Assembly (NCBI GenBank): GCA_964579825.1
Contig: CAZOHT010000008.1
Location: 33,613-97,612, forward strand
Reading direction: 5' to 3'
Origin: an uncultured Anaerolineaceae bacterium
GTDB lineage: Bacteria; Chloroflexota; Limnocylindria; Limnocylindrales; CSP1-4
DNA length: 64,000 bases
The notes beneath the pieces are model-generated. The model saw only the letters and a list, made by a program, of their open reading frames with translations. It had not been told where the DNA came from and searched no databases. A program made the position numbers and the translations under genes. This document shows positions 1 through 64,000 of this stretch, piece after piece; within the stretch, counting starts at the first letter, position 1; each line of letters begins with the position of its first letter.

Positions 1-1153
1 CGCTCAGGCCGTGCGCCAGGACGGACAGCAGGATGGTCACGGTGACGACCCGCAGGAGCGTCTCACTGGCGGCGTGGGCGGGTCCCATCTCATCGAACGC
101 GATCAGCAGGAACACGACCGACGCCATCCCGCGCGGCCCGAACCATCCGATCAGGGTCACCGTGTCGCGCCGGAGCCCGGTGCCCAGGAGAGCCAGGGCG
201 ACCGGGCCCATCCGGATGAGGGTGAGGCTGAGGATCGCGTACAGCAGGACGGTGGGATCCATGCCTGCGGCGACCACCGGTCCCGCGAGCGCGACACCGA
301 AGACGAGCCACACGACGTACGACGCCGCCACGCCGACCGATTCCGAGAACTCGACCGCGGGATCGGCGCCGGCCGTCACCGAGCGGAAGGCGACGCCGGC
401 GGCAAAGGCGGCGACGAACCCGTTTCCCCCGACAGCGGTGGCTCCGGCGTAGGCCAACACGGCCATCGCCAAGAGCCCGAGCGACTCCGAGCCGAGCGAC
501 GCCCAACCGCGTCGGCGAGCCGTCGCCACCAGCCATCCCCCGAACCCCCCGACCACGATCGCGACCATCACGGCGATGGCGATCTCCACCCCGGCCTCGA
601 TGAGCCACGGCTCGTCGCCGGCCGTCTCCTCGGACAGCACCACCGCGAGGAAGAGGGTCACGAAGGGCGTGACGATGCCGTCGTTCAGCCCGCTCTCGAT
701 GTTGATCGCTCGTCGGACCCGGACCGGGATGGCCCGGTCGAGCAGGAGCGGCAGGCTGAGGGCCGCATCGGTCGGCGCGAGGATCGACGCGAGCAGCAGG
801 GCGAAGCCGAGACCGAGTGCCGGAAAGGCCAGCCACGCGACGAGGGCGCCGGCGAGGATCGTCAGGGGCAGGCCGATGCCCAGCAACCGTCCCGGCAGCC
901 AGGCGATGCGCCCGGCCTCTCGCAGGCCGATGGTGGAGGCATCGGTGAACAGGAGGATCGCCAGGGTCAGCTCGGCGAGGACCTCGACCGGGACCGATGT
1001 CGCGGGTGTCTCGATCGCGCGGAAGCCCGCCGGACCCAGCAGCATCCCGGCCGCGACGAGGACGATCGGGGCACTGATCGAGAGCCGGTCAAGGCGCGCC
1101 GCGACGACCGAATAGCCGAGGATGACGATCGCCACGATGGCGAGCTCAGGCAA
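1..1153 (-). CDS. Cation/proton (Na+/H+) antiporter, CPA1/NhaP-like. Truncated at its 3' end by the window edge.
   Basis: Minus-strand translation gives a hydrophobic N-terminus (L/V)PELAIVAIVILGYSVVAARLDRLSISAPIVLVAAGMLLGP and an internal INIESGLNDG motif (ESxxNDG, typical of CPA antiporters). Candidate TTG start at 1153 or GTG at 1135. The plus-frame ORFs here (11..1168 and others) are Arg/Asp-rich artefacts. Confidence 0.55.
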   Translation of the reverse strand, partial: MPELAIVAIVILGYSVVAARLDRLSISAPIVLVAAGMLLGPAGFRAIETPATSVPVEVLAELTLAILLFTDASTIGLREAGRIAWLPGRLLGIGLPLTILAGALVAWLAFPALGLGFALLLASILAPTDAALSLPLLLDRAIPVRVRRAINIESGLNDGIVTPFVTLFLAVVLSEETAGDEPWLIEAGVEIAIAVMVAIVVGGFGGWLVATARRRGWASLGSESLGLLAMAVLAYAGATAVGGNGFVAAFAAGVAFRSVTAGADPAVEFSESVGVAASYVVWLVFGVALAGPVVAAGMDPTVLLYAILSLTLIRMGPVALALLGTGLRRDTVTLIGWFGPRGMASVVFLLIAFDEMGPAHAASETLLRVVTVTILLSVLAHGLS

Positions 1154-1224
1154 TGGATGGCCTCATGACGAGCGCTCGGCGGCGATCGGAGCCGGACGGC
1201 TCGACCGAGACGCCCGCCGCTATG

Positions 1225-2160
1225 CTAGCCCGCTTCCGTGCGCGGCTGGGTGGCGACCAGCGACGCGACGATGGACGTCCCGAGGATCGCGACGATCACC
1301 GACAGCGACAGGACGATCGGGATCTCGATGCCGATGAGTCCGACCAGGATCTTCACGCCCGCGAACGTCAGCAGGGCCGCCAGCCCGACCTTGAGGTAGA
1401 TGAAGCGGTCCAGCAGACCCGCCAGCAGGAAGTACATCGATCGCAGGCCGAGGATCGCGAACAGGTTGGAACTGAAGACGACGAACGGATCCGTGGTCAC
1501 CGCGAAGACCGCCGGGATCGAGTCGAGGGCGAACATGACGTCGGTCGCCTCGATCGCCACAAGGACGGCGAGCAGGGGCGTGGCCAGGCGTCGACCACCC
1601 TCGCGGACGATGAAGGCCTGGCCACGGAAGCCGTCGGTCATCGGCACGAAGCGTCGAAAGAGGCGCAGGACCGGGTTCCGTTCCGGATCGACGGCATGCC
1701 CGCGCGAGCGAGCCAGCCGGATCCCGGTGACGACCAGGAGGATGCCAAGGAGGTAGATGACCCAGTGGGCGGCCTCCAGGATCGCGATGCCGGCGGAGAT
1801 GAACAGGGCCCGGAAGACGATCGCGCCAAGGATGCCCCAGAACAGGAGCCGATGCTGGTAGGCGGCTGGGACGGCGAACGCGCCGAAGATCAAGGCGAAG
1901 ACGAACAGGTTGTCGACCGACAGGGACAGTTCGATGAGGTAGCCGGCGAGATACTCCCCGCCAAGCTCACGACCCTGGGTCGCCGCGACGAAGACGCCGA
2001 ACCCCAGGCCCAGGCTGACCCAGATGGCAGACCAGATCGCCGCCTTCCGGAAGGGCATGGCTTCGGCGCGACGGTTGAGGACCAGCAGGTCCAGCACGAG
2101 CATGCCGCCGACGATCGCGGCGAGGACCAACCACGGTCCGAGTTCGGGATCCACGTCCAC
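1225..2160 (-). CDS. terC: TerC-family integral membrane protein
   Basis: Multi-TM protein with TerC-like motifs (DNLFVFALIF, GLDSIPAVFAVT, LDRFIYLKVGLAALL). The 411-aa track ORF has an Arg/Pro-rich, non-protein-like N-terminal extension. Likely GTG start near 2154-2160 (EVDVDPELGPWLVLAAIVGG), preceded by GGAGG. Confidence 0.65.
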   Translation of the reverse strand: MDVDPELGPWLVLAAIVGGMLVLDLLVLNRRAEAMPFRKAAIWSAIWVSLGLGFGVFVAATQGRELGGEYLAGYLIELSLSVDNLFVFALIFGAFAVPAAYQHRLLFWGILGAIVFRALFISAGIAILEAAHWVIYLLGILLVVTGIRLARSRGHAVDPERNPVLRLFRRFVPMTDGFRGQAFIVREGGRRLATPLLAVLVAIEATDVMFALDSIPAVFAVTTDPFVVFSSNLFAILGLRSMYFLLAGLLDRFIYLKVGLAALLTFAGVKILVGLIGIEIPIVLSLSVIVAILGTSIVASLVATQPRTEAG

Positions 2161-2351
2161 CTCCGGCTTCGATAGCCGAAGGTCTCTCCCGACCGCCGCG
2201 GGATGGGCGATCGGCCAGGCGGATCGCCGATGAGGCGACCGGAATGACGCCGTGGACCGGGTGGGATACTCCCCTTCGTGCCCGGAATCCTCGGATGCGC
2301 GCCCGGGCGCTGTCAAGTGCGGCCAGGTCGTGGGCGGGATCGCGTCCGCCG

Positions 2352-3158
2352 TCAGGAGGCCGCGACGGCGCCTGGGTACGCGGACCGGAAGCTCGCCTCG
2401 CGCTCGACCGTCCATCGGGCGCCGAGCGGTAGCGGCAGGGCGGTCCAGCCGGCTTCGCATGGCAGCCCCGCGGCGACATGCAGGGTCAGCTCACCGGACT
2501 TGGACTGTAGGATGTACGAGTAGACCGTGGTCAGCGGCACCCCGTGATTGCAGATGCCGGTCGCGCCATCGTCGTGCGAGGCCAGCATCGCCTTCAGGTC
2601 ATCCACCGAGCGCACATCGCCCAGACGTGCCTGGGCCGACACGAACCGCGTCGCCGAGCAGGCGAGTCCAGCGGGCGAGCTTGTATCGCCGAACAGGGGC
2701 TGGTGATTGGTCCGGAAGATCCGGGATGCCTGCTGTTCGACCCGGATCGCTTGTCCCCGGACCTCGACCGCGGCGAGGTCCTGACGATCCGCGAGGATCA
2801 GATTGCCCCACCAGTAGGGCTGGGCAGCCACCTCGTCCGAGATCGCCGAGATCGCCTCCTCGACGGTCCTTGCCTCCCGAAGGGCCGTTTCCACGAGGCG
2901 ATCGTAGTTCTGGTGGCTGGGCTCGGTGATCTTCACGTCGTTGACGCAGGCGAACAGCCCATGCCGGTTCGCGCCCACGGACAGGCCGGAGAAGACGCTC
3001 TCGATGGTCCCGTCGGCGGCGAACGTCTCGAGGCCCATGGGCCCGAACACGTCCGCATCCAGCACCAGGCGATCCGAGAAGCTCGACCGGGCGAAGTCCT
3101 TGTTCTTGAACAGCAGGAACTCGTCGTCGTCGATCCGCAAGGCCCCGATCGTGCACAT
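2352..3158 (-). CDS. Ntn-hydrolase superfamily protein with N-terminal nucleophile Cys (choloylglycine hydrolase / peptidase C45-like)
   Basis: The protein begins M(LSG)MCTIGAL. An initiator Met followed directly by Cys is the hallmark of autoprocessed Ntn amidohydrolases. 268 aa, non-repetitive composition. ATG at 3170 or 3158. Confidence 0.45.
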   Translation of the reverse strand: MCTIGALRIDDDEFLLFKNKDFARSSFSDRLVLDADVFGPMGLETFAADGTIESVFSGLSVGANRHGLFACVNDVKITEPSHQNYDRLVETALREARTVEEAISAISDEVAAQPYWWGNLILADRQDLAAVEVRGQAIRVEQQASRIFRTNHQPLFGDTSSPAGLACSATRFVSAQARLGDVRSVDDLKAMLASHDDGATGICNHGVPLTTVYSYILQSKSGELTLHVAAGLPCEAGWTALPLPLGARWTVEREASFRSAYPGAVAAS

Positions 3159-3214
3159 GCCCGATAGCATGCACGGTGCGAACCGCGCCGATGCCCAGCT
3201 AGGGAGTCTCGAGC

Positions 3215-3601
3215 ATGATCATCAAGCGACTGGACGACATCGTGGGCACGGACCGTCACGCCACGGGCGACGGATGGCAGAGCCGCCGGCTCCTGCTCGG
3301 TGACGACGGGCTGGGCTACTCATTGCACGACACGGTGATCGACGAGGGTTGCGAACTGACCCTGCAGTACAAGAACCACATCGAGAGCAACTACTGCATC
3401 GCGGGCATCGGCGAAGTCGTCGATGTCGCGACCGGTGAGGTGTACCCGATCGCACCCGGCACGCTCTACGCGCTCGACGAGCACGACGCCCACATCCTGC
3501 GGGCGCTCAAGGGCCAGCTTCGCCTGGTCTGCGTCTTCACGCCGGCACTGACCGGTCGCGAGCGTCATGACGCCGACGGCAGCTATGCGTTGCTGGACTA
3601 G
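3215..3601 (+). CDS. ectC: L-ectoine synthase-like cupin (solitary EctC-type)
   Basis: 128 aa; MIIKRLDDIVGTDRHATGDGWQSRRLLL...HYKNHIESNYCIAGIGEV...YALDEHDAHILRA...LVCVFTPALTGRERHDADGSY aligns by eye along the full length with EctC. AGGGAG Shine-Dalgarno 7 nt upstream. No ectA or ectB adjacent. Confidence 0.75.
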   Translation: MIIKRLDDIVGTDRHATGDGWQSRRLLLGDDGLGYSLHDTVIDEGCELTLQYKNHIESNYCIAGIGEVVDVATGEVYPIAPGTLYALDEHDAHILRALKGQLRLVCVFTPALTGRERHDADGSYALLD

Positions 3602-3665
3602 CGGGGCGGCGGCGACGCGCGGTTGAGGCGCGCGCTCGCTCTGCGATAGACTCTCCCTCTCCCGA

Positions 3666-3740
3666 GCGGGAGTAGCTCAGTCGGCAGAGCGTCTGCTTCC
3701 CAAGCCGACTGTCTGGCGGTTCCGGCCCTACCTTCATGCA
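3666..3740 (+). tRNA. Degenerate/truncated tRNA-Gly(CCC)-like remnant: the 5' acceptor, D-arm and anticodon arm are recognisable, the 3' half has decayed.
   Basis: GCGGGAGTAGCTCAGTCGGCAGAGCGTCTGCTTCCCAAGC matches the tRNA-Gly 5' half (acceptor GCGGGAG, D-arm AGCTCAGTCGG.AGAGC, anticodon loop TTCCCAA). Downstream I cannot fold a T-arm or a complementary CTCCCGC acceptor strand, so it is a pseudo-tRNA or attachment-site remnant. Confidence 0.4.
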
Positions 3741-3948
3741 ATTTGACTGGCTCGACTGATCGTGCCCAATTGCGAGTTTTGAGAGCCGCTGCCACACGTC
3801 AGAACGCTCTGCGAGTTAGTTGTATGAGCAACGAAAGTCAGCCGCGGATCGGCCCATCGACCAGGCATTCGCATCCGCGCGCGCTCTTGTGACCGTTAAC
3901 TCGATGTAAAGCGATATGCGTCGCGGTGGAGCGCGGCAGTGGCCAGCG

Positions 3949-4560
3949 TCAGCCGGGGATGGACTGACCTTCGTTTGGGGACACCCAACGGGTTCCCGCA
4001 ATGGGCCAGACCTCTTTGAACTGAAATCCAACCAGTCCTGCCTTGGTGACGGTGTCCACAAAACTCTGAGTCACGAGGATCGCGCCATCTGGCCACTGAC
4101 TCAACTTGAAAATTGGCTTACCGTCCAACGCGGATGGGTTTAGCGCATATCGCACAATGTCGCCGATCCCACCAGACGGATATCGGAAGATGCTCGATTC
4201 GGACTCCACCAAAGCGTCAAGCATGCAGGTGACGCTTACCAAGTGGTAGGTCAAGCCGGGCGACCGGACCGGCAGCAGTCGAGCGCACGATGAGACTAGC
4301 GGTGTGAGCACCTCTGCCGCGCGTGACGATAGCAACGGTATGCCCGTCACCCAAGTCGCTAGGTCCGTCGGCCGACCGGGCGACTTGTCGTCTGAGGGAA
4401 CCACATAGGCATCAGGAGGAGTCCAGTCTGCAGACGGCTGCAAGCGATGAAAGTCCGTGAAGAAGTCATGCTCGTCTTGAGGTTGCGCGAGCCCGAGGAT
4501 GATGGCGCCCTCCACAGCTCTGAGCCGGAAGACTGACGTGTGCGGGTCCCTCATGGCCAC
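3949..4560 (-). CDS. Putative immunity protein cognate to the AHH-type C-terminal toxin of the upstream RHS protein
   Basis: 203-aa ORF whose GTG start overlaps the toxin stop codon by 10 nt. GC is lower than in the RHS core. This position (immediately 3' of a polymorphic-toxin CT domain) is the canonical immunity slot. No family recognised. Confidence 0.45.
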   Translation of the reverse strand: MAMRDPHTSVFRLRAVEGAIILGLAQPQDEHDFFTDFHRLQPSADWTPPDAYVVPSDDKSPGRPTDLATWVTGIPLLSSRAAEVLTPLVSSCARLLPVRSPGLTYHLVSVTCMLDALVESESSIFRYPSGGIGDIVRYALNPSALDGKPIFKLSQWPDGAILVTQSFVDTVTKAGLVGFQFKEVWPIAGTRWVSPNEGQSIPG

Positions 4561-7500
4561 TCGGTCCCTGCGGCTTGCGCCGCTAGTAGGCTCGCTCTGA
4601 CGAATTGAAGGGTTGCAATGACTTCGTCCCTTGAATTTGCCCTCTGGAGAAGGTTCGACACCTCGAGGGTGTAGACCGCACGAGTCGTGTCGGTGAGGTG
4701 AAAGCCTCTGTCAAGGTACACGCCATTCAAGGCCGAGTCGCCATCAATCCCGAAACGCTCTAGGACGGCCCGCGAAGCAGCCGCAGCTGGACGCGTGACT
4801 TCGACGATGTGGTGCGCCTGCGCGTTGACGGGCTTGGCAGCGCCCGGCCCCAGCTCGGCCAACAGTGCGCGATTTAACATTTCTCGCGAAAGGGCGGCCG
4901 ACCGCCCAAAGAACCCTCCTGCGGCTGGGCCGGCTGGTGTCGAGAGGTTGGCCAATTCCTGACTAATCGCCGCGAGCCGGGCACCCGCGGGCGCCACGAG
5001 CCCGGCACCGACTGCGGCCTCGTCGCCCGGGATTCCATCCAAGGTTGCTGCGGCCAGCACGATCAGCTCCAGGCCGAAGACAAGCGCAGCCGTTCGCTGT
5101 TCGGCCTGAAGCTGGCACGCCTCCGGGTTGACTTCACAGAACTGCTGATCTGCCTGCCGGATTCGGTCCATCCCGGCTCTCCAAGCGTCACAGGCGGCTT
5201 CGTCGCGCAGAACGAGGCAGCTTGTATAGACAGTGTCTAGATCGCCCTGCGTGAACGGTGCGCCCGAAGGCCCAACCCACACGCCGGCGACCATCTTGAT
5301 AAGAGGCGGCGTCACCGTCGTTGGCGAGCTGTCGTTGTCTTTGGTTCGGCTCGTTTGGCTCTTGCTGGGCTGCCGCAGCCCGCTAGCTCCCCCGCCCCCA
5401 CCGTCGCTTCGTGGTACCCAGTTGATCGCCCCGCAGTCCTCGGGACCGAGGTTGCAGATCTGACCCTCCGCGTAATGCCCGGTCGGGTCGATCAGGCTGG
5501 CTGGGTTGCCCAAGGCATAAAGGAAGCGGTTCATCGTCGCCGGGTTCTGCACTGATCCCGCGTATGAGTCGAGCTGGGTGAACGCGCCGATGCCCGGGCT
5601 GTAGAAGCGGGCGCTCATGTCATACAGCGGCGTCGTGCTCGGGCTGATATCGAGGCGGCCCTGGTACTTCGTGTCGAGCTTGACCGAGCCCGTGCCGGTA
5701 TAGGGGGTGCCCATCGTCTGGCCGTAGGCGTCGTAGCGGATGGCGTTGGCGATGGTGACCGCCGCGGCCTGCTCCATGGCGGCCACGTTGCCATGGAGGT
5801 CGGGGATCAGGAAGGCGCTGGTGCTGCCGTCCTTGGTGGCGACGCGTGAGCCGTCCTCGGTGACCGCCGAGATCCGGGTCGTCGTGCCGGTGATGACCGA
5901 CGTGACCTCACTCGTGCCGACGTAGGCGTACTTCTCGACGACACCGTTGACCGTGCGTTCGCGGTTGCGGCCGAGGGCGTCGAACTTGAAGGTCGAGCTC
6001 TGGGCGCCGGCGGTGATCGACGTCAGGTGCGATGCCGTGTCGTAGGCGTAGGTGGTCGCGGTGCCGGCGCTATCGCGACTGGTGGTCATGTTGCCGTAGC
6101 GGTCGTAGGCGAACGTGATGTCGGCCCCGCCGTTGATCTTCTGCTTCGTGAGCTGGTCGGTCCGGTCGTAGAAGTAATCGACCGTGGTCGTGCCACCCTC
6201 GACCTTGCGCGTCCGGTTGCCATCGCGGTCGTACTGGTAGGACCGACTCGAGGCCAGGCCGGATTCACCCGTGAGCCGTCCCAGGGCGTCGTACGTCAAC
6301 GTGTTCGTGTTGGTGCCGTTGTCACCGGTCGGGCCGGTCAGCGAGCGAGCCTCGGTCAGCACGTTGCTGTCGCGGTCGTAGGTCTGGCTGAAGGTGTTGC
6401 CGTTGGCCTTGGTGATCGTCGTCGGTCGGCGCGCCGTGTCGTACGCGAACGTGAGCGTCTCGCCGTTGGGGAACGTCCGACTCGCGATGAGACCGTCGAA
6501 GCGATACGTGAAGTCGGCTGAGGTGGCGTAGATCGAGCCCGCCGTGACCGCCTTGACCTGCTGGGCCCAGTCGTACGAGAAGCCGGTCGCGTAGGTCGTC
6601 CCGGTCGACGCCGGGTTGGTGTCCACGCGGCTGGTGACGAGGCCGTCGACGTAGTCGTAGTCGGTCATGGTCGTCCCGCCGACCTTGATCTCATTCAGCC
6701 AACCCTCGCCGGTGTAGGTGAAGTCGAGCGTGTGGCTGTCGAGGCCGTCGTTGGTGCCGTTCCAGGCGGTCTGGGTCGGCGACCCATCGACCGCGTACGC
6801 GGTCGTGGTGGTCTGCTTGGGTGAACCGGTCCCCGACCCGGCGTAGACGATGCTGGATGTGACCCGCCCGACATCGTCGTAGGCCATGTCGACATGGCGC
6901 CCGATCGTCGGGAAGAGGGTCGGGCTCTGGTCGGTGACCGAGGCCAGGCGGCCGCCGGTCTCGTACGCCCAGACCGTCGTGTCGAGCGCGGTCGCCGTCA
7001 CGTTGACCGGGGCGACCTGGGTGGCCATCCGGCCCATCGCGTCGTACGTGTAATGCCAGGCGCTCTTGTAGTCGTTGCCAGTGGTCACGGTCTGGGTCGG
7101 GTTGCAGCTGTCGACGACCACGGCGGTCGCCGGACAGTAGGCCGTCAGCTCGCCCAGGGCGTCGTAGGCAAACGTGCTCCGCAGGTCGTCCGCGCCGGTC
7201 GGCCCTGACGACGTCCCGTCGTCGTAGTTGGCGGTCGTCGCGACCGTCCGCCCGAGCCGGTCGTACCCGTACGTCGTGTGCGTGCCCGTCGCGTCGAAGG
7301 CGTCCTCGACGCGACCGAGGGGGTCGTACTCCGTGGTCGACGTCAGGTTGACCGCCCCCGTCGTGCCGCCACCGGCGACGTCGTTGACGGTGACCGACGT
7401 CACGCGTCCCATCGCGTCGTAGCCCGTGGCGGTCACGAGCGAGGCATCGCCCGGGGCTCCCCCGATGACGATCGAGCGGATGATCCGGCTGTTGGCGTCG

Positions 7501-10500
7501 TATACGGTCTCGGTCGGGATGTTGGTATCCGGGCCAAGGGCGTTCTGCGCCGCTGCGGATGCGTTCCAGACGGTGATGTCGTCCAGGTAGACGGAGACCG
7601 ATGACGCGCTGCCGACTCGTTTGTAGGCGAGGTAGGCCACAGTCTGGTTCGTGGCTGGCGTCCACGTCACGGTCAGGGCCTGCCAGGTCCCGGTACCGGC
7701 GATCGACGTGCTCGTGTCACTGTCCGTGTTCGTCCCGAGGTAGGCGTTGATCGTCGTGCCGATGGGTGCATACACCCAGGCCGTCGCCTTGTAGGTGTCG
7801 CTCGATTGGTAGGTTCCGCTCAGGGCCCAGACCGCGCCGGCGTTCGCAGCTGATCCGGTGTCGATCTTCAGTCGTCCTTCACCGGACGCCGGGGTCGGAC
7901 TCGTGACACCGAGCTGGGCGGTGAGGGTCGACCCTGCGCTCACGAAGTCGCCCGACGAACTCCAGTCGGTCGCGCTGCCGTCTTCGAAGTTCTCGGCGCT
8001 GATCTGGGCTTCACCGCTCGTGTCGTAATGGGCGAGGGTCTTCGTGACGCGCCCGGCGGCGTCGTAGACCGACTTCGTCCAGACCAACGCGCCATCGGTC
8101 GTCCGAGCGTCACTGACTCGATCGACGCGGCCTGAGGGTCGATACACGGTCTTCGCATACCGACCCGATGCGATGTCGGTGACGCGATTGGGCCGACCGA
8201 CCGCGTCGTACGCGGTGGTCGTCGTTCGGGCCGCCGGATCGGTCACCGACGTCACGAGACCGGTCAATCCATACGTCGTCGTCGTGACGAGATCTGACTC
8301 CGGCTCCGCTGCCCCACCGGTGCCATCGACGTAGTTCACGATGGCCTGGACGGCGCGACCCGCGAGGTCGAGTCGCTGCACGGTCAGGTTGTCGTAGGCA
8401 TCCCGCGTCGCTACGGTGCGGCCGTTCAGGTCGAGCACGCTGACCGAGTTGCAGGTCCCGGAGCCCGATGGGCAGGCGTGCCCCGTGGTGGATGTGACCG
8501 GCAGCTTCACGCCGGTCGGCACGGCGCGCGACAGGCCATTGGCCGACGCGAAATCACTCGTCGTGACGCGCGGTGTGCCGGTCCCGCCCGCGCCCGGCCA
8601 GACCGTCGAGGTGAGGACGTTGCCCAGGAGGTCGTAGGTCGATTCGCTGACCGCCTCGATGCCACCATCGTCGCCGGTCGTCTTGATCACCCGCCCGAAC
8701 GCGTCGTACTCGTAGGACGTGATGACGTCGTCGAGGACGGTCGGGACACCGGGCACATCATTGGCGATGACGGCGATCCGCTGGCCGACGAGGTCGTATT
8801 GGTAGGTGGTCTTGATCGTGTCGGGCGTCGTGACATCGATCGGATGGTTGAGTGCGTCGTACCGCGTCGTCGTGGGCGGGCCCAACGGGAGCTGGACTGT
8901 GAGCGCGTTGCCGACGAGGTCGTAGGTCGTGGTCGTCGCGTTGCCGGCGCCATCGGTGACGGTGTCGCGATCGGTCATCGCGCCGTTGCCTTGGCCAGCG
9001 GCCTTGTAGTGGTCGGTCGAGGTGACGCCGTCGGGGTCGGTCGTGACCAGCGGTCGTCCCCAGGCGTCATACGTCGTGGTGGTGGTCAGGTCCTCGCTCG
9101 TCGCGTCCGTCACGGTGCCGACGTCATTGACGATGACCGACGTGGCGAAGATGGCCGGGTTGACGGCACTCGAGGCATAGACCGGGTTGTTGACGACCAC
9201 GCCCCCACCACCGGCCGGCGACAAGGTCGTGGTCGTCTCGATGAGACCGGTCCCGCCGTAGGTCATCTGGGCGAACGTCGTGAAGAGCGCGATGTCATCG
9301 ACGTACACGGATCCGCCGGCGTTCGAGTTCTCGATCTTGACGCGCACGCGGCCATCGCTGTCCATCGGGATCGGCAGATCCCAGGCGTGGCTCGTCCAAC
9401 TCGTCTCGCTGTAGTCGACGCCCATCCCGCCGAACGCGACCCAGTTGTTGCTGCTCCGTTTCCAGTAGCTGGCGGTGTAGCGGGCCGTGCCCGCGCCGGA
9501 GACCAGGTTCCAACCCTGTAGTCGGAAGGTCTGCCCGGGCACCAAGGTCCGTTCCTGGATCGTGGTGCCACTCCCGGCAAGCTTGATCGAGCCGAGACCG
9601 CCGGCGTGGACCGTGGTCGTCTCGAACGTGGCACTCGTGCTCCGCCAGCCCGAGGCGATGCCATCCTCGAAGCCCGGGTTGGCCAGGAACTGATCGGTCG
9701 TCTGGACCGGGTGGCCGAGGCTGTCGTAACTCGTCGCCTGGTCGACCACGGCGATCGAGCGCGCCGAGGCGTACAGGTTGGCCATCTGGGAGCGGTCGAG
9801 CGCGACCTTGTAGACCGCCACCTCGTCGATCGAGCCGTTGAACCATTCCGGTGTGACCGAATCGCGCCCGTTCGTGCCGATCTGGAGCTTGCGGGTGTTG
9901 TCGACGACGAGCGGCGTCCCGGCCGTCGTGAACGGCCCAGAACTGATGAGCACCCCGTCGACGTAGATCGCGACCGTGTCGGCCGCGTCGTCGACACTAA
10001 GGCCGACCTGGATCCAACGCCCGATCTGCCAGTCGTAGGGGGCCTTGAACGACGGACGCAGCCAGGCGGAGCCATTGCCGATGTCGGCCAGGATGGCCCG
10101 AACCTTGGTCGTCGGATCGACGTACAGCTTGAGATCGAACGAGTGATCGGTCCCGGCGGCGGTGCCATAGCGGGACCCGAGGATCGCGAGCGACGTGCCG
10201 TTGCTGGCGGGCTTGACCCAGGCCACGGCGCTGAACGAGCCGGTCACCGAGCCGAACGTGCCGACCTTGGTGACCGAGTTCGACGCCGCCGTATAGGTCG
10301 CGCCGACGCTGGCCGACGACGGCGTGAGCGCGTTACTCGACGTCGCCTGGCCGACGGCGGTGTGAGTCCCGACAACGCCACCGCCAGGCGTGTTGGCATC
10401 GAGCGCAGTCCCGGACGACTCCTCGAGCCGGTAGTAGGCGAGGATGTCGGTGTTCGTCGTGCCGTTCCAGTTCTTCGTGGCGGACTCGACCGCCCGCGGA

Positions 10501-13500
10501 TAGTCGGGCGTGGCCTCGAGCACCGGGTTGATCGTGTGGGTCAGCTGGCCGCGGTCGTCGTAGGTGTAGAAGGTCCGGTACAGGTCGTCGTTGGTGTTGG
10601 CCGAGTCGACCCGGCTGGCGTACAACTGGTCGGCACTCTGGCTCCAGGCGAGCTGCCCGCCGAGCAGCGGGTTGACGTAGTTGTCGACCTTGGCGCCAGC
10701 CCGGCTGCCCTGGCGGCTGACGACCGGATCGGCCGACGGCGTGCGGTAGGCGGTCGTTCGATTGACCCGCGACAGGCCGTCGAACTCGTGCTCCGTGCGC
10801 TTCGTGGCGGCGATCCCAGCGCCATCGGTCGGCCAGTTGCCGCTCGTCAGGCAATTGCCCGACGTGCAGCCCACCGGCACGTAGTCGATGAACGTCCGCC
10901 CGTCGGCGATCAGGTCGGTATGGATCGCCGCCCCGGCGGCGATCGCTGGGCTGTCCTGCCACAGCGCCCTCGTCCCGAGCGGGTTCGTACCGCGGTCCCA
11001 GGCCAGGATCCGGATGAGGTCGGCGCCACTGGCCCCGTTGTGGCTCTTGTCGGTGATCTTCATCGGCGCCCCGCTCGACCAGTCGACAGTCAAGCGGTAG
11101 TCGTCCGGGCCGTTCGTGCTGGTGAGGTCCCAGCGCGGATCGCTGACGGTCGTCAGCCGGTGGTTGGCGTCGTACACGAATCCCGTGCAGCCCGACGGCG
11201 TCCCCGGCGTCGACCCGCAGACGGCCTCGCGCCGAGCCGGCTTCACCTGGACGAGGTCGCCCGAGGTGACCTTGAATGTCGTCGCCCGCCCGGTGATCGG
11301 GCTGCCCGGCGTCCCGAGCTTCTCGGTCAGCGTGGTCGAGCCGGCTGCCCGACTGATATCGATCCGTCGGGTGTACGAACCCCCGTCGGAGGGTCCGTGG
11401 ATCCCGGTCAACGTGTACGAGCGCTGGCTGTTCACGCTGGCCGTGTCGTACGTGTAATCGAGCGTGACGGTGTTCGCGTCGCGATCCTTGATGCTGGTCA
11501 GGAGCCCATCGCGGTTGAACGCGTGGACCGACCGGTCGGCGTAGGTGGCCAGGAAGTCGGCCGAGCCGGCGACGGATGCGGCCGGCAGGCTGCGGTAGGT
11601 GAGGTTGTCGAACAGGGCGAACGTGCCATCGACCGCGGACAGCACGTAGCCCGTCCAGCGCACGTCGTCGCCGACCGGGCCGTTGGGCGGCGGGGTCCCC
11701 GACGTCCCGAGCGGGTTGTCGTTGTAGAAGGACAGGATCTGACGGGCGTCCTCGAGCAGATTGCGCGTGACGTGCGACCAGGTGACCGGGACCTCGGCAC
11801 TGACCTGGATCGGGTTGACCGCGTCCGATGGTGGCGTGGACCCCGCGTAGTAGGTGATCGAGCCTGTGGCATAGCCGCCGGCGCCATCCGAGTCGAGGCG
11901 CAGGTCCTTGAGATCGAACCGGATCGCGACCGATTGGCCGCCGACCTTGCGCCAGTCCCAGGCGACGAACGGGTTGGCATACAGCCCACCCGATGACGTA
12001 AGCCAGCAGGACGTGGTCGTGTTGCAGGTCGGCGAGCCGGCGAGGTTGGCCGGCGTGACCTTGAGACTGTTCGACGACCCCGGTGCGCCCTCGGCGTAGC
12101 TCGAGGCCTTGGCCGGGTTGACCGAGAACGTCGGGAAGGTCGGCTCGGCCAGGACCGTCGAGGCACTCGGGCTGAAGTACATGCCGTCGAGGTAGGTCGA
12201 CCCAGAGCTCGACGGCCGGCTCTTGACGACGACACCGGTGACCTCGAACTGGTCGAACGTGCCGCCGGGAAGCAACGTGCGCACGTCGTCATACACGTTC
12301 CGCAGCGCGATCGTTCGCCAGGTGTCGGCCACCGTCCCGCCGTAGTCGACCTGGGCGAATCCGGTCGACCAGGTCGTGCCGACGGTGTACACGATCCAGG
12401 TATCGGGGTAGTCCGCGCTGTTCGTGGCGTTGTGGATCTTGAGGGCCACGCCGGTCCCGACGGCCGAAGTCGTCCGGATCGCGAACGAGAAGTAGCGATA
12501 CGTGTTGAGCGAGATGGTCGGCGTGTAGGCGGACAGGGAGATGTCGACGTCCGCGTTGACGCGCACGACGGACGGACCCGACTTGTCCGGGATGGTCTGG
12601 CTCGCGGCTGTGTACAACTTGCCGGTCAGCGTCGTCCCACCGCCGCCGTTCTCATCGAAGAACGTGATCCGCGGTCGCTCGACGAGGACCGGTGCCCCGG
12701 CGATCTGCCCCTGGCCGTCGGTGTTCAGGAAGCTGCGGGCACCCGACGCATCCTGGTACGTGTAGGCACCTGACTGGTCGGCTGCCGATGTGTCGGTGAA
12801 GTGCTCGTCCCAGTTGGTCGACCAGCCACACGCCTCGAGCATCCCGACGTACTTGGTCGGCGCGCCCGTCGATGGACAGTCGAGGACGGCGGTCGCGCTG
12901 TCGTAGTTGTAGGCGACGCCCATCGCCACCAGATCGCTGAAGCCGATCCCGCCGGCACCGGTGTAGTGCAGGTTGCGGGTCGCGAGGTCGATGCCGAGCG
13001 AGCCGCCGTCGCCGGTCGTCGTGGACTTCAGGTCGTTGCCCGGGGCGCCCGAACCGACCGTGACGCTGAACTCGTCGCGCTCGACCGACGACGAGCCGGT
13101 CCAGCGGGTGTTGTCGCTGGACAGGACCTTCTTGTCGCGACTGTTGTAGGCCGACGGCTTGGCCCAGTCCGACGCGTACAGCCGCGTCCCGCTCGATCCG
13201 CCGAAGCGATGGATGAGATCGAGCCGCAGGCTGTACGTGCCCGGCACCGAGGGCGGCGTGATGGCCAGCGACATGATCGGCGTCGGGTTGGCGCCGCCGA
13301 TCGCCGACGGGACGTCGGCCGCGAAGTCGGCCTGGCCGGACGCCGCGGTCTTGCCCTTCTGGTCGAGGAAGCGATAGCCGACCTGGTAGCAGTCGGCGTC
13401 GCCTGCGCTCGTGCAGCGGTCGAACGCGAAGCCCGACACGTTGTTGGTCAGGGTGATCGGCAACACGGTGGCGACGCCGGCGGTCATCGAGCTCGGGGCG

Positions 13501-15479
13501 TAGTTGGCGCCGAGCTTTGCGTCGAAGTCGATGGCGACCTTGGGCACCTCGTAGGTGATGGTGAGCTTGGGTCGGTTCGACAGGGTGCCATTGGTGGAGG
13601 TGTAGAAGTCGGTCTCCCAGAAGCCAGCACCCTCAGAGCTCATCTTGAGTTCGAACCCGAGGTTGGCCTTCCAGTCGACGCCACGTCGGGTGTAGTGGGC
13701 ACGGACGGCGTTGGTCACATCGAAGTCGACCGTGCAGTCGGTCGCGCCGGTCGAGCAGGTCAGGACGTTCGGGCTGTCGTAGCCGGTCAGGACCTTGCCG
13801 TTGACATCGTTCCAGGTCGAGGTGTTGCCCCAGCCGACCTTGAGCGGGCGGGCCATGAGGTAGCGGTTGGCGCCGTAGCGGTTGATGTCCTCGCGCAGAC
13901 TGAGCGTGGCGCTCGTGACCACCGATGCCGTCGTGCCCGACGGGAAGAGCGATGGTGGCGGGAAGTACAGGTATGAGCGCAGCATCCCCCACGCGGCATC
14001 GGGGCTGCCGATGTTGTCGTCGCCCATGCGCAGGGTCGACGGGGAGGTCGGATACGTCGTCGGGTTGCCCTGGCCGGCGTACGTCTCGATGTAGTACAAC
14101 GTGGAGCCATTGACGGTGCAGCCCGATCCGCCGACCACGATGCACGCGGTCGGATCGAGCGTGACCGGGTAGATCGCGTCGGTGAGCCAGGCCTCATCGA
14201 GCGTGTAGGTCAGCGCGGTCTCGCCGCCATCGAGCGCCTCGACCGAGACGACGACCGCCGACTCCGGCGCCGGCATGTACAGGCCGTCGATGAGGACCGG
14301 CGCGCTGATGCGACCGACCTCGACCATGACGTCGCGGCCGTCCTCGGTCTGCGGCGCCTGGAGCAGGATCGTCCGTCCATCGCGATCGAGGGTCACCGTC
14401 AGCCCGGGTGCCTCGATCACGAAGGTGAACCGGTGACTGCCACCGGCGGCATCGAGCACGGCACCGAACTCGAATCCGGTGTCGACCGCCTTGACCGTGA
14501 TCCGGTCGAGACCGCTCGGGCCCTCCACGACGACCGTGCCTTCGGGCAGCGGCTGGGCATCCGGCTTGACGATCGGGCCGGTCGGTACCTCGGGTGTCGG
14601 TGTCGGCTCAGCGGTCGGCGAGGGTGTCGGTGCGGACGATGGCGACGGCGACGGGTTTGGATCGGGGCTCGGGCTGGTTGAGGGGCTGGGGCTGGCGCCG
14701 GGAATCGGGTCCGGGCTGGATCCGGCGCTCGGCGAAGGAGAAAGGCTCGGCGACGCGGATGGACTGGCCGCCGCCCCGACCTCGGCGTCGGGGCTGGTCA
14801 CCGGAGCGGCGGTGGCCGTCGGCGAAGGCGCCGGCGATGCGGGCGTGTCCGGCTGGACGACGGGCTCCGTGGGCAGTCCGAAGATCGTCTTCCCATCGGA
14901 CACGGTCGCTTGACCGTAGCCCGGGACACGGAGGTGGAGGATCCCGCTGCCGCCGGACATCTCGACGAGACCGTCGTTGGCGTCCTTAGTCGACACGGTC
15001 ACCTGGCGGTCGTTGCTCGCGACCTTGAAGCTGTCGTCGCCCGCGGGCACGAGGCTCAGGTCGATCGCCTGCCAGACCCCGCCCGGGTCCAGGAAGTTGA
15101 GTCGACCCGCCGATGCGTCCAGGGTGAACGAACCGTCCTTGTTGGCGGTCTGGGTGGTGTGCTCGGAACGCGCGGAGATGACCTCGGTGTCTTCGGCCGG
15201 CGGGACGTACTTGACATCGCGCGGACGGATCCGGGTCCCGTCCGCCAGGACCTCGACCCCTGCCGCATCGGCGCTCGCGGCACCCGACAGGTCGATCGGG
15301 GCTGCCTCGGCCTCGACGGCGGTGCCCGGTGGGATGGCCTTGCCGGGGATCGGATCCGCTTGTCGTGGTCCGATGGCCGAGGCTGCGGCCGGAGCGACTG
15401 GAACCACGAGGAGGAGCTCAGCCAGAATCAGAGCCGGTAGCACGGCGGCGGCGCGGCCGGACCAGCGGGTCCCCCTCAT
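4551..15479 (-). CDS. Giant secreted RHS/YD-repeat polymorphic toxin (WapA/teneurin-like) with a Pro/Ser-rich linker, two CBM_4_9-like domains, a LamG-like domain and an AHH-family HNH nuclease C-terminal toxin
   Basis: Signal peptide MRGTRWSGRAAAVLPALILAELLLVVPVAPAAASA. Long PS-rich low-complexity stretch. Two NPGFEDG...W...YVDDI(A/T)(L/V) modules (CBM_4_9-like). LamG-like IDEVAVYKVALDRSQMANLY. Dozens of YDxxGR repeats. RHS core terminus GNPASLIDPTGH. C-terminus AQAHHIVEV...NGVYLDRGFH...Y...L resembles AHH. Confidence 0.85.
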   Translation of the reverse strand: MRGTRWSGRAAAVLPALILAELLLVVPVAPAAASAIGPRQADPIPGKAIPPGTAVEAEAAPIDLSGAASADAAGVEVLADGTRIRPRDVKYVPPAEDTEVISARSEHTTQTANKDGSFTLDASAGRLNFLDPGGVWQAIDLSLVPAGDDSFKVASNDRQVTVSTKDANDGLVEMSGGSGILHLRVPGYGQATVSDGKTIFGLPTEPVVQPDTPASPAPSPTATAAPVTSPDAEVGAAASPSASPSLSPSPSAGSSPDPIPGASPSPSTSPSPDPNPSPSPSSAPTPSPTAEPTPTPEVPTGPIVKPDAQPLPEGTVVVEGPSGLDRITVKAVDTGFEFGAVLDAAGGSHRFTFVIEAPGLTVTLDRDGRTILLQAPQTEDGRDVMVEVGRISAPVLIDGLYMPAPESAVVVSVEALDGGETALTYTLDEAWLTDAIYPVTLDPTACIVVGGSGCTVNGSTLYYIETYAGQGNPTTYPTSPSTLRMGDDNIGSPDAAWGMLRSYLYFPPPSLFPSGTTASVVTSATLSLREDINRYGANRYLMARPLKVGWGNTSTWNDVNGKVLTGYDSPNVLTCSTGATDCTVDFDVTNAVRAHYTRRGVDWKANLGFELKMSSEGAGFWETDFYTSTNGTLSNRPKLTITYEVPKVAIDFDAKLGANYAPSSMTAGVATVLPITLTNNVSGFAFDRCTSAGDADCYQVGYRFLDQKGKTAASGQADFAADVPSAIGGANPTPIMSLAITPPSVPGTYSLRLDLIHRFGGSSGTRLYASDWAKPSAYNSRDKKVLSSDNTRWTGSSSVERDEFSVTVGSGAPGNDLKSTTTGDGGSLGIDLATRNLHYTGAGGIGFSDLVAMGVAYNYDSATAVLDCPSTGAPTKYVGMLEACGWSTNWDEHFTDTSAADQSGAYTYQDASGARSFLNTDGQGQIAGAPVLVERPRITFFDENGGGGTTLTGKLYTAASQTIPDKSGPSVVRVNADVDISLSAYTPTISLNTYRYFSFAIRTTSAVGTGVALKIHNATNSADYPDTWIVYTVGTTWSTGFAQVDYGGTVADTWRTIALRNVYDDVRTLLPGGTFDQFEVTGVVVKSRPSSSGSTYLDGMYFSPSASTVLAEPTFPTFSVNPAKASSYAEGAPGSSNSLKVTPANLAGSPTCNTTTSCWLTSSGGLYANPFVAWDWRKVGGQSVAIRFDLKDLRLDSDGAGGYATGSITYYAGSTPPSDAVNPIQVSAEVPVTWSHVTRNLLEDARQILSFYNDNPLGTSGTPPPNGPVGDDVRWTGYVLSAVDGTFALFDNLTYRSLPAASVAGSADFLATYADRSVHAFNRDGLLTSIKDRDANTVTLDYTYDTASVNSQRSYTLTGIHGPSDGGSYTRRIDISRAAGSTTLTEKLGTPGSPITGRATTFKVTSGDLVQVKPARREAVCGSTPGTPSGCTGFVYDANHRLTTVSDPRWDLTSTNGPDDYRLTVDWSSGAPMKITDKSHNGASGADLIRILAWDRGTNPLGTRALWQDSPAIAAGAAIHTDLIADGRTFIDYVPVGCTSGNCLTSGNWPTDGAGIAATKRTEHEFDGLSRVNRTTAYRTPSADPVVSRQGSRAGAKVDNYVNPLLGGQLAWSQSADQLYASRVDSANTNDDLYRTFYTYDDRGQLTHTINPVLEATPDYPRAVESATKNWNGTTNTDILAYYRLEESSGTALDANTPGGGVVGTHTAVGQATSSNALTPSSASVGATYTAASNSVTKVGTFGSVTGSFSAVAWVKPASNGTSLAILGSRYGTAAGTDHSFDLKLYVDPTTKVRAILADIGNGSAWLRPSFKAPYDWQIGRWIQVGLSVDDAADTVAIYVDGVLISSGPFTTAGTPLVVDNTRKLQIGTNGRDSVTPEWFNGSIDEVAVYKVALDRSQMANLYASARSIAVVDQATSYDSLGHPVQTTDQFLANPGFEDGIASGWRSTSATFETTTVHAGGLGSIKLAGSGTTIQERTLVPGQTFRLQGWNLVSGAGTARYTASYWKRSSNNWVAFGGMGVDYSETSWTSHAWDLPIPMDSDGRVRVKIENSNAGGSVYVDDIALFTTFAQMTYGGTGLIETTTTLSPAGGGGVVVNNPVYASSAVNPAIFATSVIVNDVGTVTDATSEDLTTTTTYDAWGRPLVTTDPDGVTSTDHYKAAGQGNGAMTDRDTVTDGAGNATTTTYDLVGNALTVQLPLGPPTTTRYDALNHPIDVTTPDTIKTTYQYDLVGQRIAVIANDVPGVPTVLDDVITSYEYDAFGRVIKTTGDDGGIEAVSESTYDLLGNVLTSTVWPGAGGTGTPRVTTSDFASANGLSRAVPTGVKLPVTSTTGHACPSGSGTCNSVSVLDLNGRTVATRDAYDNLTVQRLDLAGRAVQAIVNYVDGTGGAAEPESDLVTTTTYGLTGLVTSVTDPAARTTTTAYDAVGRPNRVTDIASGRYAKTVYRPSGRVDRVSDARTTDGALVWTKSVYDAAGRVTKTLAHYDTSGEAQISAENFEDGSATDWSSSGDFVSAGSTLTAQLGVTSPTPASGEGRLKIDTGSAANAGAVWALSGTYQSSDTYKATAWVYAPIGTTINAYLGTNTDSDTSTSIAGTGTWQALTVTWTPATNQTVAYLAYKRVGSASSVSVYLDDITVWNASAAAQNALGPDTNIPTETVYDANSRIIRSIVIGGAPGDASLVTATGYDAMGRVTSVTVNDVAGGGTTGAVNLTSTTEYDPLGRVEDAFDATGTHTTYGYDRLGRTVATTANYDDGTSSGPTGADDLRSTFAYDALGELTAYCPATAVVVDSCNPTQTVTTGNDYKSAWHYTYDAMGRMATQVAPVNVTATALDTTVWAYETGGRLASVTDQSPTLFPTIGRHVDMAYDDVGRVTSSIVYAGSGTGSPKQTTTTAYAVDGSPTQTAWNGTNDGLDSHTLDFTYTGEGWLNEIKVGGTTMTDYDYVDGLVTSRVDTNPASTGTTYATGFSYDWAQQVKAVTAGSIYATSADFTYRFDGLIASRTFPNGETLTFAYDTARRPTTITKANGNTFSQTYDRDSNVLTEARSLTGPTGDNGTNTNTLTYDALGRLTGESGLASSRSYQYDRDGNRTRKVEGGTTTVDYFYDRTDQLTKQKINGGADITFAYDRYGNMTTSRDSAGTATTYAYDTASHLTSITAGAQSSTFKFDALGRNRERTVNGVVEKYAYVGTSEVTSVITGTTTRISAVTEDGSRVATKDGSTSAFLIPDLHGNVAAMEQAAAVTIANAIRYDAYGQTMGTPYTGTGSVKLDTKYQGRLDISPSTTPLYDMSARFYSPGIGAFTQLDSYAGSVQNPATMNRFLYALGNPASLIDPTGHYAEGQICNLGPEDCGAINWVPRSDGGGGGASGLRQPSKSQTSRTKDNDSSPTTVTPPLIKMVAGVWVGPSGAPFTQGDLDTVYTSCLVLRDEAACDAWRAGMDRIRQADQQFCEVNPEACQLQAEQRTAALVFGLELIVLAAATLDGIPGDEAAVGAGLVAPAGARLAAISQELANLSTPAGPAAGGFFGRSAALSREMLNRALLAELGPGAAKPVNAQAHHIVEVTRPAAAASRAVLERFGIDGDSALNGVYLDRGFHLTDTTRAVYTLEVSNLLQRANSRDEVIATLQFVRASLLAAQAAGTEWP

Positions 15480-16069
15480 CCGTCTTCCCCAAGCCGTCGA
15501 TCAGGCCGACAGCCTCCTCCTGGGTCACTCGACGATCAGTGGGGCGATCGCCCGATGTCGACCCATGACGCTCGCCCGCGCGCGGCGAGTGCTGTCGCGG
15601 ACTTTCGCCCGACCAACGGAGGCGTGTCAATAGGACTTATCCACAACTTTGGTCGACCATGACGGACATGGCAATTCGTGGATCGTCGCGGCGTTAGCGA
15701 CCGGCCCTATTTGATTGCCAAGCAGAGAGCCACCATGCCTTTCTCACGCGTTCGTGCGATTGGGCCTCCTCGACGTGCGAACCGCGTGGTACCACATGGT
15801 CGAGGCAAGGAATGAGCCGACCGTCCTGCGATGGACCTGAGTCGCCAGCTTGCGGGGCTGGCCGACGAACCACGTCCGAAGGGATCCCAAGGCGGCGTCC
15901 GCTCGGCCAGCGGCTCGCCGGCCTGACCCCCGAGCGCACTCACGGCGCCTCGACCAGCGTCAACCGTCTGGGCACCGAGCGCGTTGCTTACGCAATCTTG
16001 CTCCGGGGCTACGCGTCCAGCCTATGCTGGAGCTGTCCAGAGAGCGTAAACAGGGATGGGAGGCAGTCG

Positions 16070-16777
16070 TTGGACGCGGACGAGATCAAGGAGAAGCTCG
16101 CGGGCGCCGGCTACTCGCCAAACGGACCCACCAGACTCGCTAATGATCTCGGCGATCAGGTTCGGATCAAGGGCGTCGTCGTGAATGCGTACGACAACGG
16201 CACCGTTCAGGTGCAGGGTGTTCCCGAGCTGGCCGTGCAGGTCCGTGAGCTTCTCGGCGTATTGGATGGCGGTGGCAGACAACGGACCGCTCGCGGCCAA
16301 CCTGCTGCAGCGGCTGCCACCAACCGCGACGTCTTCGTCGTCTATGGGCACGACATTGGAGCGCGGACTCAGCTTGAAGCGATGCTGCGCCGTTGGAACC
16401 TTGAACCTCTAATCCTTGAGCAACTCCCGTCGGAGGGGACCACGCTTATCGAGAAGCTGGAGAAGTACGCCAGGGATGACGTTCGCTTTGGGGTTGTCCT
16501 AGCCACTCCCGACGACGTTGGAAATGCGGTAGGCAAGGACGACGAGCGCAAGTCCCGCGCGCGACAGAACGTCGTTCTTGAACTCGGTCTGCTACTGGCG
16601 AAGCTCGGTCGAGCACGGGTCGCGATCCTACTCAAGGATCAGGCGATGATGGAGCGACCGTCGGACCTCCAAGGGCTGATCTACTACGCCTTCACCGATG
16701 ATGTCGACGAGGTGAAGCTGCAGTTGGCCAAAGAGATGCACAAGCAAGGCATCGCCATCGACCTTGGCCGCGTGTAG
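16070..16777 (+). CDS. TIR-like domain protein (PF10137-type predicted nucleotide-binding TIR-like, as in CBASS/Pycsar-type effectors) with a ~60-aa N-terminal domain of unknown function. This is copy A of an inverted pair.
   Basis: GGGAGG-6 nt-TTG start at 16070 (the track ORF from 15812 carries a non-homologous extension). RDVFVVYGHD...LEPLILEQ...TLIEKLE...RFGVVLATPDDVG...RARQNVVLELGLLLAKLGRARVAILLKD...ERPSDLQGL matches my memory of the PF10137 consensus. 93.6% aa identity to 34701..35408. Confidence 0.55.
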   Translation: MDADEIKEKLAGAGYSPNGPTRLANDLGDQVRIKGVVVNAYDNGTVQVQGVPELAVQVRELLGVLDGGGRQRTARGQPAAAAATNRDVFVVYGHDIGARTQLEAMLRRWNLEPLILEQLPSEGTTLIEKLEKYARDDVRFGVVLATPDDVGNAVGKDDERKSRARQNVVLELGLLLAKLGRARVAILLKDQAMMERPSDLQGLIYYAFTDDVDEVKLQLAKEMHKQGIAIDLGRV

Positions 16778-17002
16778 GGCGCTACGAGCAACTGTTCTTG
16801 AACAGAATAGGCTTGCCTTGCGGGCCGAAGACCCTGTCGCGGAGTTAGCGCAGCGCTTGGCTCGTCTCAAAGGACCACAACCTGCCGTTGTCTGTTCCGA
16901 CCCCCAGCACGACCCCCTCTTGGGGAACGAAGTCCTTTCGTCGTCCGTTGAGTAGTCGAACGGCGGACTGCAATCCGCCTCGAAGAGCCATACATCGCTC
17001 AG

Positions 17003-18229
17003 TCAATCGGTCCCAGCCAACCCGACGAGCCACTCCGCACGAGCCAGAAGTTCGTCGAAGGTTACGATTTCCGGCTCGACCACACTTCGGCGAAACAACT
17101 CGAAGGAACGGATCTTCTCCACGTTCGGGCCTCCCCCCTCTCCGAGTAACTCTCGGAGCATGCCGATCAGCAGGTACGAGCGAGGTCGCATCAGGAACGT
17201 AACCTCGGTCGGGATCTCCGAGCCGTCCTCGGCGCGCTCGCGGAGCGCCTCGCCGATGTCTTCGATGGCGCGTCGCACGGTGCCTTGGGACTGTGCTATG
17301 CCCGCCGCGATGTCGCCCGATGGTGCGTACACCCCCGGTCGATAGTGGGGGCCAAGGAGGTTCGTCCGGTGCGTCTTGAACTCGGCGAAGGTCATCCATC
17401 GAACGACCCCAGACGTCCGCATCACCGCGTCGGCCCGCTTGCCCTCGTGCGCCATCGACGACCCGCCGACCACCTGCTCGAGGCGCTCCCTGTCCCACGA
17501 CGAGTAGAGCTGAGCCCCTAGCCCTGCGCCGAGTATCCAGGGGTTCAATTCAAAGAACATCTGCCACACCTTTTCCGGACTCTTGCCGGGAGCAGCCACG
17601 ACCGCGGCGTCGAATGCGTCGTCGTCCGTCAAGAGTGTGCGGAACCACTCAACTTCGGTCCGCCGCCGTCGCATGGCGATGACGTCATGTGCGGCCGCAT
17701 CATCACTTATGAGCGCCCGGAAGAATTCGGGGTCTCGTTCGTAGATCTGGCCGATTGCCTCGGGCGTCGAGAACACGGCGCGCACGGTCGCATCGTCAAC
17801 GCGAGACGTGGCTCCGCCTTCCACCGGTATGTACTCGATGTTTCGCAGGAGCTCAACGACACGTGCTGCTTCGTCACCCTGGAATGTGGCTACGTTCTTG
17901 ATCCTTGGCCCCGTTGCGAGGTTGTCGACTCGCTGGATCATGATCTTCGTAACGTTGCCAGGTGACCCGCTCACCAGGAGCTTGAGCTGGACCCGGCCGG
18001 TGGGTGACTCGTGGACCAGCCACTGCGTCCCGTCTTCCTCAGTGGCCTCGATCACCGTGTCGCTGATGGGGTCGATGACCTTGTGAACGAAACGGGCCGG
18101 GACGCCGCCTGCCGATGGGTCTGGGAACGTCTTTGACAGGTACGTCTGGTCGGGCCTGCGGCCTTCGGCGTAGTCCACTTCGCCCGCTTGGCGATCATCC
18201 TTGAATGCGAACGGCTGCGGCATCGGCAC
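17003..18229 (-). CDS. Shedu-like (SduA, DUF4263) PD-(D/E)xK nuclease-domain protein
   Basis: 408 aa. C-terminal region KVWQMFFELNPWILG...GKRADAVMRT...RWMTFAEFKTHR resembles the DUF4263 motif (NPW.FG) with D...E.K restriction-endonuclease-like residues. The N-terminal domain is unrelated to anything I recognise, as in Shedu. Assigned from motif memory only. Confidence 0.4.
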   Translation of the reverse strand: MPMPQPFAFKDDRQAGEVDYAEGRRPDQTYLSKTFPDPSAGGVPARFVHKVIDPISDTVIEATEEDGTQWLVHESPTGRVQLKLLVSGSPGNVTKIMIQRVDNLATGPRIKNVATFQGDEAARVVELLRNIEYIPVEGGATSRVDDATVRAVFSTPEAIGQIYERDPEFFRALISDDAAAHDVIAMRRRRTEVEWFRTLLTDDDAFDAAVVAAPGKSPEKVWQMFFELNPWILGAGLGAQLYSSWDRERLEQVVGGSSMAHEGKRADAVMRTSGVVRWMTFAEFKTHRTNLLGPHYRPGVYAPSGDIAAGIAQSQGTVRRAIEDIGEALRERAEDGSEIPTEVTFLMRPRSYLLIGMLRELLGEGGGPNVEKIRSFELFRRSVVEPEIVTFDELLARAEWLVGLAGTD

Positions 18230-18707
18230 GGTCCCTACGGGTTGGATGAACGACTAGTATCGCCTACCGTGTTTGCATGCCCGTCAGACCTCGCCGCCGG
18301 CAGACGCACGCACATCGGCAACCTGCGGTCCCGGTGAGCAGACCAGTGCCACTTGCTCTCATGCTCCGTGCGGAGTATCTAAGAGTCCCCGAATCGCGAC
18401 GGGCTTCCCTTTCATGTGACTCCGACGCCGGTGTTGACACCATTGGCGGGCCCAAGGAGTCAGGGTGGCGTTCCCAGACGGTGGTGGTCGCCTTCTGGCC
18501 GCAGGTTCGAGACGTGTCGGCGAGGGAGATGGGCCCGGGCGACCGGGTTGTCGGTCGGCAATTGCACACGCATCAGGAAGGGCGAAGTGGTCCCACATCC
18601 GATGTTCTGGGCAGCCCTCGAGACAATGGAAGGCACGGACCCGAAATCTGTCGCGACGACGACCTGATGCTTGGCGTCACGAGCCACAACATGGGACTGT
18701 TGTCGGC

Positions 18708-19874
18708 ATGGAGCACCGACAATCGCTCTTCTCGGGAGATGTCGACGAACCCGGATTGAGCCTCAGGTTCACCCCTGGTGTGATGCCTGAGCTCGATCTG
18801 CAGCCCAATGTCCGCCACGTATACGTCGACATGAACCACTGGATCAATCTCTCGAAGGCACGACTCGGCCGGGCGGGAATGGAGGCCTACGAGCCAGTGC
18901 TCGAACGCCTTCGGGCCGGCGTAAAGGCAGGCGAACTCAGCATTCCTCTATCGGCGGCCCATTACGAGGAGATGACCGGCATCTCTGACCCCAAGCAACG
19001 TGCTGACATTGCGTTGACGATGGATCGACTGGCTCGATACAGCGTGATCGCTGACCGGGCGATCCTGATGCGCCATCAACTGCTGGTCGCGCTCGCCGCC
19101 TGGCGTGGTATGAAGTGGGCCGACCTGGAAAAGGATGTTCTGTGGGGACGTGGCTTTTCGTTTGCGTTCGGCCACGGACCCGGAGGGATGGCGGTCCGTG
19201 GTCAGGCGCTCGCTCGTGAACGCTTCCTGGCCCAGGGCCTGCCACTGGTCAAGCGGATCGAGCGGTTCGTGGGTGACAGGTGGACCTTCGCTGAACGAGG
19301 GCGGGGCGGCTCAGATGTACCAGCGCGTGCCCTGTGGGAGTCGAGCGAGTACGCCATGCTCCGAGGGCCCAAGGATGAGGACCTGGAAGCGCTACGCGAA
19401 GATGGGTATGCGCCGGAACGATGGTCGAAGGGCATCGACGAGATCACAGCAAGAGAGCAGGATCTCTCGCGGATCTTGAAGGAGGAGGGCAAGAAGCAGC
19501 TCGATGACATCGTGGCTGCGCGTCTTTGGTACTGGGAGCTGAACGCGCCGGCTGGCTGGGCCGCCGACCAGCTCGGGATCGATCCTGACGCGATCCTTGC
19601 GTCTGGAGCCGCCAACATGACCAAGCTCTTGCGAGGCATGCCGATGATGGCCGTCGAGTTCGCGCTCCGGCGAGCCAACTGGGCAAACGGTGACTACACC
19701 TGGTCGCGAAACGACATCTTCGACCTCGCCCATCTCGGCGTGGCCGTGCCCTATTGCGATATCACCTGGACCGAACAGCACGCCTCGAGCGTCCTCAACG
19801 CTGCTCACGTTCCCGACCGACTGGGAACCCGCGTGGTTGCCCGCCCGCAAGACCTCCTGACTGCTCTTGGCTGA
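18708..19874 (+). CDS. Hypothetical protein (389 aa; alternative start 18783)
   Basis: Long ORF with protein-like composition from MEHRQSLF / MPELDLQPNVRHVYVDMNHW onward. The track ORF start at 18465 has a junk-like N-terminus. No family recognised. Lies between the Shedu-like gene and an HTH gene. Confidence 0.4.
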   Translation: MEHRQSLFSGDVDEPGLSLRFTPGVMPELDLQPNVRHVYVDMNHWINLSKARLGRAGMEAYEPVLERLRAGVKAGELSIPLSAAHYEEMTGISDPKQRADIALTMDRLARYSVIADRAILMRHQLLVALAAWRGMKWADLEKDVLWGRGFSFAFGHGPGGMAVRGQALARERFLAQGLPLVKRIERFVGDRWTFAERGRGGSDVPARALWESSEYAMLRGPKDEDLEALREDGYAPERWSKGIDEITAREQDLSRILKEEGKKQLDDIVAARLWYWELNAPAGWAADQLGIDPDAILASGAANMTKLLRGMPMMAVEFALRRANWANGDYTWSRNDIFDLAHLGVAVPYCDITWTEQHASSVLNAAHVPDRLGTRVVARPQDLLTALG

Positions 19875-19957
19875 CCCCACCGGAGGCTTGGCACCAGGTC
19901 CGACCAGATGTGCATCCGGCATACGTCGGCACAGCCTAATCCCGCTTCGAGTTCGCC

Positions 19958-20150
19958 TTGGCCGACGACCTGTTGTCGTTGCGCGAGGCGGCGGCGCTCG
20001 CGGGTCTCAGCGCATCGCATCTCCGGCTCCTCGCACGGACCGGCAAGATCGACCACACGAGGGTCGGGAGCTACTGGGCGACCACAGAAGCCGCTGTCCG
20101 CGCATATCTCGCCGACGAGGCGCTACGGGCGAAGGATCCGTACAGGTGCC
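19958..20150 (+). CDS. Small HTH DNA-binding protein (excisionase/AlpA/MerR-like). The ORF runs on to 20359 with an Arg/Cys-rich, probably non-coding, tail.
   Basis: N-terminus MADDLLSLREAAALAGLSASHLRLLARTGKIDHTRVGSYWATTEAAVRAYLA is a classic excisionase-type HTH. 3' end uncertain. Confidence 0.35.
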
Positions 20151-20267
20151 GCAATGGGCATCGATGCCCCGCTCTTCTCTGCCGCATAGCGTGTCGTGCC
20201 AACTCGCCGGGTGCGAGCGCTGCCAGCCGGGCAAGGCGTCGTATCTCAGCCGGGATGTCGATCTTGC

Positions 20268-20586
20268 GGCCGGTGGGATGCCGACGGTCATGCTTGCCGC
20301 GATCGCGTTTCGCGGGATGTATCTGGCTCGCCGCCTCCGAGCGGGTGGGACGCACGTGATCGAAGTCTATCCGCGAGCGTCGTTTCGCAGCCTCGGGTGG
20401 GATGGGCGACCGGCGAGCATCGACGAAGGTTGGAGACTTATCGCTTCGCTGGTGACGGGGGTCGAGGTGGGCACCCGCGACGACCTGGACGCTGTGTGTG
20501 CGGCTCTCGTCGCGGCCCAGATGGCTCAGGGCCGTGCCCACGAGGAGCGCGGGTCCGACGGATCGATGTGGGTGGCCGTGCCGTAG
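20268..20586 (+). pseudogene. Possible gene fragment (C-terminal part resembles DUF429-like proteins). The reading frame appears disrupted upstream.
   Basis: MPTVMLAAIAFRGMYLARRLRAGGTHVIEVYPRASF...DDLDAVCAALVAAQMAQG looks protein-like. A MGIDAPL segment lies in another frame just upstream (ends 20189). No convincing full-length ORF. Confidence 0.2.
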
Positions 20587-20843
20587 CGCGTGGGCCGCGT
20601 CAGAAATAAGCAGGAAATAAGTGGCGCTCGCTATGGTCGCCCGGCTACCCGCCAGACCTCGGTGTCATCCGGGTCTTGAGGGGATTCGGGATAGCGGTCG
20701 AATCCGAGACAGATCCAAACGGAGGGCTGGTACGGTCACCGACGCCACTTGACCACAGGCCCAGCGATGGGTCGCGCGCGGTGTGAGAGCGGTGTCGGCG
20801 GTGCCCTATATGGCCTGCCCAAGCATCGTGGAGGGAGCATCTC

Positions 20844-23800
20844 GTGCATCGTGGTCGCGGCCGCTCGATGAATCGCGTCGCCTGCCTGATCGCCGTGGCG
20901 GCGATCGCCTCTGAGGCGATGCTCGCGAACGTGCCGATCGTCAGGGCGGCATCGCCGGAGCCGTCGGGTCAGGTCGAGACCGCTCCGTCGCCGTCGACCG
21001 AACCGACCTCGTCACCGGCGGCGACCCAGCCGGTTTCAACGCCATCGCTCAACGCGCCGGGTTCGCCGATCCCGTCCCTCAGCGCCGCTCCATCCATCGT
21101 GCCGCAGGCGACGCCTGTGCCAGTGCCGATGACTCCGGACCACGCCGACCCAAAGCCCGGAGCCACGGAGATCGTCGCCGAGCGGACCGACCGGTCGCAG
21201 ACGTACGACAACCACGACGGCACGCGGACGACCGAGTTCTACGTCGAACCGGTCTTCTACAAGCCCGAGGGGTCTGACACCTATCAGCCGATCGAACTCG
21301 GCTTCGATGCGACGAACCAGGACGGGCTTGAGGCGATCTCAAGCAAGGCCCCGATCACGATCGGCTTGGCCGAGTCCACCTCGACCGACAACTTCCTTCG
21401 ACTCAGCGATGGCGCACAGCAGATCGGATTTGCGATGCCGGCCGACCTTGCCAGAACCGCCGAACCGGTCAAACCAGCGATCGACGGTCGGGTTGCAGAC
21501 TTCAGGGACTTCTACCCAGGGATCGACCTCCGCGTCATCGCCAACGCCGATGGGGCGAAGTCGTTCTTCATCTGGCACTCCAACCCGGCCGACTCGACCC
21601 TTCGCTATGTCGTCGACGCCCCAGGCTTGACGCTTGTCGCCGAGCGGGATGGCTCCATCTCGTTGATGGGTGCGAACGAGAAGGTCGTCGCGTCGATCCC
21701 CCGACCCTATGCCGTGGACTCGACCGCGGATGAGCGCGCCGGCGGCGGTCGGTTCACCGACAAAGTCTCGCTCAACCTGGCTGAGGACGGCAGGACGATC
21801 ACGGTCGCGGTCGATCCCGATTGGCTGAAGACCGCCGTGTATCCGGTCTACGTGGATCCGTCCACGGGCTGGGTCGTCAACAGCGGGACCAACACCTACG
21901 GCGATGCCTTCACGGCGTCGAACTATCCGGGCACCAACTTTGGCAACTACCAGCGTCCCGACTCGCCCTACTACCACGAGCTGTGGAATGGACTCGATCC
22001 ATCCGGAACCTCGGGTACCAGCCTGACCTACTTGAAATGGAATCTGAGCGGGATCATGGACACGACGGTCGAGTCGGCGACCCTCGCCCTTGATCCCTAC
22101 CACCAGTACTACGACGCCCCGACGGTGCTGAACACCTACGTCCGCCGCGTCGAAGAGCTCTGGTATCAGAACTCCGTGACCTGGACCACGGCACCCGACT
22201 TCACGTACGACGACTCGAGCACCGCCGGCTGCGTCGAAGGCGCCTGGTGCTACTGGGATGTCGCCGCCATCGTCCAGAAGTGGACGAACTGGAGTTTCAC
22301 GAACTACGGATTCCAGATCGACAACGAGGGGCACGGGTCGACGTATTGGAAGCGCTTCGTGTCGTCGGAGGAGACGACGACCGGGATGGTCCCGCAACTC
22401 AAGGTCATCTACCACGTCCCGACCGTCACGGACCTGACCCCGCGGTTCACGGGAACGGTGGCCTGGTCCACGCCGAATGCACAGACCAAGTTCCAGGTCG
22501 AGGTCGCCACCGACGGGACCTTCACGACCCCGGTGGCCCTATCGGGTCAAGTCGCAAGCTCCGCGACCAGTTGGCGGATCCAGCCCAATCAGGTCACGCC
22601 GATGGTTGACGATGCCGTCTACTCGTATCGTGTCAGGATCTTTGATGGTTCCTGGACCACCTATGCCCAGGGCACCTTCACCTACGACGCGTACCTGCGT
22701 GGCGAGGAGACCTACTACGACAGCGTGCCGTTCGACCTCGGTGGCGGCCTCGGTCTCGAGGTCGGCGCCCAGAACGGCGAGGCTCGACTCCAGCGCGACC
22801 TGTTCAGCATCCCGTCCTATGGACCCGCGGGCGAACTGCGCCTGACCCACAGCTCGCTCGATCCGTCGGGTGCCGGCGCATTCGGGGTCGGCTGGTCGTC
22901 GAACCTCACCCAGTACCTGACCTTTGAGAACGGCCTCGTCGTGTGGCACCGCGCCGATGGGGGCCGGGTCGCCTTCTCGAACGCGACCGGCAGTTGGCTT
23001 GTCCAGGGTGGCCACTTCGAAACGCTCGTCCGTGGCACGAACGATGTCATCACGTTGAAGGATCAGACGAAGCTGACCTTCCAGAACTCGAGCGCTGGAC
23101 ACCTGCTCTCGATCACCAACCGCTTCGGCAAGGCACTCACCATCACTGGCTGGGGTACGTCAACCGTCACCGCGACCGACGCAGCCGGCCGCGCCACGAC
23201 CCTCGGCTTCACGGGCTCGCTCATCACCAGCGCGACCGACTCGGCCGGTCGTGCCTGGGGCTTCACCTACACCGGCACAAACCTCACGACCCTGACCGAT
23301 CCCGCAAGCAAGACCACGACCTTCGCCTATAGCGGCAGCAAGGTGACCACGATCACTCGTGCGCGGACCAAGGCGGCCGGCGGGACCGACTCGATCGTCT
23401 GGGCCATCGGTTACACCAGCGGCCTCGTGACCAGCGTCACCGACCCGATCGGTGCCGCGACCGGAGGCACGCCGGCGCACACCTTCACGACGACCGCATC
23501 TTCAACCGTCGCTGGTCCGCTGCGCACCTATTCCCCGGTCGTACGCAACACGACCACGTACACCCTCGATGGGTACGGGCGCTCCACCTCGATCCTCGAT
23601 CCGGGCGGCTACACGACCAAGCAGACCTTCTATCCCGATGGAACACTCAAGCGCATCGACCGTCCGGTCGCGCTTTCGCCGTCGGCCACCTGGGCTCGCA
23701 CCGACTACCTCTATACGGCCGGCAACCTTGTCCAGGAGACCGTGGGCCTCGATGCGACCGCGACCGGAGCACCGACCAGCACGATCGTCAACGTCATGTC

Positions 23801-26800
23801 GTACAACGCGACCAATGACCTGCTGACCCGCTCCGAGGACGACGGAACGTCATTGGCCCGCGTCATCACGCTCAACAAGTACGACGGATCAGGTCATCTG
23901 ACCGACGTCATCGAGAACTGCACCACCACCGGGACGACGCCGCCGGCGACCGCCTCGAGTTGCACCGGCGCGGGCACCCACGACGGCTCGACGAACCTCA
24001 CCACCACCTACAAGTACACCGCCAACGACCAGGTCGATGTCGAATGGAACCCGCGTGGCTATGCGACCAAGCACGTCTACGACGCGAACGGGAACGAGAC
24101 CTCGACCATCACGAACTGCACGACGTCTGGGACGACCGTCCCGACCCGCAACACCAGCTGCACCGCGGCTGGCACGCACGATGCCACCACCAACGTCACG
24201 ACGAGCGCGACCTTCGCGCTCGCCACGCGCGACGGCAAGGCCGGACTCCCTGGGACCACGACCGACGCCCTCGGTGCGATCACCACGAACACCTACGACG
24301 TCATCGGCCGCCAGACCATCGAGGTCCTGCCGGGCGACGCCACCATCCCGGTGCTGACTCGGACCACGGTGTTCGACGAGTACGACGCGCCGCTGACGGT
24401 CACCGAATCCTGGCCGGGGCTGTCGCCCTCGCGTGTGACCACCTCGGTCTATGACCTGCGCGGGCAGCTGCTGACCGAGACCAACCCGGCTGGTGAGGTC
24501 ACCTCCTCCGCCTACAACGCGGCCGGCGATGTCACGAGCTCCACGGCCAACGGCGTCACGACGACGAACACGGTGGACGGGCTGGGGAATGTCACCTCCG
24601 AGGTCACGGGCGGCGTCACGACGGCGCACGCCTATGACGGGCGGAGTGTGAAGTTGACCAGCACGGGCGCTGGCGCCGACGTCACGCTGACGGTCGACGG
24701 GATCACCCGGCCAACCAACCGGAAGGTCGGCTCCGGCGTCGCCATCGAGGATTCTCAGGACCTGACCGTCGCCGGCCACATCAAGGTCAGCCGAAGGGTC
24801 GGGGCTGGGTGGGTCCTGCAGACGGACGCGACCTTGGACCGCCTCGGGCGACAGGTCTCCCTCGCGACGGGCCCGACGAGTCCGCTGATCCAGACGTCCA
24901 CGTTCGACGCCAACGGCAACGAAGTCGCTGCCACAGCGCCAGCGGCGAGTGGCAGCGGCCCGCTGACAACGACGACGTACGACGCGCTCGATCGAACGAC
25001 GTCGGTCGTCGCCAACGACGTCGTAAGCGTCACCGACGCCACGAGCCAGGACTTGACCACCATCAGCTACTACGACGCCGCGGGCCAGGTCGTCGCAACG
25101 AAGGATCCGCTCAATGTCGTGACCCGGACCTTCTACAACGTCCGCGGCTTGCCGACCAAGATCGTGCTCAACTGCACCGACACGGGCACGACCGCGCCAT
25201 CGAACCCGGCGACCTGCGCGGGCACGGGCACGGCATCGTCCTCCTACAACGTCGTCACGACGATGACCTACGACGGATCCGGATCCCAAGTTACCTCGAC
25301 GCAGGTCATGAGCACAGGTTCGATCGTCACGGCATCCACGTACGATGCAGCGGGCCGGCTGACCAAGGTCATCGTGGATCAGGGCGGACTCGCGCTCACG
25401 ACCGAGTACGCCTTCGACTCGAATGGGCAGCCCTCGGCCGTCAAGGACCCGGCGGGGACCGTCAGTCGGACCTTCTACGACGCGGCCGGGCGAGTCAGCT
25501 CGACCGTGGCGAACTGCACGACCTCCGGCACGGCCCTACCGTCGCCGTGGGCCACCTGCACCGCTGGCGGCACGCACGACGGAACGTGGAATCTGACCAC
25601 GTCATTCACGTACGACAGTCGCGGCAACAAGGCCACCGAGACGGCGCCGAACGGCCGTGTCACGTCGTACACGTATGACCTCGCCGGGCGCGTCATCACG
25701 CGGACCGACGACTCGGGTGTCAGCAACCTCGTGACCACCTACTTCTTCGACGAACTCGGAAACCAGGTGGCCATCCAGGCACCGACCACGAATGGAACCA
25801 CGTTCGCTGTCACACGCTTCCTCTACGACGGCTACGGTCGCGTGACCCGGGAGATCCGCAACTGCACGAACTCGGGAGTCACGGTTCCGATCATCCCGGC
25901 CGATGCCCCAGCGTCCTGCTCGGGTAACGGCACCGAGGACTGGCAGACCAATCTCAAGACCGACTACGCGTACGACGATCGCGGCAACCGGATCCGCCTC
26001 ACGGTGCCCGACCCGTCAGAGACCACCTCCGCTCCAGCAAGCGGGACCGCCGCGTACGTCACAACCCAATATGCCTTCGACGGTGCCGACCGGCTTTGTC
26101 GCGTCGTGGAGCATGCGACTGGCTCGACCAACCTACAGACCCTTGCGAACCCCTGTTCAACGACGACCCAGACGACGGGTGCCGGCACGAATGCTTCGAC
26201 GCGTTACGTCTATGACGCCGCGGGCAGGATGACCAGCATGGTCGACGCCGCCGCCTACACGACCTCGTACGCCTACGACGGACTCGGTCGGACGACCTCC
26301 AGAACCGACGCCCTTGGAGCGACGCTGTATTGGAAGTACGACGAACTCGGCCGTCATACCCGGCAGGAGAACCGCTCTGACCCGCCGATGACCGCGAGTG
26401 TCACCTGGACCTACGACAAGGCCGGGCGTCAGCTGACCCGGACGGCCGACAGCGTGACCACGACCTACACCTACGACGTGAGCGGCAACAAGCTGACCGC
26501 GACCACGGGCAGCCAGGTCATCACCGCCACCTACGACCGACTGAACCGGCCGCTGACCGTCGACGACGAGGACGCCGGCTCGACAGCCGACACGACCTAC
26601 ACCTACGCCTTCACCAACCCCTCATGGACGGACCCGACCGGCACCTATGGCGTGACGCTCGACAAGTTCGACCGAGCTACCGCGATCAATGATCCGGTCA
26701 ACGCTGCCGACTTCACCGTGACCTATCGGGCTGACGGCCAGCGAGCGACGTTCGGCCAGCCCAACGGCAACACGACCGACTTCACCTACGACACCGCCGG

Positions 26801-28244
26801 CCACCTGACCGGATCCGACGACGACACCTCGGGCGGCACCGACCGGGCCGTCTATGCCTGGACGTACAACCGGGCCGGCCAGGTCCTGAGCGAGGCCAGC
26901 ACGATCACTGGCGATACCAGCAACGGCACGATCACTTATGGCTACGACAAGCTTGGGCGGCTGACCGGCTCGACCGTGGCTGGCACGACCACCGCCTACG
27001 CCTGGGACGCCGTCCCGAACCGCACGAGTGTGAAGATCGGGGCCGGCACCGCCGCCCTGACCGCGTACGATGCTGCCAACCGGCCGACCAGCGGCACGAC
27101 CCCGACCGCTACGTACACGAGCGACGCCGATGGCCGCCTGACCGCACAGCCCGGCCAGCAGTTCGTGTGGGATCACCTCGGTCGCCTGACCCAGGTCAAG
27201 AACAGCGGCGGGACCGTCCTCGCCACCTACAGCTACGACCCACTCGATCGACTCCGCCTGGTCGACTACGGCGGCAGCAACCGCATCCGCTTCCGCTATG
27301 TCGGACTGACCACGTCAGCGGCCCAATGGATCGACGATGTGGCTGGCACGGTCACCCGCAACATCGGCACCGGCTGGACCGGCGAGCGCCTGCTCGACTG
27401 GACCGGTGCCGGCTCCAACATCCGTATCTACGGTGAGAACGCCCACCACGACGTCACCTGGCTGGCCACCAACACGGGCACCGTCAGCCAGGCCCTCCGC
27501 TACGACCCATGGGGCACGCCGCGGACCACGGTCCCGACCGGCTACACGCCATTCCGGTTCCAGGGCAGCTGGTTCGACGACACGACCGCCCTGTCCTGGG
27601 TCGTTACCCGCTGGTATGCGCCCAACCTCGGTCGGTTCATCAGCGAGGACTCACTCCTGGGCGATGCCATCGACCCACCATCCCGGCACCTGTACGCTTA
27701 TGGGCAGGGCGAGCCGGTGGGGCGCTGGGATCCGGACGGGAGGTGCCCAACCGCAGCCGCGGTCGTGATCCCGGTTATTGGTCCGTACTTCGCGATTAGC
27801 TCCTGCGCAATTTGGGTAGGTGCCTTGCTCGTGGTTCCGGTCGCAGCGGTAGCAATCTCGGCCCTACCCTTCAGCGCCTCCGATGCCGTGCCTCGTCGCA
27901 TGGCGATAGGACTTTCGGTGACCCTTCCCCGCGCTGACGCAACGCAGATCAAGCCCGAGAAGTCGAAGAGGTGCTTTGCAATTGGTGAGTTGCAGGCAAG
28001 AGTCACCGCGTTTGCCCTGGCGCACAACTGCAGTCGGATGCCAGACTTGCCCGGCATGTCGACCCAGCAGCGGATGGCGTTGAATGCCATCTGGATTGTG
28101 GAGATGATGGGCCTAAGAAAGACCCTCTACGACTGCGGTCGATACTACGACGTCATGTCCAAGTACTACCGATTGGAGAAGGGCTTGACCTTTTCGTACT
28201 CGCCGCAATACCGGGTCAGCTGCCCGGTACCTAAGGGCCGCTGA
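20844..28244 (+). CDS. Secreted RHS/YD-repeat polymorphic toxin (2466 aa) with a novel ~170-aa hydrophobic C-terminal toxin domain
   Basis: GGAGGG-8 nt-GTG start. Signal peptide MNRVACLIAVAAIASEAMLANVPIVRAASP. N-terminal module is paralogous to RHS1 (AVYPVYVDP versus AIYPVTLDP). Many YD repeats. RHS core end RWYAPNLGRFISEDS...RWDPDGR. The C-terminal domain has two hydrophobic helices (AAAVVIPVIGPYFAISSCAIWVGALLVVPVAAVAISALPF) and no family I recognise. Confidence 0.85.
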   Translation: MHRGRGRSMNRVACLIAVAAIASEAMLANVPIVRAASPEPSGQVETAPSPSTEPTSSPAATQPVSTPSLNAPGSPIPSLSAAPSIVPQATPVPVPMTPDHADPKPGATEIVAERTDRSQTYDNHDGTRTTEFYVEPVFYKPEGSDTYQPIELGFDATNQDGLEAISSKAPITIGLAESTSTDNFLRLSDGAQQIGFAMPADLARTAEPVKPAIDGRVADFRDFYPGIDLRVIANADGAKSFFIWHSNPADSTLRYVVDAPGLTLVAERDGSISLMGANEKVVASIPRPYAVDSTADERAGGGRFTDKVSLNLAEDGRTITVAVDPDWLKTAVYPVYVDPSTGWVVNSGTNTYGDAFTASNYPGTNFGNYQRPDSPYYHELWNGLDPSGTSGTSLTYLKWNLSGIMDTTVESATLALDPYHQYYDAPTVLNTYVRRVEELWYQNSVTWTTAPDFTYDDSSTAGCVEGAWCYWDVAAIVQKWTNWSFTNYGFQIDNEGHGSTYWKRFVSSEETTTGMVPQLKVIYHVPTVTDLTPRFTGTVAWSTPNAQTKFQVEVATDGTFTTPVALSGQVASSATSWRIQPNQVTPMVDDAVYSYRVRIFDGSWTTYAQGTFTYDAYLRGEETYYDSVPFDLGGGLGLEVGAQNGEARLQRDLFSIPSYGPAGELRLTHSSLDPSGAGAFGVGWSSNLTQYLTFENGLVVWHRADGGRVAFSNATGSWLVQGGHFETLVRGTNDVITLKDQTKLTFQNSSAGHLLSITNRFGKALTITGWGTSTVTATDAAGRATTLGFTGSLITSATDSAGRAWGFTYTGTNLTTLTDPASKTTTFAYSGSKVTTITRARTKAAGGTDSIVWAIGYTSGLVTSVTDPIGAATGGTPAHTFTTTASSTVAGPLRTYSPVVRNTTTYTLDGYGRSTSILDPGGYTTKQTFYPDGTLKRIDRPVALSPSATWARTDYLYTAGNLVQETVGLDATATGAPTSTIVNVMSYNATNDLLTRSEDDGTSLARVITLNKYDGSGHLTDVIENCTTTGTTPPATASSCTGAGTHDGSTNLTTTYKYTANDQVDVEWNPRGYATKHVYDANGNETSTITNCTTSGTTVPTRNTSCTAAGTHDATTNVTTSATFALATRDGKAGLPGTTTDALGAITTNTYDVIGRQTIEVLPGDATIPVLTRTTVFDEYDAPLTVTESWPGLSPSRVTTSVYDLRGQLLTETNPAGEVTSSAYNAAGDVTSSTANGVTTTNTVDGLGNVTSEVTGGVTTAHAYDGRSVKLTSTGAGADVTLTVDGITRPTNRKVGSGVAIEDSQDLTVAGHIKVSRRVGAGWVLQTDATLDRLGRQVSLATGPTSPLIQTSTFDANGNEVAATAPAASGSGPLTTTTYDALDRTTSVVANDVVSVTDATSQDLTTISYYDAAGQVVATKDPLNVVTRTFYNVRGLPTKIVLNCTDTGTTAPSNPATCAGTGTASSSYNVVTTMTYDGSGSQVTSTQVMSTGSIVTASTYDAAGRLTKVIVDQGGLALTTEYAFDSNGQPSAVKDPAGTVSRTFYDAAGRVSSTVANCTTSGTALPSPWATCTAGGTHDGTWNLTTSFTYDSRGNKATETAPNGRVTSYTYDLAGRVITRTDDSGVSNLVTTYFFDELGNQVAIQAPTTNGTTFAVTRFLYDGYGRVTREIRNCTNSGVTVPIIPADAPASCSGNGTEDWQTNLKTDYAYDDRGNRIRLTVPDPSETTSAPASGTAAYVTTQYAFDGADRLCRVVEHATGSTNLQTLANPCSTTTQTTGAGTNASTRYVYDAAGRMTSMVDAAAYTTSYAYDGLGRTTSRTDALGATLYWKYDELGRHTRQENRSDPPMTASVTWTYDKAGRQLTRTADSVTTTYTYDVSGNKLTATTGSQVITATYDRLNRPLTVDDEDAGSTADTTYTYAFTNPSWTDPTGTYGVTLDKFDRATAINDPVNAADFTVTYRADGQRATFGQPNGNTTDFTYDTAGHLTGSDDDTSGGTDRAVYAWTYNRAGQVLSEASTITGDTSNGTITYGYDKLGRLTGSTVAGTTTAYAWDAVPNRTSVKIGAGTAALTAYDAANRPTSGTTPTATYTSDADGRLTAQPGQQFVWDHLGRLTQVKNSGGTVLATYSYDPLDRLRLVDYGGSNRIRFRYVGLTTSAAQWIDDVAGTVTRNIGTGWTGERLLDWTGAGSNIRIYGENAHHDVTWLATNTGTVSQALRYDPWGTPRTTVPTGYTPFRFQGSWFDDTTALSWVVTRWYAPNLGRFISEDSLLGDAIDPPSRHLYAYGQGEPVGRWDPDGRCPTAAAVVIPVIGPYFAISSCAIWVGALLVVPVAAVAISALPFSASDAVPRRMAIGLSVTLPRADATQIKPEKSKRCFAIGELQARVTAFALAHNCSRMPDLPGMSTQQRMALNAIWIVEMMGLRKTLYDCGRYYDVMSKYYRLEKGLTFSYSPQYRVSCPVPKGR

Positions 28245-28706
28245 ATGCCATCCCTAGGACAATTGCCGGACTCAGTCGACGAGCAGGTCGAGGTCGCGCT
28301 CAAGGGGGAGTACGCGTGGTGGTTCCGTGCAGTCCTTGACGAGTTCGCGTTCTTGGGAAGCGACTACGACTATCGGATCAACCTAGTGGAACCCCACTTC
28401 AGGGGCTGCTCCGTCTTCTTTGGTCGACCCGAGGCGGACCTATTGTTCGCCTTCGAGCCAGAGTCGGAATTGGTCATTGGGGAGTTCTGGGTACGTCAAG
28501 CTCCCGGGCAAAACAATGTGCTCAAGTTGGACAACCTGCTTGCCGTGCGTGATCCAGGCTGGCGGAGCGTTCGTTTGCGCGACGACTTTCCAAGCGTGCA
28601 GGCCTGGGTAGCTGCCACGCTGACCGCATGGGCGGTCGGCCTAAAGGCCCATGCGCCAGACTTGCTGGCCGGTCAGTTCGTGGGGCATCTACCGTGGACA
28701 GATTAG
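28245..28706 (+). CDS. Putative immunity protein for the RHS2 C-terminal toxin
   Basis: ATG at 28245 immediately follows the toxin stop codon (TGA 28242-28244). 153 aa, cytoplasmic-looking. Canonical immunity position. Confidence 0.5.
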   Translation: MPSLGQLPDSVDEQVEVALKGEYAWWFRAVLDEFAFLGSDYDYRINLVEPHFRGCSVFFGRPEADLLFAFEPESELVIGEFWVRQAPGQNNVLKLDNLLAVRDPGWRSVRLRDDFPSVQAWVAATLTAWAVGLKAHAPDLLAGQFVGHLPWTD

Positions 28707-28842
28707 TGCCACGCGTCGTCGTTCGCAGGCTTGTCTGATCTAGTCTCCCTTGCCCTACTCCCACTGCATCCGCATGCCGTTCGATACCGGCTGCAGCACC
28801 TCCGCGTCCGCTTCAGCGTCCGCCTGAGTGCCTTCTCTATAT

Positions 28843-28872
28843 CCCCCCCCGACGTTGACTGACGTGGGGGTG
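28843..28872. terminator. GC-rich hairpin between the convergent RHS2-immunity genes and TerL (candidate bidirectional terminator, no U-tract)
   Basis: cccccccgacgt-tgactg-acgtgggggtg can form a ~9-bp stem with one mismatch. Lies in a 270-bp convergent intergenic region. Confidence 0.25.
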
Positions 28873-28976
28873 TCTCATACTCCTGATCCCTTGCATGCAG
28901 CTCGGAATTCGTCGCCGTCGTAGAGCCCCACGAGTCCTTCCGCCGTGACGCGAGGTGCGGCAGGCGGCAACTGCCC

Positions 28977-30539
28977 CTAGAAGTCGGGTCCGATGATGAC
29001 CGGCTCGATGCCCAGGTCCTTGATGGTGATGTACTCCGGCTCCTGGTTGGCGAGGAACCACTCCACGTGGAGGATCGCCCGCTCGACCAGCCACGCGGCC
29101 ATGACCGTGTCGTCATGCTCCCCCACCCCGGCGTAGCGGCCATTCAGGAAGCCGTAGGCACCGAGCTCCGCCTGGAACCGGCGGGCGAGACGGAGCGACG
29201 GCACATCGCCCGACGGGATGATCCACCGACCTCCGTGGAACGCCCGTGACAGGCGAGGGATCCCATCCTGCAGGTCGGCCTTGTTGGACGAGAAGGTCTT
29301 GTGTCCCGAGATCACCTCGCGCGTTTGGGGCAGGCGCATCAGGGCATCGATGAGCCACTGCTGCATCCCGTTGTCCTCGACCTTGGCGACCGACACCCGG
29401 TGCTGGACGACCAGGTCTCGGATCAGCTCGATCTGGGCATCGAACTCCAGGCCCTTCTCGCGGCGCATGTCGAGGACCCGACGTGTGCCGGTGTCGACGT
29501 CGTAGGCGACGACGATCATGGCCGTGAAGTCCGCCCCGGCGGCGGCCGACCGCGCGGGGTCGATGCCGAGCACGACGACTTCGCGGTCGCCGGCGGGATG
29601 GCCGGTCCCGAGGATGAGATCCGCCCCGGCAACGAGCGCGCGCTGGGTCAGGTCGAACGGGAACAGGGACGAGGCGTCGTCACGCGGGTCATTCTGGTAC
29701 TCGCGACTGAAACTGACGGGGTCGGCGTCGCGGATGGCGTGCAGGGTGTCGGGCGGGAACCGTTCCGGCCACAGCGACTCGTCGGTCTCCTCGTCGAGCG
29801 CGCGGAACGTTTCGAACCGAAAGCCGAGCGGCGTATGGAGCGGATCGGGCTGCTTGCCCGTCCCCCGGCCCAGATGAGCCAGGAGGTCGGTCTGGTGGAT
29901 GGCCGTGCCGATGATAACGAGCCGAGCGGGCGCCATCGGCAGGATCGTGCCCATGAAGATGTCGAGCGTCTTCTGGCGCTGTAAGAGCGTCCCCGTGTTG
30001 GCATCGTTGAGGACGTCGTCGAGGAGGAGCACGTCGGGATGCATGCCGCGCAGGCTCGAGTGGAAGGACCGGGCCCCGACCGTGGCGCCATTGCGCAGGC
30101 GGACCCTGGTCGCCGACCAGCTGGCCCGCTGCCGAGTGCCGGCGCCCGCCTCGGGCAGCAGCGGCGCGAACAGCCGACTGTTCGCCTCCAGCAGGTCCCG
30201 CAACCGGACCATGTGTTCGGACACCTGTTCGAGCGTCGCACTGAACAGCATGATCTCGAACGGTCCGGGCGCGCCGTCGATGAGACGCCCGCTGGCGTCA
30301 CGTCCATGGCGCCAGCAGCACCAGGCGATGTAGGCGAGGAGGAGCGTCGTCTTGCCGTGCGAGCGCGGTGCCCGCAGGATCAGGCGCCGCTCCTCCGCGA
30401 CGAGATCCGTCCAGAGCATGAGATGGGCCGGGGTCGCGAGGGGCTTTCCGAACGGGTCGACGAGCGCGGTGAAGAACAGCGGAAAGCTCTGCCACAAGGC
30501 CGCCGCGCTGAGGTCCTCGGGCGTCGGCTCCGCGCTCAT
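28977..30539 (-). CDS. Phage terminase large subunit (TerL)-like ATPase/nuclease
   Basis: Walker A RAPRSHGKTTLLL, Walker B VLLLDDV, and a C-terminal RNaseH-like nuclease region (VVLGIDPARS...DFTAMIVVAYD...D). Stop codon overlaps the upstream TerS-like gene start. Confidence 0.7.
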   Translation of the reverse strand: MSAEPTPEDLSAAALWQSFPLFFTALVDPFGKPLATPAHLMLWTDLVAEERRLILRAPRSHGKTTLLLAYIAWCCWRHGRDASGRLIDGAPGPFEIMLFSATLEQVSEHMVRLRDLLEANSRLFAPLLPEAGAGTRQRASWSATRVRLRNGATVGARSFHSSLRGMHPDVLLLDDVLNDANTGTLLQRQKTLDIFMGTILPMAPARLVIIGTAIHQTDLLAHLGRGTGKQPDPLHTPLGFRFETFRALDEETDESLWPERFPPDTLHAIRDADPVSFSREYQNDPRDDASSLFPFDLTQRALVAGADLILGTGHPAGDREVVVLGIDPARSAAAGADFTAMIVVAYDVDTGTRRVLDMRREKGLEFDAQIELIRDLVVQHRVSVAKVEDNGMQQWLIDALMRLPQTREVISGHKTFSSNKADLQDGIPRLSRAFHGGRWIIPSGDVPSLRLARRFQAELGAYGFLNGRYAGVGEHDDTVMAAWLVERAILHVEWFLANQEPEYITIKDLGIEPVIIGPDF

Positions 30540-31030
30540 TCGCCGGCCTCGACGTGACGGACGGCGAAGCGGCTGACCCGCTCGACCGCCTCAGCCGACC
30601 CCGCATCCCCGATCCTGGCCGCCAACAGGCGCGGGATCATGGCCTCGATCAGGCCTGGCTCGATGACCACGACCGCATCCGCGTTCGGGGTGGCCCCTGC
30701 GTCAGCGTCCGGCCGTATCCCGAGGAGGGCGGCCCGGCGGCCCCAGCGCTCCCCGAACCGTCGGTCGAGCAGCGCCAGCGCGAGGCGCGGGTCGTTGAAG
30801 GCCGCCTGGGTCACGGTCCCCGCCAGGCGGAGCTCGAGCTCGGTCTCGACCCGGCGGACATCGTCGAGGAATTCGACATGGACGGGTGTGGTGCCGGCCA
30901 GGATCCGGTACAACGTGGCGGGCGACCAGCCGGCGTAGCGGGCCGCGGTCTCGGGGAAGACGCCGGTCCCGAGCGCGGAGAGGAAGCGATCTCGTCGGTC
31001 GGCGGTGAACTTCGATGGCCGGCCCATCAC
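30536..31030 (-). CDS. Phage terminase small subunit-like HTH protein
   Basis: N-terminal MMGRPSKFTADRRDRFLSALGTGVFPETAARYAGWSPATLYR is typical of TerS-type HTH proteins. Sits immediately 5' of TerL, with a 4-nt overlap. Confidence 0.5.
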   Translation of the reverse strand: MMGRPSKFTADRRDRFLSALGTGVFPETAARYAGWSPATLYRILAGTTPVHVEFLDDVRRVETELELRLAGTVTQAAFNDPRLALALLDRRFGERWGRRAALLGIRPDADAGATPNADAVVVIEPGLIEAMIPRLLAARIGDAGSAEAVERVSRFAVRHVEAGE

Positions 31031-32331
31031 GAGGCCTCGTCGATGAGTTCGGCGCGCTCGCCGGTGACGGCCTGCCAGCGCTCGATCGCGACCTGGACGA
31101 AGGCCGGGTCGATGTCCATCCCGAGGCAGCGCCGGCGGCTGAGCTCGGCCGCGATCAGGGTCGTGCCGCTGCCCAGGAACGGGTCATAGCAGATACCACC
31201 GACGACGAGGTGATTGCGGATCGGCCGTTCGAACAGGACGAGCGGCTTCTGCGACGGATGGTCGACCTTGGGATCGGCGTCGACGCCGCCGACCTTGGGC
31301 GACGGCGCCTCCCAGACGGTGCCCTGGTCGCGGCCGCCCAGGAAGCGGAGGCGCGAGCCCTGGCGCCGCACGACGAGGCAGCTCTCGTGCTGCCAGTGAT
31401 ACCAGCGCGGACCGACGACCCAGCGAGACTTCTTCCAGCAGATCTCGGACACGATCTCGAAGCCGATCCGCTCGAGACCCGCCGAGACCGGACCGGCGAA
31501 GATGGCCGGCCGCCAGACGTAGCCGACGTCGAGGCTCGGCACGAGCTCGAATGCCGCCGACCACTCGGCCCGGGCGTCGCCCGCGATCCCGACGCGCCGA
31601 TGGCCGGTTCCCCGGCGGGCGTTCGGTCGGGTACCGCCGTCGCGGGCGTGGCGCTGCGCCAGGTCGAGCCGGACGCCGTACGGCGGATCCGTCGCGAGCA
31701 GGGCCGGTCGCTCGCCGGCGAGGAGCCGGGCGACCGCGGCCGGGTCGAGGGCGTCGCCGCACAGGATCCGGTTCGCCCCGAGCCGCCACAACTGCCCGGG
31801 CCGGACATAGATGGCCGACGGGTCGGGCATGGCCGGAACCGCATCGGGATCGGCCCTGGGGCGATTGATCCGCGGGAGCGATTCGGCTAGGGTGTCCAGC
31901 ATGACCTGCAGGTCATCGGCCAGCGGGGCGAGGCTCGCGATGAGCGCCTCGAGGGCCGCCGGGTCGGCGACGGCCATACCGCCGATGGTGTCGAACGTCG
32001 CGAGGACCTGGCGCTCCTCGTCGGGATCGAGCTCGACGAACGTGACCGGGACCGTCGGCTCCCCTCGTGCGACCGCCTCCTCGACGCGGGCGTGGCCATC
32101 AAGGATCCGGCCGGTCCGCCGATTCACGATCGCGCCCTGGACCCAGCCGACGTCGCTCAGGGCCGCCCGCAGCGCCCGGCGCTGGTGGGCGGGATGGCGT
32201 CGCCAGTTCTCTGGATGGGCCAGGAGGGTGTCGGGCGCGACCTCCGCGTGACCCACGACGCGGTTGCGCCAGGGGTCGGCCTGTGGACGGGTCAACGAGG
32301 ATGCGCGCGAGCGGTCTGAAGTTCGGGCCAT
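31027..32331 (-). CDS. ParB-like nuclease N-terminal domain fused to an N6-adenine/N4-cytosine DNA methyltransferase
   Basis: ParB-N-like region (GRILDGHARVEEAVARGEPTVPV). DPPYG catalytic motif. HPSQKPLVLFERPIRN SAM-binding motif of beta-class amino-methyltransferases. Common phage or mobile-element gene. Confidence 0.75.
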   Translation of the reverse strand: MARTSDRSRASSLTRPQADPWRNRVVGHAEVAPDTLLAHPENWRRHPAHQRRALRAALSDVGWVQGAIVNRRTGRILDGHARVEEAVARGEPTVPVTFVELDPDEERQVLATFDTIGGMAVADPAALEALIASLAPLADDLQVMLDTLAESLPRINRPRADPDAVPAMPDPSAIYVRPGQLWRLGANRILCGDALDPAAVARLLAGERPALLATDPPYGVRLDLAQRHARDGGTRPNARRGTGHRRVGIAGDARAEWSAAFELVPSLDVGYVWRPAIFAGPVSAGLERIGFEIVSEICWKKSRWVVGPRWYHWQHESCLVVRRQGSRLRFLGGRDQGTVWEAPSPKVGGVDADPKVDHPSQKPLVLFERPIRNHLVVGGICYDPFLGSGTTLIAAELSRRRCLGMDIDPAFVQVAIERWQAVTGERAELIDEAS

Positions 32332-32474
32332 GAAATCGCCTCCGTGACAGGAGCTACTCGTAGCTCGCGTCGTGGAGGCGTCAGATCGCTGCGCCTGCTC
32401 CCGCGCGGGGTTCGTCCGGACTTATGTCGCTGCCGCCGAACTCCCGAAAGTCTAGTACGCCTTGGCCGGCTCGG

Positions 32475-32897
32475 CTAGCGCGTGGCTCCGCCCGGATCGT
32501 CGTTCGAGCGCCGGCGCGCCGCCAGGAACGCGGCCAGGTCCGCGACCGTCCGCCGGTCGGCGGGTGTCAGCGCATCAGCGGCGAAGCCGGGCAGGGCTCC
32601 AGGACCCAGCTCGCCCAGTTCGCTCCGAAGGCGCTCGATCGGCACCGCCCACAAGGTCTCGAGCAACTCGACCAGTGGGAGCCCGGTGGCATCCGAGAGC
32701 GCGATGAGATCGTCGGGCGTCGGGCGGGCCCGCGAGGGTCGGGTCGGATCGAGCAGCGCCGCGACGTAGCCAGGATCGCGGCCCATCGCCAGACTCAGGC
32801 TGCGCATCGAACGCCCAGAGCGCGCCAGCACGTCGCGCAGGGCCTGCCGGAACGCGTCGTCCGAGAGCGGCTGGTGGGAACCCTCTGGTGGTTGCAT
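32475..32897 (-). CDS. XRE/Cro-CI-like HTH transcriptional regulator
   Basis: 140 aa with HTH segment LRDVLARSGRSMRSLSLAMGRDPGYVAALL. Divergent from the integrase gene, with TGACGT-type repeats in the 29-bp spacer. Confidence 0.5.
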   Translation of the reverse strand: MQPPEGSHQPLSDDAFRQALRDVLARSGRSMRSLSLAMGRDPGYVAALLDPTRPSRARPTPDDLIALSDATGLPLVELLETLWAVPIERLRSELGELGPGALPGFAADALTPADRRTVADLAAFLAARRRSNDDPGGATR

Positions 32898-32928
32898 CTG
32901 ACGTCAGTGTGACGTAAGATAACGTCAT
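32898..32928. promoter_or_regulatory. Operator-like array of three ACGT-core half-sites (TGACGTCA, TGACGTAA, AACGTCAT) spaced ~10 bp apart in the 29-bp divergent spacer between the Cro/CI-like regulator and the integrase
   Basis: Seen directly: ctgacgtcagtgtgacgtaagataacgtcatg. TGACGTCA is itself a perfect palindrome. One-helical-turn spacing. Confidence 0.45.
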
Positions 32929-34015
32929 GTCAAGCGGGTTGGTCGCGGAGCGGATCGCGGACCCGCCGTCTGTCGCGACGCAGCCACCGGTCGGGCCAGT
33001 GGCCGGTCGGGAGCTTGCGCCACTGATCGCCGAGTACAGCGCCATTTATGGCCCGTCCTGGAAGCCAGCGACCGTCCGCAAGCACCGCGACGACTACCGA
33101 CGGCTCCTGGACTGGCTGACCGAGACGGGCCGGCCGACGACGACCGCATCGCTCGACTTCCTGACCCTCGCCGCCTACGTCACCGAACTGCGCAGCTGGA
33201 CGCCCAGTCGCGGCGTCGCGCGCGGAACTCGCCCCTGCCCGCCCGTGCGGTCGTCTACCGGCCAGGTTGCGACGCTCTCTGCGAACACGATCAACACGTA
33301 CATGCGGCCGATCCGCTCGTTCGCGATCTGGTTAGTTGACGAAGGCATCCTGCCGATGAACCCGTTTCGGCGGTCGCGGCGACGCGCCGCCCTCAACCCG
33401 CTGCTGCCGGCCGAGGACACCCCGACCAAGGGCGCCAGCCTGACCGACCTCCGCACGCTCGAACTGGGTTGCGCTGGCGCAGAGCCGATCGACCTGCGTG
33501 ACCGGGCCATCCTGGCCGTGCTCGTGACCACGGCCGCACGCAATAGCTCAGTGCGCCTGCTTCGACTCGACGATGTCGATCTGGACCGCGACCTGATCTG
33601 CTTCCATCGTGCCAAGGGCGACAAGACTCTGGAGATCACGCTGCATCCGAACGCCCGTGCCGCCATCGCGGCCTACCTCGAAGTCGGCCGGCCGGCGCTC
33701 GTCGGGACCGGCGAGGACCACGGCTACCTGTTTGTGTCGCGCAACCGGCCGTCCGAGCCACTGACGATGCATGCCCTGTCGCTCATGCTCACTCGCCGCT
33801 ACCGGGCTGGCGGTGGGTCCCTCCCTTACTTCGGCTCGCATCGGATCCGCCATGCGACGGCGACCATCCTGGTGAACAACGGCATGCCGCTCGAGGAAGT
33901 CTCCCGCTACCTTGGCCACAGCTCGACCGCGCCGACTCGTCGCTATGCGCAGCAGACGCCGGACTCGCTCGGGCGACGGGCTGCTGAGGCCTTGGCACGA
34001 GCGGGACTCACATGA
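32927..34015 (+). CDS. Tyrosine recombinase / phage-type integrase
   Basis: C-terminal catalytic region HRIRHATATILVNNGMPLEEVSRYLGHSSTAPTRRYA (R...HxxR...Y nucleophile). 362 aa with an N-terminal SAM-like domain. Confidence 0.8.
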   Translation: MSSGLVAERIADPPSVATQPPVGPVAGRELAPLIAEYSAIYGPSWKPATVRKHRDDYRRLLDWLTETGRPTTTASLDFLTLAAYVTELRSWTPSRGVARGTRPCPPVRSSTGQVATLSANTINTYMRPIRSFAIWLVDEGILPMNPFRRSRRRAALNPLLPAEDTPTKGASLTDLRTLELGCAGAEPIDLRDRAILAVLVTTAARNSSVRLLRLDDVDLDRDLICFHRAKGDKTLEITLHPNARAAIAAYLEVGRPALVGTGEDHGYLFVSRNRPSEPLTMHALSLMLTRRYRAGGGSLPYFGSHRIRHATATILVNNGMPLEEVSRYLGHSSTAPTRRYAQQTPDSLGRRAAEALARAGLT

Positions 34016-34329
34016 CCTCGACGAACCAGGCTAGGCCCCAGCGTCCGCGACCGGACGCCCTGCTCCGACGCTACCTCCCGCCGCACTACGTCGGGCGACT
34101 GCCGATCGATGGCATGGCGTGGCGTGGGCGCGCCATCCTGCTGCTCTGGGGTCTCGGCTATCCGTTCGAGATGGCATGGTCGCTCGGACTAGCGGACGAT
34201 GTCGACTATACCCGCGACATGGGCGCGGCCATCGGCCGACTCGACGATGCTCAACTCATCGACCTGCTCGATGCGACCGCCGAGAGGCGCGGCGACGCGA
34301 GCCACCTGCAGTGGGTGTCGTTCGGCTAG
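34012..34329 (+). CDS. Hypothetical small protein, start overlapping the integrase stop codon
   Basis: 105-aa ORF whose ATG overlaps the integrase stop. Composition is only moderately protein-like. Confidence 0.25.
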   Translation: MTSTNQARPQRPRPDALLRRYLPPHYVGRLPIDGMAWRGRAILLLWGLGYPFEMAWSLGLADDVDYTRDMGAAIGRLDDAQLIDLLDATAERRGDASHLQWVSFG

Positions 34330-34700
34330 GCACGTGACCCCGCGTTGCCGCCCCTCGCCCGTCGTCGGCTGAGCCGGTCCTTGACGCCTCGCCGCCGAAC
34401 GACCGCCGGGGGACCGCCTCACGGGCGGCAATGCTGAAAGTTCAGTCGGTCCCGCTCGCGAGGTAGGCCGTGAAGACGCGGCGCGCACGTTCAAGGTGAT
34501 CCATCATCGCGAGCTCATCTGGGGACCGCTGGGTACCACCGCTCTACAAGAGCCCGACTGGGACGCCGTCGTCCTCGCATACATGGAAGCGACCGAGGAG
34601 ATGGCGACGTCCGAGTAGATCGCCTTACAACAGTTGGCCTTGGAGCCAAGGCGCCTCGTTGGCGAGCCCACCCTGTTCAAGATCAGCTGACGGCGACGGG

Positions 34701-35408
34701 CTAGACGCGGCCAAGGTCGATGGCGATGCCCTGCTTGTGCATCTCCTTGGCCAATTGCAGCTTCACCTCATCAACGTCGTCCGTGAAGGCGTAGTAGATC
34801 AGGCCCTGGAGATCGGAGGGCCGTTCCATCTTCGCCTGGTCCTTGAGGAGGATCGCGACTCGCGCACGACCGAGTTTCGCCAATAGCAGCCCAAGTTCCA
34901 GGACCACGTTCTGTCGCGCTCGCGACTTCCGCTCGTCGTCCCTTCCGACGGCATTCCCAACGTCGTCAGGGGTGGCCAGGACGACCCCGAATCGAACGTC
35001 ATCCCTGGCGTACTTCTCCAACTTCTCGATGAGCGTCGTCCCCTCCGACGGCAGCTGCTCGAGGATCAGGGGCTCAAGGTTCCAGCGGCGCAGCATCGCC
35101 TCTAGTTGCGTGCGCGCTCCAATGTCGTGTCCGTACACGACGAAGACGTCCCGGTTGGTGGAGTCTGCGCCAGCAGGTTGCCCGCGCGCCGGTCGTGGTT
35201 TTCCACCGCCGTCTACTACGCCGAGAAGCTCGCGGACTCGCGCGGCGAGGTCGGGACTGCCTTGCACCTGAACTGTGCCGTTGTCATACGCATTGACGAC
35301 TGCGCCCTTGATCCTTACTTGATCGCCGAGATCGTTGGCGAGTCGGGTGGGTCCGTTTGGCACGTATCCGGCGCCCGCGAGCTTTTCCTTTATCTCGTCA
35401 GCGTCCAA
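34701..35408 (-). CDS. TIR-like domain protein (PF10137-type), copy B, inverted relative to copy A
   Basis: AGGAGG-6 nt-TTG start. 235 aa collinear with 16070..16777, with 15 substitutions concentrated in residues ~16-85. The TIR-like core is nearly identical. The 3' 45 nt differ at 2 synonymous positions. Confidence 0.55.
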   Translation of the reverse strand: MDADEIKEKLAGAGYVPNGPTRLANDLGDQVRIKGAVVNAYDNGTVQVQGSPDLAARVRELLGVVDGGGKPRPARGQPAGADSTNRDVFVVYGHDIGARTQLEAMLRRWNLEPLILEQLPSEGTTLIEKLEKYARDDVRFGVVLATPDDVGNAVGRDDERKSRARQNVVLELGLLLAKLGRARVAILLKDQAKMERPSDLQGLIYYAFTDDVDEVKLQLAKEMHKQGIAIDLGRV

Positions 35409-35768
35409 CCAATTCCTCCTAACCCCTCCAGTACGATTGATGACTCCAGCAAACACCCGGTGCTCCTGAGCGGATTTGGCTGGGGAGAACCGAGATCGAA
35501 CCTAGGAGCGACTGAAATGAGGAGGTCGCATAAGTGGCGGGGCCGCCCTGCGTCGGTTTTCGTTCGTCTGTAGTGTGACCAGTTGGCCCCGCCAAACGCC
35601 CTCACCGGGATACAACGCCACGAATTCCAGTGGATCCGCGACAGGTCCGGTCGAAGGGACGTACCTGGCGTACCTAGTTTCACCTCGCCGGTGTGACCTT
35701 CCTGCCCACTACTCCTTCGGCCGTTCGGAGTTGAGGCTCTCGCGGACGAGCGGGATCGAAGCGAAATG

Positions 35769-36116
35769 TCAGGTCCAAGGATGACTCCAGACGCGATTGC
35801 ACTCGGCCTCCCAGAACCCGCGATCGGAGAGGTTGCTGGAGCCAGGTCGCAGCTCTCGTGCCACCTGGAAGAAGCCACGTGACGCGATGGGATCAGGCTG
35901 GTCAAGGACTACCAGGGCGGAGATGAGCGGGTTGGCGGCTTCGCTCTCGCGACGATTCAGCTCGTCGAGGACTTGACCGAAGTAGCCCCGACCGCCGTAC
36001 CGGTTCATGATCGCTCCGTACGGAATCAACTCGCGACGCTGCGCCACTGCGACGAGCTCAACTCGAGCCTGCGGTACATAGAGGTCCAGCCTCTCGGCGC
36101 TCAGTTTCGGCATCAA
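35769..36116 (-). CDS. Hypothetical protein (115 aa)
   Basis: ORF with reasonably protein-like composition (LDLYVPQARVELVAVAQRRELIPYGAIMNRYGGRGYFGQVLDEL). No recognised family. Confidence 0.3.
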   Translation of the reverse strand: MMPKLSAERLDLYVPQARVELVAVAQRRELIPYGAIMNRYGGRGYFGQVLDELNRRESEAANPLISALVVLDQPDPIASRGFFQVARELRPGSSNLSDRGFWEAECNRVWSHPWT

Positions 36117-36217
36117 TCCTTCCTCTGCTTGTGCCTAGGCAACCCAGGAAAGCCCTACCAGTCGCGGACCTCGGAAGGAACAGACCCAACATGGTGTCGA
36201 ATGGCAGACGGCTGCGA

Positions 36218-36450
36218 TCAGCCCTTGGTCTTGCGCGGGTCATTGGCGGGTGCGATCGTGTCCTTTGCACGAATCTTCCCGTCGCGACCCTGCGTGATCC
36301 GCTCGCCGCCACCCGACTTCTTGAGGTCCTTGCCGGCCTGCTTCTCGGCGTTCGCCTGAGTCCGATGATTCGTGGTCTTGCCGTTTGGGTCGACGTTCTG
36401 CCAACCCTTGCCGGTCGACCTGGGACCGACAATCCGCTTGTTTCCCGCCA
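36218..36450 (-). CDS. DUF2188-family small protein
   Basis: MAGNKRIVGPRSTGKGWQNVDPNGKTTNHRTQANAEKQAGKDLKKSGGGERITQGRDGKIRAKDTIAPANDP matches the DUF2188 pattern (GW.V...Q...EL.IH..DG.IR..DSYG.DP). GAGGAG upstream of the ATG at 36450. Confidence 0.5.
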
Positions 36451-36886
36451 TTCGTGAGGCTCCTCTCGTTACACGGACCGGTCGACGGCCCTCGCTGGCC
36501 TGAACCAATTGAGCGCGGTCGCGAATGCAATAAACGGCGAGCGCGCCAAGGCCAGGGCTGTATGGCCAGGAGTCCTTGGTCACCGTTTGCAGATATCCGT
36601 CGTTGTAATCGGGCGGCAATTCAGGCGGGTCGGCTCCACCCACGCCCTCGGCGATGCCTCGACCGCCGATCGCGTCATCTCGCGCCCGGTGACGACACGG
36701 TCAAAGGTCGCCCACAGCGCGTCCGCGGATCGCTCCGCTCGATAGAAGCCTTCCGCCGCGGAATAGACCCAGCCGCGCTGTGGAAACGAGAACCCCTTGC
36801 CAGTTCGAACGGAGAGATCTCGGACGGGGTTCCGGCTCAGGGCAACGATGTCCGCCGCACGGAATGGCCGGTCAAGCACGACGCGG

Positions 36887-37141
36887 TCAGTGCTCCCGAT
36901 CCTTCGGCGGGTTCGGGTCGTTCTTCGCGATCGTGTCCGAGCTACGGATCTTGCCGTCCACGCCGTGCGTGATCACCTCCGAGCCACCCGTCCGACGGGC
37001 AAGATCCTTGGCGGCTTGCTCGGCGGCAGCCTGCGTGGGCTGGATAGGAATGCTCGAGCGCTTGCCGCCGGCCCGCGTCGCACCCCAGCCATCGGGGCCT
37101 TTCGTGACGTGGATCTGGTTCGGGTTGGCCTTCTTCGCCAC
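36887..37141 (-). CDS. DUF2188-family small protein (paralogue of 36218..36450)
   Basis: MAKKANPNQIHVTKGPDGWGATRAGGKRSSIPIQPTQAAAEQAAKDLARRTGGSEVITHGVDGKIRSSDTIAKNDP. GTG start. Confidence 0.5.
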   Translation of the reverse strand: MAKKANPNQIHVTKGPDGWGATRAGGKRSSIPIQPTQAAAEQAAKDLARRTGGSEVITHGVDGKIRSSDTIAKNDPNPPKDREH

Positions 37142-37450
37142 TGTTTGATACCTCAGGGAGGCCCCTCGCAGGGCGACTTGGTGCGAGCGGTCTCGCGTCG
37201 TCGCATCAGCATCGGCCCCGACACACGTCCCGGCAACTGGGCGAATCCCTATATGCCGCGGGCCCTACACGATGAGCGCGCGGCGCTCCTCGTCAGTTCG
37301 TCGTTCTGGGGCAGCGCGAAGGAGGCGTTGAGCGACGTGGCGACGGGCGCAGGGTTCCGCCCCATGTTCAATCTGCTGGCCGGTGAGACCGTCGCCGGAG
37401 CCCATAGGCCAGTCGTGCTACATGACATGTGCTGCGAAAGGGGGCCGAAC

Positions 37451-38320
37451 TATGGGCCGACGAAGCGTCCTGTTGTCGCTACTGATTGTGGCGTTCACAA
37501 CGACCGGCGCTCCTCCAGTCGGGGCGGCGGAACCCGACGAAGGGACGTTCATTACGCCCGATGTTGATCCGAACCCGGATCGAGTCGCGATCGCCGCTGC
37601 ACGGGGCCTGGACGCTCGATGAGGCCGCCGCGCAGGACCAGGCGGCGGAGGTGGTCGGGGCGGTGGCGGTGCGGGTTGCCGCTGAGAGTCCCGACGTCTT
37701 CGTCGGTTCGGCGCTCTCCGAGACTCCCGGTGGGCCACCCACGCTCTACGTGAAAGGGCCGGCAGAAGAGGGCTACGGAACCTGGTTTCGACGAGTCCGG
37801 TCGAGATCACCATCGCTGACAAACAGCCGTACTCGTTCTAAGAGCTTGAAGAACGCAAGATCGCGGTCCATCACGCTCTCGAGGAGATGGGCTACCGAAA
37901 CGTCGTCACCGATGTGAACACCACAGGTGGAGGGGTCATTCCTGCTGCCGTCGCCCGTGAGACCGGGCTAGCGACCGACGCTCGATCGATCGTCGAGGCG
38001 TTGCCCGAGTCGCTGCGGGCCGATGTCCGGCCGACCGTGCTCGAGCCGACCGCGTTCCGTGACACGACGTCGTTCGGAGGCATGTGGATGCGCGATTATG
38101 GCGCGAACGAGTGCACGAGCGGGTTCACGGTCCAGAGCCTGAACACTGGCACAGTCGGCGTGACGACCGCGGGCCGCTGCGGGGAATCAACCAGATCTAC
38201 CACCCCGGGCACGGCACACACTCCACTGACAACCAGTCGCGCCTCCCCCCGACTGCCAAGTGGATGCCTACTGGGCGGTCGACGACCTCCGCTTGCAGCC
38301 ATGACACTCGGGACGCCTTA
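37451..38320 (+). pseudogene. Frameshifted S1-family (streptogrisin / alpha-lytic protease-like) secreted serine protease pseudogene
   Basis: Signal peptide MGRRSVLLSLLIVAFTTTGAPPVGAAEP in one frame. Pro-region-like LYVKGPAEEGYG in a second frame. Catalytic-domain remnants ECTSGFTVQ and GVTTAGRCG (HCG mutated to RCG) in a third frame. Truncated before the catalytic Ser. Confidence 0.45.
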
Positions 38321-38564
38321 GGGACGCTCCCCGCATCACGGATGCCAGTACGCACGTGACAGGAGCGCCTCACAGCGACCGACGATCCACGCCGCAGCGC
38401 ACCACGTCGCCGGGAGCGAGCGTGAGTTGCCCACGTGTCCTCCGCAGTGGGGAGAACCCTCCACCGAGTCGTTTCGGCGCGGCCGCTCACCAGGCTTGGG
38501 CAGCGAGGGGGTCCTCCCACGTCGGGCCTGAGGTCCGACTGCCGATCAACCTTCGGCGCTGCGA

Positions 38565-39068
38565 CTAGGTCCGGTAGACCGAACTGAAGGCGTCGTTGAA
38601 CCCGCCACCCAGGATCGGGACGGACTCGTTGCAGCAGAAGTGATCTGCTGTCCCGGCGTGGAACCAGTCGGTATAGAAGGATCCGGTCTCGCTATTCCGC
38701 GCCTTGTAGGAACTGATGCGATCGTTCCAGCCGACCAGCGCGAGGACGTCGTAGTCCGACGAGATCTGCATGAACGGACCGGCGAACGATGGGGAGTCAT
38801 AGACGGTGACGTAGATCACGGCCGCAGCGAGCGAACGGTTGGCTGCGTGAGACGCTTCGAGTTCTGCCGCGCTAGAAAAGCACCGGATGATCGGGCGTTC
38901 GAGGTCGTGGCAGTAGTACTGGCTGATGCGGTCGACGGGGATGCGCTGACCGTCCAGCACCGCACGAATGGGCTCGCCGGCAAGGACCGTTCCTGTGGCG
39001 ACCGGCATCGCGACCAGAGTCAGAGACAGGACAATGAGCAATGTGAAACGACGGGCCACGAATCGCAT
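38565..39068 (-). CDS. Secreted beta/gamma-crystallin (Greek-key) domain protein
   Basis: GGAGG-7 nt-ATG. Signal peptide MRFVARRFTLLIVLSLTLVAMPVATG. Greek-key-like TVYDSPSFAGPFMQISSDYDVLALVGWNDRISSYKA (Y/F..G...NDRiSS). Several Cys residues. Confidence 0.45.
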   Translation of the reverse strand: MRFVARRFTLLIVLSLTLVAMPVATGTVLAGEPIRAVLDGQRIPVDRISQYYCHDLERPIIRCFSSAAELEASHAANRSLAAAVIYVTVYDSPSFAGPFMQISSDYDVLALVGWNDRISSYKARNSETGSFYTDWFHAGTADHFCCNESVPILGGGFNDAFSSVYRT

Positions 39069-39255
39069 GCCAGGACCTCCAACCCAACCGGCACAGACCG
39101 CCAATGGCTGGACCGTATGGAGGGCCCGACGCTGGAACTACGGGAAGGAACCCTGCGAACGACGTGGGTGAAACCCTTTGGGGTCGAGCGTTTCTGACCA
39201 GCAAGTCAAGCAAAACGAGATAGCTCGGTGACAGCCCGCTGTTACCCTCTGCACG

Positions 39256-40791
39256 ATGGGTGACACGCGGCGCACCCACGTCGGGGGACCCCTTCGTCGA
39301 GACGGGGGGTTTCCCTACGCGGTGGGGCGGTGGCGGCCGGTAGTTGGAGGCGTCGAAGGACGCCGTCTTCTGGCGTCCGTGGCGATCTTCGTCGCGATGT
39401 TCGGGCTGCTCAGCGCCAGCTTTGGCGGCGTCACCGCGGGAGTCGTCGCGGAGGATGTCGGCGGTCGGGTTGTCGAGGTGGATCCGGCTGGCTTCGCGTG
39501 GAGAGACGGAGTCCGACCGGGCCTGATCGTTGTCGCGCTCACCCCCGCTGACGCTCCGGGCGGTTGGAGCCTTACCGTCCGCGACCCCGATGGAACGACC
39601 TGGACGACCGCCGCGACGGCACACGAAGGGCCACTGCGCAGATCAGGATGGCTTGCAGCGATGGCGCTCATGCTTGCCGCGCTCGCCGCCATCGTCATCC
39701 GGAGGGTCCCACGCACCGCTGGGCTCGCACTGGCCGTCGCATCCTCGTTGGCCGCCGCTCCAATGGTCATCCAGGGCGACGCTTTGATCGCAGCGGCTGG
39801 GATCGGCTTCGCGGCTGCCTTTCCGTTGGTCGTGGCGGGTGTGATGCTCGGTGGCCGACCCGGGCGGTCCCTTGTGCTAGCAGGGTCAGTGGGAGGGCTG
39901 CTGCTCGTCGCCGCGGCCACCCAAGACGGACCGACGTTCTCAGTGGCCGTTCCCATCGCGGCCGGGATCGTGGTGTCGGCCGTCCTCGCATTCGATGAGC
40001 TTCGCCGACGCGGTGGGTCCGTGCGACCGAATGGACTCGACCTCGCCGTGCTGGGTCTCGCCTTTGCCATCGGGCTCGGCGCGATCCTGGTATTTCACCT
40101 CCCCCTGGAACTTGTCGTCCTTGCGCTCGCCGCCTTCCTCCTGCTGTACCCGCGCAGCCGGAGCCGCATCACGGCGACTGTCGACTCGGTTTGGCTCGAA
40201 GGCCTGCGGCGATCGGCAAAGACCATCGCCGTGGACGAAGAGCGAGCTAGGGTGGCGACCGATCTGCACGACGTCCCGATCCAGGAGTTGACTGGGGCCA
40301 TCGCGCGCCTCGAACAGGTACCCAATACCGAAGACGTCCGCGCCGAGCTTCGCGGCGTCGCGGACCATCTGCGCGAGACCGTGCTCGGGCTGGAGCCACC
40401 GTCGCTTGGCGTGCTTGGTCTTGGTCCCGCGCTGGCGCAGTTCGCCGAGGGCGGCGACGCCGGACGACCGGCAGTCGACGTAGCGGTCAGCTACTCGGAC
40501 CAGCGTCCACCGCAAGAGGTGGAGCGCGCGGCCTACCGAGTGGTCGAGGAAGCCGTTCGCAACGCGATCCGACATTCTCGAGGTCACCTGATCGAGGTCA
40601 CTGGGTCGATCGACCAGTCCACCGTAGACCTGTTGATCGACGACGACGGCACGGGCTTCGGGCTCCAAGAGCCCGCCGGTCACCACGGCCTGAACTCGAT
40701 GTGGCATCGCGCGCAGGCCGTCGGGGCCGCCCTCCAAGTCGATGGAACTCGGGGCGGGCATGTTCGATTCCTTTGGACGAAGCCGACATGA
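39256..40791 (+). CDS. Sensor histidine kinase (NarL-family partner: HisKA_3 + HATPase_c) with a membrane N-terminus
   Basis: Multiple TM helices. H-box VDEERARVATDLHDVPIQELT. ATPase motifs RVVEEAVRNAIRHS and IDDDGTGF. Stop codon overlaps the response regulator ATG (ATGA). The true start may be downstream of 39256. Confidence 0.65.
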   Translation: MGDTRRTHVGGPLRRDGGFPYAVGRWRPVVGGVEGRRLLASVAIFVAMFGLLSASFGGVTAGVVAEDVGGRVVEVDPAGFAWRDGVRPGLIVVALTPADAPGGWSLTVRDPDGTTWTTAATAHEGPLRRSGWLAAMALMLAALAAIVIRRVPRTAGLALAVASSLAAAPMVIQGDALIAAAGIGFAAAFPLVVAGVMLGGRPGRSLVLAGSVGGLLLVAAATQDGPTFSVAVPIAAGIVVSAVLAFDELRRRGGSVRPNGLDLAVLGLAFAIGLGAILVFHLPLELVVLALAAFLLLYPRSRSRITATVDSVWLEGLRRSAKTIAVDEERARVATDLHDVPIQELTGAIARLEQVPNTEDVRAELRGVADHLRETVLGLEPPSLGVLGLGPALAQFAEGGDAGRPAVDVAVSYSDQRPPQEVERAAYRVVEEAVRNAIRHSRGHLIEVTGSIDQSTVDLLIDDDGTGFGLQEPAGHHGLNSMWHRAQAVGAALQVDGTRGGHVRFLWTKPT

Positions 40792-41393
40792 TCGGCGTCG
40801 CCATCATCGATGACCACCCGGCGGTGCTGGCCGGCCTGGTACAGATGCTTTCGACCCAGGACGACATGCGAGTGGTTGGCACGGCGACCACGCTCGCTTC
40901 GGGTGGAGACCTCGTCTCAGACGAAGCAGTCGAGGTGGCCTTGATCGACATCAAGCTGGCGGACGGCTCAGGGCTTGACCTGGTGGCACATGCAACCAAG
41001 GGCGGCAGGCCCTCGGTCATCGTGCTCTCGAGCTTCGCCCACACTCCATACCTGGTCGCCGCCGCCGCGGCCGGCGCGCGTGGCTACCTTCTGAAGACGG
41101 CGCCGCTATCGGAGGTGGCCAATGCGATCCGGCGAGTGGCGGCTGGGGGAACGGTGTTCACGGCTGACCAGCTCCGCGAGACCCAGCGACCATCGGTGAT
41201 CCTGACCGAGCGCGATCGTCAAGTCGTTCGCCTGCTCGTCGCGTCCCGCTCCAACGACGAGATCGCTAAGACGCTCGGTCTATCGCGTAAGACGATCGAA
41301 GCGACCTTGACCAGGCTATACGAACGCTACGGCGCGCTGAGCCGCACAGAGTTGGCGATCAGGGCAATCGAGGAGGCCTGGCTGGACACCTGA
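40788..41393 (+). CDS. NarL/LuxR-family response regulator
   Basis: REC domain (IIDDHPAVLAGL...ALIDIKLADGSG) plus a C-terminal LuxR HTH (ERDRQVVRLLVASRSNDEIAKTLGLSRKTIEATLTRLY). Confidence 0.8.
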   Translation: MIGVAIIDDHPAVLAGLVQMLSTQDDMRVVGTATTLASGGDLVSDEAVEVALIDIKLADGSGLDLVAHATKGGRPSVIVLSSFAHTPYLVAAAAAGARGYLLKTAPLSEVANAIRRVAAGGTVFTADQLRETQRPSVILTERDRQVVRLLVASRSNDEIAKTLGLSRKTIEATLTRLYERYGALSRTELAIRAIEEAWLDT

Positions 41394-41500
41394 CGGGGTG
41401 GGGCCGTCTGTAGGACTGGCCTAGGGTTCTGCCCCCTAGCGCCGCCGCCGGTGCGGGTTGACCGTTCGCCTGGTCTGAGCCTGTCCAGGGAGCTGCGCCC

Positions 41501-43429
41501 GTGCGATCACAGACCGCGTCCATCCTCGCCGACGATGCCATGCGCGACGAGGTCGGCCGGCATCTCAACTCGCTCAGCGGCCGGGAGTTCCCGGCCATGG
41601 CGATCATCATCCCGCCCGAGGTGACGACGTCGGAAGCCTCTGCACCGCCACGACCTCCAAAGCGGCGACAGCGGCCCCAACCCGAGCTGCCGTCCCTGCC
41701 GAGGGAGGACATCGCCGCGGCTATGACCAATGCATCGCTCGAAGCGATCGTCCTGCGCTTCGGGCGACCATCACTGCTCATCCGGAACGACACGTTCGAG
41801 GTCCCACCCTCGGACACCTGGCGAGCCCGGCTCTATCCCGCCAAGACTCGGCTCGATCGGGTCATTCGATCCGTCGGCCGGGTGGAGGTAGACGGCATCG
41901 GCGCGACCCACCTCGGGACCGCGTGGATGGTGGCTCCTGGCATCGCTGTGACCAATCGACACGTGGCTTTGCTCTTCGCGCAACGTGGCGCACGAGGCCA
42001 GTTTCCCTTCCGCACGAGTCCGATCGGGCAGCGGTTCGCGCCCCGATTGGACTTTCGGGAAGAAGCGATCCCGAGCGAGCCACTGGAGGCCGCCATCAAG
42101 CGTGTGCTGTACATCGCCCCTGACGGTGATGACGAGCCGGATGTCGCGTTCCTCGAGGTCGGCCGCATCGGGAATCGGCCACTGCCACCGCCCATCCCGA
42201 TGTTCGATGGACAACCTGCGCCAAAGCAGATCGTTGCGACGATCGGCTATCCGGCTGCTGACTCCCGCAATGCCTTCGTCGACCAGCAGCGCATCTTCGG
42301 GGGCGTGTTCGATGTGAAACGCCTTGCCCCAGGCGAAGCGGTCGAACGTTTCGACGGCGGCTTCTTCAGCCACGACTGCTCGACGCTTGGCGGCAGTTCG
42401 GGCTCTGTCGTCGTGGACGTGACCACCGGCGCGGCCCTTGGCCTCCACTTCGCGGGGGTCTATCTGGAGGCCAACTACGCCGTCGCAAGTTCGGTGATCC
42501 GTCGGCGGCTGGCGAATCTGCGGAGCCGTCCGATCATCTCTACTCGCAGCCTGTCCGAGGTCACCGAGCCGGCACCGGAAGGAAGCGTCCAGGTCGCATC
42601 CCTGGCGGGCCGGACCGGCTTCGATTCCGCGTTCCTTGGGACAGGCGAGTTGCGCGTCCCCTTCCCCACCCTGTCGGAGGGCCTACGAGAGCAGGTCACG
42701 GTGGTGGACGACAAAGCCAAGGGCTCGAAGCGGTGGCGCCTGGAGTACGAGCACTTCAGCGTGGTCATGCACCGCGAGCGCCGGCTGGCCCTGTTCACGG
42801 CCGTTAACATCGACGGTAGCCAGCAGCAGCGCCTCAAGCGAGACAGCGACGTGTGGTCCAAGGACCCACGCATCTCGCTGGGTGCACAAGTCGACAACCG
42901 ACTCTACGCCGGAAACGACCTCGATCGCGGGCATCTCGTCCGGCGCCTGGACCCGACGTGGGGACCGAGCGCGAAGACAGCGCAGGACGACACCTTCTTC
43001 TTCACGAACTGCAGCCCCCAACACGCTCGCTACAACCAGAGCTTGTGGGCGGATCTGGAGGACTACCTCCTCGACAACGCTGAGACGGAGGGTTTCCGGG
43101 CCAGCGTCTTCACCGGCCCGGTCTTTGCGGCCACAGACCCTACCTATCGCGATGTCCGTCTCCCTGGCGCCTATTGGAAGGTCGCCGTCATGGTCCGAGC
43201 TGATGGGACGCGCCTGTCGACGACTGGCTACTTGGTCAGTCAGTCGGATCTGCTCACCAACCTTGAATTCGTGTACGGCCAGTTCAAGACCTACCAGGTG
43301 TCGATCGGGGTGATCCAGTCCCTAACCGGCCTCTCCTTCGGCCGATTGACGACCCTCGATCCACTCCATGGGCAGGAGTCCGCTCAGGCTCGGGAACTCA
43401 CTGTTCCCGGCGACGTCACGCTGCGTTAG
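41501..43429 (+). CDS. Fusion protein: trypsin-like serine peptidase domain + DNA/RNA non-specific endonuclease (Endonuclease_NS / NucA-like). No signal peptide.
   Basis: Protease triad GTAWMVAPGIAVTNRHVA (His), DVAFLEV (Asp), GGSSGSVV (Ser). Nuclease motifs DLDRGHLVRR (DRGH catalytic His) and FFFTNCSPQHARYNQSLW (metal-binding Asn). The N-terminal ~100 aa are charged, not secretory. Confidence 0.7.
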   Translation: MRSQTASILADDAMRDEVGRHLNSLSGREFPAMAIIIPPEVTTSEASAPPRPPKRRQRPQPELPSLPREDIAAAMTNASLEAIVLRFGRPSLLIRNDTFEVPPSDTWRARLYPAKTRLDRVIRSVGRVEVDGIGATHLGTAWMVAPGIAVTNRHVALLFAQRGARGQFPFRTSPIGQRFAPRLDFREEAIPSEPLEAAIKRVLYIAPDGDDEPDVAFLEVGRIGNRPLPPPIPMFDGQPAPKQIVATIGYPAADSRNAFVDQQRIFGGVFDVKRLAPGEAVERFDGGFFSHDCSTLGGSSGSVVVDVTTGAALGLHFAGVYLEANYAVASSVIRRRLANLRSRPIISTRSLSEVTEPAPEGSVQVASLAGRTGFDSAFLGTGELRVPFPTLSEGLREQVTVVDDKAKGSKRWRLEYEHFSVVMHRERRLALFTAVNIDGSQQQRLKRDSDVWSKDPRISLGAQVDNRLYAGNDLDRGHLVRRLDPTWGPSAKTAQDDTFFFTNCSPQHARYNQSLWADLEDYLLDNAETEGFRASVFTGPVFAATDPTYRDVRLPGAYWKVAVMVRADGTRLSTTGYLVSQSDLLTNLEFVYGQFKTYQVSIGVIQSLTGLSFGRLTTLDPLHGQESAQARELTVPGDVTLR

Positions 43430-43445
43430 CGCACAGGAGGGCAAT

Positions 43446-44171
43446 ATGTCCTTGATTCGCGTTGGTCAAACACTGGCCCCAGCGACCGCGGGGTTGGCGA
43501 TCGAGGAAGCTCCGGCTGCCTTGCTCAGGACCTCGGCCACGCCCGCTCAGGTGTCGGTCCTGCCGCCCACGGCGTCGGCGGTGGGTGGCGCGGCAGCGGA
43601 GAGGCGGGCGATCGTCGGTGGGTACGTCCTGTTCGGCGCTGGCCTGCTGATCACGGGGCTCAGCGTGCTTGTCCGGGACATCCCAGACAGCCGACCGGGC
43701 ACGGGATTCGACGTCTTCGCCCTGCTGTACATCTTCGCTCAGTCCATCGAGCGCTTGATCGAGCCCCTCTCGAAGTTCGTTTCCGGGACCGGGACCAGCG
43801 GCACTGAGCGGACGACCAAAGAAGAAGCCAAGGACAAGCGCGCGACCGCGATCAACGAAGCACTCGAGGCGACGAACGCTGCGACAAAGAAGGGGGCGGT
43901 CGACCAGGCAGCCGCAGCGCAGAAGGCGATCGACCAAGCCCGCGCAAACGCCGCGTACTGGATGTGGGGCGTCGCAACCCTGCTCGGACTCCTGGCTGCC
44001 ACGTTCTTTGGCGTGCGGATGCTCGCGGCGGTCGGCGTGGCGGGACCGCATCCCATCTTCGACGTCTGGGTGACCGGACTGATCATCGGATCGGGCACCA
44101 AGCCGCTCCACGACCTCGTCGAGCGGATCCGCCTTCCGAAGGAAGAGAAGGAGAAGGACGCCGACGCCTAG
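43446..44171 (+). CDS. Membrane protein (2-3 TM helices) with a Lys/Ala-rich coiled segment, immediately downstream of the protease-nuclease gene
   Basis: ATG 17 nt after the preceding stop codon. Hydrophobic segments GGYVLFGAGLLITGLSVLV and WGVATLLGLLAATFFGV. No family recognised. Confidence 0.4.
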   Translation: MSLIRVGQTLAPATAGLAIEEAPAALLRTSATPAQVSVLPPTASAVGGAAAERRAIVGGYVLFGAGLLITGLSVLVRDIPDSRPGTGFDVFALLYIFAQSIERLIEPLSKFVSGTGTSGTERTTKEEAKDKRATAINEALEATNAATKKGAVDQAAAAQKAIDQARANAAYWMWGVATLLGLLAATFFGVRMLAAVGVAGPHPIFDVWVTGLIIGSGTKPLHDLVERIRLPKEEKEKDADA

Positions 44172-44339
44172 TCACGCGCCTTCAAAACGCCTCAGTCCTC
44201 CGCATCTTCCGAGGGCATCCGAATCGCCGTCCCGCGGGAAGTCATCCGGGCCCCGACGTAGGGTTGTGCCCCCTTTGCTGGGTACCAGTCCGGGCCGCCA
44301 GGCTGCAAGTCGGCCCATCGACATGGTGCCCCTGCGATA

Positions 44340-45020
44340 GTGGGAGATGCGTTCACGAGTTCTGCTAGTGGTTGGCGCTTTTGCCGCGTCGCTCGGGCTG
44401 GGAGCCGCTCCGTCGGAGCTGCTCGTGCGCCGTCATCCGATGGGTATCTCTACCAAAGTGAGCCGCCAGAACCGCTTGGAGACGCGAAGCAGTCGACTCT
44501 CCGAGGGACGCGGAATGCCGACGGCAGTTGCCACTACGACTATCCAGCGACGCCAACCGATCCCGACAAGGGTGAGGAGCAGGTCACTGAGCAGGTGCCA
44601 GAGGCGACTGCGGGTCGTGCCGACTCTCCAGCCCTTCATGCGACGTCGACCGCTTCCAGCTACAACTGGACGTGGCGGGAGGACATCCTGGGCATCAAGA
44701 TGACCCAGGATCGAACCAACATCTCGTGGTCCTACAACGGATCTTGCTCACTCGTTGGCTCGACCTCCGGGCAGTGGACGTGGGCCACTGGCACGGGGTG
44801 GCAAATCGTATCCAACAGCGGGAATGAGTTGGAAAGCTGTGCGGACTATCGCGGAGAGACCAAGTCAACCTTCAAGAACAGTTGGTTCTGCGCGCCACTC
44901 CCGACGGTTTACACGTACTACTACTATGTGCGCGCCTACGGTCAGGAGAACGGTTCGATCACAGGCTCGCGACGAGTGCACCCCGTTTGGATGCACTACT
45001 CCGTGCAGAAGGTCACCTAG
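44340..45020 (+). CDS. Hypothetical secreted protein. The signal peptide is encoded in the +1 frame (from 44347), so there is an apparent frameshift near 44420-44435.
   Basis: Frame starting at 44347 gives MRSRVLLVVGAFAASLGLGAAPSELLV, then Arg-rich junk. Frame starting at 44340 becomes protein-like from SSDGYLYQ and has lower-GC coding through to ...YYYYVRAYGQENGSITGSRRVHPVWMHYSVQKVT. Confidence 0.3.
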   Translation: MGDAFTSSASGWRFCRVARAGSRSVGAARAPSSDGYLYQSEPPEPLGDAKQSTLRGTRNADGSCHYDYPATPTDPDKGEEQVTEQVPEATAGRADSPALHATSTASSYNWTWREDILGIKMTQDRTNISWSYNGSCSLVGSTSGQWTWATGTGWQIVSNSGNELESCADYRGETKSTFKNSWFCAPLPTVYTYYYYVRAYGQENGSITGSRRVHPVWMHYSVQKVT

Positions 45021-45023
45021 AGC

Positions 45024-45383
45024 GTGACCACGACAAACGAAGGCCTCCACCGCCTTCGCTGGTGGCTCGCCGGGCTGGCGGGCGGTGTTGCGGTAGCCTT
45101 CGTTCCGGTGGCGCTTGGGGTCATCGGCGTGGCGCTCTTGATCATCGTCCTCGTCTGGTCGAGCTTGGCCCGCCCACGCGGAGTCGTGCTCTCTGGCCTC
45201 CTTGTCGGGGTCGGGGCAACGTGGTTACTCCTCTGGGCGAGGGTCACCCAAGGATGCTCCGGAGCCAACACTCCGTCGGTGGGATGCGTCGGACCGGACC
45301 TATCTGGTTGGTCACTCCTGCCCATCGCCCTGCTCGCAGCCGGAGGTCTCCCCGCGCTCGTGACGAGCCTTCGGCGGCCCTAG
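45024..45383 (+). CDS. Small membrane protein (119 aa, 3 predicted TM helices)
   Basis: Hydrophobic helices LAGLAGGVAVAFVPVALGVIGVALLIIVLVW and SGLLVGVGATWLLLWA. Starts 4 nt after the previous stop codon. Confidence 0.35.
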   Translation: MTTTNEGLHRLRWWLAGLAGGVAVAFVPVALGVIGVALLIIVLVWSSLARPRGVVLSGLLVGVGATWLLLWARVTQGCSGANTPSVGCVGPDLSGWSLLPIALLAAGGLPALVTSLRRP

Positions 45384-46444
45384 GGCGGTGAGCACAACCG
45401 TGTGGCCGGTCAAGGGTTCTACCCCATTGCGTCGAAACGAGCGCCGCGCGAGCCTCCGCGATGGAGGTGGTGTTCATGGACGAGCGAGACGAGATCCGCA
45501 GCGCGGCCCTTGAGGAAGTCACCGAGGCGGCCTTCAACGGCGTGCTCAAGGCACTCGAGCGCCGGCGCCTCACGATCGAGACATTCCCGGGCCCGATCAT
45601 CGTCGGCATCATCGCGTGGCCGGACCTCCGAAACGCCCCCGGGCAGATCAAGGACCTGGGCCAGCAGACGAAGGGCGGCTGACTCCCGTGATCGACGGCG
45701 ACGTCGACACGCTATGCCCAAGCGCCCAGCCGGACCAGCCAGGCGCAATCATCTTTGGCCTCATCGAGGGAACGGCTGAAGCGCCGCGTGTTCGATACCT
45801 ATCCCGAGCGCTGCCGATACTCGAGGACGTCTTGGCGCTGGCTGGCCCGGTCGAGCCCACCGAGGTGTTCCGATTTGCCGCACCCTGTGCCCTTGACGCG
45901 TGCCAGCACTTCGAGGAGGGAGCATGCCAACTCGCGGCCAAGATCAGCCGCCTCCAGAGCGGTGAGGGGCTCGGCGTCCCGCCCTGTCGCATCCGTCACC
46001 AATGCCGCTGGTGGCGCCAGGAAGGCAAGGCAGCCTGCCACGCATGCCCCAACGTCATCACGCTCGACTACCGGCCACCAGCGCAACTGAGGCTCGCGGC
46101 TGATCCTTCGACGCGGTGATCAGCCCGAGATCGAGGATAGAGCAGCAGACCCTAGGCGGCCCGCGACGCGCGCAGCACCCGCCCAAGCACGACGATGTTT
46201 GGGCGCATGCCCGCGTACTGCTCCTCGACACGACGCCAGGCGTTCGCGATCTCAGGATCGTCGATGGCAGCGCTACGGACACCGGCCTCGATCGCGCCGA
46301 GCACGCCGCCGTGCGTCCGGACGAGCCGGTCAAGTTGCCGTACCGTCGCGATTCGATCTGTCGTCATCCCTCTGTCTCCTTTCCATCGGCACGTTCGCCG
46401 AAGCTTGTGACACCTTGGTTGTCACCTTCGGCCGGGGAGGTTGC

Positions 46445-48262
46445 ATGTCAATCGATGAGCAGGCGCCAGAACCCGCCAGCGAGGATGGCGCGGACCAGCC
46501 GCATGCGCGCCTGGATCAGGTCAACGTGTTCCTCGTGCGCGAAGGGATCGCCGAGCCCGCGGATGCCCTGACGAGAGACCTGGGGGATCCGATCCCGGTG
46601 GGTGTCGGGGACCTCGAGGGAGAGCTGTATCTCTCGCGGGGCAGGCCGCGCGCACCCGCCTGGCTACCCTTCGTTCGCTCGATCACCGGTGAGGACATCC
46701 CGTACGAGCGCGAACCAACACTCTCGGCCGTCCTGTTCGTGCGTCGTGGGGCGCGCCTCTACGCCATCACCTTCGGGTATGGGCGCCACCTTCTCGACCG
46801 GTCCGCGCTCGAGGCCGACTTCGGGCTCAAGGTGGCCGCCGGCCTGGTTGACCCCGAGGAGATCGCCGCGCTCGACACCCGCTCGGTCGAGGCGACGTCG
46901 ATCCAGGTACGTCGGCAGTCGTCCAGGGGGGTGACCGCAGCAGCCATCGGCTTCAACGTCAGCAGAGAGATGCTCAGAGCGATCGCGGGGCCGATCGCGG
47001 ACGACCAACTCGGATCCCGGATCGTCGGATCCGACGGACTTGCCCTGACGGCTCGCCTCCAAGCGAAGGACGTCGGACCGCGTCTGGACCGCATCGGCCG
47101 GGCGTATGCCGACGGCTTGTACACCGCCAACTTCGCACACATCGACCGCTGGTCCGAGGTGCCTCCTGGAGCGAAACGGTCGGAATTGGACGAGGCGCTG
47201 GTGGAGGCCATCGAGCGCCGCTGGACGCAGCTCAGCGCTGGCGAGGATCCAGTCTCGCTCGCTGCCGGTGGTGACCGACCTCCATCCCTCGAGGCGCCGG
47301 AGGTGCTCGGGTGGGAGTCGGCAGCGTTCCGCACAACGCCTGAAGCCGACAGCGTGCTCCACGCGTTTCCATCGATCGATGCCTACCTCGAGGCGCTCGA
47401 CAACGCGCCAACGCTTCCCCAGCTGAGGCGGGGACATCGACTCTCGGTGATCTCAGACATCGACAACTCCGAGGTCGCCCGCTGGCCCATCCATGGCGCG
47501 ATCCTCTGGGAGGTGCAGGACGACGCGGACACATTCGTCTTGGCGGAGGGTCGCTGGTGGCGCATCGACGCGGGATACCGCAACCGCATCGACGAAGCCC
47601 TCGCACAGATCCCGCCGGCCACACTGGACCGTCCTGACTTCGACCCCATCGAGGAGGAACGCGACTACAACATCCGCCTCGCGGCCTACGAGGATCGCGC
47701 CCTCCTCGATCGGAAGATGACGTATTTCAGGCACGAGAGCGGGACAGTCGAGGCCTGCGACGTCCTGACGCGCAATCGTCAGCTGGTGCACGTCAAGCCC
47801 GATGCCACCTCAGCGATGCTGTCGCACCTGTATTCCCAGGCGGTGGTATCGGCACGCCTCTTCCTGATGCTGCCTGAGTTCCGTGAGCAGATCCGCAAGG
47901 TGCTTCGAGACACGAATCATGAGTCGTTCGTCGACCTCGTGCCAGCCGGACGGCCCGTCACCGCTGACTACGAGGTAGTGCTCGCGATCGTCCGGACTGG
48001 CGTCGGCCCGCTTGCGGTGGACCTCCCATTCTTCGCCAGGAACAACTTGGTAGGCGCGGTCGCCGACCTCCAACTGATGGGCTACCGAGTGGGCCTCGCT
48101 CGCATCGAGTCACGCGATGGAGCACGGCCAGCTAACGCGGGTCCGCTGCAGAAGGAGCTGGACGCGGAGCGCAAGGCCAACCTCACCATGCGAAGCAGCG
48201 CCCGGGGCCGTCGGTCACGGGTCCAGTCACCAGGCAGCGTGACGCTAACGGCCGGACCCTGA
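46445..48262 (+). CDS. TIGR04141 / DUF6119-family 'sporadically distributed' protein
   Basis: GGGGAGG-5 nt-ATG. N-terminal VNVFLVREGIAEPADAL...PAWLPFVRS and C-terminal EACDVLTRNRQLVHVKPDATSAMLSHLYSQAVVSARLF match my memory of the family hallmark (...LiHvKr...SS.LSHLfsQG.vSa). 605 aa. Confidence 0.45.
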   Translation: MSIDEQAPEPASEDGADQPHARLDQVNVFLVREGIAEPADALTRDLGDPIPVGVGDLEGELYLSRGRPRAPAWLPFVRSITGEDIPYEREPTLSAVLFVRRGARLYAITFGYGRHLLDRSALEADFGLKVAAGLVDPEEIAALDTRSVEATSIQVRRQSSRGVTAAAIGFNVSREMLRAIAGPIADDQLGSRIVGSDGLALTARLQAKDVGPRLDRIGRAYADGLYTANFAHIDRWSEVPPGAKRSELDEALVEAIERRWTQLSAGEDPVSLAAGGDRPPSLEAPEVLGWESAAFRTTPEADSVLHAFPSIDAYLEALDNAPTLPQLRRGHRLSVISDIDNSEVARWPIHGAILWEVQDDADTFVLAEGRWWRIDAGYRNRIDEALAQIPPATLDRPDFDPIEEERDYNIRLAAYEDRALLDRKMTYFRHESGTVEACDVLTRNRQLVHVKPDATSAMLSHLYSQAVVSARLFLMLPEFREQIRKVLRDTNHESFVDLVPAGRPVTADYEVVLAIVRTGVGPLAVDLPFFARNNLVGAVADLQLMGYRVGLARIESRDGARPANAGPLQKELDAERKANLTMRSSARGRRSRVQSPGSVTLTAGP

Positions 48263-48305
48263 AACACCGCCGCGAGCCCACCCAGACTCGGGCTGCCCGT
48301 TGCGC

Positions 48306-48918
48306 TCATTCCGTCGGGGCGATCCAACCTTCGCGGATCGCCCGGGCCACGAGTTCGGCGCGCGAGGAGACCGACGTCCTCTCGAATAGCCGTCTGAGGT
48401 GCGACTCGACGGTCCGCGAAGAAACGCCAAGGCGTCCCCCGATCTCGTCGTTGGACAACCCTTCGATGACCGCGCTCATGACCTCGCGCTCGCGGGCGGA
48501 GAACGTTGGCTCGCCCTCGGACGGGCGGACCAGATATGTCATGCCCCCGGCCGCTGCTCGACGAACGGCGGCCACCACCTCGAAGGCGGGCGCCGACTTC
48601 GGCAGATACCCGGCCGCGCCCAACTGCAGGGCGCGGCGAACGTACGGCGAGTAGTCGAAGGCTGACAGGATAACCACAGCGGGCCGACGCTCGGCCTGAC
48701 GCTCGAGGAGTTCACTGAGGAGCGTGAAGCCGCTTTCGTCCTGGAGGTGCAGGTCCAGCAGCACGACATCGACGCCGTCAGGAAACGTTCGAAGGGCCGC
48801 CAAGTCTCCGGCCGCTAGGACGACCCGCATGTCAGGCTCGCGGTCGACGATGGCAGCCGTCCCTTCGCGAACCACCGCATGATCGTCGACCACCGCGACT
48901 GCGATCGTGTCCTTGGTC
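48306..48918 (-). CDS. NarL/LuxR-family response regulator
   Basis: GTG start at 48918 overlapping the kinase stop codon (GTGA). REC domain (AVAVVDDHAVVREG...VLLDLHLQDESG) plus LuxR HTH (EREVMSAVIEGLSNDEIGGRLGVSSRTVESHLRRLF). The track ORF's upstream extension is Arg-rich junk. Confidence 0.75.
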
Positions 48919-50476
48919 ACGCCGGCCACAGCAGGACCACCTCGGTGCCGCCACCCGTCCTCGGCCCAACGTGGAGGCGGGCCCCGATCTGGTCCGCGCG
49001 CTGACGCATCGTGTCGAGGCCGAAGTGACGCTGATCCGGGGAGTGCCCAACGTCGATGCCTGGACCTCGGTCGCGAACGTCGAGGCGAGCGTGACCGGCA
49101 TCTGCGGCGTACGAGACAGCGATCCTGCCGCCCCCGTGCCGCACGGCGTTCGAGATCGCTTCCTGCGCAACCCGGTACATCGCCAACTCCACGTCGGCAG
49201 GCGGTCGCGCTGGATCGTCGACCTTCAGTTCGATCCCAGATTCGGAGAGTGGGGACGTCCGCTCGACCAGCCACTCCAGCGCAGGTCCCGCACCAAGCGT
49301 ATCGAGCATCGGCTGGCGTAGGTCTGCGCAGACATCCCGGAGACGATCTGAGACCTCCCGCGCCAACGCACTGCCCTGCTGATCGCCGAGATCGTCGAAT
49401 CGACGCGCGACGACTGACAGGTCCTGCAGAACGTCATCGTGGAGGTCAGCGGCCAGTCGGCGACGCTCCTCCTCGGCTGCCTGCACGGCGACGTCAAGGT
49501 GACGTTGTGTGCGCTCGGCGGCCCGGAGGAGCGGGCCCACGGAGAGGATCCGCCAGGCCAGGAACGCAGGCACGGCCAACGCGGCAAACGGCAGCGCGAC
49601 CAAGCCGACGTTGACGCCGACCGATGTTGCGATCACTGCCGACGCCGCGATCGTCTCCTGCTGGACATCGCCGAACCGGGATGCAGACCGCCGAACCGAG
49701 AAGCACGCTGCGACAATCGAGACTCCCATCAGCATCGCGCGCACGACGTCGTCGTCCAGGTATTGCCCGCCGGCCGCCATCTGGGCAATGCCAACGGTGG
49801 CGAGTAGCAGCAACGGGCCAGCGGTGACGATGGCCCATCGGTGGTCGGCCGGACGGCCGACCGTCGCCCACAGATAGAGCGCCGCGCCAGGGAGGACGAA
49901 CAAGGCTGCCAAGAGCGCGAACGGGATGCCAGTCGCCTGGAGGGGCACGACGAGGAGAGGGACGCTGTATGCCGCGACCAGCGCCGAACCGATCCTCGGC
50001 CAGGACGTTCCGAACCGACCGCTAACTCCGGCGACCACGATGGCCAGCGAGGCCACGATGCCGACGGCGAGGGCCCAGCCCGACGCTCGCACGTGAGTAA
50101 CCGCATCAGATCGCTTAGCCTCGACGAACGGGCGCCCGCCGGCGGCTGTTGGACCGGCGACCGCCCTGACCAGCTCGATGCGTTCGGCGATCAGGGGCGA
50201 GCCGATCAGCTCCGCGAACGCCTCGTCCAGATCGCCCCCCACAACGACTCGAGTCCCGTCGTCGAGCACGAGATCCTCGATCCGGGCCCCGGGCATCAGC
50301 CCCGCGTCGCTGGCCCAAGACCCAGGCGTAACGTTGGCGACTCGTACGCCGCTCTCGCCGCCATACGAGACCGCGAAGCCGAGGGCGACGTCAGATGTCA
50401 CCCACGCGGTTGTCGACCAGCAAGCCACGACGAGGACGAGGACCGCCGCCAACACGTCGCGCACGGAAGCGCTCAC
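48917..50476 (-). CDS. Sensor histidine kinase (HisKA_3 + HATPase_c), membrane-anchored
   Basis: H-box RRRLAADLHDDVLQDLS. ATPase motifs MYRVAQEAISNAVRHG and DVRDRGPGID. Multiple TM helices. Distant paralogue of 39256..40791. Confidence 0.7.
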   Translation of the reverse strand: MSASVRDVLAAVLVLVVACWSTTAWVTSDVALGFAVSYGGESGVRVANVTPGSWASDAGLMPGARIEDLVLDDGTRVVVGGDLDEAFAELIGSPLIAERIELVRAVAGPTAAGGRPFVEAKRSDAVTHVRASGWALAVGIVASLAIVVAGVSGRFGTSWPRIGSALVAAYSVPLLVVPLQATGIPFALLAALFVLPGAALYLWATVGRPADHRWAIVTAGPLLLLATVGIAQMAAGGQYLDDDVVRAMLMGVSIVAACFSVRRSASRFGDVQQETIAASAVIATSVGVNVGLVALPFAALAVPAFLAWRILSVGPLLRAAERTQRHLDVAVQAAEEERRRLAADLHDDVLQDLSVVARRFDDLGDQQGSALAREVSDRLRDVCADLRQPMLDTLGAGPALEWLVERTSPLSESGIELKVDDPARPPADVELAMYRVAQEAISNAVRHGGGRIAVSYAADAGHARLDVRDRGPGIDVGHSPDQRHFGLDTMRQRADQIGARLHVGPRTGGGTEVVLLWPA

Positions 50477-50598
50477 CTGCGGACATTAGCGTGACCATGC
50501 TCGAACGCCAATGCGGAAGAACCCTCAACCGACCTCTGTAGGGCCGCGGCTTGCGTTCAGAGCGTTTCCGTTCACGATCGATCGTAGGAGGCCCGCAC

Positions 50599-51489
50599 AT
50601 GTCGATCGTAGCAACGCAGACAGACCACTCCACCGCGCCCGCCAACGTGGCCCTAGGGGCGCGGGGCTTGCAGAAGCGATTTGGCCGCACGATCGCACTG
50701 GCTGGGATCGATGTATCGATCCCAGTCGGTTCGGTCACTGGTCTGGTCGGACCGAACGGGGCTGGCAAGTCGACGCTGATCCGCACCTGGGCTGGCTTCG
50801 AGCGTCCGGACCGCGGCTCGGTCGAAGTCATGAGCGTCGACCCGTCAGTGGACGGGCGGCGCATCCGGGACCTCGTCGGCTACGTGCCGCAGAACCCACG
50901 CATCTATGAAGACCTAACGGTTGAGGATCACCTCGAGGTCGCGTTCCAGCTTCGTCCCTCGTTCGATCGCGAAGGCGCAGCCGCCCATCTCGAACGCGTC
51001 GGCGTCGCCCCAGGCGCTCGCGGACGGCACCTGTCCGGAGGGCAACAGGCCCAGGTCGCGCTCGCCCTTGCATTGGGGACGCGCGCGGCGATCCTGCTGC
51101 TGGATGAGCCCTTGGCCGCCCTCGATCCCCTTGCGCGGCGCGAGTTCCTGGAGCAGGTGCGGATCTCGGGCGAGGAGCGCCCGCGGACGGTGCTGCTGTC
51201 GTCGCACGTCGTCGGCGACGTGGCACAGGCCTGCGATCGAGTGGCCGTGCTGGGAGCCGGGACCGTCCTTGCTCACGACACGCTCGAGAACCTTACGCTT
51301 CGTCACTCGGTGACCGACGTGCCAGGCCCCTGGGCAACGCTGGTCGGGTCCTTTCCGGCTGAGAATGGTCACACCAACTTCGTGTATCGAACCGATGGTG
51401 GTGTGTCTGTCGGCCGGCAGGCAACCCTCGAGGAAGTCGTCCTCGCGTACCTGGCCGCCGGTCGCCACATGGAGGCAAGCCGGCGATGA
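50599..51489 (+). CDS. ABC transporter ATP-binding protein
   Basis: AGGAGG-7 nt-ATG. Walker A GPNGAGKST, signature LSGGQQ, Walker B LLLDEP. Confidence 0.8.
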   Translation: MSIVATQTDHSTAPANVALGARGLQKRFGRTIALAGIDVSIPVGSVTGLVGPNGAGKSTLIRTWAGFERPDRGSVEVMSVDPSVDGRRIRDLVGYVPQNPRIYEDLTVEDHLEVAFQLRPSFDREGAAAHLERVGVAPGARGRHLSGGQQAQVALALALGTRAAILLLDEPLAALDPLARREFLEQVRISGEERPRTVLLSSHVVGDVAQACDRVAVLGAGTVLAHDTLENLTLRHSVTDVPGPWATLVGSFPAENGHTNFVYRTDGGVSVGRQATLEEVVLAYLAAGRHMEASRR

Positions 51490-52397
51490 GAGCGCATCTG
51501 CGGGTGGTGCTGCTGATGCATCGACTCGAGCTGATGATCTTCGCCTTCGTCGCCTTCGCGTGGGCCGTCGCTGCGGTCATCGTTATCGCGATGAGCTATT
51601 CGACCACCTCAGCAAACCCAGGGTGCTTCGGTCACCTGCCATCTGGCGCCGGCTGTGGCGCGGTGGCCGAGGCGTTCATCCCCATCGAGCGGACATCGCA
51701 GGTGATCGCCGGCATCGTTCCGCTGTTCGCCCTTGCAGTCGGCACCCTGATCGGAGTCGGGGTCATTGCGCGGGAACTCGAGCAAGGAACGGCACAGATC
51801 TCCTGGTCGCTGGTCTCGAGTCGCATTCGGTGGCTGCGCTGGCGCTCTGGTCCCGCACTCCTCGCGGTCGTCACCCTGGTGGCGATCCTGGCGGTGCTCG
51901 CCGAGTTCCTGGTTCGGACCAGGCTGGGTCTCGACGACCCGGGCTTCATCGCCTCTGGTGAGCGAGGCCTGGCAGTCCTGGTCCGATCCGTGCTGGCGTT
52001 CTCCTGTGGCCTCCTCGCGGGGGCGGTGCTCGGGCGACAACTGCCAGGACTGATCGTCGCGGTCGCCCTGGCGGTCGCCCTGTCGCTGGGCGCCGACGCC
52101 GCACTCGATGCCTGGCGCGCGACCGAGGCTCGCGCGGTCGCTTTCGAGCAGATTGTTGGCGACGTCGACCTCATGGGCGGGATGACGATCGACCAGGTGG
52201 CGATCCTTCCGGATGGCTCGTACACGCGCGAGCGAGATGCAGTCGAGCTTCCCGATGACTACGTCGATGGAGCGCTGATCCTTCCCGCCAATACCTTCGT
52301 CTCATGGGGCATCCGTGAAGCGATCGTCGTCCTCGCCCTCGCGCTCGGAGTCTCTGCCATCGCCGCCGCCATCGTTCGGTCTCGTCGACCGCGCTAG
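51486..52397 (+). CDS. ABC-2-type transporter permease
   Basis: Start overlaps the ATPase stop codon. About 6 hydrophobic helices. No further motifs recognised. Confidence 0.55.
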   Translation: MRAHLRVVLLMHRLELMIFAFVAFAWAVAAVIVIAMSYSTTSANPGCFGHLPSGAGCGAVAEAFIPIERTSQVIAGIVPLFALAVGTLIGVGVIARELEQGTAQISWSLVSSRIRWLRWRSGPALLAVVTLVAILAVLAEFLVRTRLGLDDPGFIASGERGLAVLVRSVLAFSCGLLAGAVLGRQLPGLIVAVALAVALSLGADAALDAWRATEARAVAFEQIVGDVDLMGGMTIDQVAILPDGSYTRERDAVELPDDYVDGALILPANTFVSWGIREAIVVLALALGVSAIAAAIVRSRRPR

Positions 52398-52540
52398 GCG
52401 CGAGGGTTCCACCCCATTGTCGCTGTCGACCATGCACGTGCACAGTTCTCTGACCACCAAGCTCACCGCGGTTTCGGTGACCGCGACCGCTGGCGCCGGC
52501 GACCGCGACCAGGGTGGGGGTATTGGAGGCCCGATCGACC

Positions 52541-52972
52541 ATGATCCTGAACCTGGAGCGGTCCAACGCCTCGGTTCGCCTGCTGACCGTCTTCGTCGCC
52601 GCCCTCCTGTTGGCGGTGATGATGGTCATCTCCCGACCTTCCACGACCTTTGCCTCGACCCCGTGCTCGGTCTTCGCCCTGACGCCGACCACGACCGGCG
52701 TCACAGCTTCCGGGATCTCCCGGATCGATTGTCCGGCCAGTCCCGTGTCGGATTGGGTGAAGGGGGAGATCGTAAGTCTCTTCTTCTTCATCCCGACGAC
52801 GCAGGACACCTGCATCAACAACGACAACAACTCCAGCCTCCACGGCTGCACTTCAACCTACAACTGCAATGGCAGCGGCACTCTCGAACACTTCACCAAG
52901 GTCAACGGGAGGGACGCCGCCGGCGGCGAGAGCGGCTGGCGAGAGTCGAGCCACGTCAGCCTGACCTGCTGA
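52541..52972 (+). CDS. Small secreted Cys-rich protein in a locally lower-GC stretch
   Basis: Signal-like MILNLERSNASVRLLTVFVAALLLAVMMVISRPSTTFA. Six Cys. Asn/Ser-rich low-GC segment (CINNDNNSSLHGCTSTYNCNGSGT). Confidence 0.3.
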   Translation: MILNLERSNASVRLLTVFVAALLLAVMMVISRPSTTFASTPCSVFALTPTTTGVTASGISRIDCPASPVSDWVKGEIVSLFFFIPTTQDTCINNDNNSSLHGCTSTYNCNGSGTLEHFTKVNGRDAAGGESGWRESSHVSLTC

Positions 52973-53013
52973 TCGCGGCGCGACAGACGCACGGTGGCTT
53001 GCATCTGGCGGCG

Positions 53014-53619
53014 ATGATGTCCGGCCTGGTTCGAGCCGCCGTGCCCTCGCTCTGTGCCCTTCTTGTCACCGCGGCTCTGGCAGCATGTGCTTCCCCAGCA
53101 CCGTCGCCGGGCCACGCATCGGCCGAGCTGGTCGACTCGTGGCGCTCACAGGTCGACGGGATGCAGGCGACGCTCATCGGCGACGGCAGCGTGACGTCGG
53201 ACGAGTACAACCTGGCCCTGGGAGCCGGCAAGACCTGCATGGAGGATGCTGGCTACCGGGTGTCCGACATCCAGCACCTCCCGGATGGCCTTCGGCGCGA
53301 CTTCATAGTGTACGGACCGGCGCCGGGAGCTAGCTCGGTTCCCGAGGACCCGACCGAAGCTTGGGCGGTATGCCGAAGGGACAACTACGCGGGAGCCGAG
53401 GCCATCTGGCTCGCGCAACAACAGACATCCGCCGAGGCCGCAATCGGGGCGCTCGAGACCTGCCTCGAGAAGAACGGGATCACCGGCTATAACCGCGACA
53501 TGCTCGATCACGAGGTGGTCACCTTGCTCGATGGACAGAACGCGTCCATCGACGGGTGGTTCTGCCGCGAGCGCTACCTCATCGAAGCCGGAGCGGTGGT
53601 CGTCGCCCCGCCCGACTGA
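53014..53619 (+). CDS. Lipoprotein (signal peptide with lipobox LAAC)
   Basis: MMSGLVRAAVPSLCALLVTAALAACASPAP, then a ~175-aa soluble domain with four Cys. Confidence 0.5.
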   Translation: MMSGLVRAAVPSLCALLVTAALAACASPAPSPGHASAELVDSWRSQVDGMQATLIGDGSVTSDEYNLALGAGKTCMEDAGYRVSDIQHLPDGLRRDFIVYGPAPGASSVPEDPTEAWAVCRRDNYAGAEAIWLAQQQTSAEAAIGALETCLEKNGITGYNRDMLDHEVVTLLDGQNASIDGWFCRERYLIEAGAVVVAPPD

Positions 53620-53933
53620 CGCCAGGCTCCTGACCGGCGACGTTCCGGGCGCTCAGGAGCCCCCTCGCGACGTGTTGCCAGGGTGTCGCTTGACTGTGGC
53701 ATCGGTGACGAAACGGCCCGTGATGGCTGACCGATTGCCGTGTGCCTTGCTGCCTGTCGTCTGCGTGCCCCGTGGTCTTCGGATGGCGCATGGCTGTGGT
53801 GACCTTCACGTAGCGGCCGGTGATCGCCGACCGATGGCATTTTCGACATGTCGTTGCCTCCAAGATCGCGAGATAGATGGAGTCTCGTCCCCACCAGCCA
53901 CATCGCAGTGCCAGCTACGCTGTCACCCAGTTA

Positions 53934-55388
53934 TCACCTGTAGAAGGTCGGTAGCCGAGGACCGCCATCGCCGCGGGCGAGCCGACCTGCCAACGAGCAT
54001 TCCGTGCATTCGTCGTCCTTGCGAGGACGGTCGAAGACCACGTCACGATCGATCGGCTGAACGCGAACGTAGTCAGCGGACGCGGTAGGCCCGGTGAGAC
54101 CGGTCATCGTGAACAAGAAATCGTTCGCGGCGAGCGCAGCCGCCGTTGCGTTGAGCGTGATGACACTGGGCGCAACGACATCGGCGTCGTCGACATAGCG
54201 CTGTGCACGACGCTGCACCGGCGACGCTGCCTCATCCGCCATTCGCGCGGGTGAGATGACCTCGTTACACCACAGGCAACCTCGATCGGGCATCACGGTC
54301 CGCGCGATCGAGTGCACGCGCGTGACCGCCCCATCGTCCGGGCTGGTCCCGACCTTCGCGCCGACCTGGACGCCGAGGACAAGGTACTGGTGGCAAATCG
54401 CGTTGAAAAGCAAGCGCGCCTGGTGCGAGTTCGCTGAGAGGAACAGGTAGTCGCAGTCCGTCAGCTGGGCTGCGACGGCGGGGTCGCGGACGTCGGCGAA
54501 GTGGGCATCGACGCGGATGCCTTGGTTAGCCTCATGGGCCAACCGTTCGGCGAGCTTCACCTTCGGCTTCGCCGCGCGAGCGCCTAGCGACCGAAGCAAG
54601 GCCGGCCAGCGGTCGCCGCTGAACAACGTGCGCGCGTCGCTCCGCCGGCTGCCGGGCAATCGGGGGAGGTTGGACCGCTCGACGCGATCCGGGTCGATCA
54701 CGACAAGATGACCGACCCCAAGACGTGCCAGGTACTCGACGAGCAGCATGCCCATCCCGCCCACACCGACCACCCCGACCTTGAGCTGCCCGAGGAGGGC
54801 CTGGCCGGCGTCGCCGAAGAGCCGAGCCTGACGGTCAAAGCGCGGATCGCGGACCGCCCGCGAGAGCGGGGCCGGACGGAGCGTGTGTACGCTCGGCCCG
54901 ACGACGACCATCTCGGAGACTTCGGCTCGACCATCCTCCGCCCAGATGTCGCCCGCCACGGCGCCCTTGGCGAAGACGAGAGCACCACACGGCGGTCCGC
55001 CCAGGATGTCCCGGATGGCCGGATAGCCGCGCTCGTGGGACCGGAGGTCGTCGCCCGAGAACCCAACGGAGCCGGTACCGCCATGCGGGTGGATCGCCAG
55101 CATGGCGAGGCCGTCGCCAGCGGCCCTGAGAGCTGCGTCACGGATGAAGGCAGCCGTAAGTCGGTGATGACCCTTCCCCTCGCGGCCAAGGACATAGTCC
55201 ACCCCATCGACGGCCGGGATGAACTCGCGGACAAGCAGGCGCGGGACACCGTGCTCGCGCGCGACGCCTGCGAGGAGGGCGCCGCCGTGTGGCCGCCCGT
55301 CGCCTGCAAAGAGGTGGGACTCGACCTGCTCGAAGACCGACGATGGGATACGAGCGGTCCACGGCCTGCTCACTTGGCCAGCAGCCAA
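53934..55388 (-). CDS. JAB/MPN metallopeptidase domain fused to an E1-like (ThiF/MoeB/UBA-type) adenylyltransferase with C-terminal CxxC pairs
   Basis: N-terminal JAB motif ...E...HPHGGTGSVGFSGDD (H.H.x8.S.x.D). E1 Rossmann KVGVVGVGGMGMLLVEYLARLGVGHLVVIDPDRVERSNLPRL. C-terminal CLWCN ... ECTEC. 484 aa. Confidence 0.65.
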   Translation of the reverse strand: MAAGQVSRPWTARIPSSVFEQVESHLFAGDGRPHGGALLAGVAREHGVPRLLVREFIPAVDGVDYVLGREGKGHHRLTAAFIRDAALRAAGDGLAMLAIHPHGGTGSVGFSGDDLRSHERGYPAIRDILGGPPCGALVFAKGAVAGDIWAEDGRAEVSEMVVVGPSVHTLRPAPLSRAVRDPRFDRQARLFGDAGQALLGQLKVGVVGVGGMGMLLVEYLARLGVGHLVVIDPDRVERSNLPRLPGSRRSDARTLFSGDRWPALLRSLGARAAKPKVKLAERLAHEANQGIRVDAHFADVRDPAVAAQLTDCDYLFLSANSHQARLLFNAICHQYLVLGVQVGAKVGTSPDDGAVTRVHSIARTVMPDRGCLWCNEVISPARMADEAASPVQRRAQRYVDDADVVAPSVITLNATAAALAANDFLFTMTGLTGPTASADYVRVQPIDRDVVFDRPRKDDECTECSLAGRLARGDGGPRLPTFYR

Positions 55389-55756
55389 TCCATGACGCGC
55401 TGGAGCTTGAGCAGGGCTGTGTCTCGCTCGGCGTTCCAGCGATTGCCCCTTCGAGAGAGCTGGATTGATTCTCGGCCGGCGAAAGTGCTCGTCGACGTGG
55501 CCGTGCCCAGCCCCTGGCCGTCGATCCGAGCCAGATCACGACGCACGTGGTGCGGATAGATGTCCGTCTGCGGGTGGAGGTGGGTGACGTGAAACCCGAC
55601 CCACGTGTCTGCCTGGGCGTATGGCGCCCCGAGCGGGACGGGCTCGACGATGAGCATCGCACCGCCCTGGCCGTCCTCCTTGGTCGTCACCGTGGCCTGC
55701 GGGTACGCCGCCTCGATGTCGGCGATCGCCTGTGCCACCTCCGGCGTGATGGCCAC
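55370..55756 (-). CDS. E2/UBC-fold protein lacking any cysteine (UEV-like; prokaryotic E2-type)
   Basis: GTG start overlapping the upstream stop codon. N-terminal helix PEVAQAIADIEAAYP, beta-meander AMLIVEPVPLG...TWVGFHVTHL, and HPQTDIYP in the HPN-loop position. The 128-aa product contains no Cys. Confidence 0.4.
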   Translation of the reverse strand: MAITPEVAQAIADIEAAYPQATVTTKEDGQGGAMLIVEPVPLGAPYAQADTWVGFHVTHLHPQTDIYPHHVRRDLARIDGQGLGTATSTSTFAGRESIQLSRRGNRWNAERDTALLKLQRVMDWLLAK

Positions 55757-56022
55757 TAGGAGTCGTCGTCGTCGTCGGTGGCCGTGAACCGTGAGTTCCT
55801 GTTCACGGTAACGATGTCCTCGTTTCCGACGATCTCCGGGCGCCCGTTCGGCCGCAGCGCGCTCAGGACAAAGTCGAGGCCGATAGCGACGCCCTGCGCG
55901 ATCGCGGCCTCCTTGATCTGCAGACCGGTGACACGCGGGCCGTCGATGGACACCGGCTGGTTGTTGACGTGGATGACAACGGCGGGGCCGCCGTGATCTC
56001 CGGGGGTTTTCGCGTTGCTCAT
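55756..56022 (-). CDS. Small beta-grasp / ubiquitin-like protein ('multiubiquitin'-type single domain) with an acidic C-terminal tail and no Gly-Gly
   Basis: 88 aa: VVIHVNNQPVSIDGPRVTGLQIKEAAIAQGV...NGRPEIVGNEDIVTVNRNSRFTATDDDDDS. The beta-alpha-beta pattern is ThiS/Ub-like. First gene of the operon with E2-like and JAB::E1. Confidence 0.4.
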   Translation of the reverse strand: MSNAKTPGDHGGPAVVIHVNNQPVSIDGPRVTGLQIKEAAIAQGVAIGLDFVLSALRPNGRPEIVGNEDIVTVNRNSRFTATDDDDDS

Positions 56023-56073
56023 GTCCGCCTTCCTGGGATGCGCGACGCCTTGGCTGGCACCGGTCGACGGAGT

Positions 56074-56089
56074 ATAGCAGAACTGCTAT
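56074..56089. promoter_or_regulatory. Palindromic operator-like site ATAGCAG-AA-CTGCTAT (7-bp arms)
   Basis: Seen directly in the divergent region between the Ubl operon (start 56022, minus strand) and the higB-like gene (56221, plus strand). A second site at 56184-56201 (ATAGCAGAACAGCAATAGC) shares the ATAGCAGAAC half. Confidence 0.4.
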
Positions 56090-56183
56090 TATGCGCAACT
56101 GTAGGGTCATCCCCCGTTGGCAGATGACCATCGCCAACCTATCGTCCGCCTTCGTGGCCGGACCACCGGCTAGCTTGACCTCA

Positions 56184-56201
56184 TAGCAGAACAGCAATAG
56201 C
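56184..56201. promoter_or_regulatory. Second ATAGCAGAAC-containing operator-like motif ~20 nt upstream of the higB-like ATG
   Basis: Shares a 10-nt identical half-site with the 56074-56089 palindrome. Confidence 0.3.
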
Positions 56202-56220
56202 ATGGAGCGACCACGGGTCC

Positions 56221-56634
56221 ATGGCTCTCAACGACGCCTACGTCTCGGACGATGGAGTCGCGTGGATGTCCTCCTGTCATCGGCAGGAAGACGTCGTCCG
56301 CAATGTCGGGACGCGTTTGTACAAGCGGATCGAGCGGGTTCGGGACATGGGCGCGCTCTACGGCCGGGATCCGGGTCAGCCGATCAAGAAGCTGGAAGGC
56401 TTCGACAACCTATGGGAGTCGAGGGTGCATCACTCGACCGGCTGGTACCGCCAGTTCTTCCGCATCACCACGATCGGCGGCCGTCGGGCCGTCATCTTCG
56501 TCGACGGCGCCGTCAAGAAGGGCGCCGAACTACCGCGCTACGTCCTGGCCGCAGCCGATCGCCGGCTTGACGCCTACGAGGCGGCCCTTGAATCCAACCC
56601 TAGCCTCCGACAGACCGACAGGATCAACTCATGA
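56221..56634 (+). CDS. RelE/ParE-superfamily toxin (HigB / phage gp49-like)
   Basis: GFDNLWESRVHHSTGWYRQFFRITTIGGRRAVIFVDGAVKKGAELPRYVLAAADRRL matches the gp49/HigB-type toxin pattern (LWELR...YR.fy......vlLh.F.KK..K.P..Ei..A..R). Stop codon overlaps the next gene. Confidence 0.6.
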   Translation: MALNDAYVSDDGVAWMSSCHRQEDVVRNVGTRLYKRIERVRDMGALYGRDPGQPIKKLEGFDNLWESRVHHSTGWYRQFFRITTIGGRRAVIFVDGAVKKGAELPRYVLAAADRRLDAYEAALESNPSLRQTDRINS

Positions 56635-58355
56635 ACGCCGTTCGCCCCACCAAGTCCAACCCACGCCTGGCCGCGATCCCAGGGATCGACGAGGAGTACG
56701 CAAGGCACTACCCGTACGCCAACGTCGCGCTCGCCGTCACTCAGTTGCGGGGTCGACTCGGACTCACCCAGTCCGAGTTCGCGGAGCGTCTCGGATCGAC
56801 CCAGTCGGTGATCGCCAGGCTGGAGTCCGGTCGACACGGGATCCAGATCTCGCTTCTCAACCGGATCGCCGACGCCTTCGACACTGATTGGAAGATCATC
56901 TTTGACGGTGACGACGTCGAGCCAGAGGCCCTCGTCGAGGCCGGCGTCCCGGCCGTGACCACGTCGGGCGATTTGCTGCTCGACGCGTTCAATCAGGCAA
57001 GCACCTCTGGCGACGTCGCCGGCGCCCACCGCCTTGCAGGCAAGATCCGACGAGATCCATCCACTGGTCGACGAGTCCTGGCGCTGGCCATCGACGCCTA
57101 CAACCACGGCCAGTTCAAGAGTGCCTGGGAACGGGCGGTCGAGGCCATCACGAAGGGTCTTCCCACTGAGTCCGAGCATGCCGCTCGGTTGGTTGCCGGG
57201 AGATCGCTGCTCGGGCTGAAGCGTCCAGCCGAAGCGCTCGAGGTTCTCGAGGGTGCCCGCGAAGGGCTCGCGGCTGCGACCCTCGCCGAGGCGCTCCTCG
57301 AACTCGATCGCATCCCCGAGGCGATCGAACTGGCGGAGCACCTTCGGGAGACCGAGCCGCCGGAAGGCCAGCCGGCAGCGTCGTTCCTGGCTGCCCGGGT
57401 GTACTGGCACGCGAACCGTCCGTATGCTGCCCTCTCCGCGGCTGCCGCATTCCACGCCGTCAAGCCCGGTGAAGGCGCGCTCATCCAGGGGGCGATCCTC
57501 GGGTACATCGGCGACCAGACCGACGATGAGGATGCCTATCGTCAGGCCATGGTCGTCCTGCGCGATGCCTCGCCCGACGACTATCCGGACGTGCTCCGTT
57601 TGCGCGCCATGACCGCGGCACGCCTGGGCAACTGGGCGGATGCGTTCCAGTCCCTCGAGCGCGTCGCTCAGGCCGATGGCGCGAATGCCCTGCGGTCAGT
57701 GGCCGCTGTCGTGGTTGAGGCGTTTGACCGGCTTGATGACCCAGACGAGCTTGATAGCGCGGTCGAACGCGCATGGTCGCGCTCGCTGATCGACGAAGCA
57801 CTGAAACGCCGCTACAAGGCTCACGCCTGTGCGCTTCGCGGGGACTTCGAGGGCTCCGTCGCCGCACTTGGACTATCGGTGAGTCGTCTTGGCGAGGCGA
57901 GTGAGGAAGATCAGCTGCGCTGCGCCAGCGCACTGTTGATCGGGAACCAGGTCGGCCGAGCCCTGCCGATCCTCAAGCGCAATCAGAAGGCGCTCAGCCT
58001 TCCCGATGGATACCTGTTCCTTGCGAAGGCGGCGCTGGCGGAGCGAGACCTCGAGACCGCGAGGACGGCCCTCGGACAGGTCGCTCAGCACCGGGGCCAG
58101 GCGGCCGAGACCGCTCGGGTGGCCGTCGATCTGCTCAGCGCCATCGATCGCGTCGCGACCGAGGACGTGCTCGCGCGTTTCTCGCTCACATGGCAGGTCG
58201 ACCGGCCACGGGTGGTCGAGGTGGCCATTCCGGAGACCGCCCCAACTTCCCCGTGGGAGGGCCCGGCGACGCGGAAGGGCCCGCAGCACGAGGCGGCGTC
58301 ACCGGTGCTCGATCGCCTGACCCGAGAGCACGTATCGCAGATGCCGATCCACTGA
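56631..58355 (+). CDS. HTH_XRE antitoxin-like N-terminus fused to a ~480-aa TPR/helical-repeat domain
   Basis: HTH: VALAVTQLRGRLGLTQSEFAERLGSTQSVIARLESGRHGIQISLLNRIADAF. The C-terminal region is alanine/leucine-rich with repeated helical-hairpin periodicity (TPR-like). Confidence 0.55.
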   Translation: MNAVRPTKSNPRLAAIPGIDEEYARHYPYANVALAVTQLRGRLGLTQSEFAERLGSTQSVIARLESGRHGIQISLLNRIADAFDTDWKIIFDGDDVEPEALVEAGVPAVTTSGDLLLDAFNQASTSGDVAGAHRLAGKIRRDPSTGRRVLALAIDAYNHGQFKSAWERAVEAITKGLPTESEHAARLVAGRSLLGLKRPAEALEVLEGAREGLAAATLAEALLELDRIPEAIELAEHLRETEPPEGQPAASFLAARVYWHANRPYAALSAAAAFHAVKPGEGALIQGAILGYIGDQTDDEDAYRQAMVVLRDASPDDYPDVLRLRAMTAARLGNWADAFQSLERVAQADGANALRSVAAVVVEAFDRLDDPDELDSAVERAWSRSLIDEALKRRYKAHACALRGDFEGSVAALGLSVSRLGEASEEDQLRCASALLIGNQVGRALPILKRNQKALSLPDGYLFLAKAALAERDLETARTALGQVAQHRGQAAETARVAVDLLSAIDRVATEDVLARFSLTWQVDRPRVVEVAIPETAPTSPWEGPATRKGPQHEAASPVLDRLTREHVSQMPIH

Positions 58356-58816
58356 TCGACGGCGTCCGTCGTTTCGCATCGCAGCGAACCGATCGAACGA
58401 GCGGCGGCGGCGGTTCACGAGGCGACTCTCCTCATAGGGATCTCGCGTGCCGGGCATTCCGCCCGCTCATCTATGGGGCCTCGGAGCCATCGGTCGTGCG
58501 CTCGAGGCGGTGTGGTCGGAACGATAGATTGGTCTGATCGCGATTGTCCACATATACTTGACCCACCGGGCGAGTGAGAGTCCGCGGCTCGGCGTCAACT
58601 TACGAGGGTGGAGAGTATCGAAGAGCGCGTGGGGGCTACTTCGGGAACGGCGACCCGCCTCCGTCGGCGAGAGCAGTGGCGACGGTGGTGAGCAGAGCGG
58701 CGACGGCCGTCGCCGCGGCGATCGCGAGGGTTCGGATCCTGGAGGTTCGCTTGGACATGGGCCTGACTCCTTCCGAGTCGGGCCGCGGACTCCCGGGCGG
58801 AGATTAGGTCCAAGCG

Positions 58817-59086
58817 ATGCGAAAGTTAACTATTAGTAAACATCAGAGCGCCGGGGCGGGGTCAAGCTTCGCCGTCGCGCTCGGCGAGGAGATCCGCCGG
58901 CGGCGGGAAGCCAGTGGCCTGTCGCAGGCGGTGGCCGCCGCGCCGATGGGTCGAGCGTTCCTGTCACGCGTCGAACAAGGTCAGGCCCTGCCGTCCATCC
59001 CGAGCTTGCTTATCCTTGCCGAGCGGTTGGATACTTCGGCAGCCGACATCCTGCGGTCCGTCGAAACCAGCCTGGAGCCCGACTAG
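58817..59086 (+). CDS. XRE-family HTH protein
   Basis: EEIRRRREASGLSQAVAAAPMGRAFLSRVEQGQALPSIPSLLILAERLDTSAADIL is a Cro/CI-type HTH. The next gene starts 4 nt downstream. Confidence 0.5.
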   Translation: MRKLTISKHQSAGAGSSFAVALGEEIRRRREASGLSQAVAAAPMGRAFLSRVEQGQALPSIPSLLILAERLDTSAADILRSVETSLEPD

Positions 59087-59089
59087 CCC

Positions 59090-60391
59090 ATGCCCCAGAA
59101 GACCCAGCGCTCGCACGTGGCGGCCGATCAACCGATGGCCCTTCGCGTCGGCCGGCGGATCCGAAAGGCCAGACTGGCCGCCGGACTGACCCAGGCCGAA
59201 CTCGCCGGGGACCGATACACCAAGGCCTACATCAGCGCGCTCGAGAACGGCCTGTCCAAGCCGTCGATGGCCGCGCTCGGCTTCATCGCCGATCGGCTGC
59301 ACACCCCCATCGAGCAGCTCGTGGCCAACGATCAGCCGGCCTGGACACGACTCGAGGCGGACCTACTCCTGGCATCGGGCGACTGGCAGGCGGCCGCGGA
59401 CGCGTATGACGCGTTGCTCTCGTCAGAACCGACCGCGCGCACGCGCGCTGACCTGCTCCTCGGGCTGGCCGAGGCGAACGCCCGACTCGACCGTGGTCAA
59501 GAGGCGGTGCGAACGGCAGCGGAAGCCGAGGGACTGCTGCGCGCCCAGGGACGGGGTGGTTCGGCGGCCTGGGCGAGCTACTGGCAGGCCTTTGGCCTCT
59601 ACGAGCTGGAGCAGAGTCAGCAGGCCGCCGCCGTCCTGCAGCGGATCCTCGACGCGATCGCGACCGGGCTCGAGGTCGATCCTGACCTGCCGGTCCGGGT
59701 CCTGATGGCGCTCGCGAGCGTCACGTCGCGCGACCTCGAACCCGAGCAGGCCCTCGCCTATCTGGAGCAGGCCCGCGGGCGGCTGGACGAGCTCGACGAG
59801 CGAAAGCGGGCCGTGTTCCTCTTCTCGTTGGCCATCAGCTATCACGAACTCGGCGACTACGAGGCGGCGATCTCGACCGGCACCCAGAGCCTGGCCCGCT
59901 TCCGGGCGACCGAGGCGGACCGGGAGGCCGCGTCGATCGAGAACGAGCTCGCCCTGGTGTACCTGGCGCTCGGGAGCCTCGACATCGCTCGTGGCCACGC
60001 GGCGCACGCTCGCGAGTATTTCGAGCAACAGCACGATGACCGGTGGCTGGCGCACGTGACCGAGACCGAGGCGCAGATCGCCCTGGGATCGGGCGACCTG
60101 GCGGCTGCCATGCGGCTAGCCATCGAGGCGCGCACGCTGGCCGATTCGTCGTCCGACCGAAAGGCTGCCGTCAGCGCGACGCTCACTCTGGGGCGCGCGC
60201 AACAGGCCAGCGGCGACCTCGTGGCCGCCGAGGCCACGCTCAGCCAGGCGGCGGAGCTCGCGCGCTCGCTGGGTCGACGCGGCCAGCTGCAAGCGGTCCT
60301 GGGAGCGTGGAGCGAGGTCAAGGCCGAACAGGGTGACCTCGCGGGCGCCTACGCCCTGTCGCGAGAGGCGCTCGACGCCGGACGCGGCTAG
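59090..60391 (+). CDS. HTH_XRE + TPR-repeat regulator (RNPP/AimR-like architecture), paralogue of 56631..58355
   Basis: HTH LRVGRRIRKARLAAGLTQAELAGDRYTKAYISALENGLSKPSMAALGFIADRL, then ~330 aa of TPR-like repeats. Confidence 0.55.
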   Translation: MPQKTQRSHVAADQPMALRVGRRIRKARLAAGLTQAELAGDRYTKAYISALENGLSKPSMAALGFIADRLHTPIEQLVANDQPAWTRLEADLLLASGDWQAAADAYDALLSSEPTARTRADLLLGLAEANARLDRGQEAVRTAAEAEGLLRAQGRGGSAAWASYWQAFGLYELEQSQQAAAVLQRILDAIATGLEVDPDLPVRVLMALASVTSRDLEPEQALAYLEQARGRLDELDERKRAVFLFSLAISYHELGDYEAAISTGTQSLARFRATEADREAASIENELALVYLALGSLDIARGHAAHAREYFEQQHDDRWLAHVTETEAQIALGSGDLAAAMRLAIEARTLADSSSDRKAAVSATLTLGRAQQASGDLVAAEATLSQAAELARSLGRRGQLQAVLGAWSEVKAEQGDLAGAYALSREALDAGRG

Positions 60392-60542
60392 AGGCCGCCA
60401 ACCGAGATTCGTTGGTCACGTCTAGTATTTGTAACTGGCCGGTAGTATTCTGCTGCCCTAGGAGGGCGCGATAACGTTCCCTCCGACCCGGCACGGATGA
60501 GGAGAGGGGGCTCATCCGCCGTGCCCAGTGGGAGACGGTTGG

Positions 60543-60992
60543 ATGATGCACACGTTCGGTCGAACGCTCGGAGTCCTGGTCCTCGCCATCGCGCTTACGG
60601 GAGTCATCACGGCCGCGCTGCCGCCGACTGTGGCGGAGGGCGCGTCCTGCGTCCGCATCAGCGGCGGTCGGTTCGATGCGCCAGGCAACGACAACCTAGC
60701 GGGCAACCTCAACGGTGAGTACATCCGGATCAAGAACTACTGCTCGACGACGAAGTCGATCGGCGGCTGGAAGCTGCACGACTACGGACGCAAGCACACC
60801 TACACGTTCGCGTCGACGGTCAGGCTCGGAGCCGGCAAGACGATCACGGTCTATACCGGTCGTGGGACCAACTCGTCGACACGGCGGTACTGGGGGCGAT
60901 CGTATGGGGCGGTCTGGAACAACACTCCTCCGGAGCGCGCCTACCTCCGCAGCGGCTCAGGCACGCTGATGTCGAGCTGGTCCCTGTACTAG
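60543..60992 (+). CDS. Secreted lamin-tail-domain (LTD) protein
   Basis: Signal peptide MMHTFGRTLGVLVLAIALTGVITAALP. LTD pattern DAPGNDNLAGNLNGEYIRIKNYCSTTKSIGGWKLHDYGRKHTYTFASTVRLGAGKTITVYTG. Confidence 0.45.
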   Translation: MMHTFGRTLGVLVLAIALTGVITAALPPTVAEGASCVRISGGRFDAPGNDNLAGNLNGEYIRIKNYCSTTKSIGGWKLHDYGRKHTYTFASTVRLGAGKTITVYTGRGTNSSTRRYWGRSYGAVWNNTPPERAYLRSGSGTLMSSWSLY

Positions 60993-61081
60993 GCGGCCGG
61001 CCCGGCAGCAGCCGCGCCTACACCGAAGATGAATTGCCAGTCATTGGCAGCCTCACGATTTTGGAGCACCAGGTAAGGCAA

Positions 61082-61687
61082 TGGAGATATCGCTCACAGA
61101 CTTCGTCGAGTTCACTATCAAGTCTGGCCCGGCCAAGGTCACAGCGGTCCGGAGCATCAAGAACCGAGATCCCTATTGAGCCGGCCGTGGACTTCTACAA
61201 GCCACTTCGGACGGGCATCGTCGACCTGCACCGGAAAGGCGGGGTGACGCAGGCAGGCCTCGATGCGATCATCGACGGCCAATCGCACCTGCTCAAGCAG
61301 CGGCTCTACCCACTCGCCGCGGCGGGGTATCTCAGGTTTCTTACCAAGAAGCCGCAGGTATGGTTGAGTCCGCCGAAGGGCGATTGGACCGCCGGTGATC
61401 TCGATGTTCGCGTCAACCCTGAGGTGGGTCTTGTGATCGACGGCAAGCCCACGGTGATCAAGCTTTACTTCAAGGCGGACGAACTGACTCGGCCGCGCGT
61501 GCAGGCGTCCATCGGCGTGATGGAGGCGGAACTTGCCGGTTCTGCGCCAGCGGGAACGCGTTTCGGCGTGCTCAACGTAAGGGCCGGCAAACTTCTCCTG
61601 GCCGACGGTCGATGGACTGCGGCCGACACCCAGATACTCATCAAGGGCGAGGCGCAGTCCTTTGCTGAGATCTCGAGGAACGTCTGA
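61082..61687 (+). CDS. Hypothetical protein, apparently frameshifted near 61175 (pseudogene or sequencing error)
   Basis: MEISLTDFVEFTIKSGPAKVTAVRSIKNRDPY runs into a stop codon. The protein-like sequence continues in another frame (EPAVDFYKPLRTGIVDLHRKGGVTQAGLDAIIDGQ...) to 61687. Locally lower GC. Confidence 0.3.
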   Translation, partial: WRYRSQTSSSSLSSLARPRSQRSGASRTEIPIEPAVDFYKPLRTGIVDLHRKGGVTQAGLDAIIDGQSHLLKQRLYPLAAAGYLRFLTKKPQVWLSPPKGDWTAGDLDVRVNPEVGLVIDGKPTVIKLYFKADELTRPRVQASIGVMEAELAGSAPAGTRFGVLNVRAGKLLLADGRWTAADTQILIKGEAQSFAEISRNV

Positions 61688-61783
61688 CTCCCACCAGCTC
61701 GCACCTCGGATGACCGCCGGCGCAGGACCGCCATTCAGGACCACGCCAACCTTCAACTGGTTGTTGAGCGGGATCGACGTGGC

Positions 61784-63283
61784 GTGTGGCGGGCGAAGGG
61801 CGCGAAGACAACCACGACTCGCAGGCGGGATCCCGTGACAGGATCGGACGACTCCGCGGCGCGCTCGATCGCGCCGGTTGAGGCCGCCGCCATCGACGCA
61901 ACGGTCTCTCACCTGGACGCGGGGCTTGGGCGGTACCTAAGCGAGCTCGGCCTGCCGACGGAGTCGGTCTTGGTCGCCCCAGTCGAGCGGATGCGGGTCC
62001 TGAACAACCTGCCGGACGTGGCTAATGATCTGCCTGCGGACCAGCGCGCCCGCGCCTACTACATCTCGAAGTTCGTTGCGGCCTGCGGTGCCGGACTCTT
62101 CGACGCGGCGCTGAACTTCCTGTGGAATGAGACGGTGAACAATCTGCGCGAGAAGGTCGCGCGGTTCGATCTGGAGTACTTCCTCGATAGCACGATCACA
62201 GATCCGAAGCGGCGTTCGACGTTCCGATCGGCTGACGACCTGGCCAAGCTTGAAGACTGGGAGCTCATCCGAGGCTGCTTGGAGACCGGAATCATTTCCG
62301 AGATCGGGTTCAAGCACCTTGACTACATCCGAGACATTCGGAACTACGCGAGCGCGGCACACCCGAACCAGAATCAGCTGACGGGCCTCCAGGTGGTGAG
62401 CTGGCTCGAGACGTGCATCAAGGAAGTCCTGTCCAAGGAGCCCGCTGGCGGTGTCATCGAGGTTCGGAAACTTCTCCGAAGTCTCCGTGCCGAGGCCCTT
62501 GGACCCGGAGACATCAGCCCGATCGCGGACTCACTTGAGCGGCTGCCGGACGATCTGGTCCGATCCCTGGCACGAGCCACGTTTGGGATGTTCACCGATC
62601 CAAGCATCGCGGCCGAGGTTCGGAACAACATCGTCCTGATTGCGCCGCCGCTCTGGGCTGTGTGCCAGGATCCGGTGCGATACGAAATGGGAGTCAAGCA
62701 CGAGACATTCGCTGTCAACGGTGAGGTAGCTCGACGCAGCCTGGCCAGACAGTTCCTCGAAGCGGTTGACGGGTTGAGCTACCTGCCCGCAAGCGCCTTG
62801 GGCGGCGAAATCGAGGCCGCCGTCGCCGACCTTCTGCGCGTGCACAATGGCTTCAACAACTTCCACAACGAGCCCGCGTACGCACACGTTCTAGAGAAGC
62901 TCGTGCCCCAGAACGGACGCATCCCACCAAATGTGGAGCGGGACTACGTCAAGGTCCTTCTGCTGTGTCGGATTGGCAATGGGCACGGCGTTTCGGATGC
63001 AGCCCAGCCGGTCTACAACGCCCTCATCAGTCGGTGGTCCGAGCGTCACATCATCGCTCTCCTACGCCTGATGGGCGATGACAAGGAGGTCGAATCTCGG
63101 CTGCAATTCTCGCTGTGTCGATCGAATCTGAGGATGCTGGTCCAGGACCTCGCTGGACGTACCTCGAACAGCCTCGTCCGAGCGGCCCTGACCGAGGTCG
63201 CCGAGATCCCTGACGATCAGCTTCCTCGACTGCGTTCCCGGACGTCGTTCCGAGACGCGCTCGCCGCGCTTCCCAATCGGTAG
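61784..63283 (+). CDS. Hypothetical protein (~499 aa) with an Rx6H motif (possible HEPN/Abi_2-like). The start may be downstream of 61784.
   Basis: Long protein-like ORF. IRDIRNYASAAHPN resembles the HEPN R-x(4-6)-H motif. No other recognised domain. Confidence 0.35.
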   Translation: MWRAKGAKTTTTRRRDPVTGSDDSAARSIAPVEAAAIDATVSHLDAGLGRYLSELGLPTESVLVAPVERMRVLNNLPDVANDLPADQRARAYYISKFVAACGAGLFDAALNFLWNETVNNLREKVARFDLEYFLDSTITDPKRRSTFRSADDLAKLEDWELIRGCLETGIISEIGFKHLDYIRDIRNYASAAHPNQNQLTGLQVVSWLETCIKEVLSKEPAGGVIEVRKLLRSLRAEALGPGDISPIADSLERLPDDLVRSLARATFGMFTDPSIAAEVRNNIVLIAPPLWAVCQDPVRYEMGVKHETFAVNGEVARRSLARQFLEAVDGLSYLPASALGGEIEAAVADLLRVHNGFNNFHNEPAYAHVLEKLVPQNGRIPPNVERDYVKVLLLCRIGNGHGVSDAAQPVYNALISRWSERHIIALLRLMGDDKEVESRLQFSLCRSNLRMLVQDLAGRTSNSLVRAALTEVAEIPDDQLPRLRSRTSFRDALAALPNR

Positions 63284-63565
63284 GCATAACGGCGACCAGG
63301 ATCCAAATCGCCGTAGGCATGCGACACCCAACCACATGGAACCTCGTCGAGGGATGACTCACGGTTCAACCGATCCAGTGGACGGAAAGTGCCTCACTTG
63401 ATCCGCAGATCCAGCGGCGACACCTGCGGCACTCGCTCCGTTGTGCCAAGCATCGATGTGTACTCGTACATTCCTGTGCCGGTACCAACGAACTCGATGA
63501 TGTCGTCCTCGAGCACGCGCTCGAAGCGCGGTTTATCGATGACACGTTAGGCGGTTTCCCCCGCC

Positions 63566-63820
63566 CTACCTCGAGTCGCGCGTCGACTCGACCTCCGCCA
63601 ACAACGTCGATAGGTCCACTTCCAGCGCGCGGGCGATGCGATCCAGATTAAGCAACGCCACGTTTCGGTTTCCGCGCTCGATGTCGCCGAGGTAGGTCCG
63701 ATGGACCCCCACGCGGTCCGCAAGTTCCTCCTGCGAAATGCCGAGGCGACTCCGCAGGCGTCGCACGGCGTCGCCAAGCTGTTGCAATAACTCTGGTCGC
63801 ACGGCCTCCGGCATAGCCGG
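63566..63820 (-). CDS. XRE-family HTH transcriptional regulator
   Basis: LRSRLGISQEELADRVGVHRTYLGDIERGNRNVALLNLDRIARALEVDLSTLLAEV is a Cro/CI HTH. The track ORF start at 63883 probably over-extends. Confidence 0.5.
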   Translation of the reverse strand, partial: PAMPEAVRPELLQQLGDAVRRLRSRLGISQEELADRVGVHRTYLGDIERGNRNVALLNLDRIARALEVDLSTLLAEVESTRDSR

Positions 63821-64000
63821 ACCGTAGGTGGGCCGTAGACGATGGGTCCACAGACTAAGAGTCTCCACTCTATAAGTTGCCAATCTCGGCCATTCCGACT
63901 ACGTTCGCCTCCGCTGGCACAGGAGACGAACGATGGATCGCGAGGCGGAGCTGGCCCGCAGGATGGGCGGCTGGACAATCAGACGAGAGGCGCAGCAATA

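Follow-up and report, generated by a model that had tools for sequence, protein, structure and literature searches.

A cytoplasmic trypsin-NucA fusion protein belonging to the predicted NucA-peptidase class

The window (the whole 64-kb stretch of DNA analysed here) carries on its forward strand a gene for a 642-aa protein, in which a trypsin-like protease is joined to a NucA/EndoG-type nuclease. This fusion is a genuine single cytoplasmic polypeptide and a member of the already predicted NucA-peptidase class, not a novel architecture. With a little more confidence than doubt, it is regarded here as a latent, self-inhibited cell-killing effector of this class, which would be licensed by proteolysis.

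If this mechanism is true, the family would form a large class of protease-gated death effectors with an EndoG-type nuclease fold and a protease whose structure resembles, among others, the HtrA type. The recently established logic of proteolysis-licensed effectors in prokaryotic immunity would gain a fifth major type, and with it a simplest form in which a single polypeptide holds everything. For the window itself the analysis mainly clarifies matters: a real, intact gene, a system that had already been predicted, and a proposed downstream membrane partner that is incidental.

Architecture of the fusion protein

The gene and its parts, with the evidence for each, are as follows.

41501..43429, + strand: trypsin-like protease and NucA/EndoG-type nuclease fusion, whole gene, 642 aa, GTG start (Pfam, homologues, alignment)
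41501..41578, + strand: conserved N-terminal helical segment, residues 1-26 (alignment, AF2)
41579..41698, + strand: variable Pro/Arg-rich disordered linker, residues 27-66 (AF2, alignment of 118 homologues)
41723..42520, + strand: protease module, residues about 75-340 (Pfam, alignment)
42521..42601, + strand: variable interdomain linker, residues 341-367 (homologue alignment)
42602..43360, + strand: nuclease module, residues 368-620 (Pfam, alignment)
43361..43429, + strand: C-terminal tail DPL...E....REL....DI.L, residues 621-642, and stop codon (alignment)

The first-pass annotation, made from the letters alone, had placed a trypsin_2-type peptidase and an Endonuclease_NS domain, both with intact catalytic motifs, in one 642-aa polypeptide. 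Pfam bears this out: it places Trypsin_2 at residues 139-315 with E 2.6e-12 (48 bits, the cut-off being 27.6) and Endonuclease_NS at 413-614 with E 4.1e-47. In an alignment of 25 sequences spanning 44-96% identity the protease triad is invariant and consists of H154 (TNRHV; codon 41960-41962), D214 (PDVA; 42140-42142), and S300 (GGSSGS; 42398-42400). The nuclease residues D475-R476-G477-H478, N503, P506-Q507, N512, W516, E520, and R427 are equally invariant, and include the DRGH and N..PQ...N..W motifs. Both domains are predicted from these residues to be catalytically competent.

The AF2 model of the 642-aa fusion has a mean pLDDT of 76 and a pTM of 0.70. It predicts helices at residues 2-10 and 12-26 of the N-terminal segment, which has no Pfam match and in which E17 is kept in 96% of the aligned homologues. 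Residues 27-66 have pLDDT below 50 and are gap-rich and unconserved among the 118 homologues. The protease module has a conserved lead-in, EAIVLRFGRPSLL. The nuclease module starts with a conserved extension, R-x-G-[YF]-D-x-x-F-L-G...VP[LF]P, followed by DRGH (encoded at 42923-42934), N503, N512, and E520. At the C-terminal tail the homologue alignment shows an invariant D620 and conserved E626, E632, and D638; the tail is also kept by stand-alone nuclease modules.

The GLH and T295 motifs of the protease may imply Glu specificity, but this idea was set aside as evidence. A conserved Glu serving as a Glu-specific cleavage site was considered and dropped; the interdomain linker has no column conserved above about 50% and shows a weak acidic preference alone, at residues 357-360.

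Foldseek matches the nuclease half to EndoG, Serratia nuclease, and NucA (target-normalised TM-scores of 0.66-0.70 against EndoG), and the protease half to HtrA, Spl, and Esp proteases. Among solved structures, the nuclease module comes closest in sequence to Anabaena NucA (1ZM8/2O3B; E about 1e-11) and to EndoG.

Integrity and cellular location

The N-termini of 118 homologues align at fusion residues 1-2, in support of the GTG start, and the same position is ATG in the two closest relatives, with a GGAG-like ribosome-binding site ahead of it. For export, the highest 12-residue hydropathy within the first 70 residues was scanned, with a secreted I36-like neighbour as control. The maximum is 1.47 in the window fusion and at most 1.9 in the 118 family members, against 2.84 in the control; the scan detects no signal peptide in the window protein, and neither a signal peptide nor a transmembrane segment in any of the 118. 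The homologue N-termini, the ATG of the relatives, and the hydropathy together rule out a signal peptide or alternative start, and the annotated absence of a signal peptide stands.

The concern that two separate genes had been joined by a sequencing frameshift is also removed. Both domains are present in all 120 of the 120 best database homologues, the complete ones being of 610-690 aa, and purifying selection on the gene is strong. Relative to L088, one of its closest relatives, it has 226 synonymous and 29 non-synonymous codon differences, and 95.5% amino-acid identity is retained; the genes around it, with equal third-position divergence, reach 78-83% identity. Such very strong conservation is unusual for arms-race genes, yet compatible with an effector role.

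Export by a signal-peptide-independent route, as a virulence, competition, or nutrient-scavenging enzyme, is very improbable. In its favour, the classical nucleases of the family (Serratia nuclease, NucA, EndA) are found outside the cell, the window also contains Rhs toxin genes, and a survey that tied peptidase fusions to virulence suggested export or virulence for protease-linked Endonuclease_NS proteins (Jablonska et al., 2017). However, the hydropathy result extends to 118 of 118 members, no secretion-system genes recur among the neighbours in a 70-locus census, Pfam finds no Rhs, PAAR, or WXG-type delivery domain, and over 13 kb separates the Rhs genes from the fusion gene.

Relation to known systems

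The combination of protease and Endonuclease_NS was already recorded in domain surveys of 2008 and 2017. It was described computationally as the NucA-peptidase 'System 3' (Kaur, Burroughs, Iyer, and Aravind, eLife 2020; PMC7159879), for which a proteolytic cascade deploying NucA was proposed. The suggestion in the first-pass annotation that proteolysis may control a toxic nuclease is the same idea for the same architecture. Its statement that this is not a named defence system holds for PADLOC, from which the system is absent, but not for the literature, where it is published as the NucA-peptidase or NucA-trypsin system.

System 3 was counted in 45 organisms, for the most part alphaproteobacteria, and transmembrane-fused peptidases and coupling through EAD1 are frequent in it (PMC7159879). 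As in the window, it comprises an Endonuclease_NS/NucA domain and a trypsin-like peptidase, sometimes fused in one protein. Relatives of the window fusion, itself a single gene, share with System 3 the Trypsin-NucA-S8 and multi-peptidase operons and, at some loci, STAND ATPase and EAD-bearing peptidase neighbours. Unlike System 3, the window gene is solitary in a high-GC genome, without EAD, transmembrane segment, adjacent STAND, or second peptidase (Pfam has no EAD or STAND match in the fusion or its window neighbours), and the large clade to which it belongs has a conserved N-terminal helix and a conserved C-terminal tail of its own. The EAD1 coupling or STAND-bDLD2 component, which the window copy lacks, is optional in Kaur et al. 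(PMC7159879). A homotypic, EAD-like adaptor role of the N-terminal helix or C-terminal tail was rejected: their HMMs match nothing in 496 neighbouring ORFs, and there is no Pfam EAD.

With Anabaena NucA (1ZM8, 2O3B) the fusion shares the Endonuclease_NS active-site set (DRGH His, Asn, Arg/Glu) and the need to protect the producer from the nuclease. NucA is secreted and inhibited in trans by NuiA, whereas the window fusion has a fused protease, no Sec/Tat signal peptide of the kind found in secreted nucleases (Serratia nuclease, NucA type), and no adjacent dedicated inhibitor gene of the NucA-NuiA type.

Proteolysis-gated activation was shown for other protease-effector modules, including an MBL nuclease (Evans et al., 2025). 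These modules genetically pair a latent death effector with a protease of the trypsin-like, caspase-like, or S8 type; their sensors (STAND and others) are modular, and the nuclease zymogen is activated once occluding linkers are removed. The conserved pairing of protease with one effector family is found here too, in two trypsin clades and in split versions. The window fusion differs in having a His-Me finger NucA effector instead of MBL and both partners in one chain, and the window copy has no fused or adjacent sensor domain. Endonuclease_NS is not named in the main text of this preprint, and its ten surveyed families are not listed by name.

The sole PADLOC match of the fusion is a partial one of its protease half to the 'nacht' model (E 7e-13); the nuclease half has no PADLOC match, and no system-specific model in PADLOC-DB v2 is matched. 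The protease module resembles the trypsin-like effector parts of bNACHT/Avs and RT-protease defence proteins; unlike them, the fusion and its immediate neighbours lack NACHT/STAND and reverse-transcriptase domains.

In structure the two halves match EndoG and HtrA-type proteases best, which recalls mitochondrial EndoG and HtrA2/Omi, death executioners for which bacterial ancestry is thought likely (PMC8195603). These are separate proteins under compartmentation, and the protease of the window fusion differs in having no PDZ domain. No experimental work on any family member was found in the searchable literature.

Flanking genes and upstream spacer

Four features flank the fusion gene; the three genes are given as context.

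39256-40791, + strand: HisKA_3 histidine kinase (Pfam)
40701-41393, + strand: NarL/GerE response regulator, Response_reg and GerE (Pfam)
41421..41439, + strand: perfect palindrome CTAGGG-N7-CCCTAG, candidate operator (L088/L095 alignment)
43446..44171, + strand: 241-aa membrane protein, beginning 17 nt past the fusion stop

The membrane protein has at least two strongly hydrophobic segments and no match in Pfam, NCBIfam, or PADLOC. It had been proposed as a partner, anchor, or inhibitor of the fusion, with conservation of the gene neighbourhood as a check. By tblastn over 87-95 related loci the gene was found only at L088, L089, and L095, where the fusion is about 95% identical, and was absent from about 85 other fusion loci; in L095 it is broken into two reading frames. 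A reverse search gave 26 homologues in all, of which the distant ones sit among unrelated housekeeping genes with no fusion gene nearby. The pairing is not conserved outside the close relatives, and the partnership was rejected.

The NarL two-component system, noted earlier for its position directly ahead of the fusion, is not a general feature either. It is linked to the fusion in about 5 of about 90 loci (near the fusion only for P0001, P0002, P0003, 7 kb away, and P0009, a remnant), all in the closest clade, where the fusion is 55-96% identical and where orientation and distance vary. In this clade the secreted I36-like protein accompanies the NarL system in a shuffled arrangement. The two-component system was therefore rejected as an integral part, and is a possible lineage-specific regulator of the fusion.

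The palindrome was spotted by eye in an alignment of the 107-nt spacer between the regulator and fusion genes. It is kept in L088 and L095, though the surrounding L088 DNA is only about 80% identical. It is the sole exact copy in the window, and with two mismatches allowed there are three matches against 1.2 expected, which is not significant. A repeat search of intergenic spacers gave nothing at its length thresholds, and promoter and terminator scans around the fusion gene gave nothing informative. The ORFs at 37383-38321, considered as a possible decayed secreted protease, have no PDB match.

Modular combinations of the two domains

The nuclease module is also found as stand-alone proteins of about 290 aa, which adjoin separately encoded trypsin (three loci) or astacin (one locus) peptidases, and it is fused to a second, different trypsin clade. 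The protease module alone retrieves 620 clusters (50% identity) at E<=1e-30 with several architectures; it recurs alone, in Trypsin-PLD proteins, and in P0185 (Trypsin-EndoNS-S8) and P0209 (Trypsin-EndoNS-TPR-S-Trypsin). Protease and nuclease are coupled across phyla, being fused, split into adjacent genes, or contained within larger multi-peptidase proteins.

These combinations bear on whether the two domains could be independent effectors on one chain, the protease acting on invader or host proteins and the nuclease on nucleic acids, with no proteolytic licensing. Control would then be by expression, here possibly through the NarL regulator, or by an unlinked inhibitor. A protease module that recurs by itself, or together with a different effector such as PLD, may act on substrates of its own; the homologue alignment shows no conserved cleavage site in the linkers, and the window lineage has a conserved upstream palindrome beside an adjacent regulator gene. 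Independence is nevertheless unlikely. The coupling persists when the domains are split into separate genes, which suggests functional dependence, the two-component link is confined to the few loci given above, and an unrestrained cytoplasmic nuclease needs tight post-translational control, and conserved inhibitor genes, NuiA for instance, are absent from the surroundings.

Distribution and genomic setting

The fusion clade spans Actinomycetota, Acidobacteriota, Chloroflexota, and Pseudomonadota. A genome-contig scan with the single fusion protein gave three loci; the metagenome scan used the alignment as query. Full-length relatives are absent from the phage genome collection, which bears neither for nor against a suicide effector.

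A census covered the 118 nearest neighbours at 70 loci. The commonest families were Peptidase_C1 (8), Trypsin_2 (4), AAA_16 (4), Peptidase_S8 (3), and Peptidase_C14 (3), followed by nSTAND1/WD40, TPR-S, and serpin (2 each). About 6 of the 70 loci have an AAA_16 or nSTAND1 neighbour. No universal partner was found in this census, and no immunity or inhibitor gene, NuiA or other small neighbour, is conserved beside the fusion. Relatives adjoin caspase-like, CHAT, papain-like, subtilisin-like, and STAND genes, and further systems beside them include patatin with TPR-S, PycTM/TIR, and ubiquitin-like genes; EAD5-trypsin and AAA_16 neighbours are present in some. On a Bradyrhizobium plasmid the fusion shares an operon with two more serine proteases, and a PLD-like gene and Dpd genes lie next to this operon. 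The window itself carries Shedu, Rhs toxin/AHH, E1-like, MTase, and integrase genes. This setting fits a conflict role.

A non-defence role, in which a chromosomally stable protein would serve stress-induced or developmental turnover of proteins and nucleic acids (starvation, autolysis, or developmental death of cells in bacteria that form filaments or aggregates), is quite improbable, and less probable than the independent effectors above. It would agree with purifying selection that is very strong relative to the neighbours, with the identity of about 45% retained between Actinomycetota and Pseudomonas members, and with the P. aeruginosa copy, which sits among metabolic genes (between ilvA and a LysR gene) with no obvious defence island. 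NucA systems are also over-represented in multicellular bacteria (Kaur et al., PMC7159879). Against it are the patchy distribution, the variable, island-like neighbourhoods, the plasmid occurrence of the family (141 records), and neighbours that are mostly conflict-system peptidases and STAND ATPases.

Possible mode of action

In the preferred reading, a latent effector licensed by proteolysis, the nuclease would have to be kept silent in cis, given that the locus encodes no inhibitor. It could be silenced by the conserved acidic C-terminal tail, by the N-terminal helix together with its disordered linker, or by being packed against the protease; a self-inhibiting tail or helix is conjectural, and the tail may be an inhibitory or a cleaved element. 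A trigger, infection or stress, would turn on the protease. In some relatives the trigger is probably relayed by neighbouring caspase-, papain-, subtilisin-, or trypsin-like peptidases, or by STAND ATPases, and in the window lineage the adjacent NarL-type regulator may contribute transcriptional control. Cleavage would then strip off one or more inhibitory segments and leave the nuclease, which is non-specific, to degrade cellular and invader DNA and RNA, leading to death or arrest.

A stronger version, doubtful at present, is that the solitary 640-aa form is a complete one-protein immune or suicide device, a self-licensing zymogen nuclease with no separate sensor or inhibitor. Here the N-terminal helix and disordered linker would be the trigger-sensing or autoinhibitory element, and the nuclease would be licensed by the protease to which it is fused, either in cis or inside an oligomer. 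If so, the P. aeruginosa gene PA1327 would be an unrecognised chromosomal defence or death gene.

The apparent orthologue in Pseudomonas aeruginosa

PA1327, annotated merely as 'probable protease', is the apparent P. aeruginosa orthologue. It has 642 aa and the same two domains, and tblastn gives 44% identity across 87% of the query; PA1327 can be aligned with the window fusion along its whole length, with DKGH in place of DRGH. Its identification rests on its position beside ilvA and on its length, 642/656 aa (PMC6945700). The protease of the Pseudomonas orthologue matches PADLOC 'RT-Protease_XI'. As PA1327 belongs to a genetically tractable model organism, the question of licensing by proteolysis is directly testable. 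One phage-escape isolate carries PA1327 R245P as its sole detected change (PMC12627681), which hints at some link of PA1327 to phage infection.

Protease and nuclease domains of the fusion protein

The fusion gene at 41501–43429 (+), in a window of ~65% G+C, encodes 642 aa, in which Pfam recognizes Trypsin_2 (residues 139–315, E 2.6e-12) and Endonuclease_NS (residues 413–614, E 4.1e-47). Among 25 homologues, 44–96% identical, the protease triad H154, D214 and S300 is invariant, and so in the same alignment are D475-R476-G477-H478, N503, P506-Q507, N512, W516 and E520 of the nuclease. To judge from these residues, both domains are catalytically complete, as the first-pass annotation had read them from intact motifs in one polypeptide. 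The AlphaFold2 model (mean pLDDT 76, pTM 0.70) matches EndoG, Serratia nuclease, NucA and EXOG in its nuclease half and HtrA, SplA and Esp proteases in its protease half; no solved structure among the matches has both halves. By sequence, the closest solved proteins are Anabaena NucA (1ZM8, 2O3B) and EndoG.

Segments of the fusion protein
Residues 1–26: N-terminal helical segment, conserved, E17 in 96% of sequences
Residues 27–66: first linker, variable, Pro/Arg-rich, disordered in the model
Residues ~75–340: protease module, with conserved lead-in (EAIVLRFGRPSLL...W107...GRVE)
Residues 341–367: interdomain linker, variable, no residue conserved
Residues 368–620: nuclease module, including an N-terminal extension of its own, conserved as R-x-G-[YF]-D-x-x-F-L-G ... 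VP[LF]P
Residues 621–642: C-terminal tail, conserved, acidic, DPL...E....REL....DI.L

The 120 best database matches all carry both domains, complete ones having 610–690 aa, so the fusion is real and not two genes joined by a frameshift. Its start is GTG at 41501; homologues begin at the equivalent aligned position, and in the two nearest relatives the codon is ATG, preceded by a conserved GGAG-like ribosome-binding site. An N-terminal hydrophobic region was found in no family member (12-residue hydropathy ≤1.9; the neighbouring I36-like protein reaches 2.84 in its signal peptide). The reported lack of a signal peptide is thus upheld, and on this evidence the protein is cytoplasmic; export via an unconventional route is very improbable.

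Relation to the NucA-peptidase system

A protease survey of 2008 already listed this architecture, for a Fusobacterium protein, and a His-Me finger classification of 2017 noted it too and guessed at a virulence role. The conflict system of Kaur et al. (2020; PMC7159879) combines a NucA domain with a trypsin-like peptidase, fused in some cases, and includes in some cases trypsin and S8 on either side of NucA, or EAD1 or STAND-Death-like components; the same group later called it the NucA-trypsin system (PMC8195603). Relatives of the fusion reproduce these variants, so homology and architecture establish it as a member of the system. The earlier statement that this is not a named defence system therefore holds only in that PADLOC has no model for it: 'nacht' is matched by just the protease half of the fusion, and 'RT-Protease_XI' additionally by the Pseudomonas orthologue. 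Kaur et al. (2020; PMC7159879) counted 45 organisms, mostly alphaproteobacteria, whereas the clade of the fusion is large and solitary, with members in Actinomycetota, Acidobacteriota, Chloroflexota and Pseudomonadota. The window copy also differs in having no EAD, transmembrane segment or STAND. The fusion is a further member of a computationally predicted system; no experimental study of any family member was found in the literature searched.

A search of 1.84 billion representatives with the protease module (residues 1–340) gave 620 clusters at E ≤ 1e-30.

Architectures of the protease module
Nuclease fusion, ~620–650 aa
Stand-alone, ~310–340 aa
Trypsin-EndoNS-S8
X-Trypsin-EndoNS, X being an N-terminal region without assignment
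Trypsin-EndoNS-TPR-S-Trypsin
Trypsin-TPR-S-S8
Trypsin-PLDc_2
Evf-Trypsin
Tandem trypsins

Only the nuclease module was matched in 35 of the fetched loci. Some of these encode ~600–720-aa proteins with a second, distinct trypsin clade fused to the same nuclease module, and others ~290-aa stand-alone nucleases retaining the N-terminal extension and C-terminal tail. The stand-alone forms adjoin trypsin (3 loci), astacin (1), patatin (1), Ku/LigD (1) or a gene without assignment (1). Protease and nuclease modules are evolutionarily coupled, fused or split. At the Ku/LigD locus (L073, 6978–11019) the stand-alone nuclease lies between Ku and LigD (ligase, primase-polymerase), an end-joining rather than a peptidase context.

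The family occurs in 141 plasmid records, chiefly of rhizobia, Bacillus, Nostoc and Paracoccus; the phage genome collection has no member of it. One Bradyrhizobium plasmid has the fusion and two more serine-protease genes, adjoining a PLD-like gene and Dpd genes.

Adjacent genes and selection

Genes next to the fusion gene
38565–39104 (−): I36-like protein, secreted, 179 aa, weak Inhibitor_I36 (beta/gamma-crystallin-like) match
39256–40791: HisKA_3 kinase
40701–41393: NarL/GerE response regulator
43446–44171 (+): membrane protein, 241 aa

These neighbours were searched by tblastn against all fetched related loci (87, then 92, then 95). The membrane protein, formerly proposed as a partner, was present only in L088, L089 and L095, where the fusion is ~95% identical; Pfam, NCBIfam and PADLOC gave no match for it. 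It has 26 homologues in all, and those at 34–42% identity lie among housekeeping genes, the fusion not being nearby. In relatives with 69–70% fusion identity the gene 3' of the fusion is a different ~110-aa ORF or absent. The membrane protein is not a conserved partner. In L095 (6709–7432) its gene is broken into two reading frames beside an intact fusion, which could reflect either genuine pseudogenization or faulty assembly.

Only for P0001, P0002, P0003 (7 kb off) and P0009 (remnant) does the trio of kinase, regulator and I36-like protein lie close to the fusion, and its order and orientation vary from locus to locus. The two-component system thus adjoins the fusion in the window and some close relatives but not generally; the linkage is lineage-specific and suggests, at most, local transcriptional control. 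The I36-like protein accompanies the pair or its remnant in all four of these other lineages; in L002, L090 and L091 its gene is directly upstream of the fusion.

The 107-nt spacer before the fusion contains a perfect palindrome, CTAGGG-N7-CCCTAG (41421–41439), kept in L088 and L095; with mismatches allowed, this candidate element is not statistically exceptional. An inverted repeat seen by eye, CCTGG(A/T)C-N7-GTCCAGG (41470–41490), just 5' of the ribosome-binding site, is kept in the same two loci. At 44181–44988, ~800 bp with a 226-aa ORF (44340–45020, no family match) are absent from the otherwise collinear L095, and look like a small insertion/deletion polymorphism.

Compared with L088, the fusion gene has a third-codon-position divergence of 0.37 (neighbouring genes, 0.33–0.44), 226 synonymous and 29 non-synonymous codon differences, and 95.5% protein identity. 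Identity to the L088 counterparts is just 78–83% for the kinase, the regulator, the membrane protein, the I36-like protein and a 167-aa ORF. The fusion gene is under far stronger purifying selection than all surrounding genes.

Recurrent neighbours across the family

In 78 loci, ORFs up to 6 kb from the fusion were clustered and cluster representatives searched with Pfam. Papain-like Peptidase_C1 is the next gene downstream of the fusion in 9 loci; caspase-like Peptidase_C14 and TPR-S- or EAD5-linked Trypsin_2 are near the fusion in 5 each, AAA_16 STAND-like ATPases (~1040 aa) in 4 and Peptidase_S8 in 3. The same ranking came out of a census of nearest neighbours (118 from 70 loci), with nSTAND1/WD40, TPR-S, serpin and MBL-fold proteins at two each, and no universal partner. 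Relatives also adjoin CHAT/caspase genes, patatin and TPR-S, PycTM/ThsB-TIR/UvrD, and ubiquitin-like E1/E2/JAB systems. Neither survey found a conserved inhibitor gene by the fusion. The serpin (serine-protease inhibitor), a nearest neighbour in 2 of the 70 loci, could inhibit the protease in trans.

Proposed mechanism

We lean towards reading the fusion as a cis-silenced nuclease that is released by triggered proteolysis and kills or arrests the cell. A trigger would activate the protease, by itself, via oligomerisation, or via neighbouring peptidases or STAND proteins where present; a cut in a flanking segment would then free the nuclease, which would degrade DNA and RNA non-specifically. 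Since split versions have no interdomain linker, any general cleavage target would more likely lie in the N-terminal extension or C-terminal tail of the nuclease module than in that linker. Evans et al. (2025, preprint) demonstrated by experiment that site-specific proteolysis activates four other protease-effector modules, one of them with an MBL-fold nuclease zymogen; the main text of that preprint never names Endonuclease_NS. The domains might instead be independent effectors without licensing, which is rather unlikely. For the preferred cis-silenced nuclease, the abortive-infection-like logic of the first-pass annotation stays plausible and agrees with the earlier proposal of a proteolytic cascade for this architecture, shorn of the membrane partner and the supposed lack of prior description.

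A phage lead in Pseudomonas aeruginosa

In NZ_CP133752.1, ilvA and a LysR gene flank a homologue of 642 aa (L096, 6779–8707), with DKGH where the fusion has DRGH. By position and length it is apparently PA1327, a 'probable protease' (PMC6945700). PA1327 appears in mutation and expression lists only, with one exception: in a mutant that escaped phage PaStL1, PA1327 R245P was the sole detected change (PMC12627681). R245 falls within the invariant protease motif GYPA-x-D-x-RN. The mutant hints at a phage connection, as a lead only.

Setting in the window

Conflict and mobile-element genes in the window
4551–15479 (−): Rhs-repeat protein, 3642 aa, C-terminal AHH (HNH/EndoVII) nuclease toxin domain
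17003–18229 (−): Shedu SduA, between the two Rhs genes; Pfam SduA_C, PADLOC SduA E 3.9e-117
20844–28244 (+): Rhs-repeat protein, 2466 aa, DUF6531 domain
28977–34015: mobile-element remnant with terminase-like RNaseH domain protein, HTH protein, N6/N4 DNA methyltransferase (PADLOC MTase_II) and tyrosine integrase
46199–48262 (+): DUF6119/TIGR04141 'sporadically distributed protein', E 1e-113
48306–52397: second NarL-type kinase/regulator pair, on the minus strand, 38% identical to the first, beside an ABC-2 transporter
53934–58355: ThiF/E1-like gene (weak matches to PADLOC E1-E2 models), then Gp49 (HigB-like) and a long HTH-TPR protein

The richness of the window in such genes, with the neighbours of relatives, lends a conflict role circumstantial support; a stress or developmental role outside defence is unlikely. 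The DUF6119/TIGR04141 gene probably starts well downstream of 46199, because its Pfam match begins at residue 109; it is present in L095 and absent at the corresponding position of L088. At the place of the ThiF/E1-like region, L088 has Multi_ubiq, Prok-E2 and ThiF genes. At 37383–38321 (+), three ORFs overlap in different frames; they have no PDB match and resemble, by eye (CTSGF, Gly-rich stretch), a decayed secreted S1 protease. The two NarL-type pairs flank the 41.5–48.3 kb segment on both sides.
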